IMG/VR virus record: IMGVR_UViG_3300023174_005299
Coordinates: 8,512-72,511 of that record
Source: a virus
Reading direction: 5' to 3' (one strand)
DNA: 64,000 nucleotides
The position numbers and the translations under genes are program-made. Shown here one piece after another: positions 1 through 64,000 of this stretch. The stretch's first letter is position 1; each line of letters starts with the position of its first letter. Under the pieces are notes generated by a model. That model saw only the letters and a list, made by a program, of their open reading frames with translations. It ran no database searches and had not been told where the DNA came from.

Positions 1-72
1 ATCACTAACAAGTATATTTTTTAAATGATTACCTCCGGCAGCCGGAGGAAATGGTATTATAATAGTAGTCAC
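1..72 (-). CDS. 5' part of a hypothetical (sulfotransferase-like) protein running off the window
   Basis: GTG at 72 overlaps the upstream stop (GTGA); reads MTTIIIPFPPAAGGNHLKNILVSD, a loop resembling the GPQGSGNHL start of 45911..46540. Confidence 0.5.
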   Translation of the reverse strand, partial: MTTIIIPFPPAAGGNHLKNILVSD

Positions 73-1271
73 TGTATAATTTTGTTGACTTGATATTTTT
101 CATGTGCGGCATGGTCGCGATAGCGATTGCCTGCGCGATTCCATTCTTCGCCTCGTCCTGTCATAATGTCAATTACACGATCAATGGTGCCATTATTCCA
201 GTCTGAAATCAATCCCATGTTGTGATGCGGATCACGCAACAAATTTTGCATCTTGTGATAAGCATCATCTATGCTCCAGGGAACGTAGAGCCTATTGGGG
301 TCATTTGCAAAAGTTTCAGGGAAACTGCGATAAGCAGGATATAGAACGTTGGCTCCAAGCGTGTCTGCTTCACTGACAGTGTTTGATACCCAATCTTGGA
401 GAGCACAATTAAACAACACACGAGTATTGTTAAGGTGAGCATAGTATTCGTTCTTGGTTATGTTGTCAAATATTTTGAGTTTGCCTTCTGCCTCCATGCG
501 CCGAGCACGTTCAACATACTCTGGATTGTTGCTTCGCAAAGGACCACCACTGTATATTGCAAATTCACAAGGCTCGCTGGTAAGTTCGCCATACATTTCA
601 ATCAAGTCCATAAAGAAGCCAGGCTGCTTCTCTTGATCAAATCTTGCGGCAAATCCCACACGACGTGGACGCTGATCAAATGCCTTGATGTTCTCTGCAC
701 CACCAATGCGTTCTAACACTTCTTCCTTGCCAAATGCTAGGCCACTAATATTGTATATAGGAGCACGCCATCCAGCAATGCGCATATGAGCAACCATCTC
801 TTCGTTTGTGGCGAGAACTCCATCCACGAACTCATTAACCATTTGTTCGTAGAGTCCCATCCATTTTGCCATACCCCATACATGTACGAAGTCATCAGGA
901 TCAATGGACTGAGCAAGACAGCGCACATACACGCGAGGACGTTGATCAGCAGGAACCTGATCAAGGATGTAGGGTAAACTCTCAATGCCGGGTTGAAACA
1001 TGTCTTCAAAGTAGATAACATCTTCACTGGTGACCTCTCCGTTCTTCATCATTTGAACCAAGTTCATCATCTGACTCATGCCAAAGTAACTGCGCCCATG
1101 TGCATCCAACACTTGACCTACTGAGATAGCTTGACTATTGTCAATGGTAGTTCCAGGAACATACACAACGTCAAGACCTCTACGGTCAAACACACGTCGG
1201 TTCCACTCTGTTAGTTGTAGTGTGTAGCGGGCTTCGTAGCTTTCCAAGCCCATGTAGTAGAGCTTTTTCAT
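69..1271 (-). CDS. GT-B (GT4-like) glycosyltransferase
   Basis: Start MKKLYY at 1271 overlaps previous stop (ATGA); RFDQEKQP and ALQDWVSNTVSEA motifs of GT-B C-terminal domain. Confidence 0.75.
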   Translation of the reverse strand: MKKLYYMGLESYEARYTLQLTEWNRRVFDRRGLDVVYVPGTTIDNSQAISVGQVLDAHGRSYFGMSQMMNLVQMMKNGEVTSEDVIYFEDMFQPGIESLPYILDQVPADQRPRVYVRCLAQSIDPDDFVHVWGMAKWMGLYEQMVNEFVDGVLATNEEMVAHMRIAGWRAPIYNISGLAFGKEEVLERIGGAENIKAFDQRPRRVGFAARFDQEKQPGFFMDLIEMYGELTSEPCEFAIYSGGPLRSNNPEYVERARRMEAEGKLKIFDNITKNEYYAHLNNTRVLFNCALQDWVSNTVSEADTLGANVLYPAYRSFPETFANDPNRLYVPWSIDDAYHKMQNLLRDPHHNMGLISDWNNGTIDRVIDIMTGRGEEWNRAGNRYRDHAAHEKYQVNKIIQ

Positions 1272-1498
1272 TGTTGTACTCTTGGACGGAAAGTAGGTCG
1301 AGCGTCCTGGTCCCACATGTCTTTGACATTTTTTCCTTGGGTGTACTTATTAAATTGTTGGAACGCATAACTTTTCCAGTTGTACAACTCGGCTTCGTTG
1401 TACCGATATCCAAATCGTTGACAGAACTCTAAGAAGTTTTCAAGATCTTCAAAGATCTGAGTCACACGGGGATTAGTAGTAAATGTAATTTTTCCCAT
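1268..1498 (-). CDS. hypothetical protein
   Basis: 76 aa ORF with AAGG RBS, coupled to the downstream gene. Confidence 0.7.
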   Translation of the reverse strand: MGKITFTTNPRVTQIFEDLENFLEFCQRFGYRYNEAELYNWKSYAFQQFNKYTQGKNVKDMWDQDARPTFRPRVQQ

Positions 1499-1512
1499 TT
1501 TTATTACCTTGA

Positions 1513-1956
1513 TTAAATTTTAATTGATTGAGTAGGGCGGTGAGTGTTGTACTGAATTATGGCACCGTTCTCACCATCTTCGGCGACTTCAATCCAGACA
1601 CTACGATCTGGATATCGACTTGCTATTTGTATATATAGGTCATCACTGATCATCTCACAACTTTTATAGTTGAGTTCCAGTATTCCACCGGCATAGAGAT
1701 TCTCCAGCCAACGTTTAAACTGGATGAATTCAATATCGCGATCATTATGAAAAACATCGATCCAAACTCGGAAATGAAAGATGTGTCTATGAGGCACCCC
1801 AAGGAAAGACACATCATATTCATCACCGGTCGCCAATAGTGGATCAGTGGCAGCGGCAGGGTACTTGTGGATTCCTTCTTTGCGGAAGGTGACCCAGATT
1901 TTTCTATCTGCATATTGCTTGCATCTTTCAATTTGTTCTCTTTGTTCTTGATTCAT
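1513..1956 (-). CDS. QueD/PTPS-like T-fold protein
   Basis: H..HRH metal-binding motif, SCE and C-terminal IEVAE motifs as in 6-carboxytetrahydropterin synthase-like proteins. Confidence 0.6.
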   Translation of the reverse strand: MNQEQREQIERCKQYADRKIWVTFRKEGIHKYPAAATDPLLATGDEYDVSFLGVPHRHIFHFRVWIDVFHNDRDIEFIQFKRWLENLYAGGILELNYKSCEMISDDLYIQIASRYPDRSVWIEVAEDGENGAIIQYNTHRPTQSIKI

Positions 1957-2462
1957 AATTTTGAATCTCCCTTGTAGTCATCCCAAGAAGTAAAAGTGTC
2001 ACGGCTCATCAAGCTGTGTAGACTATGGCACCAAACGCCGGGATTGGTGGCGTCAAAGTCTTTGTCATCTATTTTTAACATTGTATTATAATTCCATAGC
2101 TTTGTATATGGTATGCTTACTCGAATCTGTGGAATAAAGTTGCGATGCTCGCACAAACCACCATCATGAAATTCTTCCACATGGGTGATTGGGATATCCA
2201 AACTACACAAATAGCCCTTGCTTAAAAAAGGCTGGATCATACTTTCCCAACGTTGCCATTCAAGTGCGCTATCAGGGTGAAAGCTGTGATTGGCACCAAA
2301 GAAGATATGTTCGATGCCATCTGGATTTTTGCTAAAATGGTATGCAATTTTGTCAACTGGTTGTATGCCAACCACAAACAAAGTAGTTTTACCAAATGCT
2401 GGAGTACGCTCTACTTCGACCCCGGTAAAAAAATCAACATTGTCATGACCTTCTCGATTCAT
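1953..2462 (-). CDS. hypothetical protein
   Basis: 169 aa ORF coupled to both neighbours. Confidence 0.7.
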   Translation of the reverse strand: MNREGHDNVDFFTGVEVERTPAFGKTTLFVVGIQPVDKIAYHFSKNPDGIEHIFFGANHSFHPDSALEWQRWESMIQPFLSKGYLCSLDIPITHVEEFHDGGLCEHRNFIPQIRVSIPYTKLWNYNTMLKIDDKDFDATNPGVWCHSLHSLMSRDTFTSWDDYKGDSKL

Positions 2463-3982
2463 TATACACTATCCTCTAATGCTGTCAGTAGTTCTGGGTT
2501 TAAATCATCTTCGGAATCCAAAGGATTGTCAACGTCAAACAGGTTGTTAAACATGGTATTGGCATTCACTGCTCGCTTACCAGTATAGCCACGAGTACCA
2601 ATCACTCGTTCCCATATATTAGCATGATCATCAATAATTTGCAAGCTCTTCTGGCGATCCTTGGCTGCAAACACACGATTAATTACACTACGGAAATCAT
2701 ACCAACGATCAGTTGGGTGCAACAGCATATCTGGTCCTTGCCCAGAATCATACACTCGATTTGCACGTTGTACTGCTTCAAGGTGCATCCAAGCATTGTG
2801 TCCCATGAGCAAGGCATAAGAGAAACTGTCCCATGATGTTTTACCTTCCTTGCCAATCTTATTTAGATCACCAGGCTTGTAAATGCAGATATCGGATATC
2901 TTTAATCTACTGCTTATGGGACTATCTTCAAACTTGTCATGGATTCCATCTTGGCGCACAGCATCTCCAAACAGTCTTGAATCAAGTGAATACTTTTTGT
3001 CATCCGCAGTGGCACTCATTCTATAACTCCACTTGTCACGATTCTCAGTAACAATTGAATGATAGAGTTGTCCATTTGCTGTGGCCAAGAATGGACTTGC
3101 GCAATCAAAGCTGATGGTAAAATTGGCATTGTGATGATATCGCACAGCACGTTGAATGTCTGTGAGCAACACTGCCCACTCTAATTTACTGGTGCCCAAG
3201 AAGTGCATCCAATCATGCAGACCTTTTTCCAGCAAACCATCATGCATGAGGTTTACAATTCTCTTTAGCACAAGGTGCACATCACACATGTTCTGCCCGC
3301 CCATGCCCCACCCATCAAAGGGCCTTTGGTGTTTGGCGGGGTCGCAGTAGTCTTTCATTAGACCGTACCAATGATCAGCTTCACCGTGATTTGATCCTTG
3401 CAACACATTGAGAATCTTGACATCGCCATGACGATTGTTGATCCAGTATTCGTTGTTGAACTTACTGGCATTCACTGCATCATCATAGCTGTGAATGCCA
3501 CAGGCTGCGGCAGCTTCTTTGTTGAGGTATGTCCAAGTTGGAATGTCCATGGTGAGCCCATGGGTGGCAATACCACACTGCCATTCCAACACAGCTCGGC
3601 GTTTTTTCTCTGCGGCCTTGTCTTTGGGATCTGCCCATTGTCCGGGCCAAACACCTTTGGCAATTTGGAAACCACCCGAGTCACACAGCAATGTTGTGCC
3701 TGGCTCTCGATTCCTGAGCATGTCTTCTTTGGGAACATGTTTGGTAAGGTCCAAGTCAGCATGACCGGCACTGTAAAGACTCCACTTGTAGGGAAACAAA
3801 GCTTTTTGAGAATTCAACCAGTTCAATTGTTCCATGTCTGTTATACCTGCCGGCATTCGAGACTTGGGGATGTATTCATTAGATCGCTGTTTGCCTATGT
3901 AGGTTGCATAGAAACCCGACACTGCTGGTAAAAACAAAGCGTAGTCTAATTGTTTGGCGGTTAAGTTGTCTTGTTCAGTCAT
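2462..3982 (-). CDS. tRNA-guanine transglycosylase (TGT/DpdA)-like protein
   Basis: DSGGFQ, MDIP, VLQG, HFLG and SFDCASP motifs match the TGT barrel including both catalytic Asp positions. Confidence 0.8.
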   Translation of the reverse strand: MTEQDNLTAKQLDYALFLPAVSGFYATYIGKQRSNEYIPKSRMPAGITDMEQLNWLNSQKALFPYKWSLYSAGHADLDLTKHVPKEDMLRNREPGTTLLCDSGGFQIAKGVWPGQWADPKDKAAEKKRRAVLEWQCGIATHGLTMDIPTWTYLNKEAAAACGIHSYDDAVNASKFNNEYWINNRHGDVKILNVLQGSNHGEADHWYGLMKDYCDPAKHQRPFDGWGMGGQNMCDVHLVLKRIVNLMHDGLLEKGLHDWMHFLGTSKLEWAVLLTDIQRAVRYHHNANFTISFDCASPFLATANGQLYHSIVTENRDKWSYRMSATADDKKYSLDSRLFGDAVRQDGIHDKFEDSPISSRLKISDICIYKPGDLNKIGKEGKTSWDSFSYALLMGHNAWMHLEAVQRANRVYDSGQGPDMLLHPTDRWYDFRSVINRVFAAKDRQKSLQIIDDHANIWERVIGTRGYTGKRAVNANTMFNNLFDVDNPLDSEDDLNPELLTALEDSV

Positions 3983-4335
3983 TTAATTAAGTGTTGTGCT
4001 AATACCATACAGCTCAGCCATGCCCACATTGTGTTAAATGCAACCAAGGTTGGCAGTAGTTTTTTGTTGCTTGCCCAGATCAGTGTAAGGCTTGTTAATA
4101 ATGTAAGCCAATAAAACTGCCATAACGAAACACCAAAAATTAAGCCTGGAATGATAATTAATGCTTTAGCAGTCCAACTAGCCGCCTCAACTTTGTTATA
4201 AAAGTGGTCCCAGTATTCTTTAGTGAACCACATGTTATAACATTCTCGAATTTTATCCCAGCCTGTTTGATGATAAGTGAATGCTACTAATATTAGTGAC
4301 GCAGTAGTGGCCCATACAATTTGTTCTAGTGTCAT
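3979..4335 (-). CDS. small membrane protein
   Basis: Several hydrophobic segments; coupled ORF. Confidence 0.65.
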   Translation of the reverse strand: MTLEQIVWATTASLILVAFTYHQTGWDKIRECYNMWFTKEYWDHFYNKVEAASWTAKALIIIPGLIFGVSLWQFYWLTLLTSLTLIWASNKKLLPTLVAFNTMWAWLSCMVLAQHLIK

Positions 4336-4535
4336 TCTATTTTACCCCACTTAATTTTAAGCCATATTCGTTCATGAATATAGTAATCTACACTTAGGAG
4401 AATATGCAGTGCTGTGGCAAAACCTGTAGCACTACTGATATCTCCTGTAAACAAATATGTCCATAAGATAGTAAACAACCATGCTGTCACACGGTATGTC
4501 AACATCCTTACAACTGTTCGTTTTTTAGTTTCCAT
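4332..4535 (-). CDS. DUF2061-like small membrane protein
   Basis: ETKKRT...YR...YYIHERIWLKIKWG pattern. Confidence 0.7.
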   Translation of the reverse strand: METKKRTVVRMLTYRVTAWLFTILWTYLFTGDISSATGFATALHILLSVDYYIHERIWLKIKWGKIE

Positions 4536-5266
4536 TACTTGCTCTGTGCTGGCAATGTGTAGGTGTACACAGCAACACCAGAATTCACAATAATCTGCAT
4601 GGCACCCTCATCGCTGATTTTCATAATCTTGTCGCCATCCAGGTCCAGGATACTAATTACTTGTTTGACTGGCCAGCCCCAAGAGTGTTTCATAGAGCCA
4701 GTTATGCCGGATTCAAATACAAAGTCACCGGCATGGGTGCTGTGATCACCAAACGCAAACTTTAAATTGTTGTTGTCAACCCGTACTTTAAAGTTTGGTT
4801 GCTCACTGTTGGCCTGAGCCTGCATTTTTAATTTTGTGATACCACTGAGCTTGGGTTCAAATTCTATGTTCCAGTTAACTGGTCGCATCTTGGCAGTTTT
4901 TAATTGGTCAGACACAATCTCACTGCTCATGAATCTATAATCATTTTGAAAGTCCCCGCCAGCATTAGTAAAATGCAAGCCCACTGGAACATCAACATCA
5001 TTGCGATTTTGTTTAGTCACAGTGATATCAGCATTTTCGCGATACTCTTGAATGTTTAAAAGAATTTTTAATTTATCCAAATTGGGCATACCAAATGTAC
5101 CCACAAAGTCTGATATTGGTTGCAAGAAGCTTGCTTGCAATACCACAGATTTGTCAGTGGCCAAGCCAGCAATCTCTGTCACTGTGTCAGTGCCAATGAT
5201 TTTAACAAGGCCAATACAACCGAGGTCGTGTGTGTGTTCAACTAAGTCTAATAGATTATCTCTCAT
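4535..5266 (-). CDS. putative sliding clamp (T4 gp45-like)
   Basis: 243 aa beta-rich protein near the DNA polymerase, C-terminal YTYTLPA; clamp loader elsewhere in the window. Confidence 0.55.
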   Translation of the reverse strand: MRDNLLDLVEHTHDLGCIGLVKIIGTDTVTEIAGLATDKSVVLQASFLQPISDFVGTFGMPNLDKLKILLNIQEYRENADITVTKQNRNDVDVPVGLHFTNAGGDFQNDYRFMSSEIVSDQLKTAKMRPVNWNIEFEPKLSGITKLKMQAQANSEQPNFKVRVDNNNLKFAFGDHSTHAGDFVFESGITGSMKHSWGWPVKQVISILDLDGDKIMKISDEGAMQIIVNSGVAVYTYTLPAQSK

Positions 5267-5310
5267 GTGTTCTCCAAAAAATTTGATGGTGTATTTAGAT
5301 TAAGTCTAAA

Positions 5311-6291
5311 TTATTTGCTATTATTACTGATTTTCAAGCTCTTGTCAACGATCTTGGCCAAAGCCTGACCGCCACGCAATGTACTCAATGTTCCGGGTTT
5401 TTTAATCTCCAACCAGGTATTGCTGGCATCCAGATGCCGTTCAATTTCAACTTCGTAATTCAATGATTTAACAACTTTATGGACTTGCTGGGCAGGTGTG
5501 TAACACATGTAACTTCGTTCCACTAGTTCTACTCCGGCAGCGTTTTCACAGTTGTTGAATGTAAATGCAAATATGCCGCCGGGTTTGAGTTTTTGATACA
5601 TTTCAGTTAGATACTGAGTCATTACTTCAATAGGTTTGTAATTAAAATAGTTATAGGCCAACACAAATCCAAATTGATGATCGGGAAGTTGGTGCAATAT
5701 TGCTTGTGTGCCAGTTTCTTGTGTGCCAACTTCTTGAACCTGGTACATTCTCAATCTTTCCAGGTAATGTTGATTAAATTTGTCCTTGATTGGATGAAAC
5801 AATGCCAAGTCTTGATCAACAAGGTACAACGGATCAAGCCCCACTAGCATGTCAACCCAAGGCTCCAATCCTGGACGTAGAATCATTCCTGGGTGCCTCC
5901 AATCGCTGTATTTTTTTAGTCTCCCTGTGAGGAATTCTTCTGACTTAGATGACAACACCAGGCGCCGGTTGAGTAGGTATTCAACTGAGTCCTGGCTCTT
6001 ACCTTCCAGGTATATACGATAACTGTCTTCCAAATATGTTGGTTGCAGTGTACCAACTTCTTTGATTAAATTGGATCTAAGATTTACTATACTGTTATCA
6101 AATCTTTCAATGGCTTGACGCACCTGAGACAGGTTGAAATCAACTGCCTTGGTAAAGTTAGGATACTGTAGATCGTGTGTAGTGATTAAATGATGCAGGG
6201 GTTCTAGTTCGCCAAACACAGCCTGACGGGCATTATGTTCCAACATAGAATCAATTAGATTTAGATATCTTACTATTGCACTGAGTTTCAT
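5311..6291 (-). CDS. class I SAM-dependent methyltransferase-like protein
   Basis: C-terminal FGFVLAYNYFNY...MYQKLKPGGIFAF pattern. Confidence 0.55.
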   Translation of the reverse strand: MKLSAIVRYLNLIDSMLEHNARQAVFGELEPLHHLITTHDLQYPNFTKAVDFNLSQVRQAIERFDNSIVNLRSNLIKEVGTLQPTYLEDSYRIYLEGKSQDSVEYLLNRRLVLSSKSEEFLTGRLKKYSDWRHPGMILRPGLEPWVDMLVGLDPLYLVDQDLALFHPIKDKFNQHYLERLRMYQVQEVGTQETGTQAILHQLPDHQFGFVLAYNYFNYKPIEVMTQYLTEMYQKLKPGGIFAFTFNNCENAAGVELVERSYMCYTPAQQVHKVVKSLNYEVEIERHLDASNTWLEIKKPGTLSTLRGGQALAKIVDKSLKISNNSK

Positions 6292-8948
6292 GAAAATTCA
6301 AATAAAGACTGTAAGGTGTTATCGGTATTGGTAGCTGACTCTAGACCCCAACCCAGCACCCCCAATAAATTGTCAACCTTGCCATCGATCACAGTGGCTT
6401 CCATTTCACTGTCGTCAAATGGTAAATCTTTAAACCACTGTGGCAAATGCAATTCATCAGTGGGATAAGCAATTGATGTCCAACCCAACGGGTTTGATTT
6501 TAACTTGCAAACAATCACTTTCATGCCATCAACCACCTGCATGCTGTAGTTATCGCTGTTCATGCGCCTTAAATTATTCCAGTTCATTGCGGCACGAACA
6601 TGTCCAGGCATGTTGGCTTTGCCTAATCGAGTTTCTTCCGCGCCATACTTGGTCAAATTGTTGACACGTTTGGGTGAACCTTTTTCCCAACCTGGGCGTT
6701 CTTTAAAGATATATTTGAATTCACGGATCTTTTCAATGATTGCATCTTTGCCGACCCCTTGCAGAACATCATTGAGGATGTCACTGAGAAATTCTTGAAT
6801 CACCTTGGGCGTGTCACTGCGCTTCAAATCCAAGCCCATGGCCTTGACCTTGCCAGGCTTGCCTTCAACATCCAGGCGCTTGCCTTCTTTGTCAATGATC
6901 ATCACAGCATAACGCTTTTTAGTAATGAACAGGCCTTTGCTGGCAACAATCTCTCGACCACCTTTGATGATGGATCCATTTTCTCTAGGACAATGAAATG
7001 CTTGCTCCATGAATCCCGGAAAACTGGCATTAACTTGTTCAGCAATTGAATCATACAATTGGATACAAATTTCTTTTGACCACTCCATGCGACCTTCGTT
7101 GACTTCAGACTTGAGCACACCCCAGGCACTGAAATAACAACTATCAGTGTCGCCATAAATTATGGTTTCACCAGTGTGATCATATTTGCCAGTCACACAT
7201 TCATTGACATAGGCATCCATGTGCTTGGCAATAGCACGACCTGTGAGTGTGGTACTCTGTCCAATACGCTTGTCAAAGAATCTGCAACCAGGATTAAGAA
7301 TAGCGCCATACAGGCTGTTCAAGTTAATCTTCTTAACCAACTGACGTTTGTCCCAGTATTCTTCTTCGGCCTTAGTTGCACAAGCCTTGAGTTTGGCCTG
7401 CATTTCTTTACGTTCTGCATACCAACGTTTGAGCAAGCCTGGAATGATTCCTTCCTTGTCATAGGTGAAGATAGTACCGTTGGCTGACAGTATCCAAGGA
7501 TGATTACTGTCAAAAATTATTTTCCAAATCTCTGCGGCACTGTGCACACTTTCATCACCGTCTTGCCAGTCAATGGTGATTTCCGTGCCACGTTGTTGTT
7601 CCATCACAGCAGTGTATTCTAGGCTACCAAACAAACCCTCCCAGGCAGCCGCAAAACTCATGTTTTGTGACTGTCGGTCATGAATGTATTTGTCGGTCAT
7701 GACCGGTCTGAGTTGTCCAACAATTGTTTCGGGCCCCATGTTAAGAGCACGGATTGCTGACGGGTAGAGCGAGTTAATGTCAATGGAGCCAATGTATTCG
7801 TGAATCCCTTTTTTGGGATAAGCAACATAGGCACCTGCGGCTTGCGTATCATCATCTGTGAGTCTCTGTTGTCGGTTGGGAACTACTAAACCACGTTCGT
7901 GGGCTTCATTGATAATTGCTTGTTCAGTAACTGCCACAGCACCCATGGTGGTTTGTAACAGCACTGTGTTTTCGTGTGCCAGGGTATTGGCCAAGTCCAA
8001 GAAACGCAGTTTCTTGTCAATGGCAGCTAGTCCATTTACGTCTTGCCGGTTGTACTCGATAAATGTTTTGAAATTTTGATTGTACAATTGATCAAGTGTG
8101 CCTTCAAACTTGGTTTTGCTGCCAAGGTCCTCATACTCAAGGATGGCATCTAAGCTATAACTATGGCGTTCTTCATATGTGTACTTGCGATACAGTTGCA
8201 TGTAGTCAAGATGTACACGCCCAATTAAATCATATGTTTGTTGCTCAGAACCAAATCGTTCAAACATGCGCGGCTTAGGCAGTTGATTTAGTAGACAAAA
8301 TCGACGAGTGTCATCTTTGCTAAGGACTCGAATACATCTGTTGATGGTGTAGGGAATATCATAGCCCTCACTGTTCCAGCCACTGACCACATCTGCATCT
8401 TCAATGAGATTTAAAAATGTGTCAATGAGTTCAGCCTCGGTTTCATACACAAAGGTGTTGGGGAATTCGGCAGCAATTTCCCTAGCAGTTTCTTGACTCA
8501 TGTGCCGGGGCGGGACCACCACTGTTACTAATTGATCTAACCAATCCAAATACACTGATATGGCAGTGATGGGGTTGAATGGGTCATCGGGTCTGCTAAA
8601 ACCACGCTCGGGATCAAAGTCTACTTCAATGTCAAAAAATGCTGTGTGCAGTTTTGGTCCGTCTTGACCTTTGTAGTTTTCTTCTAGGCACCGAAAGATA
8701 GGATTGATATCACTCTCATACAATCGCTTGCTGGAGTGCATTTTGACTTCCTTGCGGAACTCTTTGTTGTTGCGTGTGCTGAAACGACTGACAGGTGTGC
8801 CATAGATGCTTTGAAACTTGCCTCTGGCATCGTCATAGTAAAAGATGTAGTTGGCAGGATACTCTCGGTATTGCCTTTCACCATCGCGGCGTTCCACAAT
8901 GTGAATGCGATCGTGTTCACGATCAAAAAGTGCGTCAATATAACTCAT
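6288..8948 (-). CDS. family B DNA polymerase with 3'-5' exonuclease
   Basis: FFDIE, WNSEGYD exonuclease motifs; DINSLYPS, KINLNSLYG, YGDTDS, KKRY polymerase motifs. Confidence 0.97.
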   Translation of the reverse strand: MSYIDALFDREHDRIHIVERRDGERQYREYPANYIFYYDDARGKFQSIYGTPVSRFSTRNNKEFRKEVKMHSSKRLYESDINPIFRCLEENYKGQDGPKLHTAFFDIEVDFDPERGFSRPDDPFNPITAISVYLDWLDQLVTVVVPPRHMSQETAREIAAEFPNTFVYETEAELIDTFLNLIEDADVVSGWNSEGYDIPYTINRCIRVLSKDDTRRFCLLNQLPKPRMFERFGSEQQTYDLIGRVHLDYMQLYRKYTYEERHSYSLDAILEYEDLGSKTKFEGTLDQLYNQNFKTFIEYNRQDVNGLAAIDKKLRFLDLANTLAHENTVLLQTTMGAVAVTEQAIINEAHERGLVVPNRQQRLTDDDTQAAGAYVAYPKKGIHEYIGSIDINSLYPSAIRALNMGPETIVGQLRPVMTDKYIHDRQSQNMSFAAAWEGLFGSLEYTAVMEQQRGTEITIDWQDGDESVHSAAEIWKIIFDSNHPWILSANGTIFTYDKEGIIPGLLKRWYAERKEMQAKLKACATKAEEEYWDKRQLVKKINLNSLYGAILNPGCRFFDKRIGQSTTLTGRAIAKHMDAYVNECVTGKYDHTGETIIYGDTDSCYFSAWGVLKSEVNEGRMEWSKEICIQLYDSIAEQVNASFPGFMEQAFHCPRENGSIIKGGREIVASKGLFITKKRYAVMIIDKEGKRLDVEGKPGKVKAMGLDLKRSDTPKVIQEFLSDILNDVLQGVGKDAIIEKIREFKYIFKERPGWEKGSPKRVNNLTKYGAEETRLGKANMPGHVRAAMNWNNLRRMNSDNYSMQVVDGMKVIVCKLKSNPLGWTSIAYPTDELHLPQWFKDLPFDDSEMEATVIDGKVDNLLGVLGWGLESATNTDNTLQSLFEFS

Positions 8949-9011
8949 AGTCTCCGTTTGTGGCCGGTAAGCCGTGATGTGTGCTCGTAAAGTGAGCGGC
9001 TCTTGTTGTTA

Positions 9012-9040
9012 ATTATACACAATTTGCTTGACATTGTCAA
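9012..9040 (-). promoter_or_regulatory. sigma70-type promoter for the DNA polymerase gene
   Basis: TTGACA-N17-TATAAT on the minus strand; 17 bp palindrome 9026-9042 over the -35. Confidence 0.85.
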
Positions 9041-9091
9041 GCTCATTTAGTATTTTTATTTGGTTAGTGATTGGTATATAAGCTTGCATAC

Positions 9092-10159
9092 TCAAATAAT
9101 ACTGTTAAGAAATTGTAATGAAGATTGATTCTCGGACTCACACACTTTGTAAAAGTTTCCAGATAATATATGATTTTGATTGTGTAAGGACGATTTGTGC
9201 ACACAACTGGTAAGGTCTTTTAAATTGATGTCCTTGAGATCATCAATCAATTGAATAATTTGCTGGAACCTTGACAAATTCCCAGCATCATTGTCCCAGT
9301 GTCGATTAAATCCGTAGTCAAACTGAAATCCTAGATTTTCTAATATCTTGTATGTATGGTATTGTCCTACTGGAACTAATGCTGTTCCGGCCACCAAACA
9401 TTTGAGAGTTTTTTCTGTAATGTATGGCCCTGGGTAGATAAATTCTTTATCGTCGACTATCATATAACTGTAATGAAAGCTTTCGTTAGAAAAATGTACT
9501 ACAGTATCGGTGTACCAGGGCTTCCAGGGATTACCGGATGATGTATGCTCGGTCTGTGCGTTTGAAAAATCATCTAAGCGAATTTCTTTGCCCTGGTATT
9601 TTTCTTGGAATTTTGTTGTAAGCTGATCTAAAACAGTATTTCCGGTCAGTTGCCAATTGTGTACGTTTTTATCTTCAATCCAGTTTCCTAAAATTATCAA
9701 ACTCTCATCTGCGGCAACTTCAAGTAACTTAGTGGTAATCCAAACTTTACTCTGTGAGACTCGATTACAAACTGTGCTAAATTTATAATTTCTCTCATGA
9801 GATACTGGATTGCCAAACCACTCAAGCATTAGGTCTGTCTGTACATGCCAATAAAAAAACGGCAGAAAAATCAGTCTTTCGTGGTCTGACGGCATAGGTT
9901 CGCCGTCATATAAACAAATTATAGTTCCAGTTACTTGTTTAAGTTGTTCCGATAGCCAATCAAGATTGACTGCTTCTATGTGGTATGACACAAAATAAAA
10001 ATCATAGCCATCTGGCAGACTTACCGTTTGATGCCAAGTAAGACCCAGTGCAAGATATATTTTTGCACTAGACTTAATTTGCTTGAGCCAGCTATATGCC
10101 GGAATGTCTGGCACCTGATCTTTTGGACCATGCCAGAGATTTGGATAAAACATTGGCAT
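9092..10159 (-). CDS. hypothetical protein (possibly glycosyltransferase-related)
   Basis: 355 aa ORF; NES...ITEKTLK motif recalls GT10-like C-termini. Confidence 0.55.
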   Translation of the reverse strand: MPMFYPNLWHGPKDQVPDIPAYSWLKQIKSSAKIYLALGLTWHQTVSLPDGYDFYFVSYHIEAVNLDWLSEQLKQVTGTIICLYDGEPMPSDHERLIFLPFFYWHVQTDLMLEWFGNPVSHERNYKFSTVCNRVSQSKVWITTKLLEVAADESLIILGNWIEDKNVHNWQLTGNTVLDQLTTKFQEKYQGKEIRLDDFSNAQTEHTSSGNPWKPWYTDTVVHFSNESFHYSYMIVDDKEFIYPGPYITEKTLKCLVAGTALVPVGQYHTYKILENLGFQFDYGFNRHWDNDAGNLSRFQQIIQLIDDLKDINLKDLTSCVHKSSLHNQNHILSGNFYKVCESENQSSLQFLNSII

Positions 10160-10163
10160 GGTA

Positions 10164-10424
10164 TTATAATGTTTTGCCGACTGTTTCTAAAATTGTTTCC
10201 AGTAACTCATGATCCAGTTTGGCTTTACCAAACTCGGCTTTGTGTGCAACCCTTATTGCTTTTTTAAGCACAGCAGGTTTGATCTCTAACTCCTCGGCAA
10301 TGGCCTTGATGGTGTCATTAAGGCCAGCATTGAGAGTTTCAACTTCGTGCATGACTTGCATACCCTCATTGATGATTTGTGTGAGTTTGAGTTTTTGCTC
10401 ACCATTAAAAGTTTTGGTATCCAT
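10164..10424 (-). CDS. small helical DNA-binding protein (T4 DsbA/GapR-like)
   Basis: Start MDTK at 10424 with GAGG RBS; LNDTIKAIAEELEIKPAVLKKAIRVAHK pattern. Confidence 0.55.
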   Translation of the reverse strand: MDTKTFNGEQKLKLTQIINEGMQVMHEVETLNAGLNDTIKAIAEELEIKPAVLKKAIRVAHKAEFGKAKLDHELLETILETVGKTL

Positions 10425-10443
10425 ATGTCCTCGGTAAAATTCA

Positions 10444-10472
10444 ATTATACTAGCAAGTTTTCTATTTGTCAA
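10444..10472 (-). promoter_or_regulatory. sigma70-type promoter
   Basis: TTGACA-N17-TATAAT on the minus strand upstream of 10424. Confidence 0.85.
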
Positions 10473-11749
10473 TACCTATAAGCATCGGGTTTGTATGGTC
10501 CGGCTTGATTGACACTGATATAGTTTGCTTGTTCTTCGGTTAACTCGGTGAGTTCGGCATGACATCTTGCAAGGTGCAGTCTAGCTACCATTTCGTCTAA
10601 GTGCTTGGGCAATACATAAATCTCACCAATTTCATAATTGTTGGTATTAGTGTAAAGTTCAATCTGTGCCAACACTTGGTTGGTAAAACTGTTGCTCATC
10701 ACAAAGCTGGGGTGACCTGTGCCGCAACCCAAATTCACCAAGCGGCCTTTGGCCAACATGATAATGCGCTTGCCGTCGGGGAACACAACGTGGTCCACCT
10801 GGGGCTTGATTTCTTCCCACACTAAGTCGCCTAAACTTGCAACATCAATCTCATTGTCAAAGTGTCCGATGTTGCACACAATGGCATTGTTTTTCATACG
10901 GCTCATGTGATCAAAGTTGATGACATTCACATTGCCGGTGGCTGTGACAAATATGTCAGCTTTGTCGGCAGCATAGTCCATGGTGACAACTCGATATCCC
11001 TCCATAGCAGCCTGTAGTGCGCAAATAGGATCAATTTCTGTAACCCAGACTTGTGCGCTGAGTGCACGTAATGCTTGTGCACTGCCCTTACCTACATCTC
11101 CATAGCCAGCCACCACAGCAATCTTGCCAGCAATCATTACATCAGTGGCACGTTTGATACCATCTACTAGACTTTCACGGCAACCATACAAGTTGTCAAA
11201 CTTGCTTTTGGTCACACTGTCGTTGACATTGAACACACGGAACGGCAAATTGTTGGCCAGTTGTTTTTCTTTTAGTCGATAGATACCTGTGGTGGTTTCT
11301 TCACTGACCCCTAGGATACCCGGCACAAGATCGGGAAAGTGTGTTTGAATACGATCAGTTAAATCATGTCCATCATCTAACACCATGTTGGGTTCCCAAC
11401 CAATCAAGGTTTGATCAATGCACCACCAATACTCTTCTTCAGTCTCACCTTTCCAGGCAAACACCGGAACTCCCAAGTCAGCCAATGCGGCAGCGGCATG
11501 ATCTTGTGTGCTAAAAATATTGCAACTTGACCAGCGCACTTCGGCACCTAGATCTATCAATGTTTTGACCAACACAGCAGTTTGAATAGTCATGTGTAGA
11601 CTACCCACAATTCGTGCGCCGGCCAAGGGCTTTTGATCACGGAACTGTTCTCTAACTGCAATCAGTCCCGGCATTTCGGTTTCAGCGATGGCAATTTCTT
11701 TGTGTCCCCAGCTGGCTAGGGCAATATCGGCAATTTTAAAATTATTCAT
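10469..11749 (-). CDS. ahcY: S-adenosylhomocysteine hydrolase
   Basis: [54 protein letters not shown] and terminal YRY; likely start MNNFK. Confidence 0.97.
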
Positions 11750-11767
11750 GTTTGTAATATAGTTGTT

Positions 11768-11865
11768 AATGCTCACTTCAGACTACAAAGGTAGCGAGTC
11801 TTTTTCGTCTAGGCAGCAGCCGCCCACACACTCGGTAACGAGTACCGGTCCTAAGGTGTGTTCTT
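11768..11865 (-). ncRNA. candidate structured RNA upstream of ahcY
   Basis: GC-rich stretch with stems CACAC/GTGTG, ACTCG/CGAGT, GGC/GCC, AGAC..AAAG/CTTT..GTCT; family not recognised. Confidence 0.45.
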
Positions 11866-12105
11866 TTTAAGTGTGTAATACACTTTAATTTGATTTATCA
11901 TTTCTTTGAGCACGGTGTCAGATTCTGACGCACGTCTAATTTCACCCCAAAGTTTATCTTCTCGAATCTGGTCAACAAGACTTTTGGCCCGAGTATTCTG
12001 TCCAATCATTATGCGTTCAGACTTACCAAGTTCTCTAGCGTATACTGTGTCACCACCGTCGGGACTTTCGTAGATGTAAGTAGCACCTGGTTTAAGTTTA
12101 CCCAT
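11851..12105 (-). CDS. hypothetical protein
   Basis: YIYESPDGGDTVYARE motif; coupled ORF. Confidence 0.7.
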   Translation of the reverse strand: MGKLKPGATYIYESPDGGDTVYARELGKSERIMIGQNTRAKSLVDQIREDKLWGEIRRASESDTVLKEMINQIKVYYTLKKNTP

Positions 12106-13202
12106 CAATTTGTTAGGTAGTCCACAGCATAGTCTTGATCCACAAGACTTTTATGACACTTTTGTTCACACTCTACCCAAGCACAGCTTTGATCATCGAA
12201 GCTGTTGAATAAGTGCGACCAAGCATCATCATTTAACACATCCTCTAGACTGCGATGGTGTAGATTTATACTGTCCTTGAATTTGTTTTGAAAATTATCT
12301 TTGAAATGAATGGTTTTGCGATCATTGCCCATCTCTCGATAAGTGTAGCTGGTCCAACTGCAGGGATGCAATAACCCATCAGCACTGACATAGATGGCAC
12401 GATTTCCAATTTCACACAATGGTGTGATAAATGTGTTGTGTTTGTTTTTGACCTGCTCAAATCTCTGCTGTGTTTCAGCCATGAATTGTTGATTCAACTG
12501 TTGCCGTCCTGACAAGTTGATCAACCGACGTTCGTATCTATGACTTTTGCTGATCCATTCTGCTCTAGGTTCAAGCTCATCGTGGTCGCCATTGTATCGC
12601 TCGCCATACTTGCTGCCAAACTTGGTGCTCAATGTCAACTGCAACCCATCACATCCAATGGATCTAGCCTGTTGTTCAATGTTGGCAAGATGATCTTGAT
12701 TGAATTGAAAAACAATTGTGGCCCAGTAAACAAAGGCCTTGCTGTGTTGGCACATGATATTCATGCCGGACATGATGCTGTCCCAGTCGCTGTTGACTCT
12801 GTATAAATTGTTGCTGGCTTGATCATAGCCATCTACACTGAAATTCACAGTGTCATACTCGTTGCTGATTTTTGCAAAGTCGTGCCACCAAGAGTCCTTT
12901 TTGTAACTGCCATTGGTGATGGTGTACAAGTGTATGCGATCATTGTGTGTTTTGATGTAATCAACAATGTCTAGATATTGACTGGCATAGATGGGGTCAC
13001 CAATGTCACCGCACATAGTAATGCGTTGCACTTCGTTTTTCAACAGATCTGGACTCAGCACCTTTTTAAAGAAATTCAAATCAAGTTCTTTGTTTAATTT
13101 AAAAACAGGCTCTTCGTCATTTCTAGGACATCGTGGGCACTTCAGGGTGCATTTACCACTTACTTCAAAGTGCCAATGATATAACTGCCAGGGATATTTC
13201 AT
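12105..13202 (-). CDS. radical SAM protein with SPASM/twitch-like C-terminus
   Basis: CTLKCPRC (CxxxCxxC), CGDIGDP, FSVDG, DGLLHPC. Confidence 0.9.
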   Translation of the reverse strand: MKYPWQLYHWHFEVSGKCTLKCPRCPRNDEEPVFKLNKELDLNFFKKVLSPDLLKNEVQRITMCGDIGDPIYASQYLDIVDYIKTHNDRIHLYTITNGSYKKDSWWHDFAKISNEYDTVNFSVDGYDQASNNLYRVNSDWDSIMSGMNIMCQHSKAFVYWATIVFQFNQDHLANIEQQARSIGCDGLQLTLSTKFGSKYGERYNGDHDELEPRAEWISKSHRYERRLINLSGRQQLNQQFMAETQQRFEQVKNKHNTFITPLCEIGNRAIYVSADGLLHPCSWTSYTYREMGNDRKTIHFKDNFQNKFKDSINLHHRSLEDVLNDDAWSHLFNSFDDQSCAWVECEQKCHKSLVDQDYAVDYLTN

Positions 13203-13819
13203 TTTTCTAATCTAATGTGTTTTAGCAAGTGCTGTTGATCACCCAATGCAGTTCTCACTGGTGCCACCAAGTCTTCGGGCACCATGTAATTTTGTCCAGC
13301 ATACCAGGCATCAATCTCTGAGTGCGGCACTGTGCCGTTGTGTCGATTGTATCTAAGATTGGTTTTGCATAGACCGGGTTGTATGTAAGTGAGTCCAATC
13401 TCGGGAGGTAGTTCACGCTGTATGCCTTGGCAGAAAGTTTCAAGTCCAGTTTTGGACACTGTGTAGGGAATTTTACCCGGCCATACATAGTCGGTGGAGG
13501 TGCTACCAATCACAACGATCTTGCCCCAGTTGGGAGGCCGTTGAGCAAGATAGAATTTTACCAAGTGCATGTTGGCAATCAAATTCACTTGTATGTTGTA
13601 TTGCCAGTCATCGTCGGGCATGTCAACAAATGGTTGGTTTCCACTGCGGTCAGCCCCGGCACACAACACAAGTGCATCAAAGTCATTTAACAATGCCAAG
13701 AAAGGTTTGGATAGATCTAGTTCACTGCGAGGTAGTGCAACTACATCATGGTCTTTTTGTAAATCTTTATTAATTGCTTGTCCGATACCACTCGAACCAC
13801 CGGTCAAAAATACTCGCAA
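13199..13819 (-). CDS. short-chain dehydrogenase/reductase
   Basis: TGGSSGIG NAD-binding motif, YTVSK catalytic motif. Confidence 0.9.
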   Translation of the reverse strand: MRVFLTGGSSGIGQAINKDLQKDHDVVALPRSELDLSKPFLALLNDFDALVLCAGADRSGNQPFVDMPDDDWQYNIQVNLIANMHLVKFYLAQRPPNWGKIVVIGSTSTDYVWPGKIPYTVSKTGLETFCQGIQRELPPEIGLTYIQPGLCKTNLRYNRHNGTVPHSEIDAWYAGQNYMVPEDLVAPVRTALGDQQHLLKHIRLEK

Positions 13820-13865
13820 AATGTGTCCTTAAAATTTTAGTGTACTATCAAGTAGACTATAATTT

Positions 13866-13895
13866 ATTATACAACCATTGTACAGCCAATGTCAA
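13866..13895 (-). promoter_or_regulatory. sigma70-type promoter
   Basis: TTGACA-N18-TATAAT on the minus strand upstream of the SDR gene. Confidence 0.7.
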
Positions 13896-13909
13896 GCTAT
13901 TTTAAAGCT

Positions 13910-16213
13910 TTATTGCCAGACGCCGCCTTTGTTTTTGTACCAGATTTTAGCCCATCGATTGGCATCTTCAACAAGATGTTGATCAAACCTACTTGATGCT
14001 GCCACCTGTGCCTGTTCCCACAATAATAAATTTGAAGGTTTCAATTGGTTCTCAGTGATGCTTTCATTGGGCACACAGTTGCGTACTTGTCCGCCATTCT
14101 TACCTTTTTTAGTGCCCTCGGCGTGCTTGCCTGGCCAACAACGTGTGTAACCATTGGCGTCTTTTTGACCTTTTTTGATCTCATTGATATTGCCATGTGT
14201 TTGACACATGCCACAGTCTTCACACACCATTTCCATCTCTGTGCTTTCATTGTGTTTCTTCTTACCTGCACAGTGAGCACGTTGGCTAAACCCTTTAGGG
14301 TGAGAGCAGTTGATTGAATTTTTATACTTTTGGCTCCAGGCTTCGTTTAGTTCTAATTCACTGTGCGGGAAGGCAATATATGTGTCACCGTTGACATCGC
14401 CTGGACGAATTAAAAATACCCCTGCATCATCATCACCAGATTCATCTTGACCAATTTCCCAACCCATTGAAGCCAATGTTCGTTGTGCTTTGGCCATTTG
14501 TTGCTCTGTGCCCAACCACCATTGTGAGGCCAACTGCTTTAGAATATGTTCTTCATCGGGCTCACGGTCATCACCACCAGGTGGTGCAAATTCACTTAAT
14601 TCTTTTTTTTTAGCAATGGCAGCTTCTTCTACAGCCTTTTTAAACCCCTTGCCTGGTACCCAACCTGCAATGGGCTTGCACTTGCAACTATCTCCGGGAC
14701 ATTTGCAGTTTTTCATACCACATTGCATACAGCGTTTTTCTGTGCTTTCGGCTACGCCCTGTTGTGGATCGTTGGGGTTGGTGGTCAATACAAACTCTTT
14801 GCCTTTGTTGAACAGTTTAGCCTGCATTGTTAATGCGGCTTTGTTTGCGGCAGCCTTGCCACGGTACGAGTAGGGATTGCCTTGTTTGTCTCTAATGAGT
14901 TTGCCATTGAGACGAATATACCAAGTCTGGGTGTCACGATCTAAGTCATGTCGCTCATCATCTCTTGCGCCACGTGCAAACCCTGTGGTATTGGCATGAT
15001 ATTTTTGGCCTGCTTCGCCTAGACCTTGCTCCATTTGTCCCAATGTTTGTTCAACTTGGCGTACCCACCCGCTGACATCACTGCTTCCAATTTCTTCTAC
15101 GTCGCCCACAAAGTCGGCAACTTCATCAATGGCATTTAAAACTTTTTCAGGACCGTACTTGCTCAATAAGTCAACTCGTTGGCTCATGATGCGACGTGTG
15201 ATAGCACCGGCCACTGGACTGTGTTCTTCACCTTCTGCCACACCTTGTTCTTTATCAGTGTCAATCAACGTAAAGTTTTGCATACGCATTTTTGCTTGTT
15301 GTTTTAATTGTTGCCATTCTTGTTGCTTTGCGGCTTTTTGTTCTGGAGACATAGCGGCATACTCTCTACCACTAATGCGAACCTCGACCTTTTCTGGGTT
15401 GGAGCCTTCTGCCACGCTTTCTTTTTTAGCAGCCAGCTCAGCTCTTTTCTTCATTAATAATGCCAAGCCTGAATTAGGAGCAGGTTCTTTATTACCATCC
15501 TCTGCCACACCTTGCTGGCTATACTTGTCAATCGCTTGGCCAAGCCATAACCTATAAAAACCAGGGCGTTCATTATATGCGCTAGTGCCGAGTACAGTTA
15601 TTAATGCGGCTATAGCATCATTTTCTGTTGGGCCTTTCATTTTGGCTGCTATTTTATCAACAAGTGGATCAAATCGTGGTGTATCTTCTGCCATACCTTG
15701 TGTCTGACTCAATGCTTGTTTCTGACGCAATGCATCACGAGCCATTACTGTGTTTTCACGCGAGTTGTCGGGACCAAACCCATGTAATCTATTGCCGGCA
15801 GCAACGCCTGCACCTGTGGCCTTGCTGACATCTTTTGGTGTTGAGGAATAGCCACTTGTTGGGTTTGCACTCCACGCATCCATCTTATCGTATGCTCTGT
15901 TTTGAACTGCACCCAGTGCCGCTCTACCTGCCGGAGTGTTTCCAATTTCACTTAATTGTTCTTCCGCTATACCTTGTTGATCTTTTTGTAACCATCCGTA
16001 AACACTTACTAGGTCACTGGGAAAGTCTGCGTCGTAGTTGAACACAGACATGGCTCTTTTATTACCCAGTGCTGTTACTGCCAAGGGCCAGGCCGCATCT
16101 AGTATTTGATTTTCATCATGGATGTTGGGATTGGCATCAAACACTTGTTTTGCCAGGTCTTCGGCATAGTTGCCGCCACTGTTTGTGTTTTCAAATAGTT
16201 GATTGAGATTCAT
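13910..16213 (-). CDS. modular polyprotein with repeated QGVAE-type linkers
   Basis: 767 aa of short unrelated modules separated by QGIAE, QGMAE, QGVAE (x3), ESVAE, QGLGE; Cys-rich mini-modules. Confidence 0.8.
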   Translation of the reverse strand: MNLNQLFENTNSGGNYAEDLAKQVFDANPNIHDENQILDAAWPLAVTALGNKRAMSVFNYDADFPSDLVSVYGWLQKDQQGIAEEQLSEIGNTPAGRAALGAVQNRAYDKMDAWSANPTSGYSSTPKDVSKATGAGVAAGNRLHGFGPDNSRENTVMARDALRQKQALSQTQGMAEDTPRFDPLVDKIAAKMKGPTENDAIAALITVLGTSAYNERPGFYRLWLGQAIDKYSQQGVAEDGNKEPAPNSGLALLMKKRAELAAKKESVAEGSNPEKVEVRISGREYAAMSPEQKAAKQQEWQQLKQQAKMRMQNFTLIDTDKEQGVAEGEEHSPVAGAITRRIMSQRVDLLSKYGPEKVLNAIDEVADFVGDVEEIGSSDVSGWVRQVEQTLGQMEQGLGEAGQKYHANTTGFARGARDDERHDLDRDTQTWYIRLNGKLIRDKQGNPYSYRGKAAANKAALTMQAKLFNKGKEFVLTTNPNDPQQGVAESTEKRCMQCGMKNCKCPGDSCKCKPIAGWVPGKGFKKAVEEAAIAKKKELSEFAPPGGDDREPDEEHILKQLASQWWLGTEQQMAKAQRTLASMGWEIGQDESGDDDAGVFLIRPGDVNGDTYIAFPHSELELNEAWSQKYKNSINCSHPKGFSQRAHCAGKKKHNESTEMEMVCEDCGMCQTHGNINEIKKGQKDANGYTRCWPGKHAEGTKKGKNGGQVRNCVPNESITENQLKPSNLLLWEQAQVAASSRFDQHLVEDANRWAKIWYKNKGGVWQ

Positions 16214-16764
16214 TATTTTTCTTCCAAGTAGTCCGCATTGCCTTCGGCCATTTTGCGTCGATTACAGTACATTTCACAAGCCATGACTGCATGTTCTAAA
16301 TTTTTAAATTTTGCTGAGTGTGGTCGGTTTTTAATAGATACACGGAACCCATCATCTTCGTTGCCGTGAATCTTGATTTCGTGGCCATCATCTGTGGTGA
16401 TTGTTTTCACAGCAGAACCAAGCATGTCATCCTGCATTTGTTTATTTGATTGTAGTCCAGTGTCATGATTGATTGCACTGGCAACATCCTGCAAATAGTC
16501 GCCCAAGCGTTTTTTGACATTGCTCACAACATCTTCACTGGCCATGGATTCTTCCACACTTTCACCGCCTACAAAATATTTCTTGGCAGGATGTGCAGGG
16601 TCTGTTTTATCTTTTAAAACAGAAATAGAATTTGGTTTAAACAATGCTGGCATCTGCGGCACAGATTTTTGTTGTTTGTTTAGTCCATGCTTGACATTGG
16701 TGGGGGTGACATCACCTTCATTAATGGCATCAATGCGAGAAAGAATTTTTCTAATGTCACTCAT
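16213..16764 (-). CDS. hypothetical protein
   Basis: 183 aa coupled ORF ending DYLEEK. Confidence 0.75.
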   Translation of the reverse strand: MSDIRKILSRIDAINEGDVTPTNVKHGLNKQQKSVPQMPALFKPNSISVLKDKTDPAHPAKKYFVGGESVEESMASEDVVSNVKKRLGDYLQDVASAINHDTGLQSNKQMQDDMLGSAVKTITTDDGHEIKIHGNEDDGFRVSIKNRPHSAKFKNLEHAVMACEMYCNRRKMAEGNADYLEEK

Positions 16765-17201
16765 GCTCGATTATCTTTCAGGAAACTACGCAACATCCAA
16801 CCATGCTTGCCATGTGCATCAAGACGCTCGGCCACAAAGTTGGCAATGCCTTGATTGTTTTCTTGCTCAGCTGATGCAAAGCATTGATTTAACAAATCAA
16901 TCATGGTGCTGTTGTTGTCAAGTAACTCTTCGATCATCAAACGAGCACGTGGAATCTTTGTTTGTCCTTGGATAACTGATAACTCTAAAAAACGCTCAAA
17001 ACTGCCGGGACTGTACTCGTCTAATGTGCGAATGTATTCAGCAATTTTATCAACAACACCATACACCTCACTGTAAAAATCCCCAAAGAATTCATGCATT
17101 TGAGCAAAGTCTGGACCTTCCACATTCCAGTGAAAGTTTTGTGCTTTGATACTCAGGGCATATTGGGTAGCAAGTAGGGTCTTTAAATCATCAGCGAGCA
17201 T
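16761..17201 (-). CDS. dps: Dps family ferritin
   Basis: KAQNFHWNVEGPDFAQMHEFF, DKIAEYIR, KHGWMLRS; likely start MLADD. Confidence 0.92.
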   Translation of the reverse strand: MLADDLKTLLATQYALSIKAQNFHWNVEGPDFAQMHEFFGDFYSEVYGVVDKIAEYIRTLDEYSPGSFERFLELSVIQGQTKIPRARLMIEELLDNNSTMIDLLNQCFASAEQENNQGIANFVAERLDAHGKHGWMLRSFLKDNRA

Positions 17202-17355
17202 TCTTTTTTCCTTTAGGCCATGCATTTACATAGCTATTTTTATATTTAGTTTTATTGGGTAATCCTGGTCGCGTAATTACCTCGCCCATGGGCATGGACA
17301 CTGTGGCAATTCCACCGCTGACTGTGTTTTCTCTGACAAATTCTCGTGCTCGCAT
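17191..17355 (-). CDS. 54 aa protein with MRAREFVRE N-terminal tag (below ORF-track cutoff)
   Basis: ATG at 17355 overlapping the upstream TAA; MRAREFVRENTVSGGIATVSMPMG...KKNAR stop. Confidence 0.7.
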   Translation of the reverse strand: MRAREFVRENTVSGGIATVSMPMGEVITRPGLPNKTKYKNSYVNAWPKGKKNAR

Positions 17356-17642
17356 TATTCAATCACCAAAACATTGTTTTCTTCCCAGTGTGCATCGCCA
17401 TGTTCAACTGCATGGCAGTCAATGGTGATTTGTGATGCACAAGGAGCAATGGATTCAACTTCAAGTTGATATCTTCCAGGAACTGCTTCTATTTGTAATA
17501 TTTGTTTTAGATAATAATTGGAGTCCCAGCGCCAACTGCGTTCGGTGAATAATTCACCGTTGAGATACACACGATAAACTGGGGGTATCCCCTCCCAGTT
17601 ACATTCTAAATCAAACACAGCTAGAACAAATTTTTTATCCAC
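17355..17642 (-). CDS. hypothetical beta-rich protein
   Basis: 95 aa ORF preceded by TAAATA. Confidence 0.65.
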   Translation of the reverse strand: MDKKFVLAVFDLECNWEGIPPVYRVYLNGELFTERSWRWDSNYYLKQILQIEAVPGRYQLEVESIAPCASQITIDCHAVEHGDAHWEENNVLVIE

Positions 17643-17649
17643 TAGATAT

Positions 17650-17856
17650 TTAGCGGAGTTTAATTTCTTTGGGTTGCCCTACTAGTACATTGCGATCGTT
17701 GTATTGTGCCCGGATAATTCGACGAGCCATTTCAGCATTACGGGCCTGCACAGTGGTGTCTATGATGTTGGTGTATCCCGGCTGTTTTAGTTTTATTTTT
17801 ACAGCAAAGGTTTTTAGGCCTGTTTTTTTAGGATTTAAAAAATCTTGTGCTTTCAT
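17650..17856 (-). CDS. small protein with MKAQDF N-terminal tag
   Basis: ATG at 17856 overlaps the upstream TGA. Confidence 0.7.
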   Translation of the reverse strand: MKAQDFLNPKKTGLKTFAVKIKLKQPGYTNIIDTTVQARNAEMARRIIRAQYNDRNVLVGQPKEIKLR

Positions 17857-18686
17857 TTTTTCTTGCCCGATTTCATATTGGCGCACCAGTGATACATCCG
17901 AGCCCGTTCGCCTGATGCGTTTTTAGCACGAGCACGTAGATCAGTTACTGACCCATCACAACTGGCACCTGCACGTTTCACACGTCCAGGACGACTCTTG
18001 CCCTTGACCTTGCCATCTGCAAAGTTTTCTTTCATGATCCATGTATCTGGTACTTGTTTATACCGGTCTACCCACATGTCATGCAACTTCTGACCACTGA
18101 TGCTGTGAGTTTTTGCAATACGTGTCATTATCTTGTCAATTGTGTCATACACTTGATCATTGCTGGCAGACTGTAATCGTTGTTTGCGAGCCGTCAATGC
18201 CGCTCGTAGTTCTTCCACAGCTTGATTATCTTTGCTGTGGTCCATGTTTTCCGCCACAGTGGATTCCGCGGCAGTACCGATCAAATGCTTTGCATCGCCT
18301 GCCTTGTTCCAGGCCGCCCACATTGCTTGGCCTTGACTTGTTTGATTGTAACTGGGTCGAATATCATTGCCTAACATTTTGGCATACGCATACATTGTGG
18401 ATGCCACACCTTTGTTTCTATATGCTGGGTCAACCTCAGTGCCGCCGCTTTCTAAGTAATCCGCGGATGGATCTCTCTTCCCTCCTGGAGATCTTACAAT
18501 TATTTCAAACAGGATATGACCTATTTCCCTATCGCTATCATAGGCCTTAACTGACAATAATGGCTCACCCATAAACATTTCAACTGATGCTTTGTAAGTA
18601 TAATCACCAATCTTTTGTGTGTGTCTGAATCTTCGATTAAGAATATCTGTGTTTATTGTTTCAGTAACAAACTCTTGTGCTCTCAT
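17853..18686 (-). CDS. tagged GNAT acetyltransferase-domain protein with extra C-terminal modules
   Basis: MRAQEFVTE start; VDPAYRNKGVASTMY acetyl-CoA motif A; modules after TVAE and IMKE. Confidence 0.75.
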   Translation of the reverse strand: MRAQEFVTETINTDILNRRFRHTQKIGDYTYKASVEMFMGEPLLSVKAYDSDREIGHILFEIIVRSPGGKRDPSADYLESGGTEVDPAYRNKGVASTMYAYAKMLGNDIRPSYNQTSQGQAMWAAWNKAGDAKHLIGTAAESTVAENMDHSKDNQAVEELRAALTARKQRLQSASNDQVYDTIDKIMTRIAKTHSISGQKLHDMWVDRYKQVPDTWIMKENFADGKVKGKSRPGRVKRAGASCDGSVTDLRARAKNASGERARMYHWCANMKSGKKK

Positions 18687-19564
18687 GCTAGTCCAATCTT
18701 GCCAGGTGCCATTGGTCCGTCTTTGATTCTTTCACCGCCATCAAAGTAACGTATTTCAATGGGCATGTCCTGCCAGTTTAATCTGTAGGCAGCCATGATA
18801 CGATGATTGCCTTCGTTGACCCATGCTTCACCATTGTAGGCCACCATGATATAGGGCAGGTATTCCTGATCGGGATTACTGCCCATGGGCGGCAACTTGC
18901 CTGTGCGTTCCATGTAATCCATCAACCACTTTAAGTCATCTCGACGCACATTGGTTTGTTCGTTGCGCATGCCGGGAAGAGAAGCCAATCTCATTACACG
19001 CACTCTAGGTGGAGTTCCAACAACACCGGCAGTAGTGCTACCCATATAAGGAACACCGTAGCTGTTGCGGCCTTTGCTTTGAGCATAGTCTATTTTATCT
19101 TGTAACCATTCTTCGTTGGGTACATCTACACTTAACTTGCCTTCTGTTACTGTTTGCTCTTTGATTCGTGGATTTAGGGTTTTTATGTGTGTAGCATCGC
19201 CTTGTTTTTCCCACTTATTCCACATGGCCTGGCCATCATCTGTTTGATTGGTAGAAGGTGATATGTTGGCACCCAGCATACGCATCACAGCATACATGTT
19301 TGCGGCAATACCTTGTCCCTGCCACTCTGGCTCTACATGAGTGCTTAGACTTTCCAATCCCGGACGAGTTTTGTGCTTCCAAAATCCTGCTTGAGCAATC
19401 ACTTCGTTGTTTTTGTCAGTCACAGTGACCACCGGGCCAAATCCTTGATCATTTGTTACTTCGTACATGACGCCATTGATTTCCTGACGGAACTCAAACC
19501 CCGGTTGCATCACATCCTGGTTGAATTTTTCTTTGTATTCGCGTAAAAACTCTTGTGCTCTCAT
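18683..19564 (-). CDS. tagged GNAT + ParB/Srx-like domain protein
   Basis: MRAQEFLRE start; VEPEWQGQGIAANMY; after TVTE linker, EGNHRIMAA ParB-like motif. Confidence 0.75.
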   Translation of the reverse strand: MRAQEFLREYKEKFNQDVMQPGFEFRQEINGVMYEVTNDQGFGPVVTVTDKNNEVIAQAGFWKHKTRPGLESLSTHVEPEWQGQGIAANMYAVMRMLGANISPSTNQTDDGQAMWNKWEKQGDATHIKTLNPRIKEQTVTEGKLSVDVPNEEWLQDKIDYAQSKGRNSYGVPYMGSTTAGVVGTPPRVRVMRLASLPGMRNEQTNVRRDDLKWLMDYMERTGKLPPMGSNPDQEYLPYIMVAYNGEAWVNEGNHRIMAAYRLNWQDMPIEIRYFDGGERIKDGPMAPGKIGLA

Positions 19565-19565
19565 A

Positions 19566-21101
19566 TTAGTGGAACATTAAGTAACTGTCGATCACATCCT
19601 TGCGATTGGCTGCACGATCTCCGGCACCGGGCTGTACAATAACATTCCACTTGGGTGCAGGACCCACCGGTGTTGCCAGCATTTGATCGTAGGTGATAAT
19701 TGACTTGGGATCAACCTGATATTGCTGTGCAAGACGTTGTTTAAATGTGTCAAGTGCTTCAGGACTGGCAAACTGTGTGCGGCCCTTGGCGTCTTTGATC
19801 AAACTGTTGCCGTTACGTGCAATCAAATCAAAAAACATGTTCTTGGGAACTGTAACACCTTGCTTGACTGTGGCTCCAGGATTTTGTTGTTTATAGAATT
19901 CCACTTTCTTTTCTTCGCCACGTTTACTACCTGATGAGAAGTTCATTGTAAAGTTTGCAGGTGACGCACCTGTGGCAACATCGCCCATCTTGGTGTAGGC
20001 ATAGAATTGTACATCAGGATTGGATTTAGCAACATCATAAGCAAGATCCAAGTATTCCTTACTGAAGAAGTCACCAGCATCGTGCCAACGCACAACTAGT
20101 TGAATACCAGCTTTGTCTGCTTTGGCTTTAATTGTTTTAATCTCTTGATTGACTCTGGCACTGTAACCTTCGGGATCATTCACCAAGAAATTTAGTGCTT
20201 GCGCCGCTGACATAGAGCTAGCAGGGAACATGACATAGCCACCCTTACGTGCATAGCAGAATAATTGGCAAGCACCAGCACCAGGACATGTAGTAATTTC
20301 CACAAAGTCACCGGTGTCTTCATCTACAACAATGCCACTCAGCGCCGGCAATGTCAAGTCATAAATGATTTCACCTTCAGTCTTGCTCTTTTCCATTTTG
20401 GCATTGGTACCAAGTATAGCTCGTGGGCGTGTAGTAATTTGACTAGCTAAGTCGTCTAAGTCCCACTCGGTGTTGTTATCGTCTTTGGTGATGGCTTTGA
20501 TGTTGCTGCCGTGAATAATTGGGGCAAACTTATCACGCTTGGTCTTTGTACCGGTCTTGATACGATTAGCATAGCCCTGCAATTCATCACGTGGTATTGT
20601 GCGTTGTGGTGCGTTGAGTTTGATTGCTTCCGCCACACCTTGCTCTTTTTTAACAACAAACGATATTTGTTTGTTTCCAGTGTTGGGATCTGTGTATACG
20701 CTCTTGAACACTCTACCGCCATGTTGTTTGGCATGAGCAAATGCTTCTTGTTTGTTGTCAAATCTGTTAGTAGGTGGCTTGATCATTGGGCTGGCTTCTT
20801 CGCCTATGCCACGAACAGCACGATCTAATCGCCATCTTTGTTGCGGTCCCAGCAAATGATTGTCTTCGGGTTTGGGACTATGGCCACCGTAACGACTTGG
20901 GTCAGCATGATGTCTTATACCTGTGGCAGTTTTTTCCACCGACCCTAGGTTAACTGGGGAATTATCTGGCGGAGAATTTGGTCCACGACGACCACTGTTG
21001 GCGTTGCCAGCTTCTTCAACACCTTGATCTTGAATGTTCAATACCTTGACTGGAAATCCACCCAGGGTTGTTTCTTTTAATATAAAATCGTGAGCTCTCA
21101 T
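19566..21101 (-). CDS. tagged modular protein with C-terminal GP88-like (Cys-rich) domain
   Basis: MRAHDFILKE start; QGVEE and QGVAE linkers; TCPGAGACQLFCYARKG and VRWHDAGDF motifs. Confidence 0.7.
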   Translation of the reverse strand: MRAHDFILKETTLGGFPVKVLNIQDQGVEEAGNANSGRRGPNSPPDNSPVNLGSVEKTATGIRHHADPSRYGGHSPKPEDNHLLGPQQRWRLDRAVRGIGEEASPMIKPPTNRFDNKQEAFAHAKQHGGRVFKSVYTDPNTGNKQISFVVKKEQGVAEAIKLNAPQRTIPRDELQGYANRIKTGTKTKRDKFAPIIHGSNIKAITKDDNNTEWDLDDLASQITTRPRAILGTNAKMEKSKTEGEIIYDLTLPALSGIVVDEDTGDFVEITTCPGAGACQLFCYARKGGYVMFPASSMSAAQALNFLVNDPEGYSARVNQEIKTIKAKADKAGIQLVVRWHDAGDFFSKEYLDLAYDVAKSNPDVQFYAYTKMGDVATGASPANFTMNFSSGSKRGEEKKVEFYKQQNPGATVKQGVTVPKNMFFDLIARNGNSLIKDAKGRTQFASPEALDTFKQRLAQQYQVDPKSIITYDQMLATPVGPAPKWNVIVQPGAGDRAANRKDVIDSYLMFH

Positions 21102-24100
21102 TTTGCTTTGATCTCTTTCAGTTGGTTTTGTAGTTTGGTCATCAATAACGGTGGGCTGCCATTATCATCAATTGCCCAACCCAATTTCTTGGCTTGTCGC
21201 TGTGTTTCGCCAGGCTTGATATCAACTGTTAGGCCTGACACATAACGTGGATCGTGCGCCAGTTTGCTGTCAACAGGAATAAAACCGGTGGCTTCTTTTA
21301 ACTGAACTGTTTTGGCACGGGCCGCCAGTTTTTCTGGCAAGGTAAATTCTGAATCAGGAGCAACACACACTGTGTCGACGCATTGATTGAGAACTTCGGT
21401 GGGCAAATCAATATAACTCAATGCACCACCATAGGCTTCTTGGAATGGCAAAGCAATGCCCACCAGGGAGTTGGTGAACGTTGGATTCTGTCCCACTTCA
21501 CCAGGGCGATTCCCCCTCCAAAGACGAGTCTGACCTGATGCAACTGCCGGTAATTGACTTTGAATTTTGTTTGCTTGAGCAACTAGACTGCGAATTCGCG
21601 GTGTGTTTGCATAGTCATGCCCGTCATGAGTTATTTTGCCTTCTTGCTGTTCGTTTGATCTGACATACACTTTTTGCGGCAGTTGTTTGTTGTCGTTATT
21701 ATATTTTGCCGGCTCACTGGATTTTTCTTTGTCAAAATACTTTCGCATCTCTGCTGAACTTGTCTTGGATTTTCTTTCACCGGGGGCCTTGGGCTTTGTT
21801 AAAAATCCAATTACACCTTCATCTGCAATATCTTCCGCTATTGGTTTTATTCTACTCAATTCGTACATGACTTTGTTGCCGGTTTCTGCACGGAACGCAC
21901 GGAAGCCCAAAGCCCTTGCATAACGCTGAACCAAACTGTCATACAGTCTTGCCCTGGTCATTGCTTTCCTTTGATCCTCATCTGGTTTAACTTCTTTTGA
22001 GGCTGAGAAATATATTTTATTGGGCTTGTATTTTCCTTTTGCACCAGGCACCCTGTCAGAAATAAATGTTTGAACAGCACTTAGCACAGTGGCAAATACA
22101 CGCTGTTGATCACCCTCACCTGTCTTTTCTTGACTGTTGTTTCTAAAGAACTCAACACTCCAGGCTTCCTCTTTTGTCTCTTGTTTAAATCCCTTGTTAA
22201 ACATAATGCTTAGAAAAGTTCCGTCATCTAATCGTGCTATTGCGTCTACATCACCGTGGTCACCCTTTTCCCACCGAAGTATTTTATAGGGTTGGTCCAA
22301 TGATTCATTTATAGATTCATCAAATCGCCAATTACCAGTAAAAAATGGATCATTAATGACTATCTCGCCATCACTGCCAAGCATAAAATTACCGCCATGC
22401 AAATCAAGTCTGTATCCCTTTCGGTCAGCAAGCTTATCCAGTTGCTCAATGGTGTTGGCCAACAACAGAAATTGTTGCCGCCCACCAACCAATGACATTA
22501 GTTTTCCTGTTTCTTGATCTCCGTGGCGTCTTAGGAATTTATTAACTCCACGGTCTGCACCATTGGACTGTATCAAACTTGCCAGTTGCCCTAGCCTGGA
22601 ACCAACCAGTATCAACCCAGACTTGCTAAGATCAAACATTCTTTCACAGTTGATCTGCAGATATCGTTTACCTTCAAAGTCAAAAGGTTCCCAGCCGCCA
22701 AACTGTGGCAAAAATGGATTGTTAGGCTTTGCCATGCAGTAATCGGCAAAGTCTTTGAAACTTTGTTGTCCTTGGGATAACTTACCGCCTGGACCGTAAC
22801 CGAATATTTTGAGAACAGTTCCGTCGGGTGCTAGATAGGCATCTTGGTCCTGACCTTTGCCCAAAAATGCGTAGCCTTTTTTTACAAGAATTGGTTGAAT
22901 GTTTTTGCTGATCTGAGCTTCGTCTATGCTTTGTTTATCTTCGTCAGTGGTTGATTCGGGCACCGCTTGCCCTTGGCGACGACGCAGATCATCTTTCATG
23001 CGCTGTAATAATTCTTCGCGAGCACCGGCAGCACCCATGTGCTTGATGGTCTGCGATGCACGCCCTATGGTTTGTATGTCCTTGACTGTTTGTCCAACAC
23101 CACTGGTGGTGGCGCAACCAGGTGTGCCAGCTATGCATGCTGCCGCGGCCACGGCTGCTAGTTGGTCTTTGACAGATTCTTCCAATGGAATATCTTTAAA
23201 AAATTCTGGGTACTGATCCACCCAATGACGCATGATACGGCCTGCCATGGCATTGGCCTCATCTTCGTGGGGTGATCCTGTTTCGCCTGCATCTACAGGC
23301 ATGGTGGCCAGTTCATCCTGACGAGCATGCGTGAGTTCGTGTGCTAGAGTACGCAGTATGTCCAAAGGATGTCGGTTACTTACTGCCAGGGTCACTGAAT
23401 ATGTGTCAGTGTCAAACTGACCAAACGTGCCGTGTCTACGTGTCCACTCAGGATCTTTTTTTATTATAATTTTTGGGGCTTGTTCAATACCAAGATATTC
23501 CATACAACTGTTTATGAATGGTTGCAGTATTTCTTTAATGTCACGGGGTTGTTGAGCTTCGGCTATGCTTTCGCTGACACCACCGTCATCGCCACTACCA
23601 CCGTCAAGCATGTTCAATGGACCAAAGCTGCCATACACAAATTTGGGTTTTTTGCGTTCTTTGAGACTTAGACTTTGGCTTTTGGCTGCTTGGCGTGCGG
23701 CTGTTAATCGATCCAATGTGCCGTTGTTTCTCAGCACTTTGAATGCTAGATTCTCGGGACTGAATTCACCAGTGTCTGCCAAACCAGCTTTGCGCATGTC
23801 TTTGATTTTGTCAGCAACTTGATCCATGCTGTCAAGGTCGCCACTTGCAATAGCCGAGTCAACTCGGTGTCCTAGATCTTCATACTTGCTCTTGACACTG
23901 ATGTCATTGATGCTGGGTTGACTACGTTTGGGTACGCTCAACCATTTGTTGTCGCGAATTGAATATATGCCTTGACTGACATGCGGCTGTTTGCTGTCTT
24001 GCACATACAACTCAATGTCATAAGGGCCAATTTTAAAATTGTACTCATCATTGTATTGATACTTCTTGGCATTGAACAGTTCTTGATATACAGGATCATC

Positions 24101-24361
24101 GGGAATGTCTACAACTAGGTGTAGGTCAATGTCGCTGTGTGGGGTATATGTGTAGGCAGCATTGCTGCCGCTCAGTGTTATATCTTTGAGTGCCAGGTCA
24201 TCTACACCCAGAAATTCTCGAAAATCATCTGCAATTTTCAGCAGATGATCTCGAACATCCAGGCGTAAATGTTGGTTAGACCCCCATAGTCGAGGGTTTA
24301 ACTCTTGGTTAAATTTAATTGCGTCACTGAGACGAAATGATTCTAGTTCGTTGATGTCCAT
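21098..24361 (-). CDS. polyvalent protein: nucleotidyltransferase + zincin peptidase + kinase + further domains
   Basis: SGSN...SDIDLH (Pol-beta NTase), AHELTH (HExxH), GKGQD..VLKI..DLHGGN..IND (kinase), RLWRG (possible ART). Confidence 0.8.
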   Translation of the reverse strand: MDINELESFRLSDAIKFNQELNPRLWGSNQHLRLDVRDHLLKIADDFREFLGVDDLALKDITLSGSNAAYTYTPHSDIDLHLVVDIPDDPVYQELFNAKKYQYNDEYNFKIGPYDIELYVQDSKQPHVSQGIYSIRDNKWLSVPKRSQPSINDISVKSKYEDLGHRVDSAIASGDLDSMDQVADKIKDMRKAGLADTGEFSPENLAFKVLRNNGTLDRLTAARQAAKSQSLSLKERKKPKFVYGSFGPLNMLDGGSGDDGGVSESIAEAQQPRDIKEILQPFINSCMEYLGIEQAPKIIIKKDPEWTRRHGTFGQFDTDTYSVTLAVSNRHPLDILRTLAHELTHARQDELATMPVDAGETGSPHEDEANAMAGRIMRHWVDQYPEFFKDIPLEESVKDQLAAVAAAACIAGTPGCATTSGVGQTVKDIQTIGRASQTIKHMGAAGAREELLQRMKDDLRRRQGQAVPESTTDEDKQSIDEAQISKNIQPILVKKGYAFLGKGQDQDAYLAPDGTVLKIFGYGPGGKLSQGQQSFKDFADYCMAKPNNPFLPQFGGWEPFDFEGKRYLQINCERMFDLSKSGLILVGSRLGQLASLIQSNGADRGVNKFLRRHGDQETGKLMSLVGGRQQFLLLANTIEQLDKLADRKGYRLDLHGGNFMLGSDGEIVINDPFFTGNWRFDESINESLDQPYKILRWEKGDHGDVDAIARLDDGTFLSIMFNKGFKQETKEEAWSVEFFRNNSQEKTGEGDQQRVFATVLSAVQTFISDRVPGAKGKYKPNKIYFSASKEVKPDEDQRKAMTRARLYDSLVQRYARALGFRAFRAETGNKVMYELSRIKPIAEDIADEGVIGFLTKPKAPGERKSKTSSAEMRKYFDKEKSSEPAKYNNDNKQLPQKVYVRSNEQQEGKITHDGHDYANTPRIRSLVAQANKIQSQLPAVASGQTRLWRGNRPGEVGQNPTFTNSLVGIALPFQEAYGGALSYIDLPTEVLNQCVDTVCVAPDSEFTLPEKLAARAKTVQLKEATGFIPVDSKLAHDPRYVSGLTVDIKPGETQRQAKKLGWAIDDNGSPPLLMTKLQNQLKEIKAK

Positions 24362-24381
24362 ACGAACTATATTTACCGCAA

Positions 24382-25254
24382 TTATTTTTTCTTAGTAGAT
24401 GTCTTGGGTTTGGCTTTTTTAGCTGGTTCGTCGCTAGCCAGTACCACTGGTTCATTGCTGGCCAACACCACTGGTTCTTGAACTGGTGTTGCAGGCGTTT
24501 GTGTCTTTTGTAAATTGGCGTCCATGGCTTGGAATGCACGATACAAGGGTTCTTGTGCCTGGAAGTCAAACACATAGCTGCCGGTGTGCTTGAGCAACAC
24601 ACGTTTGTCCACCCAGATTTTGCCACCGATGTCACGCCAGTTTTCACAGAACGTCCAGTCTTCACTGTAGTAGCGATTTTCACGCACAGCAGTGTCATAG
24701 TAAGTGCGCAAATGCTGGTCCAGTTCCTTGGGCAAGCCAATGTCATTGTTGAATGGCTTGACTGCGGGGTGGGCATTGAGTTTTTCAAACACATCGCGCT
24801 TGACCAACATAAAGCCGGTACCAGTCTTTGATACTTCTTGTAAGCCATCTTCGCCTTCTTCGGCGCCGTCAAACCCATTAACTACCCACTTAACTGGCAA
24901 GGTCTTCATGGGATACAATCCACCAATCACATCAACTTGGCGATTCAACATCACCAGCAGATGCCAAGGTTCCCAGCCAATGTCAGCATCGATGAACATC
25001 AAATGCGTTGAATCAGGATTGGCCAAAAACTTAGCCACTAGGGTATTACGTGCACGACTGATCAAACTTTCATTGGTCATGGTTTCCATGGTCCAGTCAA
25101 TGCCTAGTTGTCGGCATGTGTTGGCCCATTTGATGTAGCTCATGAATGTTGATTCAGTTAACATGCCACCATAACAGGGCATGCAGATGTGTACGCGAGT
25201 AGTGCGTAAGTAGTCGACGTTGACTTGAATTTGTTGTTGCTGTTGTTCGGACAT
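24382..25254 (-). CDS. GT-A fold glycosyltransferase-like protein
   Basis: ESLISRARN, LMFIDADI (DxD), GTGFMLV, SEDWTFC. Confidence 0.75.
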   Translation of the reverse strand: MSEQQQQQIQVNVDYLRTTRVHICMPCYGGMLTESTFMSYIKWANTCRQLGIDWTMETMTNESLISRARNTLVAKFLANPDSTHLMFIDADIGWEPWHLLVMLNRQVDVIGGLYPMKTLPVKWVVNGFDGAEEGEDGLQEVSKTGTGFMLVKRDVFEKLNAHPAVKPFNNDIGLPKELDQHLRTYYDTAVRENRYYSEDWTFCENWRDIGGKIWVDKRVLLKHTGSYVFDFQAQEPLYRAFQAMDANLQKTQTPATPVQEPVVLASNEPVVLASDEPAKKAKPKTSTKKK

Positions 25255-25434
25255 TGTTTCCTCGTAAAAAAATTGTGCAAATATTTAACAAGGTCGCCAA
25301 CCAGCGGTGATTTTTATGTGGGTATTTTGAGTCCAAGTCCGATTATTGGAGCATGGCGCACTGGGCGCGGTGTCATTTTTGTGAGTGGAGACCCGTGCTG
25401 TTGAGTCTTGGGCGCTCGTGTAGTGGATTGAGGT

Positions 25435-26469
25435 TTATTGGCTGGTTTCATCGATGTAATCGTTGTTCTCGCCAATGTCAATCTCACGGCCCCGGGCCAC
25501 TGGGCGTCGCCCTTGTTTTTGTCTAAAATCTTCAAGTCTAGCCAAGGCCTGCAATTTGCTCTGCATTGCGCCGGCCTTGTACAATACATGTTCAGCACCG
25601 CGATAATTGCCAGATTTTAACATCCCGATTATTTCTGCAAATTGTTTGGCCAGACTGGATTTCAATGTATCTTCAGTCCAAGTGCCAAGTCCGCCTGTGG
25701 GACGAATTAATTCGCCTTGATCAGGATCATTGACTAGTGTAGCCTCATCAACTGGTGATTGTTTCCTGACAATGTCGGCCATGGCCTTTTTGTTGAGATT
25801 TTTAGTTTCTGCTGGCGCTTGTTTGCTGTCAGTGCCCATGCCGTTGTCCATGAGCTTGACTGTGACGTCTGTGAGTCTTGGATTATTGGCTGTGGCTGGG
25901 TACATGATGTTAACCAACTGTGCTTTGGTAGCATCATCATAGTTGGCCCACTTGGCACGAATTTCACTGCCTGATGTCATGCCATTGAATTCATGCACAG
26001 GCAGGTACTTCAAATAACCGTGTTGACTCATTGGGGCAAGGCCATTGCGCTTGTAGTACTGCAACCAATCACTCACAGGTTGCCCTTTTCTAGCACCGCG
26101 AGTGACCAAGGGCAACTGCCCAGTTTTGGGATCTACTTCAGCCGGGAATGGTCCTTCGGGATCGGGTCCGTTTTTGGCATTCTTTTGACTCTTGACAAAT
26201 ATTAACTGTGTATCATTGTCGGGATAGTGGCTGGTGATTTCGTCGGGTTTAAACGGACTCTTAACTTGTATGAATCTATGTGGTGGCACACCGGCCAGTT
26301 GTGCTAGTTTTTTCTTGATAGCAAAAGGAAACGGTCGTTCACTGCGATCATCAGTGGCTGCAATATAAACATCAGCTGAAGGAAATGCTTCGACTGCTTT
26401 GTCATACAAAGCCTTGTGTCCTGCATGGAACGGGTGAAAACCACCGGGAATTATAACCAATTTTTTCAT
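25435..26469 (-). CDS. HxGH cytidylyltransferase-like protein with C-terminal extension
   Basis: PGGFHPFHAGH and SGSEIR motifs. Confidence 0.75.
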   Translation of the reverse strand: MKKLVIIPGGFHPFHAGHKALYDKAVEAFPSADVYIAATDDRSERPFPFAIKKKLAQLAGVPPHRFIQVKSPFKPDEITSHYPDNDTQLIFVKSQKNAKNGPDPEGPFPAEVDPKTGQLPLVTRGARKGQPVSDWLQYYKRNGLAPMSQHGYLKYLPVHEFNGMTSGSEIRAKWANYDDATKAQLVNIMYPATANNPRLTDVTVKLMDNGMGTDSKQAPAETKNLNKKAMADIVRKQSPVDEATLVNDPDQGELIRPTGGLGTWTEDTLKSSLAKQFAEIIGMLKSGNYRGAEHVLYKAGAMQSKLQALARLEDFRQKQGRRPVARGREIDIGENNDYIDETSQ

Positions 26470-26484
26470 ATTGATTATTTATGT

Positions 26485-26916
26485 TTAGATGTTTTCTAGG
26501 AACCAAATATAAACTGGGCTAGAGAATTTAAACTCTACTTTACCATTACAGCCCATGATACCGTATAATTTATCTTCTATGATGTCTGCATTTTCATCGT
26601 TGAAACTGTGATGATATGTGTTTAATTTGTAAAAAAGTTGAGTTGATTCCACACCTTCAAGGAAAATATCAAAGATTTCAATGACATGATCTTCGACAAT
26701 TACCCCGGCATCATCAACCACAGTGTGTTCACATGTTTTGCCACTTAGGAAAAATTCCACGACGTGATCTTGGTCATTTTCATCATCAAAACAGTGCTTG
26801 AAAGTGCGTTCGGCAGTGACTGCATCGGAGAATATCTCCTTGCCATCAAACACAAACTTAAAGTGCAGATCAGGGCTACAAGCCCTGACAGTGAACGTAA
26901 ACTCTGATTGGGTCAT
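26485..26916 (-). CDS. hypothetical protein
   Basis: 143 aa acidic ORF. Confidence 0.65.
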   Translation of the reverse strand: MTQSEFTFTVRACSPDLHFKFVFDGKEIFSDAVTAERTFKHCFDDENDQDHVVEFFLSGKTCEHTVVDDAGVIVEDHVIEIFDIFLEGVESTQLFYKLNTYHHSFNDENADIIEDKLYGIMGCNGKVEFKFSSPVYIWFLENI

Positions 26917-26919
26917 TGA

Positions 26920-27288
26920 TTAATATGAAAGCATGACTTTGGTAATTGTGCCAGTTTGGAAATCTTCAACTCTGGCACGTAGCCATGTAAAATTTCCTGT
27001 GACGTTTGCGCTAAAATTGTCAGTGGTGGTAGTTGTAGTGCTATCAAAATCATAGACTTGAAACCAATCTGCCTCCACAGCCGGGGTACTTTCTAAAGTG
27101 GCTTGTATGCGTATTCTACCTTCAAAACTCAGTAGAAAAAATGCAATAGTCTGCAGTCCCCCGTAGGCACCATAGTAGTTTGCTGCCTTTTGATCTTCGC
27201 CACTAAAGTCTTGACTAGACCCATCATAGTTGCCCGAAGGGGTTCCATAAGTGGTGGTTGGCAGCAGTTGTACTGTGGTGGTTTTCAT
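26920..27288 (-). CDS. hypothetical beta-rich protein (possibly structural)
   Basis: 122 aa, GNFTWLRA motif. Confidence 0.65.
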   Translation of the reverse strand: MKTTTVQLLPTTTYGTPSGNYDGSSQDFSGEDQKAANYYGAYGGLQTIAFFLLSFEGRIRIQATLESTPAVEADWFQVYDFDSTTTTTTDNFSANVTGNFTWLRARVEDFQTGTITKVMLSY

Positions 27289-27452
27289 CAGGCTTTGTCC
27301 GCTTCAACAACAACGCCTGCGCCTGCTAGCTCTTCGGCCACGCTTTGCAGAGCCGCAATGACATCAGCAGTGGCAATCTCGCCACCTGCATCACTGTCTT
27401 TGACCAATTTTGATAGTTTGATCACAACTATTTCTTCGTGTATTTTTGCCAT
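27288..27452 (-). CDS. 54 aa hypothetical protein (below ORF-track cutoff)
   Basis: MAKIHEEIVVIKLSKLVKD...VVVEADKA; TGA overlaps next ATG; TAAATA upstream. Confidence 0.7.
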   Translation of the reverse strand: MAKIHEEIVVIKLSKLVKDSDAGGEIATADVIAALQSVAEELAGAGVVVEADKA

Positions 27453-27458
27453 AGTAAA

Positions 27459-28178
27459 TTATTTAGTTAAGACTTGAATTGTTTTTCTAATTAATCCTGG
27501 GGTAATTAATTCCAACATTTGAGATATTGCATCATTGTTGTGATCAAAATAGTAGTGACGTGCCACTAGATTATAGTGCCTTACACCAGCACTACTGAGC
27601 CAGGATTTGAAACTGGGACCTAGATTGATCCCTTGTTGACTTGTCAGGTACGCTGCCAAGGACTTTTTGGCTTCTTGAGAAATCAAACGTTCTTTAAAGT
27701 ATGTTCGCCGAGTGTATTCACCAGTACCACGCACTGAATCAAAAGGTCTGTCAATTAACGCTTCGTGTACCACCTTGACATTGAAATCTTGAGCTGTTAG
27801 TTTGTCGACTTGTGTGATATCATTGGTGTAAACATAACACCAGTTTCTTGTGGTGGAAAATTTAAAATCTCCAGCTTGATTTTTGATCAAAGAATACAAC
27901 CTGCACAATCTTTGTTCTCGATTAGCAAGAGTGAGTTCGTCATTTTGATAAGGTCTTGGAATCGCCCAAGACCCACCATAGTTGATATCCGGCTGCCAGC
28001 CCAGGCGTTTGGAAATAGTGTCAGGCGCAGTATCAACGTCATTGGAGAACAACCCACGCAACACACTGCATCTAGGTTCATTGATTGAAATACTGTATTT
28101 GTATTTGTTAAAAAACAATCGATCTGTTGATTTTTTCTTATGCATCGGGATCAAGTTTTTCAAAAATAATGTAGCCAT
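27459..28178 (-). CDS. hypothetical protein
   Basis: 239 aa ORF overlapping the clpA end; start uncertain. Confidence 0.65.
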   Translation of the reverse strand: MATLFLKNLIPMHKKKSTDRLFFNKYKYSISINEPRCSVLRGLFSNDVDTAPDTISKRLGWQPDINYGGSWAIPRPYQNDELTLANREQRLCRLYSLIKNQAGDFKFSTTRNWCYVYTNDITQVDKLTAQDFNVKVVHEALIDRPFDSVRGTGEYTRRTYFKERLISQEAKKSLAAYLTSQQGINLGPSFKSWLSSAGVRHYNLVARHYYFDHNNDAISQMLELITPGLIRKTIQVLTK

Positions 28179-30423
28179 CTTTATTAACCTTGGGCAATTG
28201 AGGATCTAACACCGGCACAATATCAAACACCAATTGGTCATTGTCTAATCCAAGATTGATTGTGCAATCTTGCAGTCTATCAAACAAGATTTTCTTTGAC
28301 AGCGGAACTCGAATCAGTTCATCAATTTTTCTATTCAAGGGTCTTGCACCCATCTTGCTGTCATATCCTTTGTCGGCCAAATGTTCAATCACAGACTCTG
28401 TGAGGTTTAGTTTTATGTTCTTGTCCACTAAACTTTGCTTGAGCACATCCACAAATTTTATTACAATCTTTTTAATTGCCAACTGATCAAGCTTTTTAAA
28501 TTTGCAAATCAAATCAATTCGATTGCGCATTTCTGGTTTAAAAAAGTCCTTGACTGCGGCATCTTCACTGCCGGTTTTTTCCAGGGACTGTGAAAAACCA
28601 ATGTTGTTGTTTTCGTTGTCTCTGGCACCAAGATTTGATGTCAGGATGATGATGGTGTTTTTACAATCCACAGTTTTGCCACTGCTGGATGTGATCCTAC
28701 CTTCATCCAGCATCTGCAACAAGATGTTTGAAACATCGGGGTGAGCTTTTTCAATTTCATCAAATAATAAAATAGCATAGGGGTTTTTGCTGAGATCTGA
28801 AATCAGTTTACCACCACTTAAATTGCCATCTTCAAATCCCACGTAGCCAGGAGGAGCACCAATCAAAGTACTCACTGTGTGTTTTTCCTGATACTCGCTC
28901 ATGTCATAGCGCAACAATGGCATGCTTAGATTCTCTGCCAACAGTTTGGCCAACTCAGTTTTACCAGTTCCGGTGGGTCCCAGGAACAAGAAACTGCTCA
29001 TTGGCTTTTGTGTGTTGCCCAAGCCTGCATAGTTGACATACACACGTTCCAGCACATTGTTTACCACTTCGTCTTGTCCATAGAGTCGTTGCTTGATATT
29101 GCTTTCAAGTTCTATGATTTTTGTGCTATCTTTGTTTTCTAGTTTGTCCATGGGCACACCGGCAACTCGACTCAACTGCTGTAAAATCATGCCGCGATTC
29201 ACAGTGACATTGCCCAGGTCTTTGACACGTTCCCGGCTACAGGCAGCATCCAGCAAGTCAATGCTCTTGTCAGGATTCTTTTTGTCATGAATATATCGTG
29301 CACTGAGTTCCACAGCCGCTGTGATTGCATCAGTGTCAATGAGCACATTGTGGAATTGCTCAAGTCTTGGACTCAATCCAATAAGAATCTGTTCTGTGGT
29401 ATTTGCATCGGGCTCGTCTACTGCCAGTCTATGAAAGCGGCGCATCAAGGCACGATCCTTCTCAAAGCTTTCGTAGTATTCTTCCCAAGTGGTTGATGCC
29501 ACAACTTTGAGGTTGCCTTTGGTGATGGCAGGTTTGATCATGTTGGCAAAGTCCAAGGAACTTGACCCCGAGCTACCAGCACCTTTCATGGTGTGTGCTT
29601 CGTCGATGAATAACACACACTTCTTGTTGCTTTCGAGAGCCTGAATAACCATTTTTAATTTTTCTTCAAACTCACCGCGGTACTTGCTGCCTGCCAACAA
29701 TGAACCAATCTCCAGGCTCCATACTTCATGATCCTTGAGAAAGTTTGGTACTTTGCCATCAGTGATTGACTTGGCAAGGCCTTCAATCAAGGCTGTTTTG
29801 CCCACGCCAGGGTCGCCTACCAACAACACGTTGGCCTTGAAGCGACGAGCTAATGCAGTGATCATTTCTTGAATATCAGTTTCTCTACCAATCACTGGCT
29901 CAAGACGATCTTCTCGTGCCAACTGTGTAAGGTTGACACAGTACTCTTCAAGAATCTCTGTGGCTTGTTGATGGTTGATTTTTGCATCATTGTGATTGTA
30001 GTTTTGTTCCCAAAACTTTGCAAATTCTTGTTTGTTGACACCGTATTTGAGCAAGAAATAATGTGCATGACTATTGCTTTCGCTCATGATGCTGAGATAC
30101 AAGTCAAGTGTTGTGATGGTTCTGCGTCCGGTAAACAACACCTGAGTCAATGCTCGATTAAAAACTCTTTCCAGCGCATTTGTTTTCTTTGTGTTCCTGC
30201 CCGCTGCCTTGTTTTCGATGCTGGTCAGACTGTCAAGATACGCACCAAGTTCCTTGCCCATCAGTTCAATGTCAATGCCAAATTTGATCAACACTCGTTG
30301 AAACGGAGTGTGTAGTAGTAAACTGGCCAACAAATGTTCAGTGGTCACATATTCATGTGATCGCTCTCTGGCAATCTTTATAGCGTTCTCAATGATTTGT
30401 TCAATTTCTGGATTGTTTTGCAT
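28138..30423 (-). CDS. clpA: ClpA-like Hsp100 AAA+ ATPase
   Basis: Clp N domain (HEYVTTEHLL), GDPGVGKT and GPTGTGKT Walker A motifs, no ClpB middle domain, IGF loop. Confidence 0.9.
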   Translation of the reverse strand: MQNNPEIEQIIENAIKIARERSHEYVTTEHLLASLLLHTPFQRVLIKFGIDIELMGKELGAYLDSLTSIENKAAGRNTKKTNALERVFNRALTQVLFTGRRTITTLDLYLSIMSESNSHAHYFLLKYGVNKQEFAKFWEQNYNHNDAKINHQQATEILEEYCVNLTQLAREDRLEPVIGRETDIQEMITALARRFKANVLLVGDPGVGKTALIEGLAKSITDGKVPNFLKDHEVWSLEIGSLLAGSKYRGEFEEKLKMVIQALESNKKCVLFIDEAHTMKGAGSSGSSSLDFANMIKPAITKGNLKVVASTTWEEYYESFEKDRALMRRFHRLAVDEPDANTTEQILIGLSPRLEQFHNVLIDTDAITAAVELSARYIHDKKNPDKSIDLLDAACSRERVKDLGNVTVNRGMILQQLSRVAGVPMDKLENKDSTKIIELESNIKQRLYGQDEVVNNVLERVYVNYAGLGNTQKPMSSFLFLGPTGTGKTELAKLLAENLSMPLLRYDMSEYQEKHTVSTLIGAPPGYVGFEDGNLSGGKLISDLSKNPYAILLFDEIEKAHPDVSNILLQMLDEGRITSSSGKTVDCKNTIIILTSNLGARDNENNNIGFSQSLEKTGSEDAAVKDFFKPEMRNRIDLICKFKKLDQLAIKKIVIKFVDVLKQSLVDKNIKLNLTESVIEHLADKGYDSKMGARPLNRKIDELIRVPLSKKILFDRLQDCTINLGLDNDQLVFDIVPVLDPQLPKVNKDGYIIFEKLDPDA

Positions 30424-30478
30424 TTTGCTCCTTGTGCTTGTCATGTATAGTAACATGATTAATTGAATGCCACAATAT

Positions 30479-31258
30479 TTATTGGCTATTCCAGTGCCGA
30501 ATTTGTTCTATTTGTTCAGGTGTTAGGTCAGTGGGTAATTTGGCATTGAGTTCTACCATGAGGTCGCCACGTTGGCTGGTTCCTTTTCTAGGAAATCCAT
30601 GCCCTCTAATACGCAAAGTGGCACCAGGTTGTGTTTTGGGAGGCACACTAACCACCACTTGATTTTTGTGAATAGTATCAACTGTGATTTCTTGTCCCAG
30701 TATCAATGCCCAAATGCTGATATCAAACTTTCTAATAGAGTTGGCACCTTCTCGACGCCATGTCAAATCTGGATGTATCCTAAAAGTTATCACAAGGTCC
30801 ATGCCATTGGGGCCAACCCTGGCATATCTAACAGTGTCACCATCTTCAATGCCAGGGGGTATTTGTATTTCAACATTGATTTGTCCTTGATGGGTGCCCA
30901 CAGCAATCAGTCTGGGTCCACCGGACGCAACATCTTCCATGTGAATCCACAAATTTAATCTAGCCGATCGATGTTGTGCATTTGGGTCCATGCCGGGCCT
31001 GGCATTGAACATGTCAAATATGCTGTCAAAGCTAAATGGGTTGCCGCCGCCCATGTTGACTCTCATGCCTGGATTGTCGTACTGCTGTCGTTTGCCCGGA
31101 TCACTCAGTGTGTCATATGCTATTTGTATTTCTTGAAACTTTTGTGTATCGCCACCTTTGTCGGGATGATGTTGACTGGCCAGCCGGCGGTAAGCACGTT
31201 TAATTTCGTCGGCAGTGGCTGTGCGGGTTACTCCCAATGTGGCATAGTGATCTGTCAT
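30479..31258 (-). CDS. DnaJ/CbpA-type co-chaperone
   Basis: J domain with HPD; DnaJ C-terminal domain; no zinc finger. Confidence 0.92.
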   Translation of the reverse strand: MTDHYATLGVTRTATADEIKRAYRRLASQHHPDKGGDTQKFQEIQIAYDTLSDPGKRQQYDNPGMRVNMGGGNPFSFDSIFDMFNARPGMDPNAQHRSARLNLWIHMEDVASGGPRLIAVGTHQGQINVEIQIPPGIEDGDTVRYARVGPNGMDLVITFRIHPDLTWRREGANSIRKFDISIWALILGQEITVDTIHKNQVVVSVPPKTQPGATLRIRGHGFPRKGTSQRGDLMVELNAKLPTDLTPEQIEQIRHWNSQ

Positions 31259-31278
31259 TGCATGTAATTATGTGTCAG

Positions 31279-31578
31279 TTATGACCACCTCAATAAGAAC
31301 GCAGTAGCGTCTTGGGGGTCTTTGAATAACCACTGCCCTTTTAACAACTTGTAATCACCTTGAGCGTTTAAGTGTACCCATTCTGCTGTTTGACTATACC
31401 AGTCATTGAAACTGCCAGACATCATTCCGTTAGGTGGAAAAGCAGGATTGATTTTAGTTTCGGTCCAACCTTCATCTTTAAGTACATCAATCATAATTGT
31501 GTCCAGTATCTCTTTGTCTATTTTTTTGGCAATTTCGTCAGCCAAAGTCTGGGCTATTTTGTTTTCTAAATCACTCAT
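31279..31578 (-). CDS. hypothetical protein
   Basis: 99 aa ending F..P.DATAFLLRWS. Confidence 0.7.
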   Translation of the reverse strand: MSDLENKIAQTLADEIAKKIDKEILDTIMIDVLKDEGWTETKINPAFPPNGMMSGSFNDWYSQTAEWVHLNAQGDYKLLKGQWLFKDPQDATAFLLRWS

Positions 31579-31951
31579 GGTACCATGACATTCCGTTGCT
31601 GAGTCTGGCCCAAACTAACAGTTTTTCCATGTGTGCTTTGAACTTTTCAGCCTGATAAATGTCAGTAAATCTTACCCCGGGTATGGTATATTCTGCCAGC
31701 CGCTTGGCCATGTGTTCACGTCCGTGCTCTTCTAGCCATAGTATATTTGAAATGTGCATGGTGCGCCAGTCATTGTCTCTGCCCCGTTCGTACAAACCAA
31801 TCATGGCTTCATCTACACCCACAACATCAAACATGATCTCCAGCAACTTTAGTACTTTGCCAGGATTGTTGACCACATTGCGTTCAAACCCGGGCCAGGT
31901 CACACTGTATGTTCCATTGGGTAAATTGTTAATAATAAATCTATCAGTCAT
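31571..31951 (-). CDS. hypothetical protein
   Basis: 126 aa ORF just downstream of a promoter. Confidence 0.7.
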   Translation of the reverse strand: MTDRFIINNLPNGTYSVTWPGFERNVVNNPGKVLKLLEIMFDVVGVDEAMIGLYERGRDNDWRTMHISNILWLEEHGREHMAKRLAEYTIPGVRFTDIYQAEKFKAHMEKLLVWARLSNGMSWYHE

Positions 31952-31952
31952 G

Positions 31953-31984
31953 AAAAAGTCCTGTACAACAATTATACAGGACTT
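31953..31984 (-). terminator. intrinsic terminator-like hairpin
   Basis: AAGTCCTGTA-N9-TACAGGACTT followed by T run on the minus strand. Confidence 0.55.
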
Positions 31985-31999
31985 GTTGAGTTAAGTCAA
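31971..31999 (-). promoter_or_regulatory. sigma70-type promoter
   Basis: TTGACT-N17-TATAAT on the minus strand. Confidence 0.7.
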
Positions 32000-32000
32000 G

Positions 32001-32219
32001 TTATTTCTTTTCAGGAATAGCTGTGCCTTCGTGCTTTTTGTGCTTTTTCATTTCTTTGCAGTCCTGTTTGGGTTTACCCGTTTTGGCGTCCAAGACAGGC
32101 TTGCCATCCTTGCCTTGTACGTCAATACAGACTCGTACAGTTTCTTTTTTTGGCTCTTCAGCCAACACTGGCTGTGCCAATGTCAAACATAGTCCTGCTA
32201 CAAATATAACGTTTTTCAT
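32001..32219 (-). CDS. small secreted basic protein
   Basis: Signal peptide ending VLA; two Cys; Lys-rich. Confidence 0.7.
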   Translation of the reverse strand: MKNVIFVAGLCLTLAQPVLAEEPKKETVRVCIDVQGKDGKPVLDAKTGKPKQDCKEMKKHKKHEGTAIPEKK

Positions 32220-32229
32220 TTTAATTTCC

Positions 32230-32829
32230 TTAAATTAATGGATCGTCTTGTTGGGGCACAACCTTCTTGCCGCCCCAACCAGTTGTTACCGTTGCTGGCC
32301 CAAAGCCATTAGACGCTGACGCTCCAAATCCTGAATTGCCACCAAAGCCTGTTGCCGGTGGTACTGCTCCAAATCCGGGTGCTGAGCTTCCAAATCCGCC
32401 GCCAACTGGTGTTGTGCCCCAGGACTGAGTAACTGTGGTTGCTGTTGGTGCACCAAACGCACCGGCTCCGGGCTGTTGTACTGCGCCCGGCGGTTGATAT
32501 GTTGTACCGACATTTGATGGTAAGTTGATTCCGCCATTGTTAGCCCCTCCTAGTTTTTCTTGTGTACGACCATAAGCCGCAATACCCAGCACAGCACCCA
32601 TGGCAATGTGGTACAGGCCCGCACCTTGAAGAGTAATAGGTTGCCACTGTACATTGACTTGACCCTTTGACACACTTTGTAACACGCTCCATAACACTGG
32701 AAATATCACAAAGTCTGCGATACAGGTTAACATGTAACTCCAGCCCATCATGGGTCGCCATTTACTGTTCATCCAGTCTTCTTTTTTCTTTTCACTTTCA
32801 CTCATCTTGTTGTAGGTTTTTTCGGTCAC
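32230..32829 (-). CDS. 3TM holin-like membrane protein with Gly/Phe-rich tail
   Basis: KWRPMMGW...AVLGIAAYGRTQEK pattern of GTA-type 3TM holins. Confidence 0.6.
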   Translation of the reverse strand: MTEKTYNKMSESEKKKEDWMNSKWRPMMGWSYMLTCIADFVIFPVLWSVLQSVSKGQVNVQWQPITLQGAGLYHIAMGAVLGIAAYGRTQEKLGGANNGGINLPSNVGTTYQPPGAVQQPGAGAFGAPTATTVTQSWGTTPVGGGFGSSAPGFGAVPPATGFGGNSGFGASASNGFGPATVTTGWGGKKVVPQQDDPLI

Positions 32830-32969
32830 AATTTACTCCTAGGTTGCTTCAAAATATTTAGCTTTTATACATCAAACACCTTTTGGCAAACTCTGCAGTT
32901 TATTTTTGGCAAAAACCACCTAAATATACACAAGAAATAGAATAAAAATTCTATCAAGGAGCTAGAAAA

Positions 32970-34256
32970 ATGAAAAAAATAATTGCATCTACGATTGTGT
33001 ACGTTACACTGTTGTCTGGGGCTGTACAAGCACAAACTACAACAACATCAAGCTCGTCCGGTGGCACAACCACAGGTACAAGTACATTAATTAATCAAGG
33101 TACCTATGACTCCAAGAGCCTAGTGGACACCAACAGCACCAGCAACAGCACCAGCACAGTTACTTCAAACAGCAATACTAATAGCACAAGTAACAGCAAT
33201 AGTACTAGTGCTATCAACAGTACCAGCAACAATACCAACAACAACAATAGTACCAGCACCAGTGTGAATACTAACAATAACATTCAAAGTGGAACTGTCA
33301 CTAACAATAACAACAATGTCAACAGTGGAACAATGACGTATAATAACAATAACGTCAACAGTGGCACAATGACCTATAATAACAATAATGCAAGCACAAG
33401 TACCGCTACAAATAACAATAACAATGTTAATACCGGCACAATGACATACAATAACAACAATGTCAGTTCTAGTACTAGCAATAATGTTAACACAAATAAC
33501 AACATTAATACTGGTACAATGACATACAATAACAACAATGTCAATACTAGTACAAGCACTGCTACTAACAATAATAACAATGTTAATACTGGTACAATGA
33601 CATATAATAACAATAATGTCAATGCAAGTACCGCTACCAACAATAACAACAATGTTAATACAAGTACTGCTACTAATAATAATGTTAATACCGGAGATAT
33701 GACTAATCGTAATATTAATACTTCTACAAGCGCAAGTACTTCAGTTAATAACAATGTTAATCAAAATAACTCAGTTAATACAAATATTCAGCAAGGTGAA
33801 TTGACCAACAAAAATATTAATACAACTGAAATAACACAACGAATTATTCAACCTCCTCCAACTGCTGTTGCACCCGCTATGTTGAGTGGTGGCAATGCCG
33901 ATTTATGTAGCACCGGAAGTAGTGGCAGTGTTCAAACACAAGTATTTGGTGTAAGTTCAGGTGGCACTATCCGTGATATGAATTGTGAACGACTAAAGTT
34001 ATCTAAGACGCTATATGATATGGGTATGAAAGTAGCCGCAGTAGCTACAATGTGTCAAGACCGTCGTGTGTTTGATGCTATGATAGCCGCAGGCACACCT
34101 TGCCCATACGAAGGCAAGATTGGTGAGCAAGCTAAAGCAAGTTGGGAAGCTAATCCAGATCGTATTCCAAAGATGGATGAGGAAAAGATAGATGACACTT
34201 ATAAGAAAGTTGGCATTGGGGCTGTTCTTGGTCTTATTGTCAACAAAATATTCTAA
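32970..34256 (+). CDS. secreted Asn/Thr-rich repeat protein with Cys-containing C-terminal domain
   Basis: Signal peptide, repeats NNNNVNTGTMTY, C-terminal domain with four Cys, hydrophobic tail. Confidence 0.8.
   Translation: MKKIIASTIVYVTLLSGAVQAQTTTTSSSSGGTTTGTSTLINQGTYDSKSLVDTNSTSNSTSTVTSNSNTNSTSNSNSTSAINSTSNNTNNNNSTSTSVNTNNNIQSGTVTNNNNNVNSGTMTYNNNNVNSGTMTYNNNNASTSTATNNNNNVNTGTMTYNNNNVSSSTSNNVNTNNNINTGTMTYNNNNVNTSTSTATNNNNNVNTGTMTYNNNNVNASTATNNNNNVNTSTATNNNVNTGDMTNRNINTSTSASTSVNNNVNQNNSVNTNIQQGELTNKNINTTEITQRIIQPPPTAVAPAMLSGGNADLCSTGSSGSVQTQVFGVSSGGTIRDMNCERLKLSKTLYDMGMKVAAVATMCQDRRVFDAMIAAGTPCPYEGKIGEQAKASWEANPDRIPKMDEEKIDDTYKKVGIGAVLGLIVNKIF
33130..33790 (+). repeat. coding repeat region (Asn runs, VN[ST]GTMTY units)
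   Basis: GTMTYNNNN occurs five times; DNA unit ggcacaatgacatacaataacaacaatg and variants. Confidence 0.85.
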
Positions 34257-36024
34257 TAGTCAAGATATATCTACTACCGGTAACCTGACTAACTTTACTA
34301 ATCAGGCTACTGGTACTACCTCTACCTGGCAAAATGCCGGTACGATCGGTCAGCAGTTAACTTGCTGGGAAGCCGGAGGTCCAGGTTATTGTGGTCCATT
34401 ACCTAGAGTTGCAGCCTGGGGTTCAGGTAGTAATGTCATTAACTTCTCTTATGGACTAACAGACTTAAATCAAGTAGTCAATATTAAAAACGCATTGCCT
34501 AATAGTGGCACAGGATTACAAGTTAACGGATTTAACTTTAGCTTCCAAGCTAAAAACGGTAACGGTTGGGACAATGGAATGACCGACACGCTTAGTGCCT
34601 ATGTAAACATTTATAATAACACAAACTCAAAAGTATTAGAGAGTTATAATTGGAATCTATCTTATAATACATATGGATGGAGAAACTTTAATCTTGGCAA
34701 AGACTTTACGACTCCATATACTGTACCTGATTTAGGTAATGCTCAGTATGGTTTTGTTGGAAAGGATAACAACTTTTGGGTAGGCCCATATGGTCCAGAA
34801 ATAACTGCTGTGAATTTTAATTTAAAATACAGTGTTGATCCTTGTGCTAACAATCCATTATATTCTACTAGCTGTAGAGGATACAACGATGCACTTGCAA
34901 AACTAAACCCTGTAGTAGTTACAGCAGAAGATGCACCTCCGCCGCCACCTGATGGTTCACCACCTCCGCCGCCACCTGGCTCAGAGCCTCCACCAGGCAG
35001 TCCGCCCCCACCAGGACCGGGTCCCGGTCCAGGTAATAATCCAAATGGTCCACCTCCCCCAGGTAGCCAACCACAAGGAGGAGGAGGGCAACAACCTAAG
35101 CCTGGTGAAACTAAAACAGCAAGTGATAGTAAAGCTGGGCCTAGTTTAGGATCAGTATTAAGCATGATTAGTAGTAATCAAGCTAGAATTGGCAATGAAG
35201 CAAAGTCTGTGGTTCAAGCCGCAGAATCGGCTGCTGCCAAAGATGCATTGCAAGCACAAGAACAAGCAGAGACCGTTGCTGCCTCGGCAGTTAGTCAAAG
35301 TACCACAACTACTACAACAGCCAGTAGCACAACAACCAGTTCAACACAATCACAGAGTTCTAGTGGTCCATTTAGTAGTGCTACACAAACAAATGTAGGT
35401 AAGGTTGAAGTACTAAAATCAAATACCTCATCACAATCAACAGATATAGCTTCATCAGTTGCTACATTTACTGTTGAAGTATTAAAGCCTGCAACTCAGT
35501 CAACACTCACAAGTGATAATACATTAACTACTATAGTGGCAACGGTTAATAATAGTTATGTTCAACCTTCTATTGAGAACATAACAAGTTTACAGAGTAT
35601 TAATACAACAAGCGAAACATCTCGCTACGAACTGTTTGCATTGCGTTCTACAATTAATTCAAGTGTTGAAGTAGAAACTCCACAGCTAGAAGGTATTAAA
35701 ATTGGAACACGTTCTGTAATAAATGATGCAATCGAAGAACGTACTATTTTACAAAACACAACTACACAAGAACAAAAAACAGACGCAGTAAACAAGAATG
35801 TGCAACCAAATGAATTGGCGGGTAAAGTAGATATTGCGTCAATGGCGACACAACCTACAGGATATCAAGCATATTCAGTAATGATGCCTGACGTAGCATT
35901 CTATGCACCAAAAGAAATATACAAAAATCAAGTCAATGTTGATAATATCAGATTGTTAAGAGGTCTAGGTAGCGATAGACTACACCAAGAGATGGTGAAT
36001 CAACAATACCGAATCAAAAATTAA
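34192..36024 (+). CDS. secreted protein with Pro-rich and Ser/Thr-rich linkers
   Basis: Signal peptide, beta-rich N domain, DPC..NPLYS.SC motif, poly-Pro tract. Confidence 0.75.
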   Translation: MTLIRKLALGLFLVLLSTKYSNSQDISTTGNLTNFTNQATGTTSTWQNAGTIGQQLTCWEAGGPGYCGPLPRVAAWGSGSNVINFSYGLTDLNQVVNIKNALPNSGTGLQVNGFNFSFQAKNGNGWDNGMTDTLSAYVNIYNNTNSKVLESYNWNLSYNTYGWRNFNLGKDFTTPYTVPDLGNAQYGFVGKDNNFWVGPYGPEITAVNFNLKYSVDPCANNPLYSTSCRGYNDALAKLNPVVVTAEDAPPPPPDGSPPPPPPGSEPPPGSPPPPGPGPGPGNNPNGPPPPGSQPQGGGGQQPKPGETKTASDSKAGPSLGSVLSMISSNQARIGNEAKSVVQAAESAAAKDALQAQEQAETVAASAVSQSTTTTTTASSTTTSSTQSQSSSGPFSSATQTNVGKVEVLKSNTSSQSTDIASSVATFTVEVLKPATQSTLTSDNTLTTIVATVNNSYVQPSIENITSLQSINTTSETSRYELFALRSTINSSVEVETPQLEGIKIGTRSVINDAIEERTILQNTTTQEQKTDAVNKNVQPNELAGKVDIASMATQPTGYQAYSVMMPDVAFYAPKEIYKNQVNVDNIRLLRGLGSDRLHQEMVNQQYRIKN

Positions 36025-36025
36025 C

Positions 36026-36247
36026 ATGGACTACATTGCTTATTTTGTGCTAGGGCTTGGTATTGGAATGGCGTTCTATTATATATTTTACAGCGATAAT
36101 TCACAAGCTGTGTTAGAACGCATGCGGCATGACCTTGCTGTACGTAAAGAATGGTTTAGAATGTTGGCTGACCAAAAAATAAAAAACCCAAAATGGCCAG
36201 CAGGTTGGGAAGAAAAATTAGGAGAAAAAAATGACAGAAGAAATTAA
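36026..36247 (+). CDS. small membrane protein
   Basis: N-terminal TM helix. Confidence 0.6.
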   Translation: MDYIAYFVLGLGIGMAFYYIFYSDNSQAVLERMRHDLAVRKEWFRMLADQKIKNPKWPAGWEEKLGEKNDRRN

Positions 36248-36839
36248 AAACGTAAATGCCAAAGTTGATGAACTTGAAGCAGCCGCAAAAAAGTATGCCA
36301 GTAAAGATACTGTTATCAGTATTGGTGGCTATGAATTTACACCCGCTAAACTAATGGTGGCATTTACCATTGTAAGTAGTATCTTAGGTGGACTTTATGG
36401 CACATTTGAAGTGTACAAAGACTACGTGGGCATGAAGAAAAAGATTGCAGAATATAGTGCGCCTGATTTAACCGAGTTTGATAAACGAATATCTATACTT
36501 GATCAAAAAATTAAAAAAGCCGAAGATTCTGTTGCCGAGGCAAATGGATACACACGTGATATTAAAAATGACCTAAAGAGTGATCTACGTAGGAACGAAA
36601 GTGTCACTGAACAAGTTGAGCGTAGCGTCAAAACTGCACAGCGCGAAACTGAAAGTGAAATGCGCCAAGCAAGAAAAGATGTGCGCGACGACTTAGACAA
36701 AGCACGCTCAGAGGTCAATGCTATCCGTAAAGAAATGGCCGATGCTCGCAGAGAAATATCTAGAGAAGTTGAAGTGTTAAAGAAAGAAGTTGATGGTAAA
36801 ATACAAAAAGCCATTGACAATCCATTGGCCAACAAATGA
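36231..36839 (+). CDS. membrane-anchored coiled-coil protein
   Basis: One TM helix followed by long heptad-rich region; AGGAG RBS. Confidence 0.75.
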   Translation: MTEEIKNVNAKVDELEAAAKKYASKDTVISIGGYEFTPAKLMVAFTIVSSILGGLYGTFEVYKDYVGMKKKIAEYSAPDLTEFDKRISILDQKIKKAEDSVAEANGYTRDIKNDLKSDLRRNESVTEQVERSVKTAQRETESEMRQARKDVRDDLDKARSEVNAIRKEMADARREISREVEVLKKEVDGKIQKAIDNPLANK

Positions 36840-37540
36840 CTGAAATAATTTACACCCTGATAGTCACACACATCACTATAGTATGTGTCACGTTATTCTT
36901 GCATCGTGGACAAGCACATCGTGGAATAGAATTTCATCCCGTGCTTGCACACTTTATGCGGGCTTGGCTGTGGCTTACCACCGGCATGGTTACTCGGCAA
37001 TGGGTGGCTATTCATCGCAAGCATCACAGACACACCGAATCTGAAGGTGACCCTCATAGTCCACACATTTACGGACTTTGGCGTGTGTTATTCAAGGGTG
37101 CAGGATTGTATCATAGTGCCAGTAAAGATCAAGAAATGGTTCAACAGTATGGCGCTGGTACTCCTGATGATTGGATTGAACAAAATTTATACACTAGATA
37201 TAGCCGACTGGGCATTGTGCTTATGTTGATAATAAACCTGCTGATATTTGGCTTACCCGGTTTATTAATTTGGGGGATACAAATGATTTGGATTCCATTC
37301 TGGGCCGCAGGTATTATTAATGGTGTTGGACATTGGTGGGGGTATCGTAATGGTGAAACTCGAGATCACAGCAGAAACATTGTTCCTTGGGATATCATTG
37401 TTGGTGGCGAATGCCTGCATAATAACCATCATTTGGATCCTGCTAACCCTCGACTAAGCCGTCGTTGGTTTGAGTTTGATGCGGGCTGGATGTGGCTGAC
37501 TGTGTTTAGAATGTGTAGACTGGCTAAACTAAGAGCGTGA
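36836..37540 (+). CDS. delta-9-type fatty acid desaturase
   Basis: His boxes HRGQAH, HRKHH, HNNHH. Confidence 0.92.
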   Translation: MTEIIYTLIVTHITIVCVTLFLHRGQAHRGIEFHPVLAHFMRAWLWLTTGMVTRQWVAIHRKHHRHTESEGDPHSPHIYGLWRVLFKGAGLYHSASKDQEMVQQYGAGTPDDWIEQNLYTRYSRLGIVLMLIINLLIFGLPGLLIWGIQMIWIPFWAAGIINGVGHWWGYRNGETRDHSRNIVPWDIIVGGECLHNNHHLDPANPRLSRRWFEFDAGWMWLTVFRMCRLAKLRA

Positions 37541-38218
37541 TTGTTTGAGAACAGCTTGCACCAGGCTGTCTATGCTGTTGACAATGGGTGTGTTTTCTTC
37601 TTGCGTGATTCTAATAGCCAAGGGTAGTTCTGTGCAACCCAACACAATGGCCTTTGCACCACGATCTATTAGGCTGTGAATCACTTTCATCAACAGTAAT
37701 TGAGACTCCATAATCTTATCTGCTTTGATCAAGTCAATTGCAGGTTGCACAAAAAAATCCATTTCTGCACGGTCTGGAACTATACATTTCCAGCCCTGTC
37801 GTTCCAGGCGGGATTGATAAATCCCATATTCAATTGTGCCTTGTGTGCCCATGATGCCAATGGTGGCATTCTCAAGTTGCAACGCACGTAATTCGTCAGC
37901 AATGCTGTCCACTATGTGAGTGATAGGCACGCCCATTTTGATCATGTCATCATACCAGAAGTGTGCAGAGTTGCAGGGAATAACAATATGGTCGCAGCCT
38001 ACTGTTTTTAATGCCTGTATACCTTGCAGTAACCACAGCAATGGTCGATTATCACCGTTACGCATACTGGTACTGCGGTCTGGGATTCTTGGTTCGTTCC
38101 ACAACACAAAAGGTATGTGTTCCTGATCGCAAGTGGCCGGAGTTTGTTGAATTAATCTAGACACAAACTCCGCACTGGCCGCTGGGCCCATTCCGCCAAG
38201 TATGCCCAGCTTTTTCAT
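37529..38218 (-). CDS. aspartate/amino-acid racemase (Asp/Glu racemase family)
   Basis: GILGGMGP, PCNSAH and LGCTELP two-Cys catalytic motifs. Confidence 0.92.
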   Translation of the reverse strand: MKKLGILGGMGPAASAEFVSRLIQQTPATCDQEHIPFVLWNEPRIPDRSTSMRNGDNRPLLWLLQGIQALKTVGCDHIVIPCNSAHFWYDDMIKMGVPITHIVDSIADELRALQLENATIGIMGTQGTIEYGIYQSRLERQGWKCIVPDRAEMDFFVQPAIDLIKADKIMESQLLLMKVIHSLIDRGAKAIVLGCTELPLAIRITQEENTPIVNSIDSLVQAVLKQSRS

Positions 38219-38820
38219 TTTTTATTGAATAACAAACTGGAAGCAATGCCCATTGCGGTCTGCATCTCTTCTACGTTGTCTGGCGGTTCTTTCCAGCCCA
38301 CACTAATCTGTCCTATAAACACACCAGGTTCAGCAGGTACACTGATACGGCACATGTAGTTCACACCATAGTCTCGGTACACAAATCCAATGAGACTCTG
38401 AGGTTTCAAGTATGGACTGCAGGGAATCTTGCCTGACATTAGGCCAATCACATCATTGTTGTTATTGTAATCTTTGGAAAATAGTCCAACTTGCAGACCA
38501 TCGTGATTCTTATCTCTCCCAGCGCCGCGTGTGATCAAATAAACAACTCGACGAGTATTAATTAATGTGTTTACTTCTAGAATGGCAATCATTTCTGCGT
38601 TGGTATTCTTCAACAGAAAGTTTGCGGCTTCTTCGTACTTGCCATTCATCTTGGGCAAGGCTTGTTGGGCACGATAAGTTGCCAGGAAGGCGTCTTTTTC
38701 AGTGTAAACAATCCAGCCGCCAAACCCTAGTATGCAAAGTAACACAACCGCAAACAAGCGGAATGGACTTGACCCAATCCATTCCAATAGTGTTAATAAC
38801 GTGGCTTTAAGTTGTTCCAC
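38215..38820 (-). CDS. single-pass membrane protein with GAF-like C-terminal domain (holin T-like?)
   Basis: TM near residues 20-40; CRISVP...IGQISVGW strand pattern. Confidence 0.45.
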   Translation of the reverse strand: MEQLKATLLTLLEWIGSSPFRLFAVVLLCILGFGGWIVYTEKDAFLATYRAQQALPKMNGKYEEAANFLLKNTNAEMIAILEVNTLINTRRVVYLITRGAGRDKNHDGLQVGLFSKDYNNNNDVIGLMSGKIPCSPYLKPQSLIGFVYRDYGVNYMCRISVPAEPGVFIGQISVGWKEPPDNVEEMQTAMGIASSLLFNKK

Positions 38821-40084
38821 CAGTAGCTACCTCTTTGTCACACACAAATGCTGTGACCGCTACGTTACCGTGTACATGACTTGCTGTGCGAATCATATCC
38901 ATTAATGGATCAACTGCAATTAACAATACTAACACAGCTTCACTTGGCAGTTTCAACAAGTCACAAACAACTGCTACAGTAGCAACTGTTAAGATACCTG
39001 TTGTGCCTGCACTTGCCAAGCCTGCTAATATACTGCCAAACAATACAACTAACAATCCAGTAACGCCTAATGGAGCATCATAGATGTTGGCAATAAACAC
39101 TGTGGCAATAGCATAATATACAATACTACCAATGCGGTTAACTGTGAAACTCAGTGGAACAGTTAGTTCAACTCCGCCCTTGTCAAAGTGTAATTTGTGT
39201 AGGGCTTCTTGTGCATAAGGGATACATGCTAGACTGCTACGTGAACTAACTGCTACAATCAGCGTTTCTTTAGTTTCACGAATCACGGTCATTAAACTCA
39301 ATCCGCTACGTGCCCAAATCACAGCAGTACCTGCGGCTACAACTAATAATCCACCAATAAACTGCTGGAACACAAAGTCAAACATGGTCATAAAAATGCC
39401 AACACCAACTTTGCCCACTTGACTACTGATCATGGCCAACAATGCTATCGGCAAGAAGTAGTTTAGGAATTTAAAAATACTAATACTTGCTTGCTGTATG
39501 CTTTTTAGAACTTCAACCAACATACGTTGACCTTCTGTTTTCAAGTGCCCAAGTGCAACACCAAATATCAAACAGAATATAACAATCTTCAAACTCTCAC
39601 CATTGTTTAAGGTATTGAAGATGTTTTCTGGAATAAACTTCTCTGCCATTTTACCAGCATTAACCGGGGCGGCAGTTGGCATTGGTTCGTGTAGTGTGAT
39701 GTTCAAGTCAGTGCCACTGTCCTTGTCATTGACCAGGACGCCAAGCTGTGTTTTCTTCTCAGGTGTCATTTCTGTACCTGTTACAAGCACAGTGCCCACA
39801 CCAATCACAGAGGCCAGGAACATGCTGCTCACAAATCCAATGATAATTTTGCGAATCAATGTTTGACTACCTTCTTTTTGTAGCAAGCCAATGATGCCCA
39901 CCAGGATAGTAGCCAACAAGAATGGCAACACAACTACCTTGAGCAAGCTGATGTAGATACTACCAATGCTGTCAAGACCTATACTAAAGTCTGGCGCATA
40001 CACACCGGCTAGAATACCCACAATGATTGAACCAAGTATGGTCCACGGGCTTGTTAAAAATGTTTTTAAATGTGTGGTTGTCAT
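38807..40084 (-). CDS. dicarboxylate/amino acid:cation symporter (DAACS, GltP-like)
   Basis: SSRSS serine motif, PLSFTVN, AVDPLMDMIRT. Confidence 0.9.
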   Translation of the reverse strand: MTTTHLKTFLTSPWTILGSIIVGILAGVYAPDFSIGLDSIGSIYISLLKVVVLPFLLATILVGIIGLLQKEGSQTLIRKIIIGFVSSMFLASVIGVGTVLVTGTEMTPEKKTQLGVLVNDKDSGTDLNITLHEPMPTAAPVNAGKMAEKFIPENIFNTLNNGESLKIVIFCLIFGVALGHLKTEGQRMLVEVLKSIQQASISIFKFLNYFLPIALLAMISSQVGKVGVGIFMTMFDFVFQQFIGGLLVVAAGTAVIWARSGLSLMTVIRETKETLIVAVSSRSSLACIPYAQEALHKLHFDKGGVELTVPLSFTVNRIGSIVYYAIATVFIANIYDAPLGVTGLLVVLFGSILAGLASAGTTGILTVATVAVVCDLLKLPSEAVLVLLIAVDPLMDMIRTASHVHGNVAVTAFVCDKEVATGGTT

Positions 40085-40093
40085 GCTAGGTCC

Positions 40094-40912
40094 TTATTTC
40101 TTTTCAGCTTTGTATCTGTCCATTAACTTTCGAGTGTCAATGTTGTTGTATTCATTTTTAATAACGTAATTAACAATGCTGAGTAATTGCGTTGCTTTTG
40201 GATTTACAGCAATAGCAATGTTATCTACGCTGTCACTGATTGTAATACTCTTAGTAGTAATTGCCGCATCTGGCTTTTCAAAAGCAATTTTCTTAATTTC
40301 AAATTCATCACGGTAAGCGGCAGCAATGTCGCCACGTGTGACTTTGTCAATGATCACATCCCATTTTTCTTCAGGTTGGAATATGGCGTTAGGGAAGTTG
40401 ACACGAGCAAATGTATCATAACTTGAGTTCTTGATAAAACTAATCTTGCCATTGAAATTTCTAATGACTTGATAGACTTCACGACCCTGGCTGTTTTGAC
40501 TTAGCCATAGTCTATTGATAACTAAACTCTGTCTTAGTTTAATATAAGGTTCGCTGAACCTAACAACTTGTAAACGTGGACCAGTTACGGATAGTTTACT
40601 AACTGCTATGTCTGCTCGTCCGTCTCTAACTTGTTCTACAACTTCGGCAAAACTTTCGGCATCGCGCCTGAATTGCACCGGAACTCCGAGCATGACTCCA
40701 ATACGTCGAGCAATCTCAACGTCAAGACCATGTATTGTATCCTCATCTCCACTGAAGAAGGGAGGATTATCTTTTTTGGTCATTGCTACAACAAGCACGT
40801 TGGCTTTCTTGATTGCGGCAATGTCGGTGGGTAGTGGTACTGTTGATGTTGGCATTTGTGCCGAAGCAACAGACGCCAGCAATAGCAATACAGAGGTGAA
40901 TAGTTTTTTCAT
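40094..40912 (-). CDS. amino-acid substrate-binding protein (family 3)
   Basis: Signal peptide, NPPF, GLDVEIA, GRADIA, FSEPY. Confidence 0.88.
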   Translation of the reverse strand: MKKLFTSVLLLLASVASAQMPTSTVPLPTDIAAIKKANVLVVAMTKKDNPPFFSGDEDTIHGLDVEIARRIGVMLGVPVQFRRDAESFAEVVEQVRDGRADIAVSKLSVTGPRLQVVRFSEPYIKLRQSLVINRLWLSQNSQGREVYQVIRNFNGKISFIKNSSYDTFARVNFPNAIFQPEEKWDVIIDKVTRGDIAAAYRDEFEIKKIAFEKPDAAITTKSITISDSVDNIAIAVNPKATQLLSIVNYVIKNEYNNIDTRKLMDRYKAEKK

Positions 40913-41038
40913 TGAATGTAATCCATAATATGGGTAGTAAATACCCATTCTATTTATAAAAAATTTCTATGTATCTGTTTGATTTAATAGAGTTATTTCC
41001 CAAACAACCAGTTAATAAATAAATCAAAGGAGCACATT

Positions 41039-41587
41039 ATGGCAGAACAAAAAACAGAACAAAAACCCTTGTCACGCAGTGAGCGTGAGGCACAGATCAA
41101 AGACAAAGCAGGCTGGGTAATCACAGTGATTGCTTGTTTGTTAGCAGCCACAACCTATATCAGCAACAATTTCAGTAGCAAGGCAATGACCAACTTGATC
41201 AAGGCCAATGACACTTACAGCTTCTATCAAGCCAAAAGTATCAAACAAAGCATTGCCGAAGGACAGTTGGAAGATGCCAAGGATCCCAAGCGCCGAGCAG
41301 AATTAGAAGCAAAAATTGCCAGATACGAAAGCGATCCAGTTAAAGGTGAAGGCAAGCGTGAATTACTGGCCCGAGCCCGGGAACTAGAAGCCGAACGTGA
41401 TGAAGCCAAGCTTCACTCTCCGTGGCTTACCTTTGCTGGTATGGCCCTGCAGTTTGCCATTGTACTATTAAGTGCTAGTATATTGGCAGTGAGCACAAAG
41501 ATGTTCAAATGGAGCATTGCTGTGAGTGCGTTTGGTGCTGTGCTATTAAGCCAGGGTATCTGGCTGTGGTTACCGCTGTCTCTGTAA
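41039..41587 (+). CDS. DUF4337-like membrane protein
   Basis: ANDTYSFYQAKSIKQ, LQFAIVLLSAS. Confidence 0.7.
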   Translation: MAEQKTEQKPLSRSEREAQIKDKAGWVITVIACLLAATTYISNNFSSKAMTNLIKANDTYSFYQAKSIKQSIAEGQLEDAKDPKRRAELEAKIARYESDPVKGEGKRELLARARELEAERDEAKLHSPWLTFAGMALQFAIVLLSASILAVSTKMFKWSIAVSAFGAVLLSQGIWLWLPLSL

Positions 41588-41878
41588 TTACTCTACTGAT
41601 TTTTCAAAAATAATTTTTTGAACTTGATACCACTCCTGCCAAGCGTCGGCTTTGATGGCGCACTCGTAGTACGTGGTATAGTTTATTGTAATCACATGAC
41701 TTACATCACTGAGTTTGACACTGTCCGGCAGTTTTTCTAAATTTGGACAGCGTGTCATGGCTGCCTTGCCTGGCGGCTCAGGGAACTTCATTGCCACTGG
41801 CACAGCAGTGGCACAGCCGCTGATAATCACTGCTATAGTGAGCAAAAGAACAAAAGTTATGATTGTGGGGATTCTCAT
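41588..41878 (-). CDS. o-spanin-like lipoprotein
   Basis: Lipobox ISGC, Pro-rich, after i-spanin. Confidence 0.7.
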   Translation of the reverse strand: MRIPTIITFVLLLTIAVIISGCATAVPVAMKFPEPPGKAAMTRCPNLEKLPDSVKLSDVSHVITINYTTYYECAIKADAWQEWYQVQKIIFEKSVE

Positions 41879-42351
41879 TTTGGGGGAGCCTCTGCCGCAC
41901 GATTGTGTGCAATTATAAATTCCTGGGGGATTTCACAAACGCCACCAGGTGCAAACTTGACATCATATTTGACCACTTCACGGTCAACATATTTGATAAT
42001 GTCATCACCACGTGTGCGTACAAGTTCTATTCGCTTGACAACTTTTTCAACAATTTTGACATTTTCTTCTTTGCTTCGTTGTTCAGCCGCAATAACTCGG
42101 GCCTCGGCTTCGGCTACACGTTCGCGCCACTGCATTTCTGTGCTGTAGCCGCCTTTAAGGTAGACTCCCAGCAAAAATACTGCCACGCTGGCTGCCTGTA
42201 ACAATCGATAGTAACCGGCTAGAGCCGGGAACCACATCAGCAATCTATTAATGACAAATAGTGTGACGATGGTACTTATTAAACCCACAACCAAGATGCT
42301 GTTGATCACAAATTCTAAGAAACCTGCTGGCAAGAAATGTAAGATCCACAC
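41875..42351 (-). CDS. i-spanin-like protein
   Basis: N-terminal TMs, coiled coil, C-terminal CEIP; follows endolysin. Confidence 0.65.
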   Translation of the reverse strand: MWILHFLPAGFLEFVINSILVVGLISTIVTLFVINRLLMWFPALAGYYRLLQAASVAVFLLGVYLKGGYSTEMQWRERVAEAEARVIAAEQRSKEENVKIVEKVVKRIELVRTRGDDIIKYVDREVVKYDVKFAPGGVCEIPQEFIIAHNRAAEAPPK

Positions 42352-42355
42352 CAGA

Positions 42356-42988
42356 TTATGCTCCTAGCACATGCAATGCATGGTTGTAGTGCTTGATGCG
42401 GTCTTCTAGGCCAATGGTACCACCATTGATGCGTTTGGTTGCAGTTAGCACATCGCCCTTGTCGGCCCACTGATTCAAATTATTGGTTTCCCAAAACCAG
42501 CAAGCACTTTGCACAGCACCTTCAAACGTGGCCAGGTAGTCAGCACACTCTTCCACTGGTATGCCAAGGCTGCCAGCAAACAGGGTGTAGTTGTTTTTGC
42601 CAGTGAGTTGGATCAAGCCGCGACCGCAGTAGCGATAACCATCACCACTGTCTTCGGGGCCATTGCCCATTCGATTGGCATAGATTCTATTGGCAATGGC
42701 TTCTTGTTTGTTTGGCAAGGCACAATAGCGTGTGGCTGTGGGCAAGTCAAAGTACTTTTTAAACAACGCTACCAGACTGGCTGGACGATAGTTCAAATTT
42801 TCTTTGATGGCTCTAAATCCGCCACTTTCGTGCGCACACTGTGCAATAAACATGGCTACTCTAGCCGGTGTGTTTATTTCATATTCAGGTAATATTTCAG
42901 CAATGGCTTCGTACCAGTGATCAATGTAGGGATTGCCTGGCACCATCTCTGCTAATTTTTGTTGTGTAAATTCAAATTCAAAACTCAT
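42356..42988 (-). CDS. GH19 family endolysin
   Basis: FIAQCAHES, ENLNY, GRGLIQLTG, INGG. Confidence 0.92.
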   Translation of the reverse strand: MSFEFEFTQQKLAEMVPGNPYIDHWYEAIAEILPEYEINTPARVAMFIAQCAHESGGFRAIKENLNYRPASLVALFKKYFDLPTATRYCALPNKQEAIANRIYANRMGNGPEDSGDGYRYCGRGLIQLTGKNNYTLFAGSLGIPVEECADYLATFEGAVQSACWFWETNNLNQWADKGDVLTATKRINGGTIGLEDRIKHYNHALHVLGA

Positions 42989-43109
42989 AGTAGGCCCTTT
43001 TGTTATATTTAGTGATCAGAGAGCCAGGATGTGGTTGACCAGGTCTTGACTTGATCACGGGTAATTGAATTCATTTTAGTGTCCATTTACGTCACAATAA
43101 ATATCTAAT

Positions 43110-44309
43110 ATGAACGTTCTAATACTTACTCCAGATGCAGTGGGAAGTACTCTTTTACAGAGACTGACCACCGTCTACATGCAGTTTCATCAATATGACA
43201 AGCCTGTAATTAACTTACATGAACTAACCAATGGATTGTCCAAGTACTACAGCAGTGATTTCAATCGAGAAGTCCTGGGGAAAAAAGCTGACAAATGGGG
43301 CTATCATCAGAGTCTTCAGGAAGTTGTTGAATTACTGGAAAGTGTTGATCATTACAAAACATCTAGATTGGCTCAGTATCACATACGAAGAAGAAACGAT
43401 TCCATGGCAGATCAGATCCCGTTTTACAATTATCTCAATGAAAACTTTTTTGTAATTGCCTGCCGAAGAAAAAATGTGTTTGAACATGTGCTGAGCTGGT
43501 CTCTCAACAAAATTACAAAAAAATTAAATGTGTACTCAGGTGAAGAAAAATTAGACACGTTTATTGACATGTATGCTCAACCCATAGAAATCAATACTGA
43601 GGCCTTGGTTAAAAGTATATACGAATACAAGGATTATCTTGATTGGTCCAACAACTATTTCAGCGTGGGATCTTATTTTGAATATGACCATGACATGGAA
43701 AACATCGAATCCTACATTTTAAATTTGCCGATGTTTGCCGCACAAAAAGAAAAAATTTCCTGGAAGAAAACTTTTGGCATAGAATTTAATGACTGGAACC
43801 GTTGCCACTATCTAAGCAGTGATGTTGGGTCGTTGGCGCTGGACCACAAAGAAAGATTTAATTTGTTGTTGGCAGCGCCGGAATCAAAGTCACGTGATTT
43901 GCAGGTTGTCAACAGAAATTTTCTGGATCTATTGCCCAATGATCACAAGACATTTTTAAAAGACAATCTCAAATCATTTGTGGATGCCAAACAGAGTGTG
44001 AATCGCATGGTTGAACTTGGTATCATGGTCAGCACTATTCCCATCAAGAAACAAACACTGAGAGAAAAAATGCATATTGTTAAAAATCTCGACGAGTGCA
44101 TAGATGCCTACAACATGTTCATTAAGCACAATCCCGGTGTGGGTGATCTCGTCAACAGAGAAGAACTCATGGAAGCTGCCAATGCAGAACGAACACGCTG
44201 GCTACCAAGAATTAGTCAAGACGCAACAACGGCACAATCTGATTCACAAAACTTTGACTTGTTATTAAGTCAAAATGATGCGCATCACGGGCATAATCCA
44301 ATTGCTTGA
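43110..44309 (+). CDS. sulfotransferase-like hypothetical protein
   Basis: TPDAVGSTLL 5'-PSB-like loop; RRKNVFEHVLS 3'-PB-like motif. Confidence 0.5.
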   Translation: MNVLILTPDAVGSTLLQRLTTVYMQFHQYDKPVINLHELTNGLSKYYSSDFNREVLGKKADKWGYHQSLQEVVELLESVDHYKTSRLAQYHIRRRNDSMADQIPFYNYLNENFFVIACRRKNVFEHVLSWSLNKITKKLNVYSGEEKLDTFIDMYAQPIEINTEALVKSIYEYKDYLDWSNNYFSVGSYFEYDHDMENIESYILNLPMFAAQKEKISWKKTFGIEFNDWNRCHYLSSDVGSLALDHKERFNLLLAAPESKSRDLQVVNRNFLDLLPNDHKTFLKDNLKSFVDAKQSVNRMVELGIMVSTIPIKKQTLREKMHIVKNLDECIDAYNMFIKHNPGVGDLVNREELMEAANAERTRWLPRISQDATTAQSDSQNFDLLLSQNDAHHGHNPIA

Positions 44310-45123
44310 TTTCACCAAGATAGTTTTTTGTAGATATTTTTTTTATTTGTTCAAGATAAAATACATCAAATGCAATATCGTCGTAGATTTTAAAAACAGT
44401 TTTAAGTTCATCAATGATGGTACCATCCAAAGATAGTAGTTGATCCATGGTCATGGGGGGATCAGAGGGCCAATTTGCACCTTTAATATTATCCCAGGTA
44501 GTTTTTAAATGTCTTTCTCTACTACGTTGTTTGGTATAATTCCCAGCTAATCCGGACGCATGTGGGATAATACCGTGAATCACATTAGTAGAGTTGGCCT
44601 GGGCTATTACGTTGGTTGCGCACTCTACAAAGTTTAAAAAATCATCCTGATCTGTGGCATCTTCGGCGTTAAAAAATCTACGTACTTCGTCGGGATACTC
44701 ATCTGCCCCTTCGCGGTTCTCTTCGCGGCGATGAAAATAACTCCAAAGAATAACAATATTTTTAGGGGCCACTGTTTGTATTAATTCAATGGCTTTCCTT
44801 GCCATCCACATGTTGCTGGCACCATCCATACTGACATTGATAGTTCGTCTGTTGATTTTTGATTCTAGCACTTTTGACCAGGCATGGTTTATAGGAGCAC
44901 CTAGTCCCACAGTGAAACTGTCTCCAATGCACCAAACCGCATCTTGCAATCCTGAATCAGGCCATTCAGAGTCTCTAAATCCTCGACTATTGTAATTATA
45001 GCTGACACTGTGCGGATAGTTTTTGAAATGATCTACATCTTTGGTAGCTTCTAAAGAATCAATACCGGTCTGGTCCCACGCTTGATTAGCCCTGGACCTA
45101 AGATAAAATTTTGGTAGTATCAT
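44212..45123 (-). CDS. SGNH/GDSL-like hydrolase-fold protein
   Basis: NSRGFRD, GDSFTVG, ARDAHH. Confidence 0.6.
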   Translation of the reverse strand: MILPKFYLRSRANQAWDQTGIDSLEATKDVDHFKNYPHSVSYNYNSRGFRDSEWPDSGLQDAVWCIGDSFTVGLGAPINHAWSKVLESKINRRTINVSMDGASNMWMARKAIELIQTVAPKNIVILWSYFHRREENREGADEYPDEVRRFFNAEDATDQDDFLNFVECATNVIAQANSTNVIHGIIPHASGLAGNYTKQRSRERHLKTTWDNIKGANWPSDPPMTMDQLLSLDGTIIDELKTVFKIYDDIAFDVFYLEQIKKISTKNYLGEIKQLDYARDAHHFDLITSQSFVNQIVPLLRLD

Positions 45124-45914
45124 TTAAGTCCAAGTTCTTTTCTTATTTTTGTTGCGCTAATACTGTGAATAGCATCATCAAATGTTTCCTGTTCAATTTT
45201 GTAGCCCACATCTCGACCATAGGTGATGTTGACAATGTTGGGAACAACTTGAATTTCGTATTGTCCTTGATACAGCATGTCTAGGTCACGTTGAATAAAT
45301 GATTTTACTTTGTCAATTTCAAATGGGTTGCTGCCTTGCCAACCCTGACAGTCGCGAATTTGAATAACAACTTGACCAGTTTTGGCAATGGCACGTTCAA
45401 ACAAGGCACGGTGTCCAGCATGCCATGGCTGCCAACGACCCAACATCTGCACAGTTTCTTTTTGCCAATCAAATACGGGTCTGCGTCTGTTGTCTAAAAT
45501 ATGTGCGGCAACAAACTCGCCCCACTTTTCTGCTTGTTGTTCTGTGATGCGGAAATCGTAGACCTCGGGTGCAATAAATGCTTTGTTTGTATCGTCGTAG
45601 CGACCTTTGTCAATGGTATCAACCCACACAGTCCAATCTGCTTTGAAATTGTTGCGCATCTCAACCAAGGGTGCAACAAAGTCACAGATGACATAATCAC
45701 AATCTGTCATAGCATCTGCTAGTTCACGCATACGCAGGCTTTGGCGGATCCGACCAGCTTCGCTAAAGTCCCAGTCATTGTACTTCTTACGCACATCGTC
45801 GGCATTGAGCCAACCCACACGTTTTTTGTCAGCTTGTAGGTGATCTACAATGTGCTGTGCTAGATAGGTTTTGCCTGCTCCGGGCAGGCCCATGATTAAA
45901 ATTCGTTGTGTCAT
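45120..45914 (-). CDS. APS kinase-like P-loop domain fused to HxGH nucleotidyltransferase-like domain
   Basis: GLPGAGKT, LNADDVR; then GRWQPWHAGH and ISATKIR. Confidence 0.8.
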   Translation of the reverse strand: MTQRILIMGLPGAGKTYLAQHIVDHLQADKKRVGWLNADDVRKKYNDWDFSEAGRIRQSLRMRELADAMTDCDYVICDFVAPLVEMRNNFKADWTVWVDTIDKGRYDDTNKAFIAPEVYDFRITEQQAEKWGEFVAAHILDNRRRPVFDWQKETVQMLGRWQPWHAGHRALFERAIAKTGQVVIQIRDCQGWQGSNPFEIDKVKSFIQRDLDMLYQGQYEIQVVPNIVNITYGRDVGYKIEQETFDDAIHSISATKIRKELGLK

Positions 45915-46540
45915 TTCCATCTCCTTGAAGTGTGTCGTGCTAGATCATCTGTGGGATGATGATCTACGGGTTTGAAATATTTACTGTTAGTATCATCTGT
46001 CAAAATATTTGCCAGCTGGGTGCTGGAGTAATCCACAGGGAATTCTAACTGTTGTGCTATTTGTTGTAGATAAAGATTGCCATAAAGATGCAGTAATTCA
46101 TAACTTAAAAACACTGGTGCCCAAGTACGTAACCGCTTGTATTCTTTTAATGCAATATCATATGTGGGCTCACCACGCACACGACGTTCTTGATAGGTTA
46201 ATATGTTACGGTCACGACCTATAATGGCAATCTTTACCTGTATGCCCAGCCCCATGGCAGTGGCAGCAAAACGCACAATGTTGGGCACAGTGCGCTCACC
46301 GTTGAGCATGTAGGGAGTGCTGATACTGGTAACATAGTGATCACACTGACTCCAGTCAAACTCTTGTAAAAGATCAGGATTTTCCCAACAGGCTGCAAAA
46401 GGTTCTTGATCATGCCCTATCCAGTATTCGTGTAACAGCGCATGCCAGGCATATACATCGGGATGTAAGGCAAAGATCTTGCTCCATAAATGATTACCTG
46501 ACCCTTGAGGCCCAGTTAATATTAAAAGAGTTTTTGTCAT
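45911..46540 (-). CDS. sulfotransferase-like protein
   Basis: TGPQGSGNHL loop, GRD, SYE motifs. Confidence 0.5.
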   Translation of the reverse strand: MTKTLLILTGPQGSGNHLWSKIFALHPDVYAWHALLHEYWIGHDQEPFAACWENPDLLQEFDWSQCDHYVTSISTPYMLNGERTVPNIVRFAATAMGLGIQVKIAIIGRDRNILTYQERRVRGEPTYDIALKEYKRLRTWAPVFLSYELLHLYGNLYLQQIAQQLEFPVDYSSTQLANILTDDTNSKYFKPVDHHPTDDLARHTSRRWK

Positions 46541-46542
46541 GG

Positions 46543-46767
46543 TTAATCTTTATCTGTGACAATGACAGCAACTTGCTCAACCCAGACCATTCTGCCCCGA
46601 CAAGCAATGTTCCACTTTGTTTCGCCATGCTCGTGTGTGCACTCTGTGTAAGTTTCTCCAATGATGCGAACATCTGTTGCCAAATGTTCTACACCATTTT
46701 CAAAAATGCGCCATACCAGCGGGCTACCGTTGTGCTTAGTATTAAATCTAACGTGGTACTTGTTCAT
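46543..46767 (-). CDS. hypothetical protein
   Basis: 74 aa coupled ORF. Confidence 0.65.
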   Translation of the reverse strand: MNKYHVRFNTKHNGSPLVWRIFENGVEHLATDVRIIGETYTECTHEHGETKWNIACRGRMVWVEQVAVIVTDKD

Positions 46768-47429
46768 CTGGGCATGTTGGCCAAATAGTTTTGTGTGCGA
46801 TCAGTTATGACGCCTGTGAGCTGTAGCGTCACTCGTGGATGGTGGCCTGCATTGGCTGTGCTGTGTGGCATGTTGGCCCAGTCAAATGTTGAAACATCTC
46901 CGGCACGCCATTGATTCCAGTGGTGGTTGCCGTATTCCCAGAACTGTCCAGGTTGCCAATCAGTTAGTTGTACAAAGATACGCATTACACGACTGGGATC
47001 TTCGGGATTCCATTTCTGTAGTTTGTCCATGTGTAGATTCCACACTTCACCCGGGCGTTGTACATGAATGCGTTCCATGCAGTCTGCCAGTCCAAATTGT
47101 GCACTGACTCGTTTTAATGATTCGGGCATGTTCCAATTTAAATGAGTGATTGTCATTTTGGGGTCAGCACCCACACGCTCTAGATCATATTCTTCTGCCA
47201 CTAAATCTTCACGTGGAGGCAGCACACCCTCACCTTTGTAACCACGTGTTTCCCAGGTTGCTGGCTTGGAATTGGCAACAATGTCTGCTATGTCTGCCGA
47301 CCAAGTGGGTTCAATGTGTCCTAGATGTGCAATCACATCTTCAAAACGATCTTTTTTCTTGGGATCAAAATGGTATGTGCTGGTGCTTTTAGTAAAATCC
47401 CAACTGCTTTTAAATTCGTCTGTTATCAT
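46764..47429 (-). CDS. 2OG-Fe(II)/cupin oxygenase-like protein
   Basis: HMD...H facial triad, W.AGD, R.TLQ. Confidence 0.65.
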   Translation of the reverse strand: MITDEFKSSWDFTKSTSTYHFDPKKKDRFEDVIAHLGHIEPTWSADIADIVANSKPATWETRGYKGEGVLPPREDLVAEEYDLERVGADPKMTITHLNWNMPESLKRVSAQFGLADCMERIHVQRPGEVWNLHMDKLQKWNPEDPSRVMRIFVQLTDWQPGQFWEYGNHHWNQWRAGDVSTFDWANMPHSTANAGHHPRVTLQLTGVITDRTQNYLANMPR

Positions 47430-48055
47430 ATTACTTTTACCCTTATGTCGTTTACTGCGTATTCTTGTGTGTACTCTGGGGGAGGTGCATCTATGCCCAA
47501 GGCCGCAGCCAGTCGTAGATTGTTGTCCATTACAGGCTGATCATTGTACTTCCACCATGCGGCCAATATGTCTCGATTCTGGCTGCGAATGATCTGTGCC
47601 ATGTTCTTTAAGTCTCGAAAGTACTCATGATAGTCAGGATACGTTATATCAAAATGCCCACATTTTACCCACCAGCCCAGGCATGCGTCATCATTTCGAT
47701 GCACAATTACAATGGGTGTTTCAGGGAATAGTTCGCGCAAATAGTCAATGTGATTTGAGAACACATGACTTTTGATAATACGCACACCCTTGGATTCTTT
47801 AAATTGAAATGGCTCAGCAAATATTTCTTCTAGTTGCTGCCGATTCAATGTGGTCAAATCTTCAGGCAAGGGTGATGCCATGCCCGGGTCAAAGTAAGCA
47901 CCCAGGTGCATGAGTTCCATTTTTCCCGATGCGTCATGATAATAGGTCCATTCATCTCTATAGTCTGACCGATCAATGTCGGGACTATAGTAGATGTTTT
48001 TGACTACACTGCTCCATTTACTGCCTGGAGCACCGGCTACAAAGATATATTTCAT
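47426..48055 (-). CDS. sulfotransferase-like protein
   Basis: GAPGSKWS loop, IIKSH, VHR motifs. Confidence 0.55.
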   Translation of the reverse strand: MKYIFVAGAPGSKWSSVVKNIYYSPDIDRSDYRDEWTYYHDASGKMELMHLGAYFDPGMASPLPEDLTTLNRQQLEEIFAEPFQFKESKGVRIIKSHVFSNHIDYLRELFPETPIVIVHRNDDACLGWWVKCGHFDITYPDYHEYFRDLKNMAQIIRSQNRDILAAWWKYNDQPVMDNNLRLAAALGIDAPPPEYTQEYAVNDIRVKVI

Positions 48056-49038
48056 TCTTTACTTAAATCAATTTTCTCTAGTACGGGTAAAAAGGTGGTT
48101 CTCAAGCTGTCCATTTGCTTTCGAAGCCCAGCTGGAGTTAACTCATCTTCTACATAAAACACCACATTAAGGTCACGCCATTCTGCATACTCTTTGCTTT
48201 TAATTGCAGTACTAAATGTCTTTTGATACCAGTCCACAATCTCGGGTGCAGTACCTTTGGGCAATTGAATACTCCAGGCAGCATACACATTTATACCTGG
48301 TGCTACATCACGCAACAAAGGTACTGAGGGGAATTGTGGCATACGTTGTGTGCCTGTGAATCCAATGGCCTTGACCTTGCCTGCTTCTACTAGAGGGCGT
48401 GCCACAGCAATGGGCATGACACCAAATTCTGTTCCTCCCAGTTTGGGATCAAATGATGCCACACTCATCACAGCGGGCTGTGGGCCGTTGAATTTAATGG
48501 GCTTGACTTGATCTCTGTTGCCATTACCACGTTCCATTAAAAATTCAAATGCAGTACGATGTGCACCGCCACCTACTCCAATATTAATGGGCTTTGTAGT
48601 AGTTGAAATTAACCGTACAAAGTCCTGCGGTGTGTTAACTGCACTACTGGGATGTGCCACCAATACCAATGGGCTTTTGCCCATGGTTAACACATCAATG
48701 AAATCATCATATCGAAATTTCTTTACTGACTTTTCCCAGATGTCATTTGTGACATATGTGCTCATGTGGCTGGGCAAGTTAATTGTGTGGCCGTCGGGTG
48801 CTTCAGTTTTAAAATGATTTTGTGCGATTACGCTGTCTGCACCTGGACGATTTTCAACTACGTATACAAACTTGGGGTGACTTGTTTTTTGTACAATCTC
48901 GGCTAATTTTCTAAATGCAATTTCGTTGCCGGCTCCGGGCGTGTTGCCTACAATCACAGTGACTGGCTTTGTGGGCTGCCACTGGGCGTGGACTAAGGTG
49001 CTTGCGGTAACAAGCAATAGTGCTAATAAACGTTTCAT
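48052..49038 (-). CDS. tripartite tricarboxylate transporter receptor (Bug/TctC)
   Basis: Signal peptide, WQPTKPVTVIVG..PG, VENRPGA, PDGHT. Confidence 0.88.
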   Translation of the reverse strand: MKRLLALLLVTASTLVHAQWQPTKPVTVIVGNTPGAGNEIAFRKLAEIVQKTSHPKFVYVVENRPGADSVIAQNHFKTEAPDGHTINLPSHMSTYVTNDIWEKSVKKFRYDDFIDVLTMGKSPLVLVAHPSSAVNTPQDFVRLISTTTKPINIGVGGGAHRTAFEFLMERGNGNRDQVKPIKFNGPQPAVMSVASFDPKLGGTEFGVMPIAVARPLVEAGKVKAIGFTGTQRMPQFPSVPLLRDVAPGINVYAAWSIQLPKGTAPEIVDWYQKTFSTAIKSKEYAEWRDLNVVFYVEDELTPAGLRKQMDSLRTTFLPVLEKIDLSKE

Positions 49039-49595
49039 TTTGTTTCCTTAAAAAGTAAGTTTTCTATTTCGTCTGGAAGCCATGGCCTATCCATGCGTTC
49101 GGGATGCCAGACCACCCCTGCCAGTGTACCATCAATCCAGGACTCAACATGTCCATCTTGATCCGTACACAGCACAGTACCTGTGGGGTGCAATTGTTGA
49201 ATAGCCAGGTTGTGAAAGCTATTGACCATTACTTCTTCCCCAAAGTACATCACCAGGTGCAGTGTTTCAGAGTGGTCACCAACAGCAGCCACCACACTAC
49301 CTCCCAATAAATCTGTTAACATAAATGCACCGTGACATACACCAATCACAGGTTTGTTCAGGAACATCATTTGTTTTGCAAGTTTAATTTCTGTTATTCT
49401 GCGTAAAGAACTATCATCACCACCGGTGATAACAAACGCATCTAAAGATTTGGCAATTATTTTAAAATCCTGCCCAGGATCATTTCTTATAGGGCAGAGC
49501 GTATGTTGTTTAAAATATGAATACCATCCATGTTCAAGTGCATCATACGCTCTTCCTTGATGCCATAGGATTCGTTGACTTAATCCTATGTGCAA
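49035..49595 (-). CDS. class I glutamine amidotransferase-like (peptidase C26) protein
   Basis: ITGG, GVCHG nucleophile, NSFH, WHPE. Confidence 0.85.
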   Translation of the reverse strand: MHIGLSQRILWHQGRAYDALEHGWYSYFKQHTLCPIRNDPGQDFKIIAKSLDAFVITGGDDSSLRRITEIKLAKQMMFLNKPVIGVCHGAFMLTDLLGGSVVAAVGDHSETLHLVMYFGEEVMVNSFHNLAIQQLHPTGTVLCTDQDGHVESWIDGTLAGVVWHPERMDRPWLPDEIENLLFKETK

Positions 49596-49596
49596 A

Positions 49597-50295
49597 TTAC
49601 CAACCGTATGCGTCAGCTACTAGTTCACGGCCTGAATTGGCTGCAACTGTGTTTTTGCATGAAATTTCATACAAGTCACGACGCATGGCTTTTACCAAAC
49701 TTTCGATACGCTCTTGCTCTTCGGCTGTGCCTACAAACTTCTCTAATGCTCTAGCACCGATCTTTGCGTGAAAACCTTCATCGCGGGCAATTTTAGCATA
49801 AGCACCAGAGATGAATGTATCATCAATGCAACGTGCCATTTCGTCCCACACAGCTTCTGCACGGCCTTCGGCGACCAACTGATAAGCAGCCAAGGCAGCA
49901 GGATCAGTCTCAGCACTGTACTTGGCCAGCAATCCAGCACCTTTGGCAGTGGGCTTGGCGGCTTCTGCGGCAATGGCAGCGTTGACATCAACTGGGCTAC
50001 CTTGAATGTGCTCAATGACTTCTTTGACTAAACGGAAGTGAATTGCTTCGTCATGTGCTTGTTGCGTTAACAATTGCAATTCAACTGGATCTGCATCAGC
50101 TGGCATGTCAGCAATGGCACGGCTGATTTCAACCATGTTCATACGCTCGTTGACCATGCGACCAATAAAGTGCTCTACCAATTCTTCTTGAGCAGGTTTT
50201 GAATCAAAGTAAGCCTTGACATTGTGTTGGCTGGCTTTGAAAAGGGCTTGGTTGTCCTGAACCAATTTTTCTACAAACTGTTTTCCTGTAAGCAT
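49597..50295 (-). CDS. ferritin-like diiron protein
   Basis: E...DEAIH and E...DEGFH ExxH pairs. Confidence 0.75.
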   Translation of the reverse strand: MLTGKQFVEKLVQDNQALFKASQHNVKAYFDSKPAQEELVEHFIGRMVNERMNMVEISRAIADMPADADPVELQLLTQQAHDEAIHFRLVKEVIEHIQGSPVDVNAAIAAEAAKPTAKGAGLLAKYSAETDPAALAAYQLVAEGRAEAVWDEMARCIDDTFISGAYAKIARDEGFHAKIGARALEKFVGTAEEQERIESLVKAMRRDLYEISCKNTVAANSGRELVADAYGW

Positions 50296-50391
50296 GTTGT
50301 CTCCTTAGATATATACTTAATCAAAAAACAAGAGACTGCAAAATTTTTTGCTATTTCTTGTAAAATTATTTACCTTTTTAAAAAAATTTAT

Positions 50392-51126
50392 ATGAACACC
50401 AAAATTTTTAATCTAATCCACGAAAATTTGCTTCGTGCGTTTAATTTACCCAAGTATGAAAATATTTGTGACAACATTGGACCGCATACAATTGTGGACA
50501 CGTTGCCCTGGACTCCAGCACGTTATCGCAAGTTCAAAGATGCGGTAGAAGCAGAATTGCAATTGCCTTGCGATTATGTAGGTACATTACGCGGCATTGT
50601 AGACGATCTATCTGAACGCTACATCCTGCGTTTCTTTAGTGAGATTTGGAAGCCCAGAACCGGCGATTATGAACACACCGGATGGGAGTTGGCTGAAGAA
50701 ATTAACAAGTTAAATCCTGAAAAGGTGCTAGATGTTGGCTGCGGGTATCATCCGTTTAAAGGGCGTATCAACAACCTAATTGGTATTGATCCCTATAACA
50801 ACTGTGCCGACTACGAAGTAGATATCCTAGACTACAAAGTCAAACCTGAGAGTCACGATGTCATCATGGCCTTGGGTTCAATAAACTTCAATGATCGTGC
50901 GGAAATCGAAGCACGTTTTGCACACTGTGTGAATTTACTGAAACCGGGCGGTCGATTCTATTTGCGAGCCAATCCTGGTATCACACACAAGACAGGTCCT
51001 TATGTTGAAATCTTTCCTTGGACGTTTGAAGTGGTAAATGATTTTGCAGAAACCTACAATTTACACCTAGACACATTTAAAAAAGATGCCAACGATAGAC
51101 TGTATTTTGTCTACACCAAGTTGTAA
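50392..51126 (+). CDS. class I SAM-dependent methyltransferase with N-terminal extension
   Basis: VLDVGCG, GID, LLKPGG; likely start MNTKIF at 50392. Confidence 0.85.
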   Translation: MNTKIFNLIHENLLRAFNLPKYENICDNIGPHTIVDTLPWTPARYRKFKDAVEAELQLPCDYVGTLRGIVDDLSERYILRFFSEIWKPRTGDYEHTGWELAEEINKLNPEKVLDVGCGYHPFKGRINNLIGIDPYNNCADYEVDILDYKVKPESHDVIMALGSINFNDRAEIEARFAHCVNLLKPGGRFYLRANPGITHKTGPYVEIFPWTFEVVNDFAETYNLHLDTFKKDANDRLYFVYTKL

Positions 51127-51794
51127 TTGTTAAGTGCAGATTGTACGTGCGGCCAAAGATACTCACTGGCCGCTTGGTGTGCATGTTCCAAGGGATGCAA
51201 TGTTTTGCTGATGTCAAAATTGTTGTCCTGGCTCCAGTGCAAAAAGTTCTTTCCATCAAAATCTGTTATGTAAGGACGCACTTGATTCTGCAGTTCTATG
51301 ATGCTTGATGGCACATGCCAGTTTTGATCAAATATCAGTGAAGAATCCATGCAGGTCATCACAAACGGACACTTCTTTTCTTTGAGTATGTCTATGGCCA
51401 CTTTGATGTTGATCAAGGTTGTGAACTTGTCCCTAAACTCGCTGTGAAAATTTTTGTAATATGTCTTGGCTTCCGGGGAATCTGTAATTGGACAAATAGT
51501 GGTGTAATCCTTGGTGGTGCTACTGGTATCCAGGTCACCATAGTCGAATCGAGCACTGTAAGACCAACCAATCAAGAACAACGATTGTTCGTTGCTGGCA
51601 GCGTCCCTGAGTATGCAATCTAAAATTTGTAGATTTCCAGCTCCGCCCTTGGCTCGACACACATAGGGTTGCTGTAGTTTTGCAGCCGTCAATGCTGGCC
51701 ATGTAAAATTGCTGGGAGTATAAGAGCCGTTGCGGCCTTCGTCAGCTAAATCTGTGCCAAAGATAAAGCTACATCCATAACTTCGTGTAATCAT
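51111..51794 (-). CDS. SGNH-like hypothetical protein
   Basis: GCSFIFG, G.GN, HPLEHAH. Confidence 0.5.
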   Translation of the reverse strand: MITRSYGCSFIFGTDLADEGRNGSYTPSNFTWPALTAAKLQQPYVCRAKGGAGNLQILDCILRDAASNEQSLFLIGWSYSARFDYGDLDTSSTTKDYTTICPITDSPEAKTYYKNFHSEFRDKFTTLINIKVAIDILKEKKCPFVMTCMDSSLIFDQNWHVPSSIIELQNQVRPYITDFDGKNFLHWSQDNNFDISKTLHPLEHAHQAASEYLWPHVQSALNNYNLV

Positions 51795-51808
51795 AGTATA
51801 TAAAAAAA

Positions 51809-52363
51809 TTATATACCAGCGATGTTCTGTAGTTGTCGAATATCTGGTTGGCGGTCAAAAATCTGCACTGGTTGTATACCAGCAGCCACTCGCATCTCAT
51901 TGAGACCTTGTTCTTTTTCTTGACGATATAGGTGCGGACTCAATGGAACCAAACGATCAAATTCTTCACGACTGAAGGGATAATCTTTGTCATTGTAATG
52001 CATGGTCCAATCCTTGGGCTCAAACTCAGTTAGAGTGGATAAATCTTCGAGTAGCTGTGCAACCCATTCTCCGGCATTGCTTCTGCGACGCATTTCAATG
52101 TACACCAAATAACGCCCGGGCTTGATTTCTCCGGGACTTTGATCAGCATCCATGACAAAATCATAGCCTTTTTCAAACCAAGATGCCAGATCACGAGCAG
52201 CCTGTTTGCTACGAACAAAGAAACTGATGACAATGATTTCATCATCATCACCCATTTTGCTGGCAAACTCATCTATGTGAACAGTGGGCTTTAACATGCC
52301 CTCCATGTCTTTGTATTCAAGAGCTTCAAATAGATGGAGCGATTGGTTGTTGAGGTTGTGCAT
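51809..52363 (-). CDS. hypothetical phage protein
   Basis: IDEFASKMGDD; ends LQNIAGI; start uncertain. Confidence 0.7.
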   Translation of the reverse strand: MHNLNNQSLHLFEALEYKDMEGMLKPTVHIDEFASKMGDDDEIIVISFFVRSKQAARDLASWFEKGYDFVMDADQSPGEIKPGRYLVYIEMRRRSNAGEWVAQLLEDLSTLTEFEPKDWTMHYNDKDYPFSREEFDRLVPLSPHLYRQEKEQGLNEMRVAAGIQPVQIFDRQPDIRQLQNIAGI

Positions 52364-52928
52364 TTGGTTGTCCTGGTGCCAGCTCAGTCTGTTGTGCTTG
52401 TGCTGGCGCATTTTTAAATTCTTCTTGATCTATGTCTTTTTCGTAGGCCTGATCCAAGTCTTCAAGATCAATGGATTCGTCTTCTAGATCAATACTGCCG
52501 GTCCTGATGTCAGTCATCAAGCTCTTGGGCATGGTGATCTCCACCAGCCAGACTGGACGCTTGATCAATCTTGCCTTGTGTGTGCCCGGAAGATAATCAT
52601 CAGGATCTTCGACTTTGATTGGAATACTTATTTCGGTTTTTTTGAACTTGACTTCGCAGTCAAACGGCAATAATCTGCGACCGCCGCGGGGGTCAGGCAT
52701 CAATGATGCTGGGTACATGAACGTACAACTGACCTTGTATCTGCCAATCACTGGTCCTGACACCAGCTCGCCAAGACTCCAGTTTTTAAAGGCATATAGA
52801 TCCAATTCATCTAACACACGCTCAAAGTCCAAAAGGCTGAGAATACTGCCATCGCTCATGTACAGTTTTTTGATATTGTCAGCTACTAGCCAGTAGTCTG
52901 TGTGATTGCGGAAAATGTCCTTGTCCAT
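52326..52928 (-). CDS. hypothetical phage protein
   Basis: 200 aa, MPDPRGG motif, TAAATA upstream. Confidence 0.75.
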   Translation of the reverse strand: MDKDIFRNHTDYWLVADNIKKLYMSDGSILSLLDFERVLDELDLYAFKNWSLGELVSGPVIGRYKVSCTFMYPASLMPDPRGGRRLLPFDCEVKFKKTEISIPIKVEDPDDYLPGTHKARLIKRPVWLVEITMPKSLMTDIRTGSIDLEDESIDLEDLDQAYEKDIDQEEFKNAPAQAQQTELAPGQPNAQPQQPIAPSI

Positions 52929-53070
52929 GCAAGTATTTATACTTGCTGTAGGCTTTTGTTGTATAACAAGATTTCAGAGTTAGAATAATACTTAGTCGAT
53001 ATTAATTAGATATAACACACACGAAAACTGGCACAACAACACTCTAAATACTTGTGCAAAGGTAGCCACT

Positions 53071-53838
53071 ATGACTAAAGGAGAAATAGATTTGAGTCGA
53101 GCAAGAGGAACCAAGGCGCAACAACGTCGTTTGTTACACCAACAAATGGAAGTCGAAAATACAATCAACTTCAAACTAGCTTCAAAACAACAATCAAAGC
53201 GTATTGAATTAAAACCAAAATCGCTGGCACAAGAAAAGCTAATACTAAGTCTAACAGACCCCAACACATATGTAACTGTGGCTGTGGGTCCAGCGGGCAC
53301 CGGAAAAAGTTATCTAGCAATGCTGGCAGCTTTGAAGGCCTTTAAATCAGGAGAATGCCAAAAAATAATTCTCACACGTCCAGCAGTGGGTGTGGAAGAT
53401 GAAAAACATGGATTTTTACCCGGGGACTTAAACAAGAAAATGGAACCTTGGACTCGTCCATTACTTGACATAATGAAGGAATTTTACCATCCCAAAGATG
53501 TCATGAAAATGATCGAAGATGAAGTCATTGAGATTTCGCCCTTGGCATTCATGCGTGGTCGAACATTTAAAAATGCCTGGATTGTGGCAGATGAAATGCA
53601 GAATGCCACGCCTAACCAAGTCAAGATGTTGTTGACCCGCATTGGGGAAAACAGCAAGATCATTGTCACTGGTGACGTTGAACAAACGGACAAAAACACC
53701 AGCAACAATGGGTTACTAGATCTCTGCGCCAAACTCAAGGCTTCAAAGTTTGCTGGCCTAGAAGTGTGCGAGCTAGGAGTGCGCGATGTCCAGCGCCATC
53801 CAATTATAAGTTCAGTACTTCAGCTATACAGCCAATGA
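53071..53838 (+). CDS. phoH: PhoH-like ATPase
   Basis: GPAGTGKS, GFLPG, MRGRTF, DEMQN, TGDVEQ. Confidence 0.93.
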   Translation: MTKGEIDLSRARGTKAQQRRLLHQQMEVENTINFKLASKQQSKRIELKPKSLAQEKLILSLTDPNTYVTVAVGPAGTGKSYLAMLAALKAFKSGECQKIILTRPAVGVEDEKHGFLPGDLNKKMEPWTRPLLDIMKEFYHPKDVMKMIEDEVIEISPLAFMRGRTFKNAWIVADEMQNATPNQVKMLLTRIGENSKIIVTGDVEQTDKNTSNNGLLDLCAKLKASKFAGLEVCELGVRDVQRHPIISSVLQLYSQ

Positions 53839-53839
53839 C

Positions 53840-54433
53840 CTAAGATTGACCCACAATGATTTCGTAAATCTCTCGCCAGTTTTTTACACGAGGAACTTGT
53901 GGGTCTTCATAGTCCATGTTATGACCATGCTCCATGAGCAATGGTTTTAGTCCCACTGCTAACCCAGACTGACAGTTTGCAATCTTGTCTTCAATCCACC
54001 AAAGCCCAGTGTCGGTGTAAGGGGCCAAGGCCTCATCTTTGTCTGCTCCAGTGTCCAGGAATATGAATTTATCAAATGCTGTTTTGCCAAACAATTTGTT
54101 GAGATTCATTCTACGCAGTTCTTGTGCATTTTCATCTTTGCTGAGTGATGTGATGGCATGAAACACATACCCATGTTCCTCGTGCAAGCGTTTAATGTAG
54201 TACATGGCATCACGCAAGGGCGGTAAAAAGCCAATTGATGCTGACTCATTGAAAATTTTAATTAGTTTTTTGCCTTGGCTGCTGTCAATACCATATTTTT
54301 TACCAATATCATACTTGAGCTCACCGCCGGGCACTTTGTTAAAGCCGTGTTGCTGTAAATAGACGTTGAATGCATATTCCCAGTCCAGGCAAACACCATC
54401 AATGTCAGTTAGTATTACTTTGTTTTGCTTCAT
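53840..54433 (-). CDS. HAD-superfamily 5'-nucleotidase-like protein
   Basis: DIDGV motif I, WIEDK motif IV. Confidence 0.8.
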   Translation of the reverse strand: MKQNKVILTDIDGVCLDWEYAFNVYLQQHGFNKVPGGELKYDIGKKYGIDSSQGKKLIKIFNESASIGFLPPLRDAMYYIKRLHEEHGYVFHAITSLSKDENAQELRRMNLNKLFGKTAFDKFIFLDTGADKDEALAPYTDTGLWWIEDKIANCQSGLAVGLKPLLMEHGHNMDYEDPQVPRVKNWREIYEIIVGQS

Positions 54434-54704
54434 TTATTTTTTTCAAGTTGTCAATGATTGATAATTTAGATTCAATACCGTCAATGATTTTAGAATAGTG
54501 TTGGTAGTAAAAATCTCTAATTCGCTGCCATTCTTTTGGTACCTGAGTACCGGCCAAACTACATTGTAGCACAGATTGGGTTTTAAAGTCAAGAATGACG
54601 TTGGCCATTTGATAGTGTCTGGGTTTTAAACTTTTTTCCAAGGTCACTTGCTCATCCATTTTGCCATCTGGTTTGCGCACATAAGTGATTACAAAATATC
54701 TCAT
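54405..54704 (-). CDS. hypothetical protein
   Basis: 99 aa coupled ORF. Confidence 0.7.
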   Translation of the reverse strand: MRYFVITYVRKPDGKMDEQVTLEKSLKPRHYQMANVILDFKTQSVLQCSLAGTQVPKEWQRIRDFYYQHYSKIIDGIESKLSIIDNLKKINEAKQSNTN

Positions 54705-55786
54705 GTTAATTCAATTCCTAAAAAATCTTTGTGTTTTAAATTTCTACGCTGGTCAATGTCATTGATGTATTTGGCCAGAATATCTGGCTGTCCAGTCTTG
54801 GCCAACAATGTCAATACTGTGTCCACTCGTGATTTAAAAATTACATCCTTGGTGTAGAACTTGCTGTTTTTCAATGTGTCCCATTTGGATTCCATTAGTT
54901 TTTTCACTGATGTTGGCAAATTTTCCACCTGTAGTTCCGGGGGATTTACTAATATATCCAAGTCCCAGTGATCTGCATAATGTTCTATACTCACTAACTC
55001 AGGTATGCCCATGATCGATACTGCATCAACCACAGTGTTGAACATGATGGTGCAATTAATTGATTTGGCCCACTCTAAATTACGAATAAATTTATTCCAT
55101 TTTAACGGCCAGCGATGATATTCATTCACAGCACCATATGCGTCAACACTGACTGTGAGTGTGAGTTTTTTGATTTTTGCCAGCGTTTGTTCAAGTTCGT
55201 CGGTGACCGAAGTCAAGTTGGTGTTGATCACAACTTCAGGCTGTGTTTCCAATTCACTAACTGCCTTTAACACATCAATGAATGACTCAATGATCAATGG
55301 TTCACCACCGGCCATGTAGATCTTCTTAGATTTTAGTATGTCACTAAGTGACCATGGGGGAGTGTGTTTTGCAACAGTGACTTCTAGTTCTTTGGCCCAA
55401 AGGCTGCTGTGCCTGGGTCCACATCCAATACAGGCTAGATTGCATTTGTTGTCATACCGCAGATCATAAAACCAAATTTGATCCGGGCTTTGGTCATGCC
55501 AGGCCTGTATATAACTCTTGACTTCGTTGTCACGCAACCATCTAGCAGTTTCTCTCAAACGCGGACTTATTGCACCCTGCTGTTCCACTGAATAACATGC
55601 ATTGCAGTGAGAAATTTTTTCACCAGCCAACAACTTGGATTTAAGTGATTGCATGGCTGCCGAATCACTGTAGTCTATGTTTTCACTGCTGTAACAACAC
55701 AGATGTTGGTGGCCGGATGTGTCTTGAAACCTTGTGATAAAAGGTAGTACACAAAATGCAGGATTTTTTAAGAGCTGAGCTGACAT
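54701..55786 (-). CDS. radical SAM protein with N-terminal Cys-rich region
   Basis: CNLACIGC, GGEP, NTN, SVD. Confidence 0.88.
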   Translation of the reverse strand: MSAQLLKNPAFCVLPFITRFQDTSGHQHLCCYSSENIDYSDSAAMQSLKSKLLAGEKISHCNACYSVEQQGAISPRLRETARWLRDNEVKSYIQAWHDQSPDQIWFYDLRYDNKCNLACIGCGPRHSSLWAKELEVTVAKHTPPWSLSDILKSKKIYMAGGEPLIIESFIDVLKAVSELETQPEVVINTNLTSVTDELEQTLAKIKKLTLTVSVDAYGAVNEYHRWPLKWNKFIRNLEWAKSINCTIMFNTVVDAVSIMGIPELVSIEHYADHWDLDILVNPPELQVENLPTSVKKLMESKWDTLKNSKFYTKDVIFKSRVDTVLTLLAKTGQPDILAKYINDIDQRRNLKHKDFLGIELT

Positions 55787-56691
55787 AGCTCAATGAGAGT
55801 GGCGCTTAAATTTATTTCTGGGTCAGCAACAAAGCTGTGATTCACTAGGCCTTGACGAATGATAACAATGGCTTGATCTTGGGCATGCAAATCAGAGCTC
55901 CAGATATCCAAGTTGTCATACATCCAGCGGAACACATCTTCCATTTCATCGGGCCTGGCACTTTGGCACATCAATGTACGTGCCGCACGTACTTTGCCAT
56001 CTTTAAACAATTGTACCACATCCGCTTTCCATTCTCTCACACCACCTTCATCACCATGTGGTGTACTCAACTTGCCTTCGGTGCTGTTCATTTGACACAT
56101 GTTTAGGCATTTGCGCAGATCAGGATAAGTGGCCTTGACATAAGTGTCAAGCGTGTCAAGATCAAACTCAACACTTTCTGTGACCAACACAGTGGCAATC
56201 CTGGCTGTGAATTCAGTGACGTCAATACGATCAATGTGGAACCCTTGGCACCGACTATGCAATGCTGGAATGATGCGATTGGGATAGTTGCAAGTGAGAA
56301 TAAATCTTGCACTGGTGTGATACATTTCCATGACTCCACGCAAGGCTGCTTGCCCATTGGGTGTGATGTAGTCAGCTTCATCAAGAAGCACCACTTTAAA
56401 TGCACCAAACGGCATGGTTTGTACAAATCCTGTGATCTTGTCACGAATAGTGTCCACTGAATTTTCACGGCTGGCGTTGATTTCTAACACATCATATTCA
56501 TCGATACCCAGTTCATGAATCAACATCTTGGCCAAAGTTGTTTTGCCCACCCCCGGGGCGCCACTAAACAACAAGTGTGGAATGGAAGCATTTTTGACCC
56601 AGCTCTCAACTTGTTGTCGTTGATCACTATCTCGAAAAACATAGTCCTCTATGTTGTTGGGTCTGTACGTTTCGGTCCATAAATCTTTCAT
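55768..56691 (-). CDS. clamp loader AAA+ subunit (RFC small/gp44-like)
   Basis: WTETYRP, GAPGVGKT, EINAS, LDEAD, SRC. Confidence 0.93.
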   Translation of the reverse strand: MKDLWTETYRPNNIEDYVFRDSDQRQQVESWVKNASIPHLLFSGAPGVGKTTLAKMLIHELGIDEYDVLEINASRENSVDTIRDKITGFVQTMPFGAFKVVLLDEADYITPNGQAALRGVMEMYHTSARFILTCNYPNRIIPALHSRCQGFHIDRIDVTEFTARIATVLVTESVEFDLDTLDTYVKATYPDLRKCLNMCQMNSTEGKLSTPHGDEGGVREWKADVVQLFKDGKVRAARTLMCQSARPDEMEDVFRWMYDNLDIWSSDLHAQDQAIVIIRQGLVNHSFVADPEINLSATLIELCQLSS

Positions 56692-57161
56692 TTTGTTAAA
56701 TCCTTTAATACTTCAACTTGCACTACACGTTTTCTTAAACTGCTACTGGAGAATGAATGATCTCGCCCATTAAACACAAGCTCAATGCCACGATCAGCTC
56801 CTTCATATCGGCCGGTAAAATCCTTGTCTTGATATTCTACTCCCAGGATACGCACATCCAAGGGCAGGATCAACAATAAGTCAACCAAGTCTTGTTCGGT
56901 TTGATACACAACTACTTCGTCAACATAGCGACAAGCACTCAGCTGAATTTGTCTCTCAACAATGCTTTGCACCGGTTTGTTTTTAGTGTCTGGCCGGTCA
57001 ATGGTGGGATCAGTTTGCAATCCGCAGATCAAATAGTCACAGTGATTTTTGGCTTCGCTGAGCATGGCAATATGCCCAGCATGAAGTAAGTCAAACGTTG
57101 AGAAAGTGATTCCAATACGTTTGCCTTCTGATTTGAGTTTTTTAATATGGTTGAATATCAT
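56688..57161 (-). CDS. cytidylyltransferase (TagD-like)
   Basis: FDLLHAGH, SSSSLR. Confidence 0.88.
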   Translation of the reverse strand: MIFNHIKKLKSEGKRIGITFSTFDLLHAGHIAMLSEAKNHCDYLICGLQTDPTIDRPDTKNKPVQSIVERQIQLSACRYVDEVVVYQTEQDLVDLLLILPLDVRILGVEYQDKDFTGRYEGADRGIELVFNGRDHSFSSSSLRKRVVQVEVLKDLTK

Positions 57162-57186
57162 TTGATAGAATGTAACAATTTTTTAT

Positions 57187-57215
57187 ATTATAACATAAAA
57201 AATGCTGCCATGCAA
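57187..57215 (-). promoter_or_regulatory. sigma70-type promoter
   Basis: TTGCAT-N17-TATAAT with extended -10 TG. Confidence 0.65.
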
Positions 57216-57230
57216 AAGACATGTTACCGA

Positions 57231-57608
57231 TTATCGTGTTTTGGCCTGTGCTTGAATAGCATCACTCATGGTGTCATCAGACGGTCTTTCGTCTGAGATC
57301 AGTAAAATATCTTTGGGATCAATTTTACGTATGGTTTTTTTGCCTTCATCGTCTTCAATGTCAAGACCTCGACTCCAGCGTCCATGCGCCACACAGATCC
57401 AGTCACCAATTTTGACGTCTTGTTGGTTGGGTCCAATGGCATAAACACGACCCCAACGTGGTCGAATGCCAGCAGTGGTTCCGTTGTCATCTAATAAAAT
57501 AATACCACTGGACAAGATTCGAACATCAAACACCATGTCTGTGGCAATGACATCGCTGTTGAGTGCTGTGAGTTTTTTGATACGTGAAGGAGAAAATGCA
57601 GGTTTCAT
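57231..57608 (-). CDS. GroES-like co-chaperonin
   Basis: SSGIIL mobile loop, GRVYAIGP, VKIGD, KDIL. Confidence 0.75.
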   Translation of the reverse strand: MKPAFSPSRIKKLTALNSDVIATDMVFDVRILSSGIILLDDNGTTAGIRPRWGRVYAIGPNQQDVKIGDWICVAHGRWSRGLDIEDDEGKKTIRKIDPKDILLISDERPSDDTMSDAIQAQAKTR

Positions 57609-57610
57609 GT

Positions 57611-58054
57611 TTAAATTCTTTGAGTCCCGGGGCGTTGTGTACGCAGTTGTGGTAATGGTTCTTGTTTTACTTCTCTGGCTCGAGCAATGGCAGCTGCCAG
57701 GCCGCCAGATTCTGGCACAGCAGGCGCAGGCGCAGACACCACTACTTCTTCTTTGACAAAATCATCATTGAAATCTTCGGGTGGTGCTGGAATATCGGGC
57801 ACAACATTTTTTTGTGTTCGATTGGACTTTCTTTTGTGATCCAGTCGTGTTTCTGACACATTGGTGGTTTGTTTGCTGTACTGACTTGACACCTGTTTGT
57901 TTCTAGTTGAAATAGGTCTATTATCAGCGTCAACTAAGTCTCCACGGGCATTAACACTCATGTTACCCACAGCCCTTACTGTTTCGTTTTGCAACTGTAA
58001 TGCTCCAAGGTCAACCATTTTCCCTTGTGCGGTTCGATAAACTTTTCTAGTCAT
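57611..58054 (-). CDS. hypothetical protein
   Basis: RAVGNMSVNARGD motif; GGAG RBS. Confidence 0.75.
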   Translation of the reverse strand: MTRKVYRTAQGKMVDLGALQLQNETVRAVGNMSVNARGDLVDADNRPISTRNKQVSSQYSKQTTNVSETRLDHKRKSNRTQKNVVPDIPAPPEDFNDDFVKEEVVVSAPAPAVPESGGLAAAIARAREVKQEPLPQLRTQRPGTQRI

Positions 58055-58115
58055 TAAATTCTCCTTGTATGCTGTACTTATTGCGGTGTCAACGGCAAAG
58101 ATAAAATATACTTTG

Positions 58116-58640
58116 TCAACGTAGGAATTCTCGCGGATCTAAATCATAGTGCAAGCTGTTGATTTTGTGCACCCCCATTAGATACAACACATAGCTGGCC
58201 ACACTACTTCCACGCCCTACTCCCCAAATCACATGATTTTTCTGCATGGTATCTACTAGATATTTTAAAAAACGCAAAAGGTCAAACAAGTTATGCTCTT
58301 GAAACAACAACAGTTCTTCACCCACACGTTGCAATTCTTCTTGTGTAGCACACAGAGACAAAATGTGCTGGGCAATGTCTAAATTTTTGTAATCACTGGG
58401 CATGAACCAAGTTGATTGTTTTGATAAATCAAATTCTGGTACAGGAACATTGTCTGCTTTTGAAGCCGGAGTCCAAGTCAGCAAGCTGCCGGGATCTTCT
58501 ATGTGAGAGATTAACTTTTCTAAATCAACTGTTGGTCCAACAATAACTCCATCTAAGTCAGTGACTGTGTGTCCTTGCATGATAAGATCACAAAGGTCAT
58601 CGCTGTCAAATATCAGTTCACCAAATTTATTTTTCTTCAT
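58116..58640 (-). CDS. stand-alone DNA polymerase III alpha (DnaE) palm fragment
   Basis: GVGRGSSVASYVLYLMGV..I..L.YDL matches DnaE GxGRGS region; ends before the catalytic DxD. Confidence 0.75.
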   Translation of the reverse strand: MKKNKFGELIFDSDDLCDLIMQGHTVTDLDGVIVGPTVDLEKLISHIEDPGSLLTWTPASKADNVPVPEFDLSKQSTWFMPSDYKNLDIAQHILSLCATQEELQRVGEELLLFQEHNLFDLLRFLKYLVDTMQKNHVIWGVGRGSSVASYVLYLMGVHKINSLHYDLDPREFLR

Positions 58641-59232
58641 TTTTTACAAAATCAATAAAAACAACAGTGTCTTTGTCGCCGGGATCAGTGTCTTTGTCAA
58701 ATGACAAGTCTAGTTCAGCCCACTCCGTAGATCTGTCTAATTTTATAACATTGTTGTTTCGACTGCGTTTTTTCTTTGTGCCAGCCCAGGTGGGGCCTGC
58801 ATCTTTCCACCAACCATCTGTGGATAATGGCCCAAGATTTTCATTGGCATAGTGCATGTACTCAATGTTGTCGCCTACAGTGCTTTCAACGTCAACCCTG
58901 TCAATGTTGATTCTACCTTCCACTATTGCTGTCAATTTTAAATACAGCATGATTCCAACAAGCTGATCCACAGGTTGGTCAGGCAGGACCAATATGCGCT
59001 GTTCAGTGGCCATCCATTGTGCCAGCAGTGGATCATTCTCATTGATGATGATGCTGTCGCCTAACACAAAGTCAATCCACCACTTCATTCTTTCATAAGC
59101 AATGTTGTGTTCGTCGGGATCATCACTGACAGTGGTCATCGAAACTGACGCTGTGTAATGATTTACATGGAACTCACTATTATAAACAATGCCGGTGGCG
59201 AAGTCAAATACTTTTCTTAATTTAACATTCAT
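58627..59232 (-). CDS. hypothetical protein
   Basis: 201 aa ORF overlapping neighbours. Confidence 0.7.
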   Translation of the reverse strand: MNVKLRKVFDFATGIVYNSEFHVNHYTASVSMTTVSDDPDEHNIAYERMKWWIDFVLGDSIIINENDPLLAQWMATEQRILVLPDQPVDQLVGIMLYLKLTAIVEGRINIDRVDVESTVGDNIEYMHYANENLGPLSTDGWWKDAGPTWAGTKKKRSRNNNVIKLDRSTEWAELDLSFDKDTDPGDKDTVVFIDFVKNEEK

Positions 59233-59468
59233 GATACATTTATTTTGTTGCTGAAGTCAGGTGAGTTTTTGTTGCGGTTGTTGTATAATTCTTCTTGCTT
59301 TTCGGACAACTTATTTTTGTAAGTTTCCAAGGCCATGCTTATTTGTGAGGCAAGATTGCGATTGCCACTTCGGTAGGCAATGCCCAATTTGCGTGTGAGT
59401 TCGTTGACTTTTTCTGTGAGATCGTCAATTGACGTTTCTGAGTCGATTTGTACTAAAGGGTGTTCCAT
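59229..59468 (-). CDS. hypothetical protein
   Basis: 79 aa helical ORF. Confidence 0.7.
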   Translation of the reverse strand: MEHPLVQIDSETSIDDLTEKVNELTRKLGIAYRSGNRNLASQISMALETYKNKLSEKQEELYNNRNKNSPDFSNKINVS

Positions 59469-59510
59469 ATAATACTAGTCTAACAGAAACATCAACAAAG
59501 AACAAGAGGT

Positions 59511-60398
59511 TTAGGCAAACGTACATCCATTGTTGCCAATGCAGAACCATTTGCCATTGATGTACTGCAATGTGCAGGCCCGTCCAATGGCAGCAAATGT
59601 GATTGTGCCAGTACCAGAAGATTTCCATCCAGCATTTGTGACTGTAATAACCATGTTGCCAACAATGCCAGCCATGGCCAATACTTTTATTTGGCCATTG
59701 GCCCCTGCTGCCAGGGTAGCTGTTTCTGTGGCAGATGTGGTGAAATAACTAGTGGTTACTCCCAAGTCAATGGCTCCAGCGTCTATTAGATCCTCGCTAC
59801 TGGGCAAGTATATTGGATCTCTATTTCGATTTAGGTCAAACACACTGATTGCTGTTGATGTTGGTCCTTCAGAATTTACAAACTGGAATTCATAAGTTCC
59901 CACTTGATTAAAGGTTATAACATTGCTAGCAAATCCCTGAAGATTATCAACGCCCACTGTGACACTACTGGGCAGTGTCAATGTATAAGCCACATTGGTG
60001 ACTGTTACTTGTAGATTTATGGTGCCCACTTGTCCAGCGGCCGGCCAGTTACTGAAAGCAATGCTCACACTGCCAGCTGTGGTCAATGTGTAGTAAGAGC
60101 CAACAGCAAAATTAAGAGTTTGATCGCCAGACACAGTGCCCAGGGCCTGGGCCGGTGTAGTAACCCCAATTAATTGAGCATTTGACAGCGGTGACCCTGC
60201 CATGTTGTTGTTGAGGGTTGTTCCGTTGAGAGCGGATTTTAAAACAACTTTGCTTTGCAAGTCAGTGAGTTCATCACTGGCATAGGTAAAGTTGGTTTTA
60301 ATGTTTGTAAAATTATCACGGAAGCCTTGACTATCATTGTCTTGTCCGGCTACTGGGTAAGCACCGTTGATATTGTTTGGGTTTATTGCACTGGTCAT
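59511..60398 (-). CDS. virion structural protein (baseplate/tail-associated)
   Basis: YPVAGQDNDSQGFRDNF N-terminus, Thr/Gly-rich beta strands; TAAATA upstream. Confidence 0.65.
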   Translation of the reverse strand: MTSAINPNNINGAYPVAGQDNDSQGFRDNFTNIKTNFTYASDELTDLQSKVVLKSALNGTTLNNNMAGSPLSNAQLIGVTTPAQALGTVSGDQTLNFAVGSYYTLTTAGSVSIAFSNWPAAGQVGTINLQVTVTNVAYTLTLPSSVTVGVDNLQGFASNVITFNQVGTYEFQFVNSEGPTSTAISVFDLNRNRDPIYLPSSEDLIDAGAIDLGVTTSYFTTSATETATLAAGANGQIKVLAMAGIVGNMVITVTNAGWKSSGTGTITFAAIGRACTLQYINGKWFCIGNNGCTFA

Positions 60399-60401
60399 AA
60401 T

Positions 60402-62978
60402 TTATCCTAAAATATTGATCTTGGGGAAAGCTAGATATTTATCAAAGGTGGCAGTGTTGGTCCAACGATCTGCCGGTGCTATAAATGTTGTGTTTCTATA
60501 ATCAAAATAGGTTGTAGAATTATCAAACGTTGTTGCTTCCGGCGGACTTGGGATCCAGCGTTCAAGGGTTGGATCCCAGTTGTGTGTTTGACTGCGATCT
60601 AGTTCATAGCGATCTATTTCAAAATCCACAGTGTTCAAGCTTTCTCCAATGTTTTCATCAATGTAGTAGGCCACACGACTGCTTTGCCCTGGCTTGATAT
60701 AAGCAATTACCCAAGCTGGTGTAAAGCCCAAAATCTGCCCATTCTTCTGTTTGCTGGTCATCCATAATGGTAGTCCGGGTGTGATTTGTCCCACAGTACT
60801 GATCACTTGGTTACGCATGTTGGGCAAGCTGTTTGGATACACCTGGGTTATTTCGTTGGAATTTTCGGTGACAATGGGGTAGGCCAATTCAACTTCCTTG
60901 CCCACGCTGACACCCTGGTTGTTTACTAAATCATCAATGATTTGACTGTAAATAACTTCGTATATTATATTGCCTGCGGCATCCAGGGCCTGAGCTGTTT
61001 TTATTTTCCCCAGAGTCAAGTTACGCCAATAATGATTTAATTGTAGACTTTGGAAATATGTATCAAGCGTGGCTGGCTTTAATCCATATGCATGCACATA
61101 CACCACATCCTGGGCGACTCCAAAATTTGAGTCATCGGGTCTATAAACATATTCTCTGGGAATGATTGCTTGATTTTCTAATAGGTTGCTGATCAACTCA
61201 CGATCAACACGTGGTGGCATGCACTGAATGTACAGGCTTTCATATGGGGTGTTGTATGCTCGATTTATTAATATAGTAAAACGTCTTACTGCGCTGACAG
61301 AATTAATTATTGTAGACTGTATTAATTGAGAGCTGGCTTGTGCATTGGATCCACCACCACCAGTGATGGTGATTGTAGGTGGCGTTATATAACCACGTCC
61401 TGGATTGTTTACTGCCACAGCAGTGATCACACCACCTACTATAGTAGCCACACCTGCTGTGGCCTGAATGGCATTGGCACCTGGTGGTGGCGCTGATATT
61501 GTTATAGTTGGTTGAGATGTGTAACCTGTACCACCAGCAGTGACAACAATTCCCGAGACTTCAAATCCAAGTTGTTCAGTTTGTGGTGCATAAGCATTGA
61601 CGTCAAAACTACAAGTCAAATCAAACGTTGTGGGATCTACTTCTAATCGTGTAGTTAAGTTGACATCAAATGTTGTGGTACCACCATCAAGTGCAAAGGT
61701 GTTGAAACTTACTCTTCCCACAATATTGCCACTGGGCAACAAAGTCAATCCCTGTGGTAATTTACTGTTGGTGCCGTTTACTAATCTGTATTCCAGGGCA
61801 CGTCCTCCAGTGTTAATGGCTTGAATAGTGAACAAACTGACAGCACCATTGTCGATGGTACCTAAATCAGGATCAGTTAACCATACCACATCAGTTTCGA
61901 TATTGCCCACAACTGTAAGAGAAAAACTAACTGGCTCTGAAATAATTATTGGCTGTTCTTTTTTGCGAACTTGAACAGAAAAATTGTATGTTGTTTCGGT
62001 TGCTCCCTGATCTGGTATGTAACCATACAGCCAGCCAGTATCAGAGTCTAAACTGATGCCTGGGGGTGGTGAAGTTGACAATCCGTCAGTGATAAGATAT
62101 TCCACAGCATCGCCATCAAAATCCACAGATTGATATTGAAAATAATAGTTGTTGTCGGCACGTATGTTACCAAGACTACCCGCCGGCGTTATCAACACCG
62201 GGGTTCGAGTAGGAACAACATCGGCTGTAATAAACGTATCGTCTGTTGTAAAATCTGTGGTATCTGCACTCATTGAATCTTTGCTGTAGACATAAATTTC
62301 ATAGGTGCGAACATTGCTGTCCTTTCCATCGGTCACAGCCAAAGAAAATTGATAGTTTTTGCTGGCACTGCGAAGAGTAAAGTCATTTGGATATTCGTCT
62401 TTGGGAGTTGAATCAAATCCAGGCTCAGCAGTCCCTGGCGGACCCACCAAGGGTTTTATGAGTCCGGCAATTAATCCAGTTTTAGATACAAAAACTCCTG
62501 GAGGCAATTCACCACTCAGCAATTTAATTGACACAGAATCATCGGGGTCTGGGTCGCTGGTTTGGATTTGAATGCTGACTTCTGTGCCATCATAGTAGGT
62601 TCCAATGCGGCCAGCAGGCGTGACAAATTCAGGCACATTTTGCCCGGTCACAGTCAAGCTAAATGTTCGATCAGCAATTCTATCAATGACTTCTTTGCCA
62701 TTGACTATTTTTTCAGTGTAGGCTCTTATTGTAAATGTTGAAGTTACGTCTCTACTCACTTCGGTGGGGACACCTTGAAGGCTGGCAATGGCTTTGGGGA
62801 TTCCTTCAAGCAAGCCATTGGCTGTGCATTGCACACCGTCAGGCAAAGACCCGGCAATCATCACATAGTATAAATCACCATCATCGGGATCATAGGCCTG
62901 TAAAGTGAGCTGATAGAATATTCTTTCAGGAACCACACCCAAACTACCTGGCTTAGTGATCCAAATGGGTTGCGCCAT
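60402..62978 (-). CDS. large structural protein with Ig-like repeats (baseplate wedge-like)
   Basis: Repeated W.T..G.LG and LP.GL.L...G.I.G Ig-like units; GGTGYTSQP repeats. Confidence 0.7.
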   Translation of the reverse strand: MAQPIWITKPGSLGVVPERIFYQLTLQAYDPDDGDLYYVMIAGSLPDGVQCTANGLLEGIPKAIASLQGVPTEVSRDVTSTFTIRAYTEKIVNGKEVIDRIADRTFSLTVTGQNVPEFVTPAGRIGTYYDGTEVSIQIQTSDPDPDDSVSIKLLSGELPPGVFVSKTGLIAGLIKPLVGPPGTAEPGFDSTPKDEYPNDFTLRSASKNYQFSLAVTDGKDSNVRTYEIYVYSKDSMSADTTDFTTDDTFITADVVPTRTPVLITPAGSLGNIRADNNYYFQYQSVDFDGDAVEYLITDGLSTSPPPGISLDSDTGWLYGYIPDQGATETTYNFSVQVRKKEQPIIISEPVSFSLTVVGNIETDVVWLTDPDLGTIDNGAVSLFTIQAINTGGRALEYRLVNGTNSKLPQGLTLLPSGNIVGRVSFNTFALDGGTTTFDVNLTTRLEVDPTTFDLTCSFDVNAYAPQTEQLGFEVSGIVVTAGGTGYTSQPTITISAPPPGANAIQATAGVATIVGGVITAVAVNNPGRGYITPPTITITGGGGSNAQASSQLIQSTIINSVSAVRRFTILINRAYNTPYESLYIQCMPPRVDRELISNLLENQAIIPREYVYRPDDSNFGVAQDVVYVHAYGLKPATLDTYFQSLQLNHYWRNLTLGKIKTAQALDAAGNIIYEVIYSQIIDDLVNNQGVSVGKEVELAYPIVTENSNEITQVYPNSLPNMRNQVISTVGQITPGLPLWMTSKQKNGQILGFTPAWVIAYIKPGQSSRVAYYIDENIGESLNTVDFEIDRYELDRSQTHNWDPTLERWIPSPPEATTFDNSTTYFDYRNTTFIAPADRWTNTATFDKYLAFPKINILG

Positions 62979-62979
62979 G

Positions 62980-64000
62980 TTACAATCTACCTACAACAAC
63001 TTCAATTGTACCAAAGTCGCCTGCAAAATCTTCTAGTGCTTTGCCTATTACTGTGCCCATAGCAGGGCTAGGTTCAGCTCGAGCATAGCCATTGCCAGCT
63101 GACACCATCATTTGTCCCCGGCGTACAGGACCTTTGACCAAACAGGGTGCACGTCCCGCCAATGCCATGGCAATGACATGTTCTCCAGTTAGTCCTGAGT
63201 TCATGGCATAAGCCGGAGTTGTGGATACTATTCCAGCAATTGTTGGATCAAGATCCTGATCTGCAATAGTAAGCTCAGCCTCACCACCAAATTTGACCAC
63301 GGTACCCGGTGGATAATCTTGATCAGCTAGATAATATTCTGCCAAGTCAGCATATTCTGCGCTGGTTGCTCTGGCATGCACAACATTAAATGATCCTCCC
63401 AGGGCTCCAATATTACCAACACCGTCAGGGTTGGAGTTTATTATCCCGCCCACTGTTAAGTTTTTAGTGGAGGGATTGAATTTAAATTCTGGATTGGCCA
63501 CATAGACTGTGCTTGTGGTACCTACAAATTGCGCCACAAATGGAACATAGTAATCGTTGTTGTCAGATGTGTCAACTATGGAAAGATTGGCCGAAGAACC
63601 AGCTGGTCCGGTAGCACCTGTATTGCCAGTTGGGCCAGTTGCTCCAGTTGCCCCCGGAACTGTGGAAGCAGGGCCAGTTGCTCCAGTTACTCCTGTGGCG
63701 CCAAAACCAGTTGCTCCTGTTGCGCCCGGAACAGTGGAAGCAGGACCAGTGGCACCTATTCCAGTGGCGCCCTGTGGCCCAGTGCTGCCTTGTATGCCAG
63801 TGGCACCCTGTACGCCGGTGGCGCCAGTGGCACCCTGTGGTCCTGTGCTGCCTTGTATGCCTGTGGCGCCACTGGCGCCTTGTACTCCAGTGGCACCTTG
63901 TACTCCAGTGGCGCCCTGTGGTCCTGTGCTGCCTTGTATGCCTGTGCTGCCTTGTATGCCTGTGCTGCCAGTGGCGCCCTGTGGTCCTGTGCTGCCTTGT
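62980..64000 (-). CDS. collagen-like fibre protein (5' end outside window)
   Basis: Frame stays open upstream of 63537 through G-X-T/G-X-Q triplets; C-terminal YADLAEYY...IGKALE domain typical of fibre C-termini. Confidence 0.8.
63600..64000 (-). repeat. collagen Gly-X-Y coding repeat
   Basis: GAT/GST/GPQ/GIQ/GVQ triplets; 9 and 18 nt DNA periodicity such as cctgtgctgccttgtatg. Confidence 0.9.

Follow-up and report, generated by a model that had tools for sequence, protein, structure and literature searches.

The DNA examined here, referred to as the window, is a stretch of 64,000 nucleotides from an uncultured, T4-like virus; the contig that carries it is a fragment covering ~21% of a jumbo phage genome. 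A single open reading frame in the window, P0001, encodes a protein of 1087 residues, and its start codon is right, as homologues align from residue 1. P0001 is built from seven or eight autonomous modules, namely nucleotidyltransferase, zincin, kinase-like and ADP-ribosyltransferase (ART)-like modules together with three modules to which we could assign no function. The features of the locus are as follows.

21098..24361, minus strand: P0001, putative polyvalent cargo polyprotein, single open reading frame of 1087 aa plus stop
24347..24361, minus strand: possible short N-terminal propeptide, residues 1-5 (MDINE), with a putative cut at its end
23657..24346, minus strand: M1, Pol-beta-type nucleotidyltransferase with a helical C-terminal half, residues 6-235, ending LKE235
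23558..23656, minus strand: linker, residues 236-268, basic and then Gly/Asp-rich, ending IAE268
23177..23557, minus strand: M2, minimal zincin metallopeptidase, residues 269-395 (127 aa), with HELTH at 341-345 and Glu366, ending LEE395
22919..23176, minus strand: M3, hydrophobic two-Cys module, residues 396-481, containing AAACIAGTPGCA
22304..22918, minus strand: M4, kinase-like module, residues 482-686, ending INE686
21833..22303, minus strand: M5, residues 687-843, ending IAE843, matching phrog_16075 (1e-10) and phrog_6387 (2e-8)
21647..21832, minus strand: M6a, basic and probably unstructured, residues 844-905
21293..21646, minus strand: M6b, candidate small ART-like module (RLWRG), residues 906-1023 (118 aa), ending LKE1023
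21113..21292, minus strand: M7, small module, residues 1024-1083, ending LKE1083
21101..21112, minus strand: possible C-terminal tail, residues 1084-1087 (IKAK), putatively removed at LKE1083
19566..21101, minus strand: 511-aa gene with the leader MRAHDFILKE and two modules including GP88 (PF17338), its start overlapping the P0001 stop
18683..19564, minus strand: 293-aa putative cargo gene with the leader MRAQEFLRE, its modules common to P0040, P0100, P0038 and P0025 (GNAT region)
17853..18686, minus strand: 277-aa putative cargo gene with the leader MRAQEFVTE and an N-terminal GNAT-like module 77% identical to P0025
13910..16213, minus strand: 767-aa gene with no canonical leader, two internal modules common to homologous polyproteins

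P0001 has more than 1,400 homologues, among which the same modules are shuffled, and in 119 of them compared by BLAST its modules were recombined with amidoligase, LysM, chitinase-like, zeta/AAA_33, deaminase, GNAT and GP88 domains. The occurrence of unrelated enzyme modules, a zincin included, in one phage polypeptide supports the classification of P0001 as a polyvalent protein in the sense introduced for phages and conjugative elements (Iyer, Burroughs, Anand, de Souza and Aravind, 2017; PMC5512222), as the original prediction had proposed; the supplementary domain lists of that study may hold some of the modules. A nucleotide search of the gene against GenBank phages gave no match, and a protein search of named phages returned only stand-alone relatives of M1 and relatives of M5, with the full polyprotein in none; the stand-alone M1 relatives (in cyanophages, Maribacter and Lak phages and others) correspond to at most 22% of the query. 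Sequence and profile searches of the PDB yielded nothing significant for whole P0001, M1, M4, M5 or M6b. The window is colinear over 25 kb, at 68-95% nucleotide identity, with a related near-complete genome (G001).

The two N-terminal enzyme modules bear out the domain types read from them earlier, a Pol-beta-type nucleotidyltransferase and an HExxH peptidase. M1 matched phrog_36119 (1e-43) and scored 21.7 bits against PF01909 when scanned alone, just above the cut-off of 21, and 19.4 bits, below the cut-off, within whole P0001. Its G65, S66, D77, D79 and E117 are invariant in 26 sequences, corresponding to the G-[SG] and D-x-D motifs and the third carboxylate, while the best PDB profile matches, to the DrrA AMPylase (E 0.15) and a minimal nucleotidyltransferase (E 0.25), were not significant. 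In M2, H341, E342, H345 and E366 as well as R330, H331, D334 and Q348 are invariant in 27 sequences. An AlphaFold2 model of M2 (pLDDT 87) comprises a helix, three strands, the HExxH helix and the Glu helix, and Foldseek ranks 1-25 in the PDB are all zincin folds, including jannalysin/selecase, Wss1, SPRTN, IrrE/PprI, CapP and lethal factor; the best match is abylysin (E 2.7e-3, probability 1.0, with none at E <= 1e-3), and ArdC follows at rank 43.

M3 begins after LEE395 with a K/R-containing start, followed by an Ala-rich hydrophobic stretch with C-x6-C and a conserved helical part, with VPE469 and IDE481 near its end. It is conserved in 74 homologues, the distant members of which keep the hydrophobic stretch without the Cys residues, and had no match in Pfam. 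A lipobox consists of N-terminal n- and h-regions followed by [LVI][ASTVI][GAS]C. The segment had been described as lipoprotein-like; we confirmed a conserved hydrophobic segment with two Cys, but it departs from a canonical lipobox: the segment is internal, and the Cys are missing from distant homologues. A cut at Glu395 would not change this, since the residues preceding the two Cys are AAA and TPG and the -3 position fits in neither case.

The kinase-like assignment of M4 is supported by its motif residues: all 120 of the stand-alone homologues have K518, D653, N658 and D671, and 119 of them have Q569. The sole annotated family matched was phrog_15752, the T7 gp0.7 kinase (3e-5). Its catalytic loop aligned weakly with the SPAK kinase in the PDB (E 0.45 and 1.2), and neither M4 nor four stand-alone homologues matched Pfam in a version of the set used without PF27024, a family listed for some of these homologues. 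M4 lacks a C-lobe, as the module stops ~15 residues past its DFG-like DPF motif.

M5 is weakly similar to DUF6934 (E 0.023) and has relatives in KVP40-like Vibrio phages at ~30% identity; no PDB relative was found for it. At three loci (L005, L006 and L034) it is a stand-alone gene with a capsid-type leader. M6a also occurs alone in other proteins, for example P0004, P0232 and P0239, which match only residues 1-64/78 of the query. M7, which is absent from the module list of the original prediction, is present in 102-114 of the 119 homologues, usually directly after M2 or M3, and gave no lead in Pfam, the protein atlas or the PDB.

M6b had been put forward as a possible ADP-ribosyltransferase-like domain. 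A search of 1.84 billion representatives yielded 131 relatives; some are stand-alone proteins of 96-290 aa, and in others the module is part of a larger protein, the longest having 6044 aa. M6b also occurs in classical polyvalent proteins beside ART-PolyVal, InPase and LPD38. R946 and R949 are invariant and E1005 is kept in at least 90%. ARTs have a split-sheet fold with an R-S-E or H-Y-E triad on strands 1, 2 and 5. The AlphaFold2 model of M6b (pLDDT 95) places R946/R949 on one predicted strand, T963/S965 on the strand that follows it and E1005 on a strand further along; these residues are all conserved. Foldseek ranks 1-10 in the PDB all belong to the ART superfamily, namely Tpt1 (E 0.033, probability 0.84-0.87), SAIP and PARP14/10, with cholix, exotoxin A and RhsP2 among the lower matches, but all matches are weak (TM 0.3-0.4, none at E <= 1e-3). 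Matches in a viral library were weak too and included two small phage proteins named ARTs. Together, the fold comparisons weakly support an ADP-ribosyltransferase-like identity for the modelled domain. Pfam had no match to M6, and searching it with 51 members of the M6b family returned nothing relevant. For M6 as a whole, a DUF4765 lead from the protein atlas (score 0.90) was dropped on account of few shared features; the remaining atlas matches were unnamed viral clusters.

The original prediction also held that Glu linkers bound the domains. We set the module borders independently, from the starts and ends of BLAST matches across the 119 homologues, and the earlier segment coordinates fall within a few residues of them. 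Matches break at P0001 residues 395, about 475, 682-686, 843 and 1020-1023. At each border there is an [ILV]-x-E with a small residue behind it (IAE268, LEE395, IDE481, INE686, IAE843, LKE1023 and LKE1083). Among aligned homologues, [ILVMF]xE is kept at residues 393-395 in 112 of 114, at 684-686 in 55 of 55, at 841-843 in 33 of 37, at 1021-1023 in 99 of 102 and at 266-268, within a linker where the alignment is loose, in 68 of 108, whereas copies outside the junctions are kept much more rarely (11/97, 18/94 and 0/18); as the homologues are related to one another, neither these counts nor those of the residue after Glu given below are independent events. Likewise, L-x-E at residues 233-235, the end of M1, is kept in 114 of 116 homologues and [IL]xE at residues 3-5 in 113 of 116, while at LKE1083 only 37 of 76 retain [IL]xE. 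The middle residue of the junction motif varies among homologues that are 45-70% identical, and positions 1 and 3 are kept. A control on the C-terminal border of M6b in other kinds of polyvalent protein found the motif in 23 of 97, approximately the chance level, a pooled count that we used because sorting proteins into a T4-jumbo type by a loose leader pattern was unreliable.

A breakpoint test that does not depend on P0001 gave a consistent picture. In an all-against-all BLAST of 110 of 120 proteins (10 near-identical ones left out), internal match ends occurred at 2.10 per [ILV]xE Glu versus a background of 0.158 per residue (~13-fold), and match starts peaked two residues ahead of the Glu (1.77 versus 0.122), with six control tripeptides flat. 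Altogether 8610 of 23431 internal match ends (37%) fell within 0 to +2 of an [ILV]xE Glu, where 4.3% would be expected. Where a breakpoint supports the site (564 sites), Glu is followed by Ala in 26%, Ser in 21%, Asp in 16% and Gly in 9%, compared with Leu in 13%, Val in 10% and Arg in 9% at 1567 other [ILV]xE sites. The retention of motif positions 1 and 3, combined with the small residue after Glu, points to selection on a site in use.

The motif recalls the T4 prohead protease gp21, which cuts after Glu in L/I-X-E, the first cut found being a Glu-Ala bond; T4 Alt is trimmed at both ends, by a propeptide of 7 residues at the N-terminus and by a piece at the C-terminus (PMC9026906). In the P0001 clade the first motif position is Val in 40% and Leu in 46%, where the T4 motif has Leu or Ile; that Val is as common as Leu was counted against packaging and cleavage by such a protease. 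Peptidase_S77, the family of gp21-type prohead proteases, scored above the cut-off in four of five near-complete related genomes. The fifth, 99% complete, gave no S77 match, and this too was counted against that reading. On the P0001 contig there was no S77 match and Gp23 reached only a sub-threshold 13 bits, which says nothing either way because the contig is a fragment of ~21% of the genome. G001 has a T4-like head cassette in the order portal, protease, 361-aa scaffold-like gene and major head protein, and the scaffold-like gene contains 22 motifs, or 6.1 per 100 aa compared with 0.5-3.4 in six neighbours.

The junctions could instead be cut by the M2 zincin of the protein itself, either in the head or after injection, with the prohead protease playing no part. 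M2 is present in 118 of the 119 homologues and its invariant catalytic residues mean that it could be the cutter, a point we counted against cleavage by the head protease; several of the minimal zincins that it resembles in fold process themselves or a partner (the abylysin and selecase zymogens, IrrE, CapP), and the cited account of polyvalent proteins proposes exactly this role for their zincins (PMC5512222). We nevertheless consider self-processing unlikely, since the junction motif is the published gp21 motif, it is also found at the end of the leaders of single-module genes lacking a zincin, and the G001 scaffold-like protein is packed with it.

These leaders are found next to P0001 itself. 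The leader-bearing genes in the window are the three directly downstream of it on the same strand, and in 20 of 39 related loci downstream same-strand open reading frames have the same leader. For comparison, T4 IPII and IPIII start with MKTYQEFIAE followed by Ala (T4 record). Among stand-alone M4 homologues, 105 of 120 start with Met and a leader whose final [ILV]xE falls at residues 8-13 (at residue 9 in 98 cases), and Ala follows the leader Glu in 87 of the 105; a strict pattern that requires Phe is found in 16 of 120, and the figure of 105 refers to the broader form. In alignments, the last residue of the leader, a Glu, coincides with the junction Glu of the polyproteins. P0001 lacks a canonical leader, starting MDINEL with only a 5-residue [IL]xE, and we counted this against packaging; the N-terminus common to its family, M-x-I-x-E-L, is similar to the opening six residues of the leaders on stand-alone kinase modules.

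The modules of the neighbouring genes recur within P0001-type proteins. The 511-aa gene matches the C-terminal part of P0034 and P0007, with alignments that begin at the [IL]xE of its leader; residues 7-101 correspond to P0007 885-981 (84%) and residues 152-511 to P0007 1230-1589 (94%). The C-terminal 60-aa module of the 277-aa gene also ends many polyproteins, and residues 539-632 of the 767-aa gene are 76% identical to residues 1075-1168 of P0023. In P0007 the linker ahead of the module in common with the 511-aa gene is still leader-like and retains its Met. Such a fossil leader would fit a reading in which P0001 stays uncut as one multidomain enzyme, its [ILV]xE motifs being relics of leaders from gene fusions, and delivery without cleavage has precedents in the N4 virion RNA polymerase and ArdC (PMC5512222). 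The retention of motif positions 1 and 3 while the middle residue and the flanks vary, and the preference for a small residue after Glu, speak against relics, and we give this explanation only a very slim chance.

The surroundings of P0001 are replication and metabolism genes (DNA polymerase, radical SAM and a Lon-like protease matching phrog_4871 at 2.9e-240), head genes being absent there, and this location was counted against packaging. The window contains two copies of the T4 late-promoter octamer, where 2.2 are expected, and neither copy is near P0001; the lack of a nearby octamer was counted in the same way. These observations, along with the missing canonical leader, would suit an early cytoplasmic host-takeover protein that is never packaged and is cut, if at all, by a cellular or phage protease such as the Lon-like neighbour. 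We regard this as very unlikely in view of the three adjacent same-strand genes, which bear capsid-type leaders and whose modules are fused to P0001-type proteins in relatives. The T4 alt and ip genes likewise lie outside the head gene cluster, with ipI-III among tRNA, e and denV genes (T4 record).

Based on motif, breakpoint and leader patterns, we therefore favor a reading in which P0001 is probably a head-packaged polyprotein that the prohead protease cuts into injected effectors. P0001 would be built into the prohead core, where the protease would cut after each junction Glu and probably also after residues 5 and 1083; the pieces would remain inside the head and pass into the cell along with the DNA, like T4 Alt and the internal proteins. 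Once released, the nucleotidyltransferase may nucleotidylate a host protein or a small molecule, M2 may cleave host proteins, the truncated kinase may phosphorylate host proteins, as T7 gp0.7 does, and the small ART-like module may use NAD+. Of the earlier proposal that one gene yields a set of nucleotidylating, phosphorylating and proteolytic effectors, the polyvalent enzyme architecture is supported, and the release and action of the pieces are predicted.

An alternative division of labor, which we judge distinctly unlikely, is that the invariant N-terminal part, the nucleotidyltransferase and zincin followed by M3 or M7, acts as a chassis for loading and brings variable cargo into the head. 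The cut after Glu395 would then expose an N-terminus that starts with charged residues and continues into an Ala-rich hydrophobic stretch with two Cys, and M3 would act as a targeting peptide, unmasked in this way, that sends the fragment to the host membrane or envelope after injection.

If P0001 is indeed packaged and cut, T4-type jumbo phages would deliver a set of enzymes with their DNA, beyond small inhibitors. The head-protease motif would serve as a universal joint, with modules moving between single leader-tagged genes and long polyproteins, and the disassembly of polyvalent proteins would have a second answer, the virion maturation protease rather than an embedded zincin. Either the leader or the coincidence of [ILV]xE joints with recombination breakpoints would provide a rule for recognizing injected proteins of uncultured phages from sequence alone. 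M3, M5, M6b and M7 would become candidates for host-takeover or anti-defense functions.

Several known systems invite comparison. T7 gp0.7 (phrog_15752) is a phage kinase acting on host proteins, to which the similarity of M4 is weak, M4 ending just past its DFG-like motif; gp0.7 is made after infection and is not known to be packaged. The prohead-protease motif of phiKZ, 201phi2-1 and SPN3US is a small residue-x-Glu. In these giant phages many proteins of the head interior are cleaved behind the Glu of a short motif, some of them into several pieces, and ejected into the cell (PMC9026906, PMC5694885, PMC10052503); they differ from the system proposed here in lineage and motif, and the cited passages do not describe their proteins as shuffled enzyme cassettes.

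The resemblance to T4 IPI-III and Alt extends to a short leader ending in [IL]-x-E plus Ala (MRAQEF[ILV]xE in the genes next to P0001), to a cut after Glu, to Alt as an enzyme trimmed at both ends, and to cargo genes that are non-essential, variable and scattered outside the head cluster (PMC9026906, PMC12373910). In contrast, T4 cargo, as described in these sources, consists of single proteins, mostly small inhibitors, whereas P0001-type proteins have up to eight modules, mostly enzymes, with predicted internal cut sites. With the polyvalent proteins of Iyer et al., P0001 has in common several unrelated enzyme domains, a zincin hub and predicted delivery with DNA, as well as a kinase without the C-terminal subdomain and with a conserved Gln in the last N-lobe strand (PMC5512222). 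As set out in the cited passages, their model assigns the cutting to the zincin, whereas the joints of P0001-type proteins agree with the motif of the prohead protease and can be exchanged with capsid-targeting leaders; here, moreover, every member begins with a nucleotidyltransferase, and R, S/T and E are conserved in the ART-like module.

The window forms part of a 72.5-kb viral contig with a CheckV completeness of 21%, which suggests a phage genome of ~350 kb. The protein investigated here, P0001, is encoded by a single open reading frame:

21098-24361, minus strand: open reading frame of P0001, 1087 residues encoded

A search of 5.8 billion proteins (8000 scored candidates) returned 1493 relatives of P0001 at E <= 0.001. 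Among the best 120 of these 1493, which were listed for comparison, many lie on contigs of 330-365 kb, and none carries an annotation beyond "hypothetical" or a generic label. The borders within P0001 were obtained from BLAST against the 119 other listed proteins. Residues 1-395 are matched by 116-118 of the 119 homologues, residues 401-461 by 72-79, residues 481-681 by 6-13, residues 701-841 by 55-56, residues 861-1001 by 3-10, and residues 1021-1061 by 102-114, with recurrent breaks at residues 395, ~475, 682-686, 843, and 1020-1023. The pieces occupy differing positions in different homologues. Judged by these alignments, the module borders, which were derived independently of the motif described below, are the product of recombination. 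The original prediction had divided the protein at Glu linkers, and its segment coordinates fall within a few residues of the BLAST-derived borders. Its last segment had been described as a single possible ADP-ribosyltransferase (ART)-like domain; the tentatively ART-like part is module M6b (residues 906-1023), whereas the basic stretch M6a (residues 844-905) is separate and also occurs separately in other proteins.

The motif [ILV]-x-E is present at every module border of P0001. In aligned homologues, [ILVMF]xE is conserved at residues 393-395 (112/114), 684-686 (55/55), 841-843 (33/37), and 1021-1023 (99/102), and is found in 68/108 at residues 266-268, where the alignment is loose. Two more conserved sites lie at residues 3-5 and 233-235 (115/116 each), while conservation of three copies within modules or linkers is 11/97, 18/94, and 0/18. 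We also mapped breakpoints independently of P0001, by all-against-all BLAST of the 110 proteins left after 10 near-identical ones had been removed from the 120, recording internal match ends; the proteins are mutually related, and the breakpoint and motif counts are not independent events. There were 2.10 internal match ends per [ILV]xE Glu compared with 0.158 per residue overall, and 37% of the 23431 internal ends fell 0 to +2 residues from such a Glu, compared with an expectation of 4.3%. The peak of match starts lay two residues ahead of the Glu, and six control tripeptides, two of them ending in Glu, were flat. At 72% of the 564 breakpoint-supported sites, Ala, Ser, Asp, or Gly comes next after the Glu; at the other 1567 sites, Leu, Val, and Arg are commonest. 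As a control, we used polyvalent proteins of other kinds that carry M6b (105 of 130 had an alignment reaching the domain end, 8 of these with the domain at the C terminus), where the motif occurs near the C-terminal M6b border in 23/97, approximately the level of chance.

In phage T4, according to a review of head assembly (PMC9026906), the prohead protease gp21 cuts after Glu in L/I-X-E, the first cut found being a Glu-Ala bond; internal proteins carry a capsid-targeting leader of 10-19 residues that is removed by the same gp21 cut, and leader processing is reported to be blocked by Asp in place of the Glu. The review adds that processing of Alt removes an N-terminal propeptide of 7 residues as well as a C-terminal piece. 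In the T4 record, both IPII and IPIII have MKTYQEFIAE and then Ala at the N terminus. On the same strand as P0001, the next three genes downstream have the N termini MRAHDFILKE, MRAQEFLRE, and MRAQEFVTE, and these are the only 3 of the 67 open reading frames in the window with a start of this kind. The same leader was found on downstream same-strand open reading frames in 20 of 39 related loci, some of which are near-duplicates (33 open reading frames in total).

Comparison with homologous polyproteins identifies the leader-tagged neighbour genes as split forms of modules that are fused elsewhere. The 511-aa downstream gene encodes a GP88 domain (113.9 bits) and matches residues 799-1313 of the polyprotein P0034 over its full length, starting from leader residue 7; in another polyprotein, P0007, it matches two blocks (84% and 94% identity), and the P0007 linker ahead of this module is leader-like, with a Met, between two [IL]xE motifs. 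The 293-aa, 277-aa, and 767-aa genes likewise have modules in common with homologous polyproteins, and the alignments of the first two begin at leader residue 7 or earlier. Module M5 is a stand-alone leader-bearing gene in three loci, and module M4 has 211 stand-alone relatives. Among the 120 of these that were listed, 105 begin with Met and a leader that runs to an [ILV]xE at residues 8-13 (residue 9 in 98 cases), with Ala next in 87 of the 105, and the mature start of the stand-alone proteins aligns with the P0001 residues that follow IDE481. Between window positions 22304-22918 and positions 11780-12394 of the locus of the closest complete relative (L003), M4 is 99.5% identical at the protein level, whereas M1 of the same gene is just 65% identical, suggesting a recent exchange between phages of a single cassette whose ends lie at junction motifs.

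A 183-aa open reading frame inside the cargo row (16213-16764, minus strand) starts MSDIRKILSRIDAINE, followed by Gly; this start could represent an extended leader that likewise terminates in the [ILV]xE motif, and the protein gave no family match. Elsewhere in the window, 4 kb upstream of P0001, a gene for a 772-aa Lon-like ATP-dependent protease (28138-30456, minus strand; phrog_4871, E 2.9e-240) also occurs at the colinear place in a relative, and two radical SAM genes are located at 12105-13202 and 54701-55786 (both minus strand; phrog_21308 and phrog_14086). Strand and AT skew switch near 32 kb. Several open reading frames with classical signal peptides, unusual content for a phage, lie at 32970-36024 (plus strand) and 40094-41878 (minus strand), among them one at 41588-41878 (minus strand) whose lipoprotein signal is of the textbook kind and ends in Gly-Cys; the two large open reading frames of these regions yielded no PHROG function.

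We found no Peptidase_S77 (gp21-type prohead protease) match on the 72.5-kb contig, which is uninformative because the contig is a genome fragment. Peptidase_S77 scored over its cut-off in four of five near-complete genomes with a P0001 homologue, and the remaining one gave no match over the cut-off. The closest of the five, G001 (352,754 bp, with terminal repeats), is colinear with the window over ~25 kb at 68-95% nucleotide identity. Its gene order is portal, acidic 275-aa protein, protease, 361-aa scaffold-like protein, and major head protein. The scaffold-like protein contains 22 [ILV]xE motifs, a density of 6.1 per 100 residues compared with 0.5-3.4 in the six neighbouring proteins. The very acidic 275-aa protein between portal and protease (7722-8549 of locus L046) has three I/L-E-E motifs in its first 65 residues, each followed by Ala or Gly, and resembles in this the small prohead core proteins of T4.

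Given the observed module structure, the conserved border motif, its equivalence to the leader end, and the protease in relatives, we consider it probable that P0001 is a head-packaged polyprotein. It would enter the prohead core and be cut at its junctions by the prohead protease, and the fragments would remain in the head, accompany the DNA into the cell, and there act on host targets. The N terminus of the P0001 family, M-x-I-x-E-L, resembles the first six leader residues, for example those of the stand-alone kinases; the full leader is absent. The gene lies among replication genes, and no T4-type late promoter was found near it; T4 ip genes are also located outside the head cluster (T4 record). 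A cytoplasmic role without any packaging fits the evidence less well than head cargo and is, in our estimate, quite unlikely. The idea that P0001 acts as an uncut multidomain enzyme also fits less well, with conserved cleavage-type motifs at its borders, and we give it slightly less credence still.

The individual modules suggest what such cargo may do. M1 (residues 6-235) is a Pol-beta-type nucleotidyltransferase: PF01909 (cut-off 21 bits) scored 21.7 bits on M1 alone and fell short on whole P0001 with 19.4 bits, phrog_36119 matched at 1e-43, and the residues G65, S66, D77, D79, and E117 do not vary among 26 sequences. A profile search against the PDB aligned the DrrA AMPylation domain and a minimal nucleotidyltransferase over the catalytic motif, at non-significant E values of 0.15-0.25. 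Stand-alone relatives occur in T4-like cyanophages, Maribacter phages, and Lak phages. M2 (residues 269-395) is a minimal zincin, with H341, E342, H345, and E366, as well as R330, H331, D334, and Q348, invariant in 27 sequences. In its model (pLDDT 87) the structural elements follow one another as in zincins, and Foldseek against the PDB returned zincin-fold proteins throughout ranks 1-25, including jannalysin/selecase, Wss1, SPRTN, IrrE/PprI, CapP, and lethal factor, with ArdC at rank 43; the best match was abylysin (E 2.7e-3, probability 1.0), and none reached E <= 1e-3. The main rival to cutting by the prohead protease is the published proposal that the embedded zincin cuts polyvalent proteins itself (PMC5512222). 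However, genes without a zincin have leaders that end in the same [ILV]xE motif, and we regard self-processing of P0001 as unlikely and cutting by the prohead protease as the preferred reading.

M4 (residues 482-686) is probably kinase-like. It matched phrog_15752 (the T7 gp0.7 family) at 3e-5, and K518, D653, N658, and D671 are invariant in all 120 listed stand-alone homologues (Q569 in 119/120); the call is probable rather than proven because PDB kinases matched at best with E 0.45 and 1.2. The module ends ~15 residues past its DFG-like DPF, in agreement with the truncated kinases of polyvalent proteins described by Iyer et al. (PMC5512222). M3 (residues 396-481) is kept in 74 homologues and consists, after the junction Glu, of a short Lys/Arg stretch, a hydrophobic run rich in Ala in which two Cys are spaced six residues apart, and a helical part. 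It had been called lipoprotein-like, but the sequence is not a canonical lipobox; distant members retain the hydrophobic run and lack the Cys. M5 (residues 687-843) matched two PHROGs of unknown function and DUF6934 at just E 0.023, and the PDB search returned no relative; ~30% identical relatives occur in KVP40-like Vibrio phages. In Vibrio phage nt-1, the relative (L047 2527-3447) is part of a 306-aa hypothetical protein, and two flanking genes within 2-3 kb carry the annotation "prohead protease inhibitor". M7 (residues 1024-1083) is present in nearly all homologues, usually directly after M2 or M3, and gave no lead in Pfam, protein-atlas, or PDB searches.

M6b is tentatively ART-like. R946 and R949 are strictly conserved, E1005 almost so, and the model (pLDDT 95) retrieved ADP-ribosyltransferase superfamily members throughout Foldseek ranks 1-10 against the PDB (Tpt1/KptA, SAIP, PARP14, and PARP10; best E 0.033, TM 0.3-0.4), with Cholix toxin, exotoxin A, and RhsP2 at lower ranks and two CNFy entries between. 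Matches in a viral library were equally weak and included two small phage proteins that bear an ART name. The family has 131 matches among 1.84 billion representatives, either stand-alone (96-290 aa) or within proteins of up to 6044 aa, and no relevant Pfam family was found in 51 members. In two giant proteins M6b adjoins ART-PolyVal, InPase, and LPD38, which marks it as a domain of classical polyvalent proteins distinct from ART-PolyVal. As P0153 and P0190 exemplify, the domain recurs, unnamed, in giant proteins of the classical polyvalent type (2,400-6,000 aa) and is covered by no Pfam model, though Pfam has many domains defined from such proteins.

Altogether, the proposed role of P0001 as a head-cargo polyprotein is well supported by sequence comparison. 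Among the listings, abstracts, and passages covered by our literature search, we found no account of polyvalent proteins that have prohead-protease sites as joints or interconvert with leader-tagged genes. Polyvalent proteins as such are already known (PMC5512222), as is the T4 route of leader and gp21 (PMC9026906), and the T4 internal proteins are described (PMC12373910) as injected inhibitors with nothing but the leader in common.
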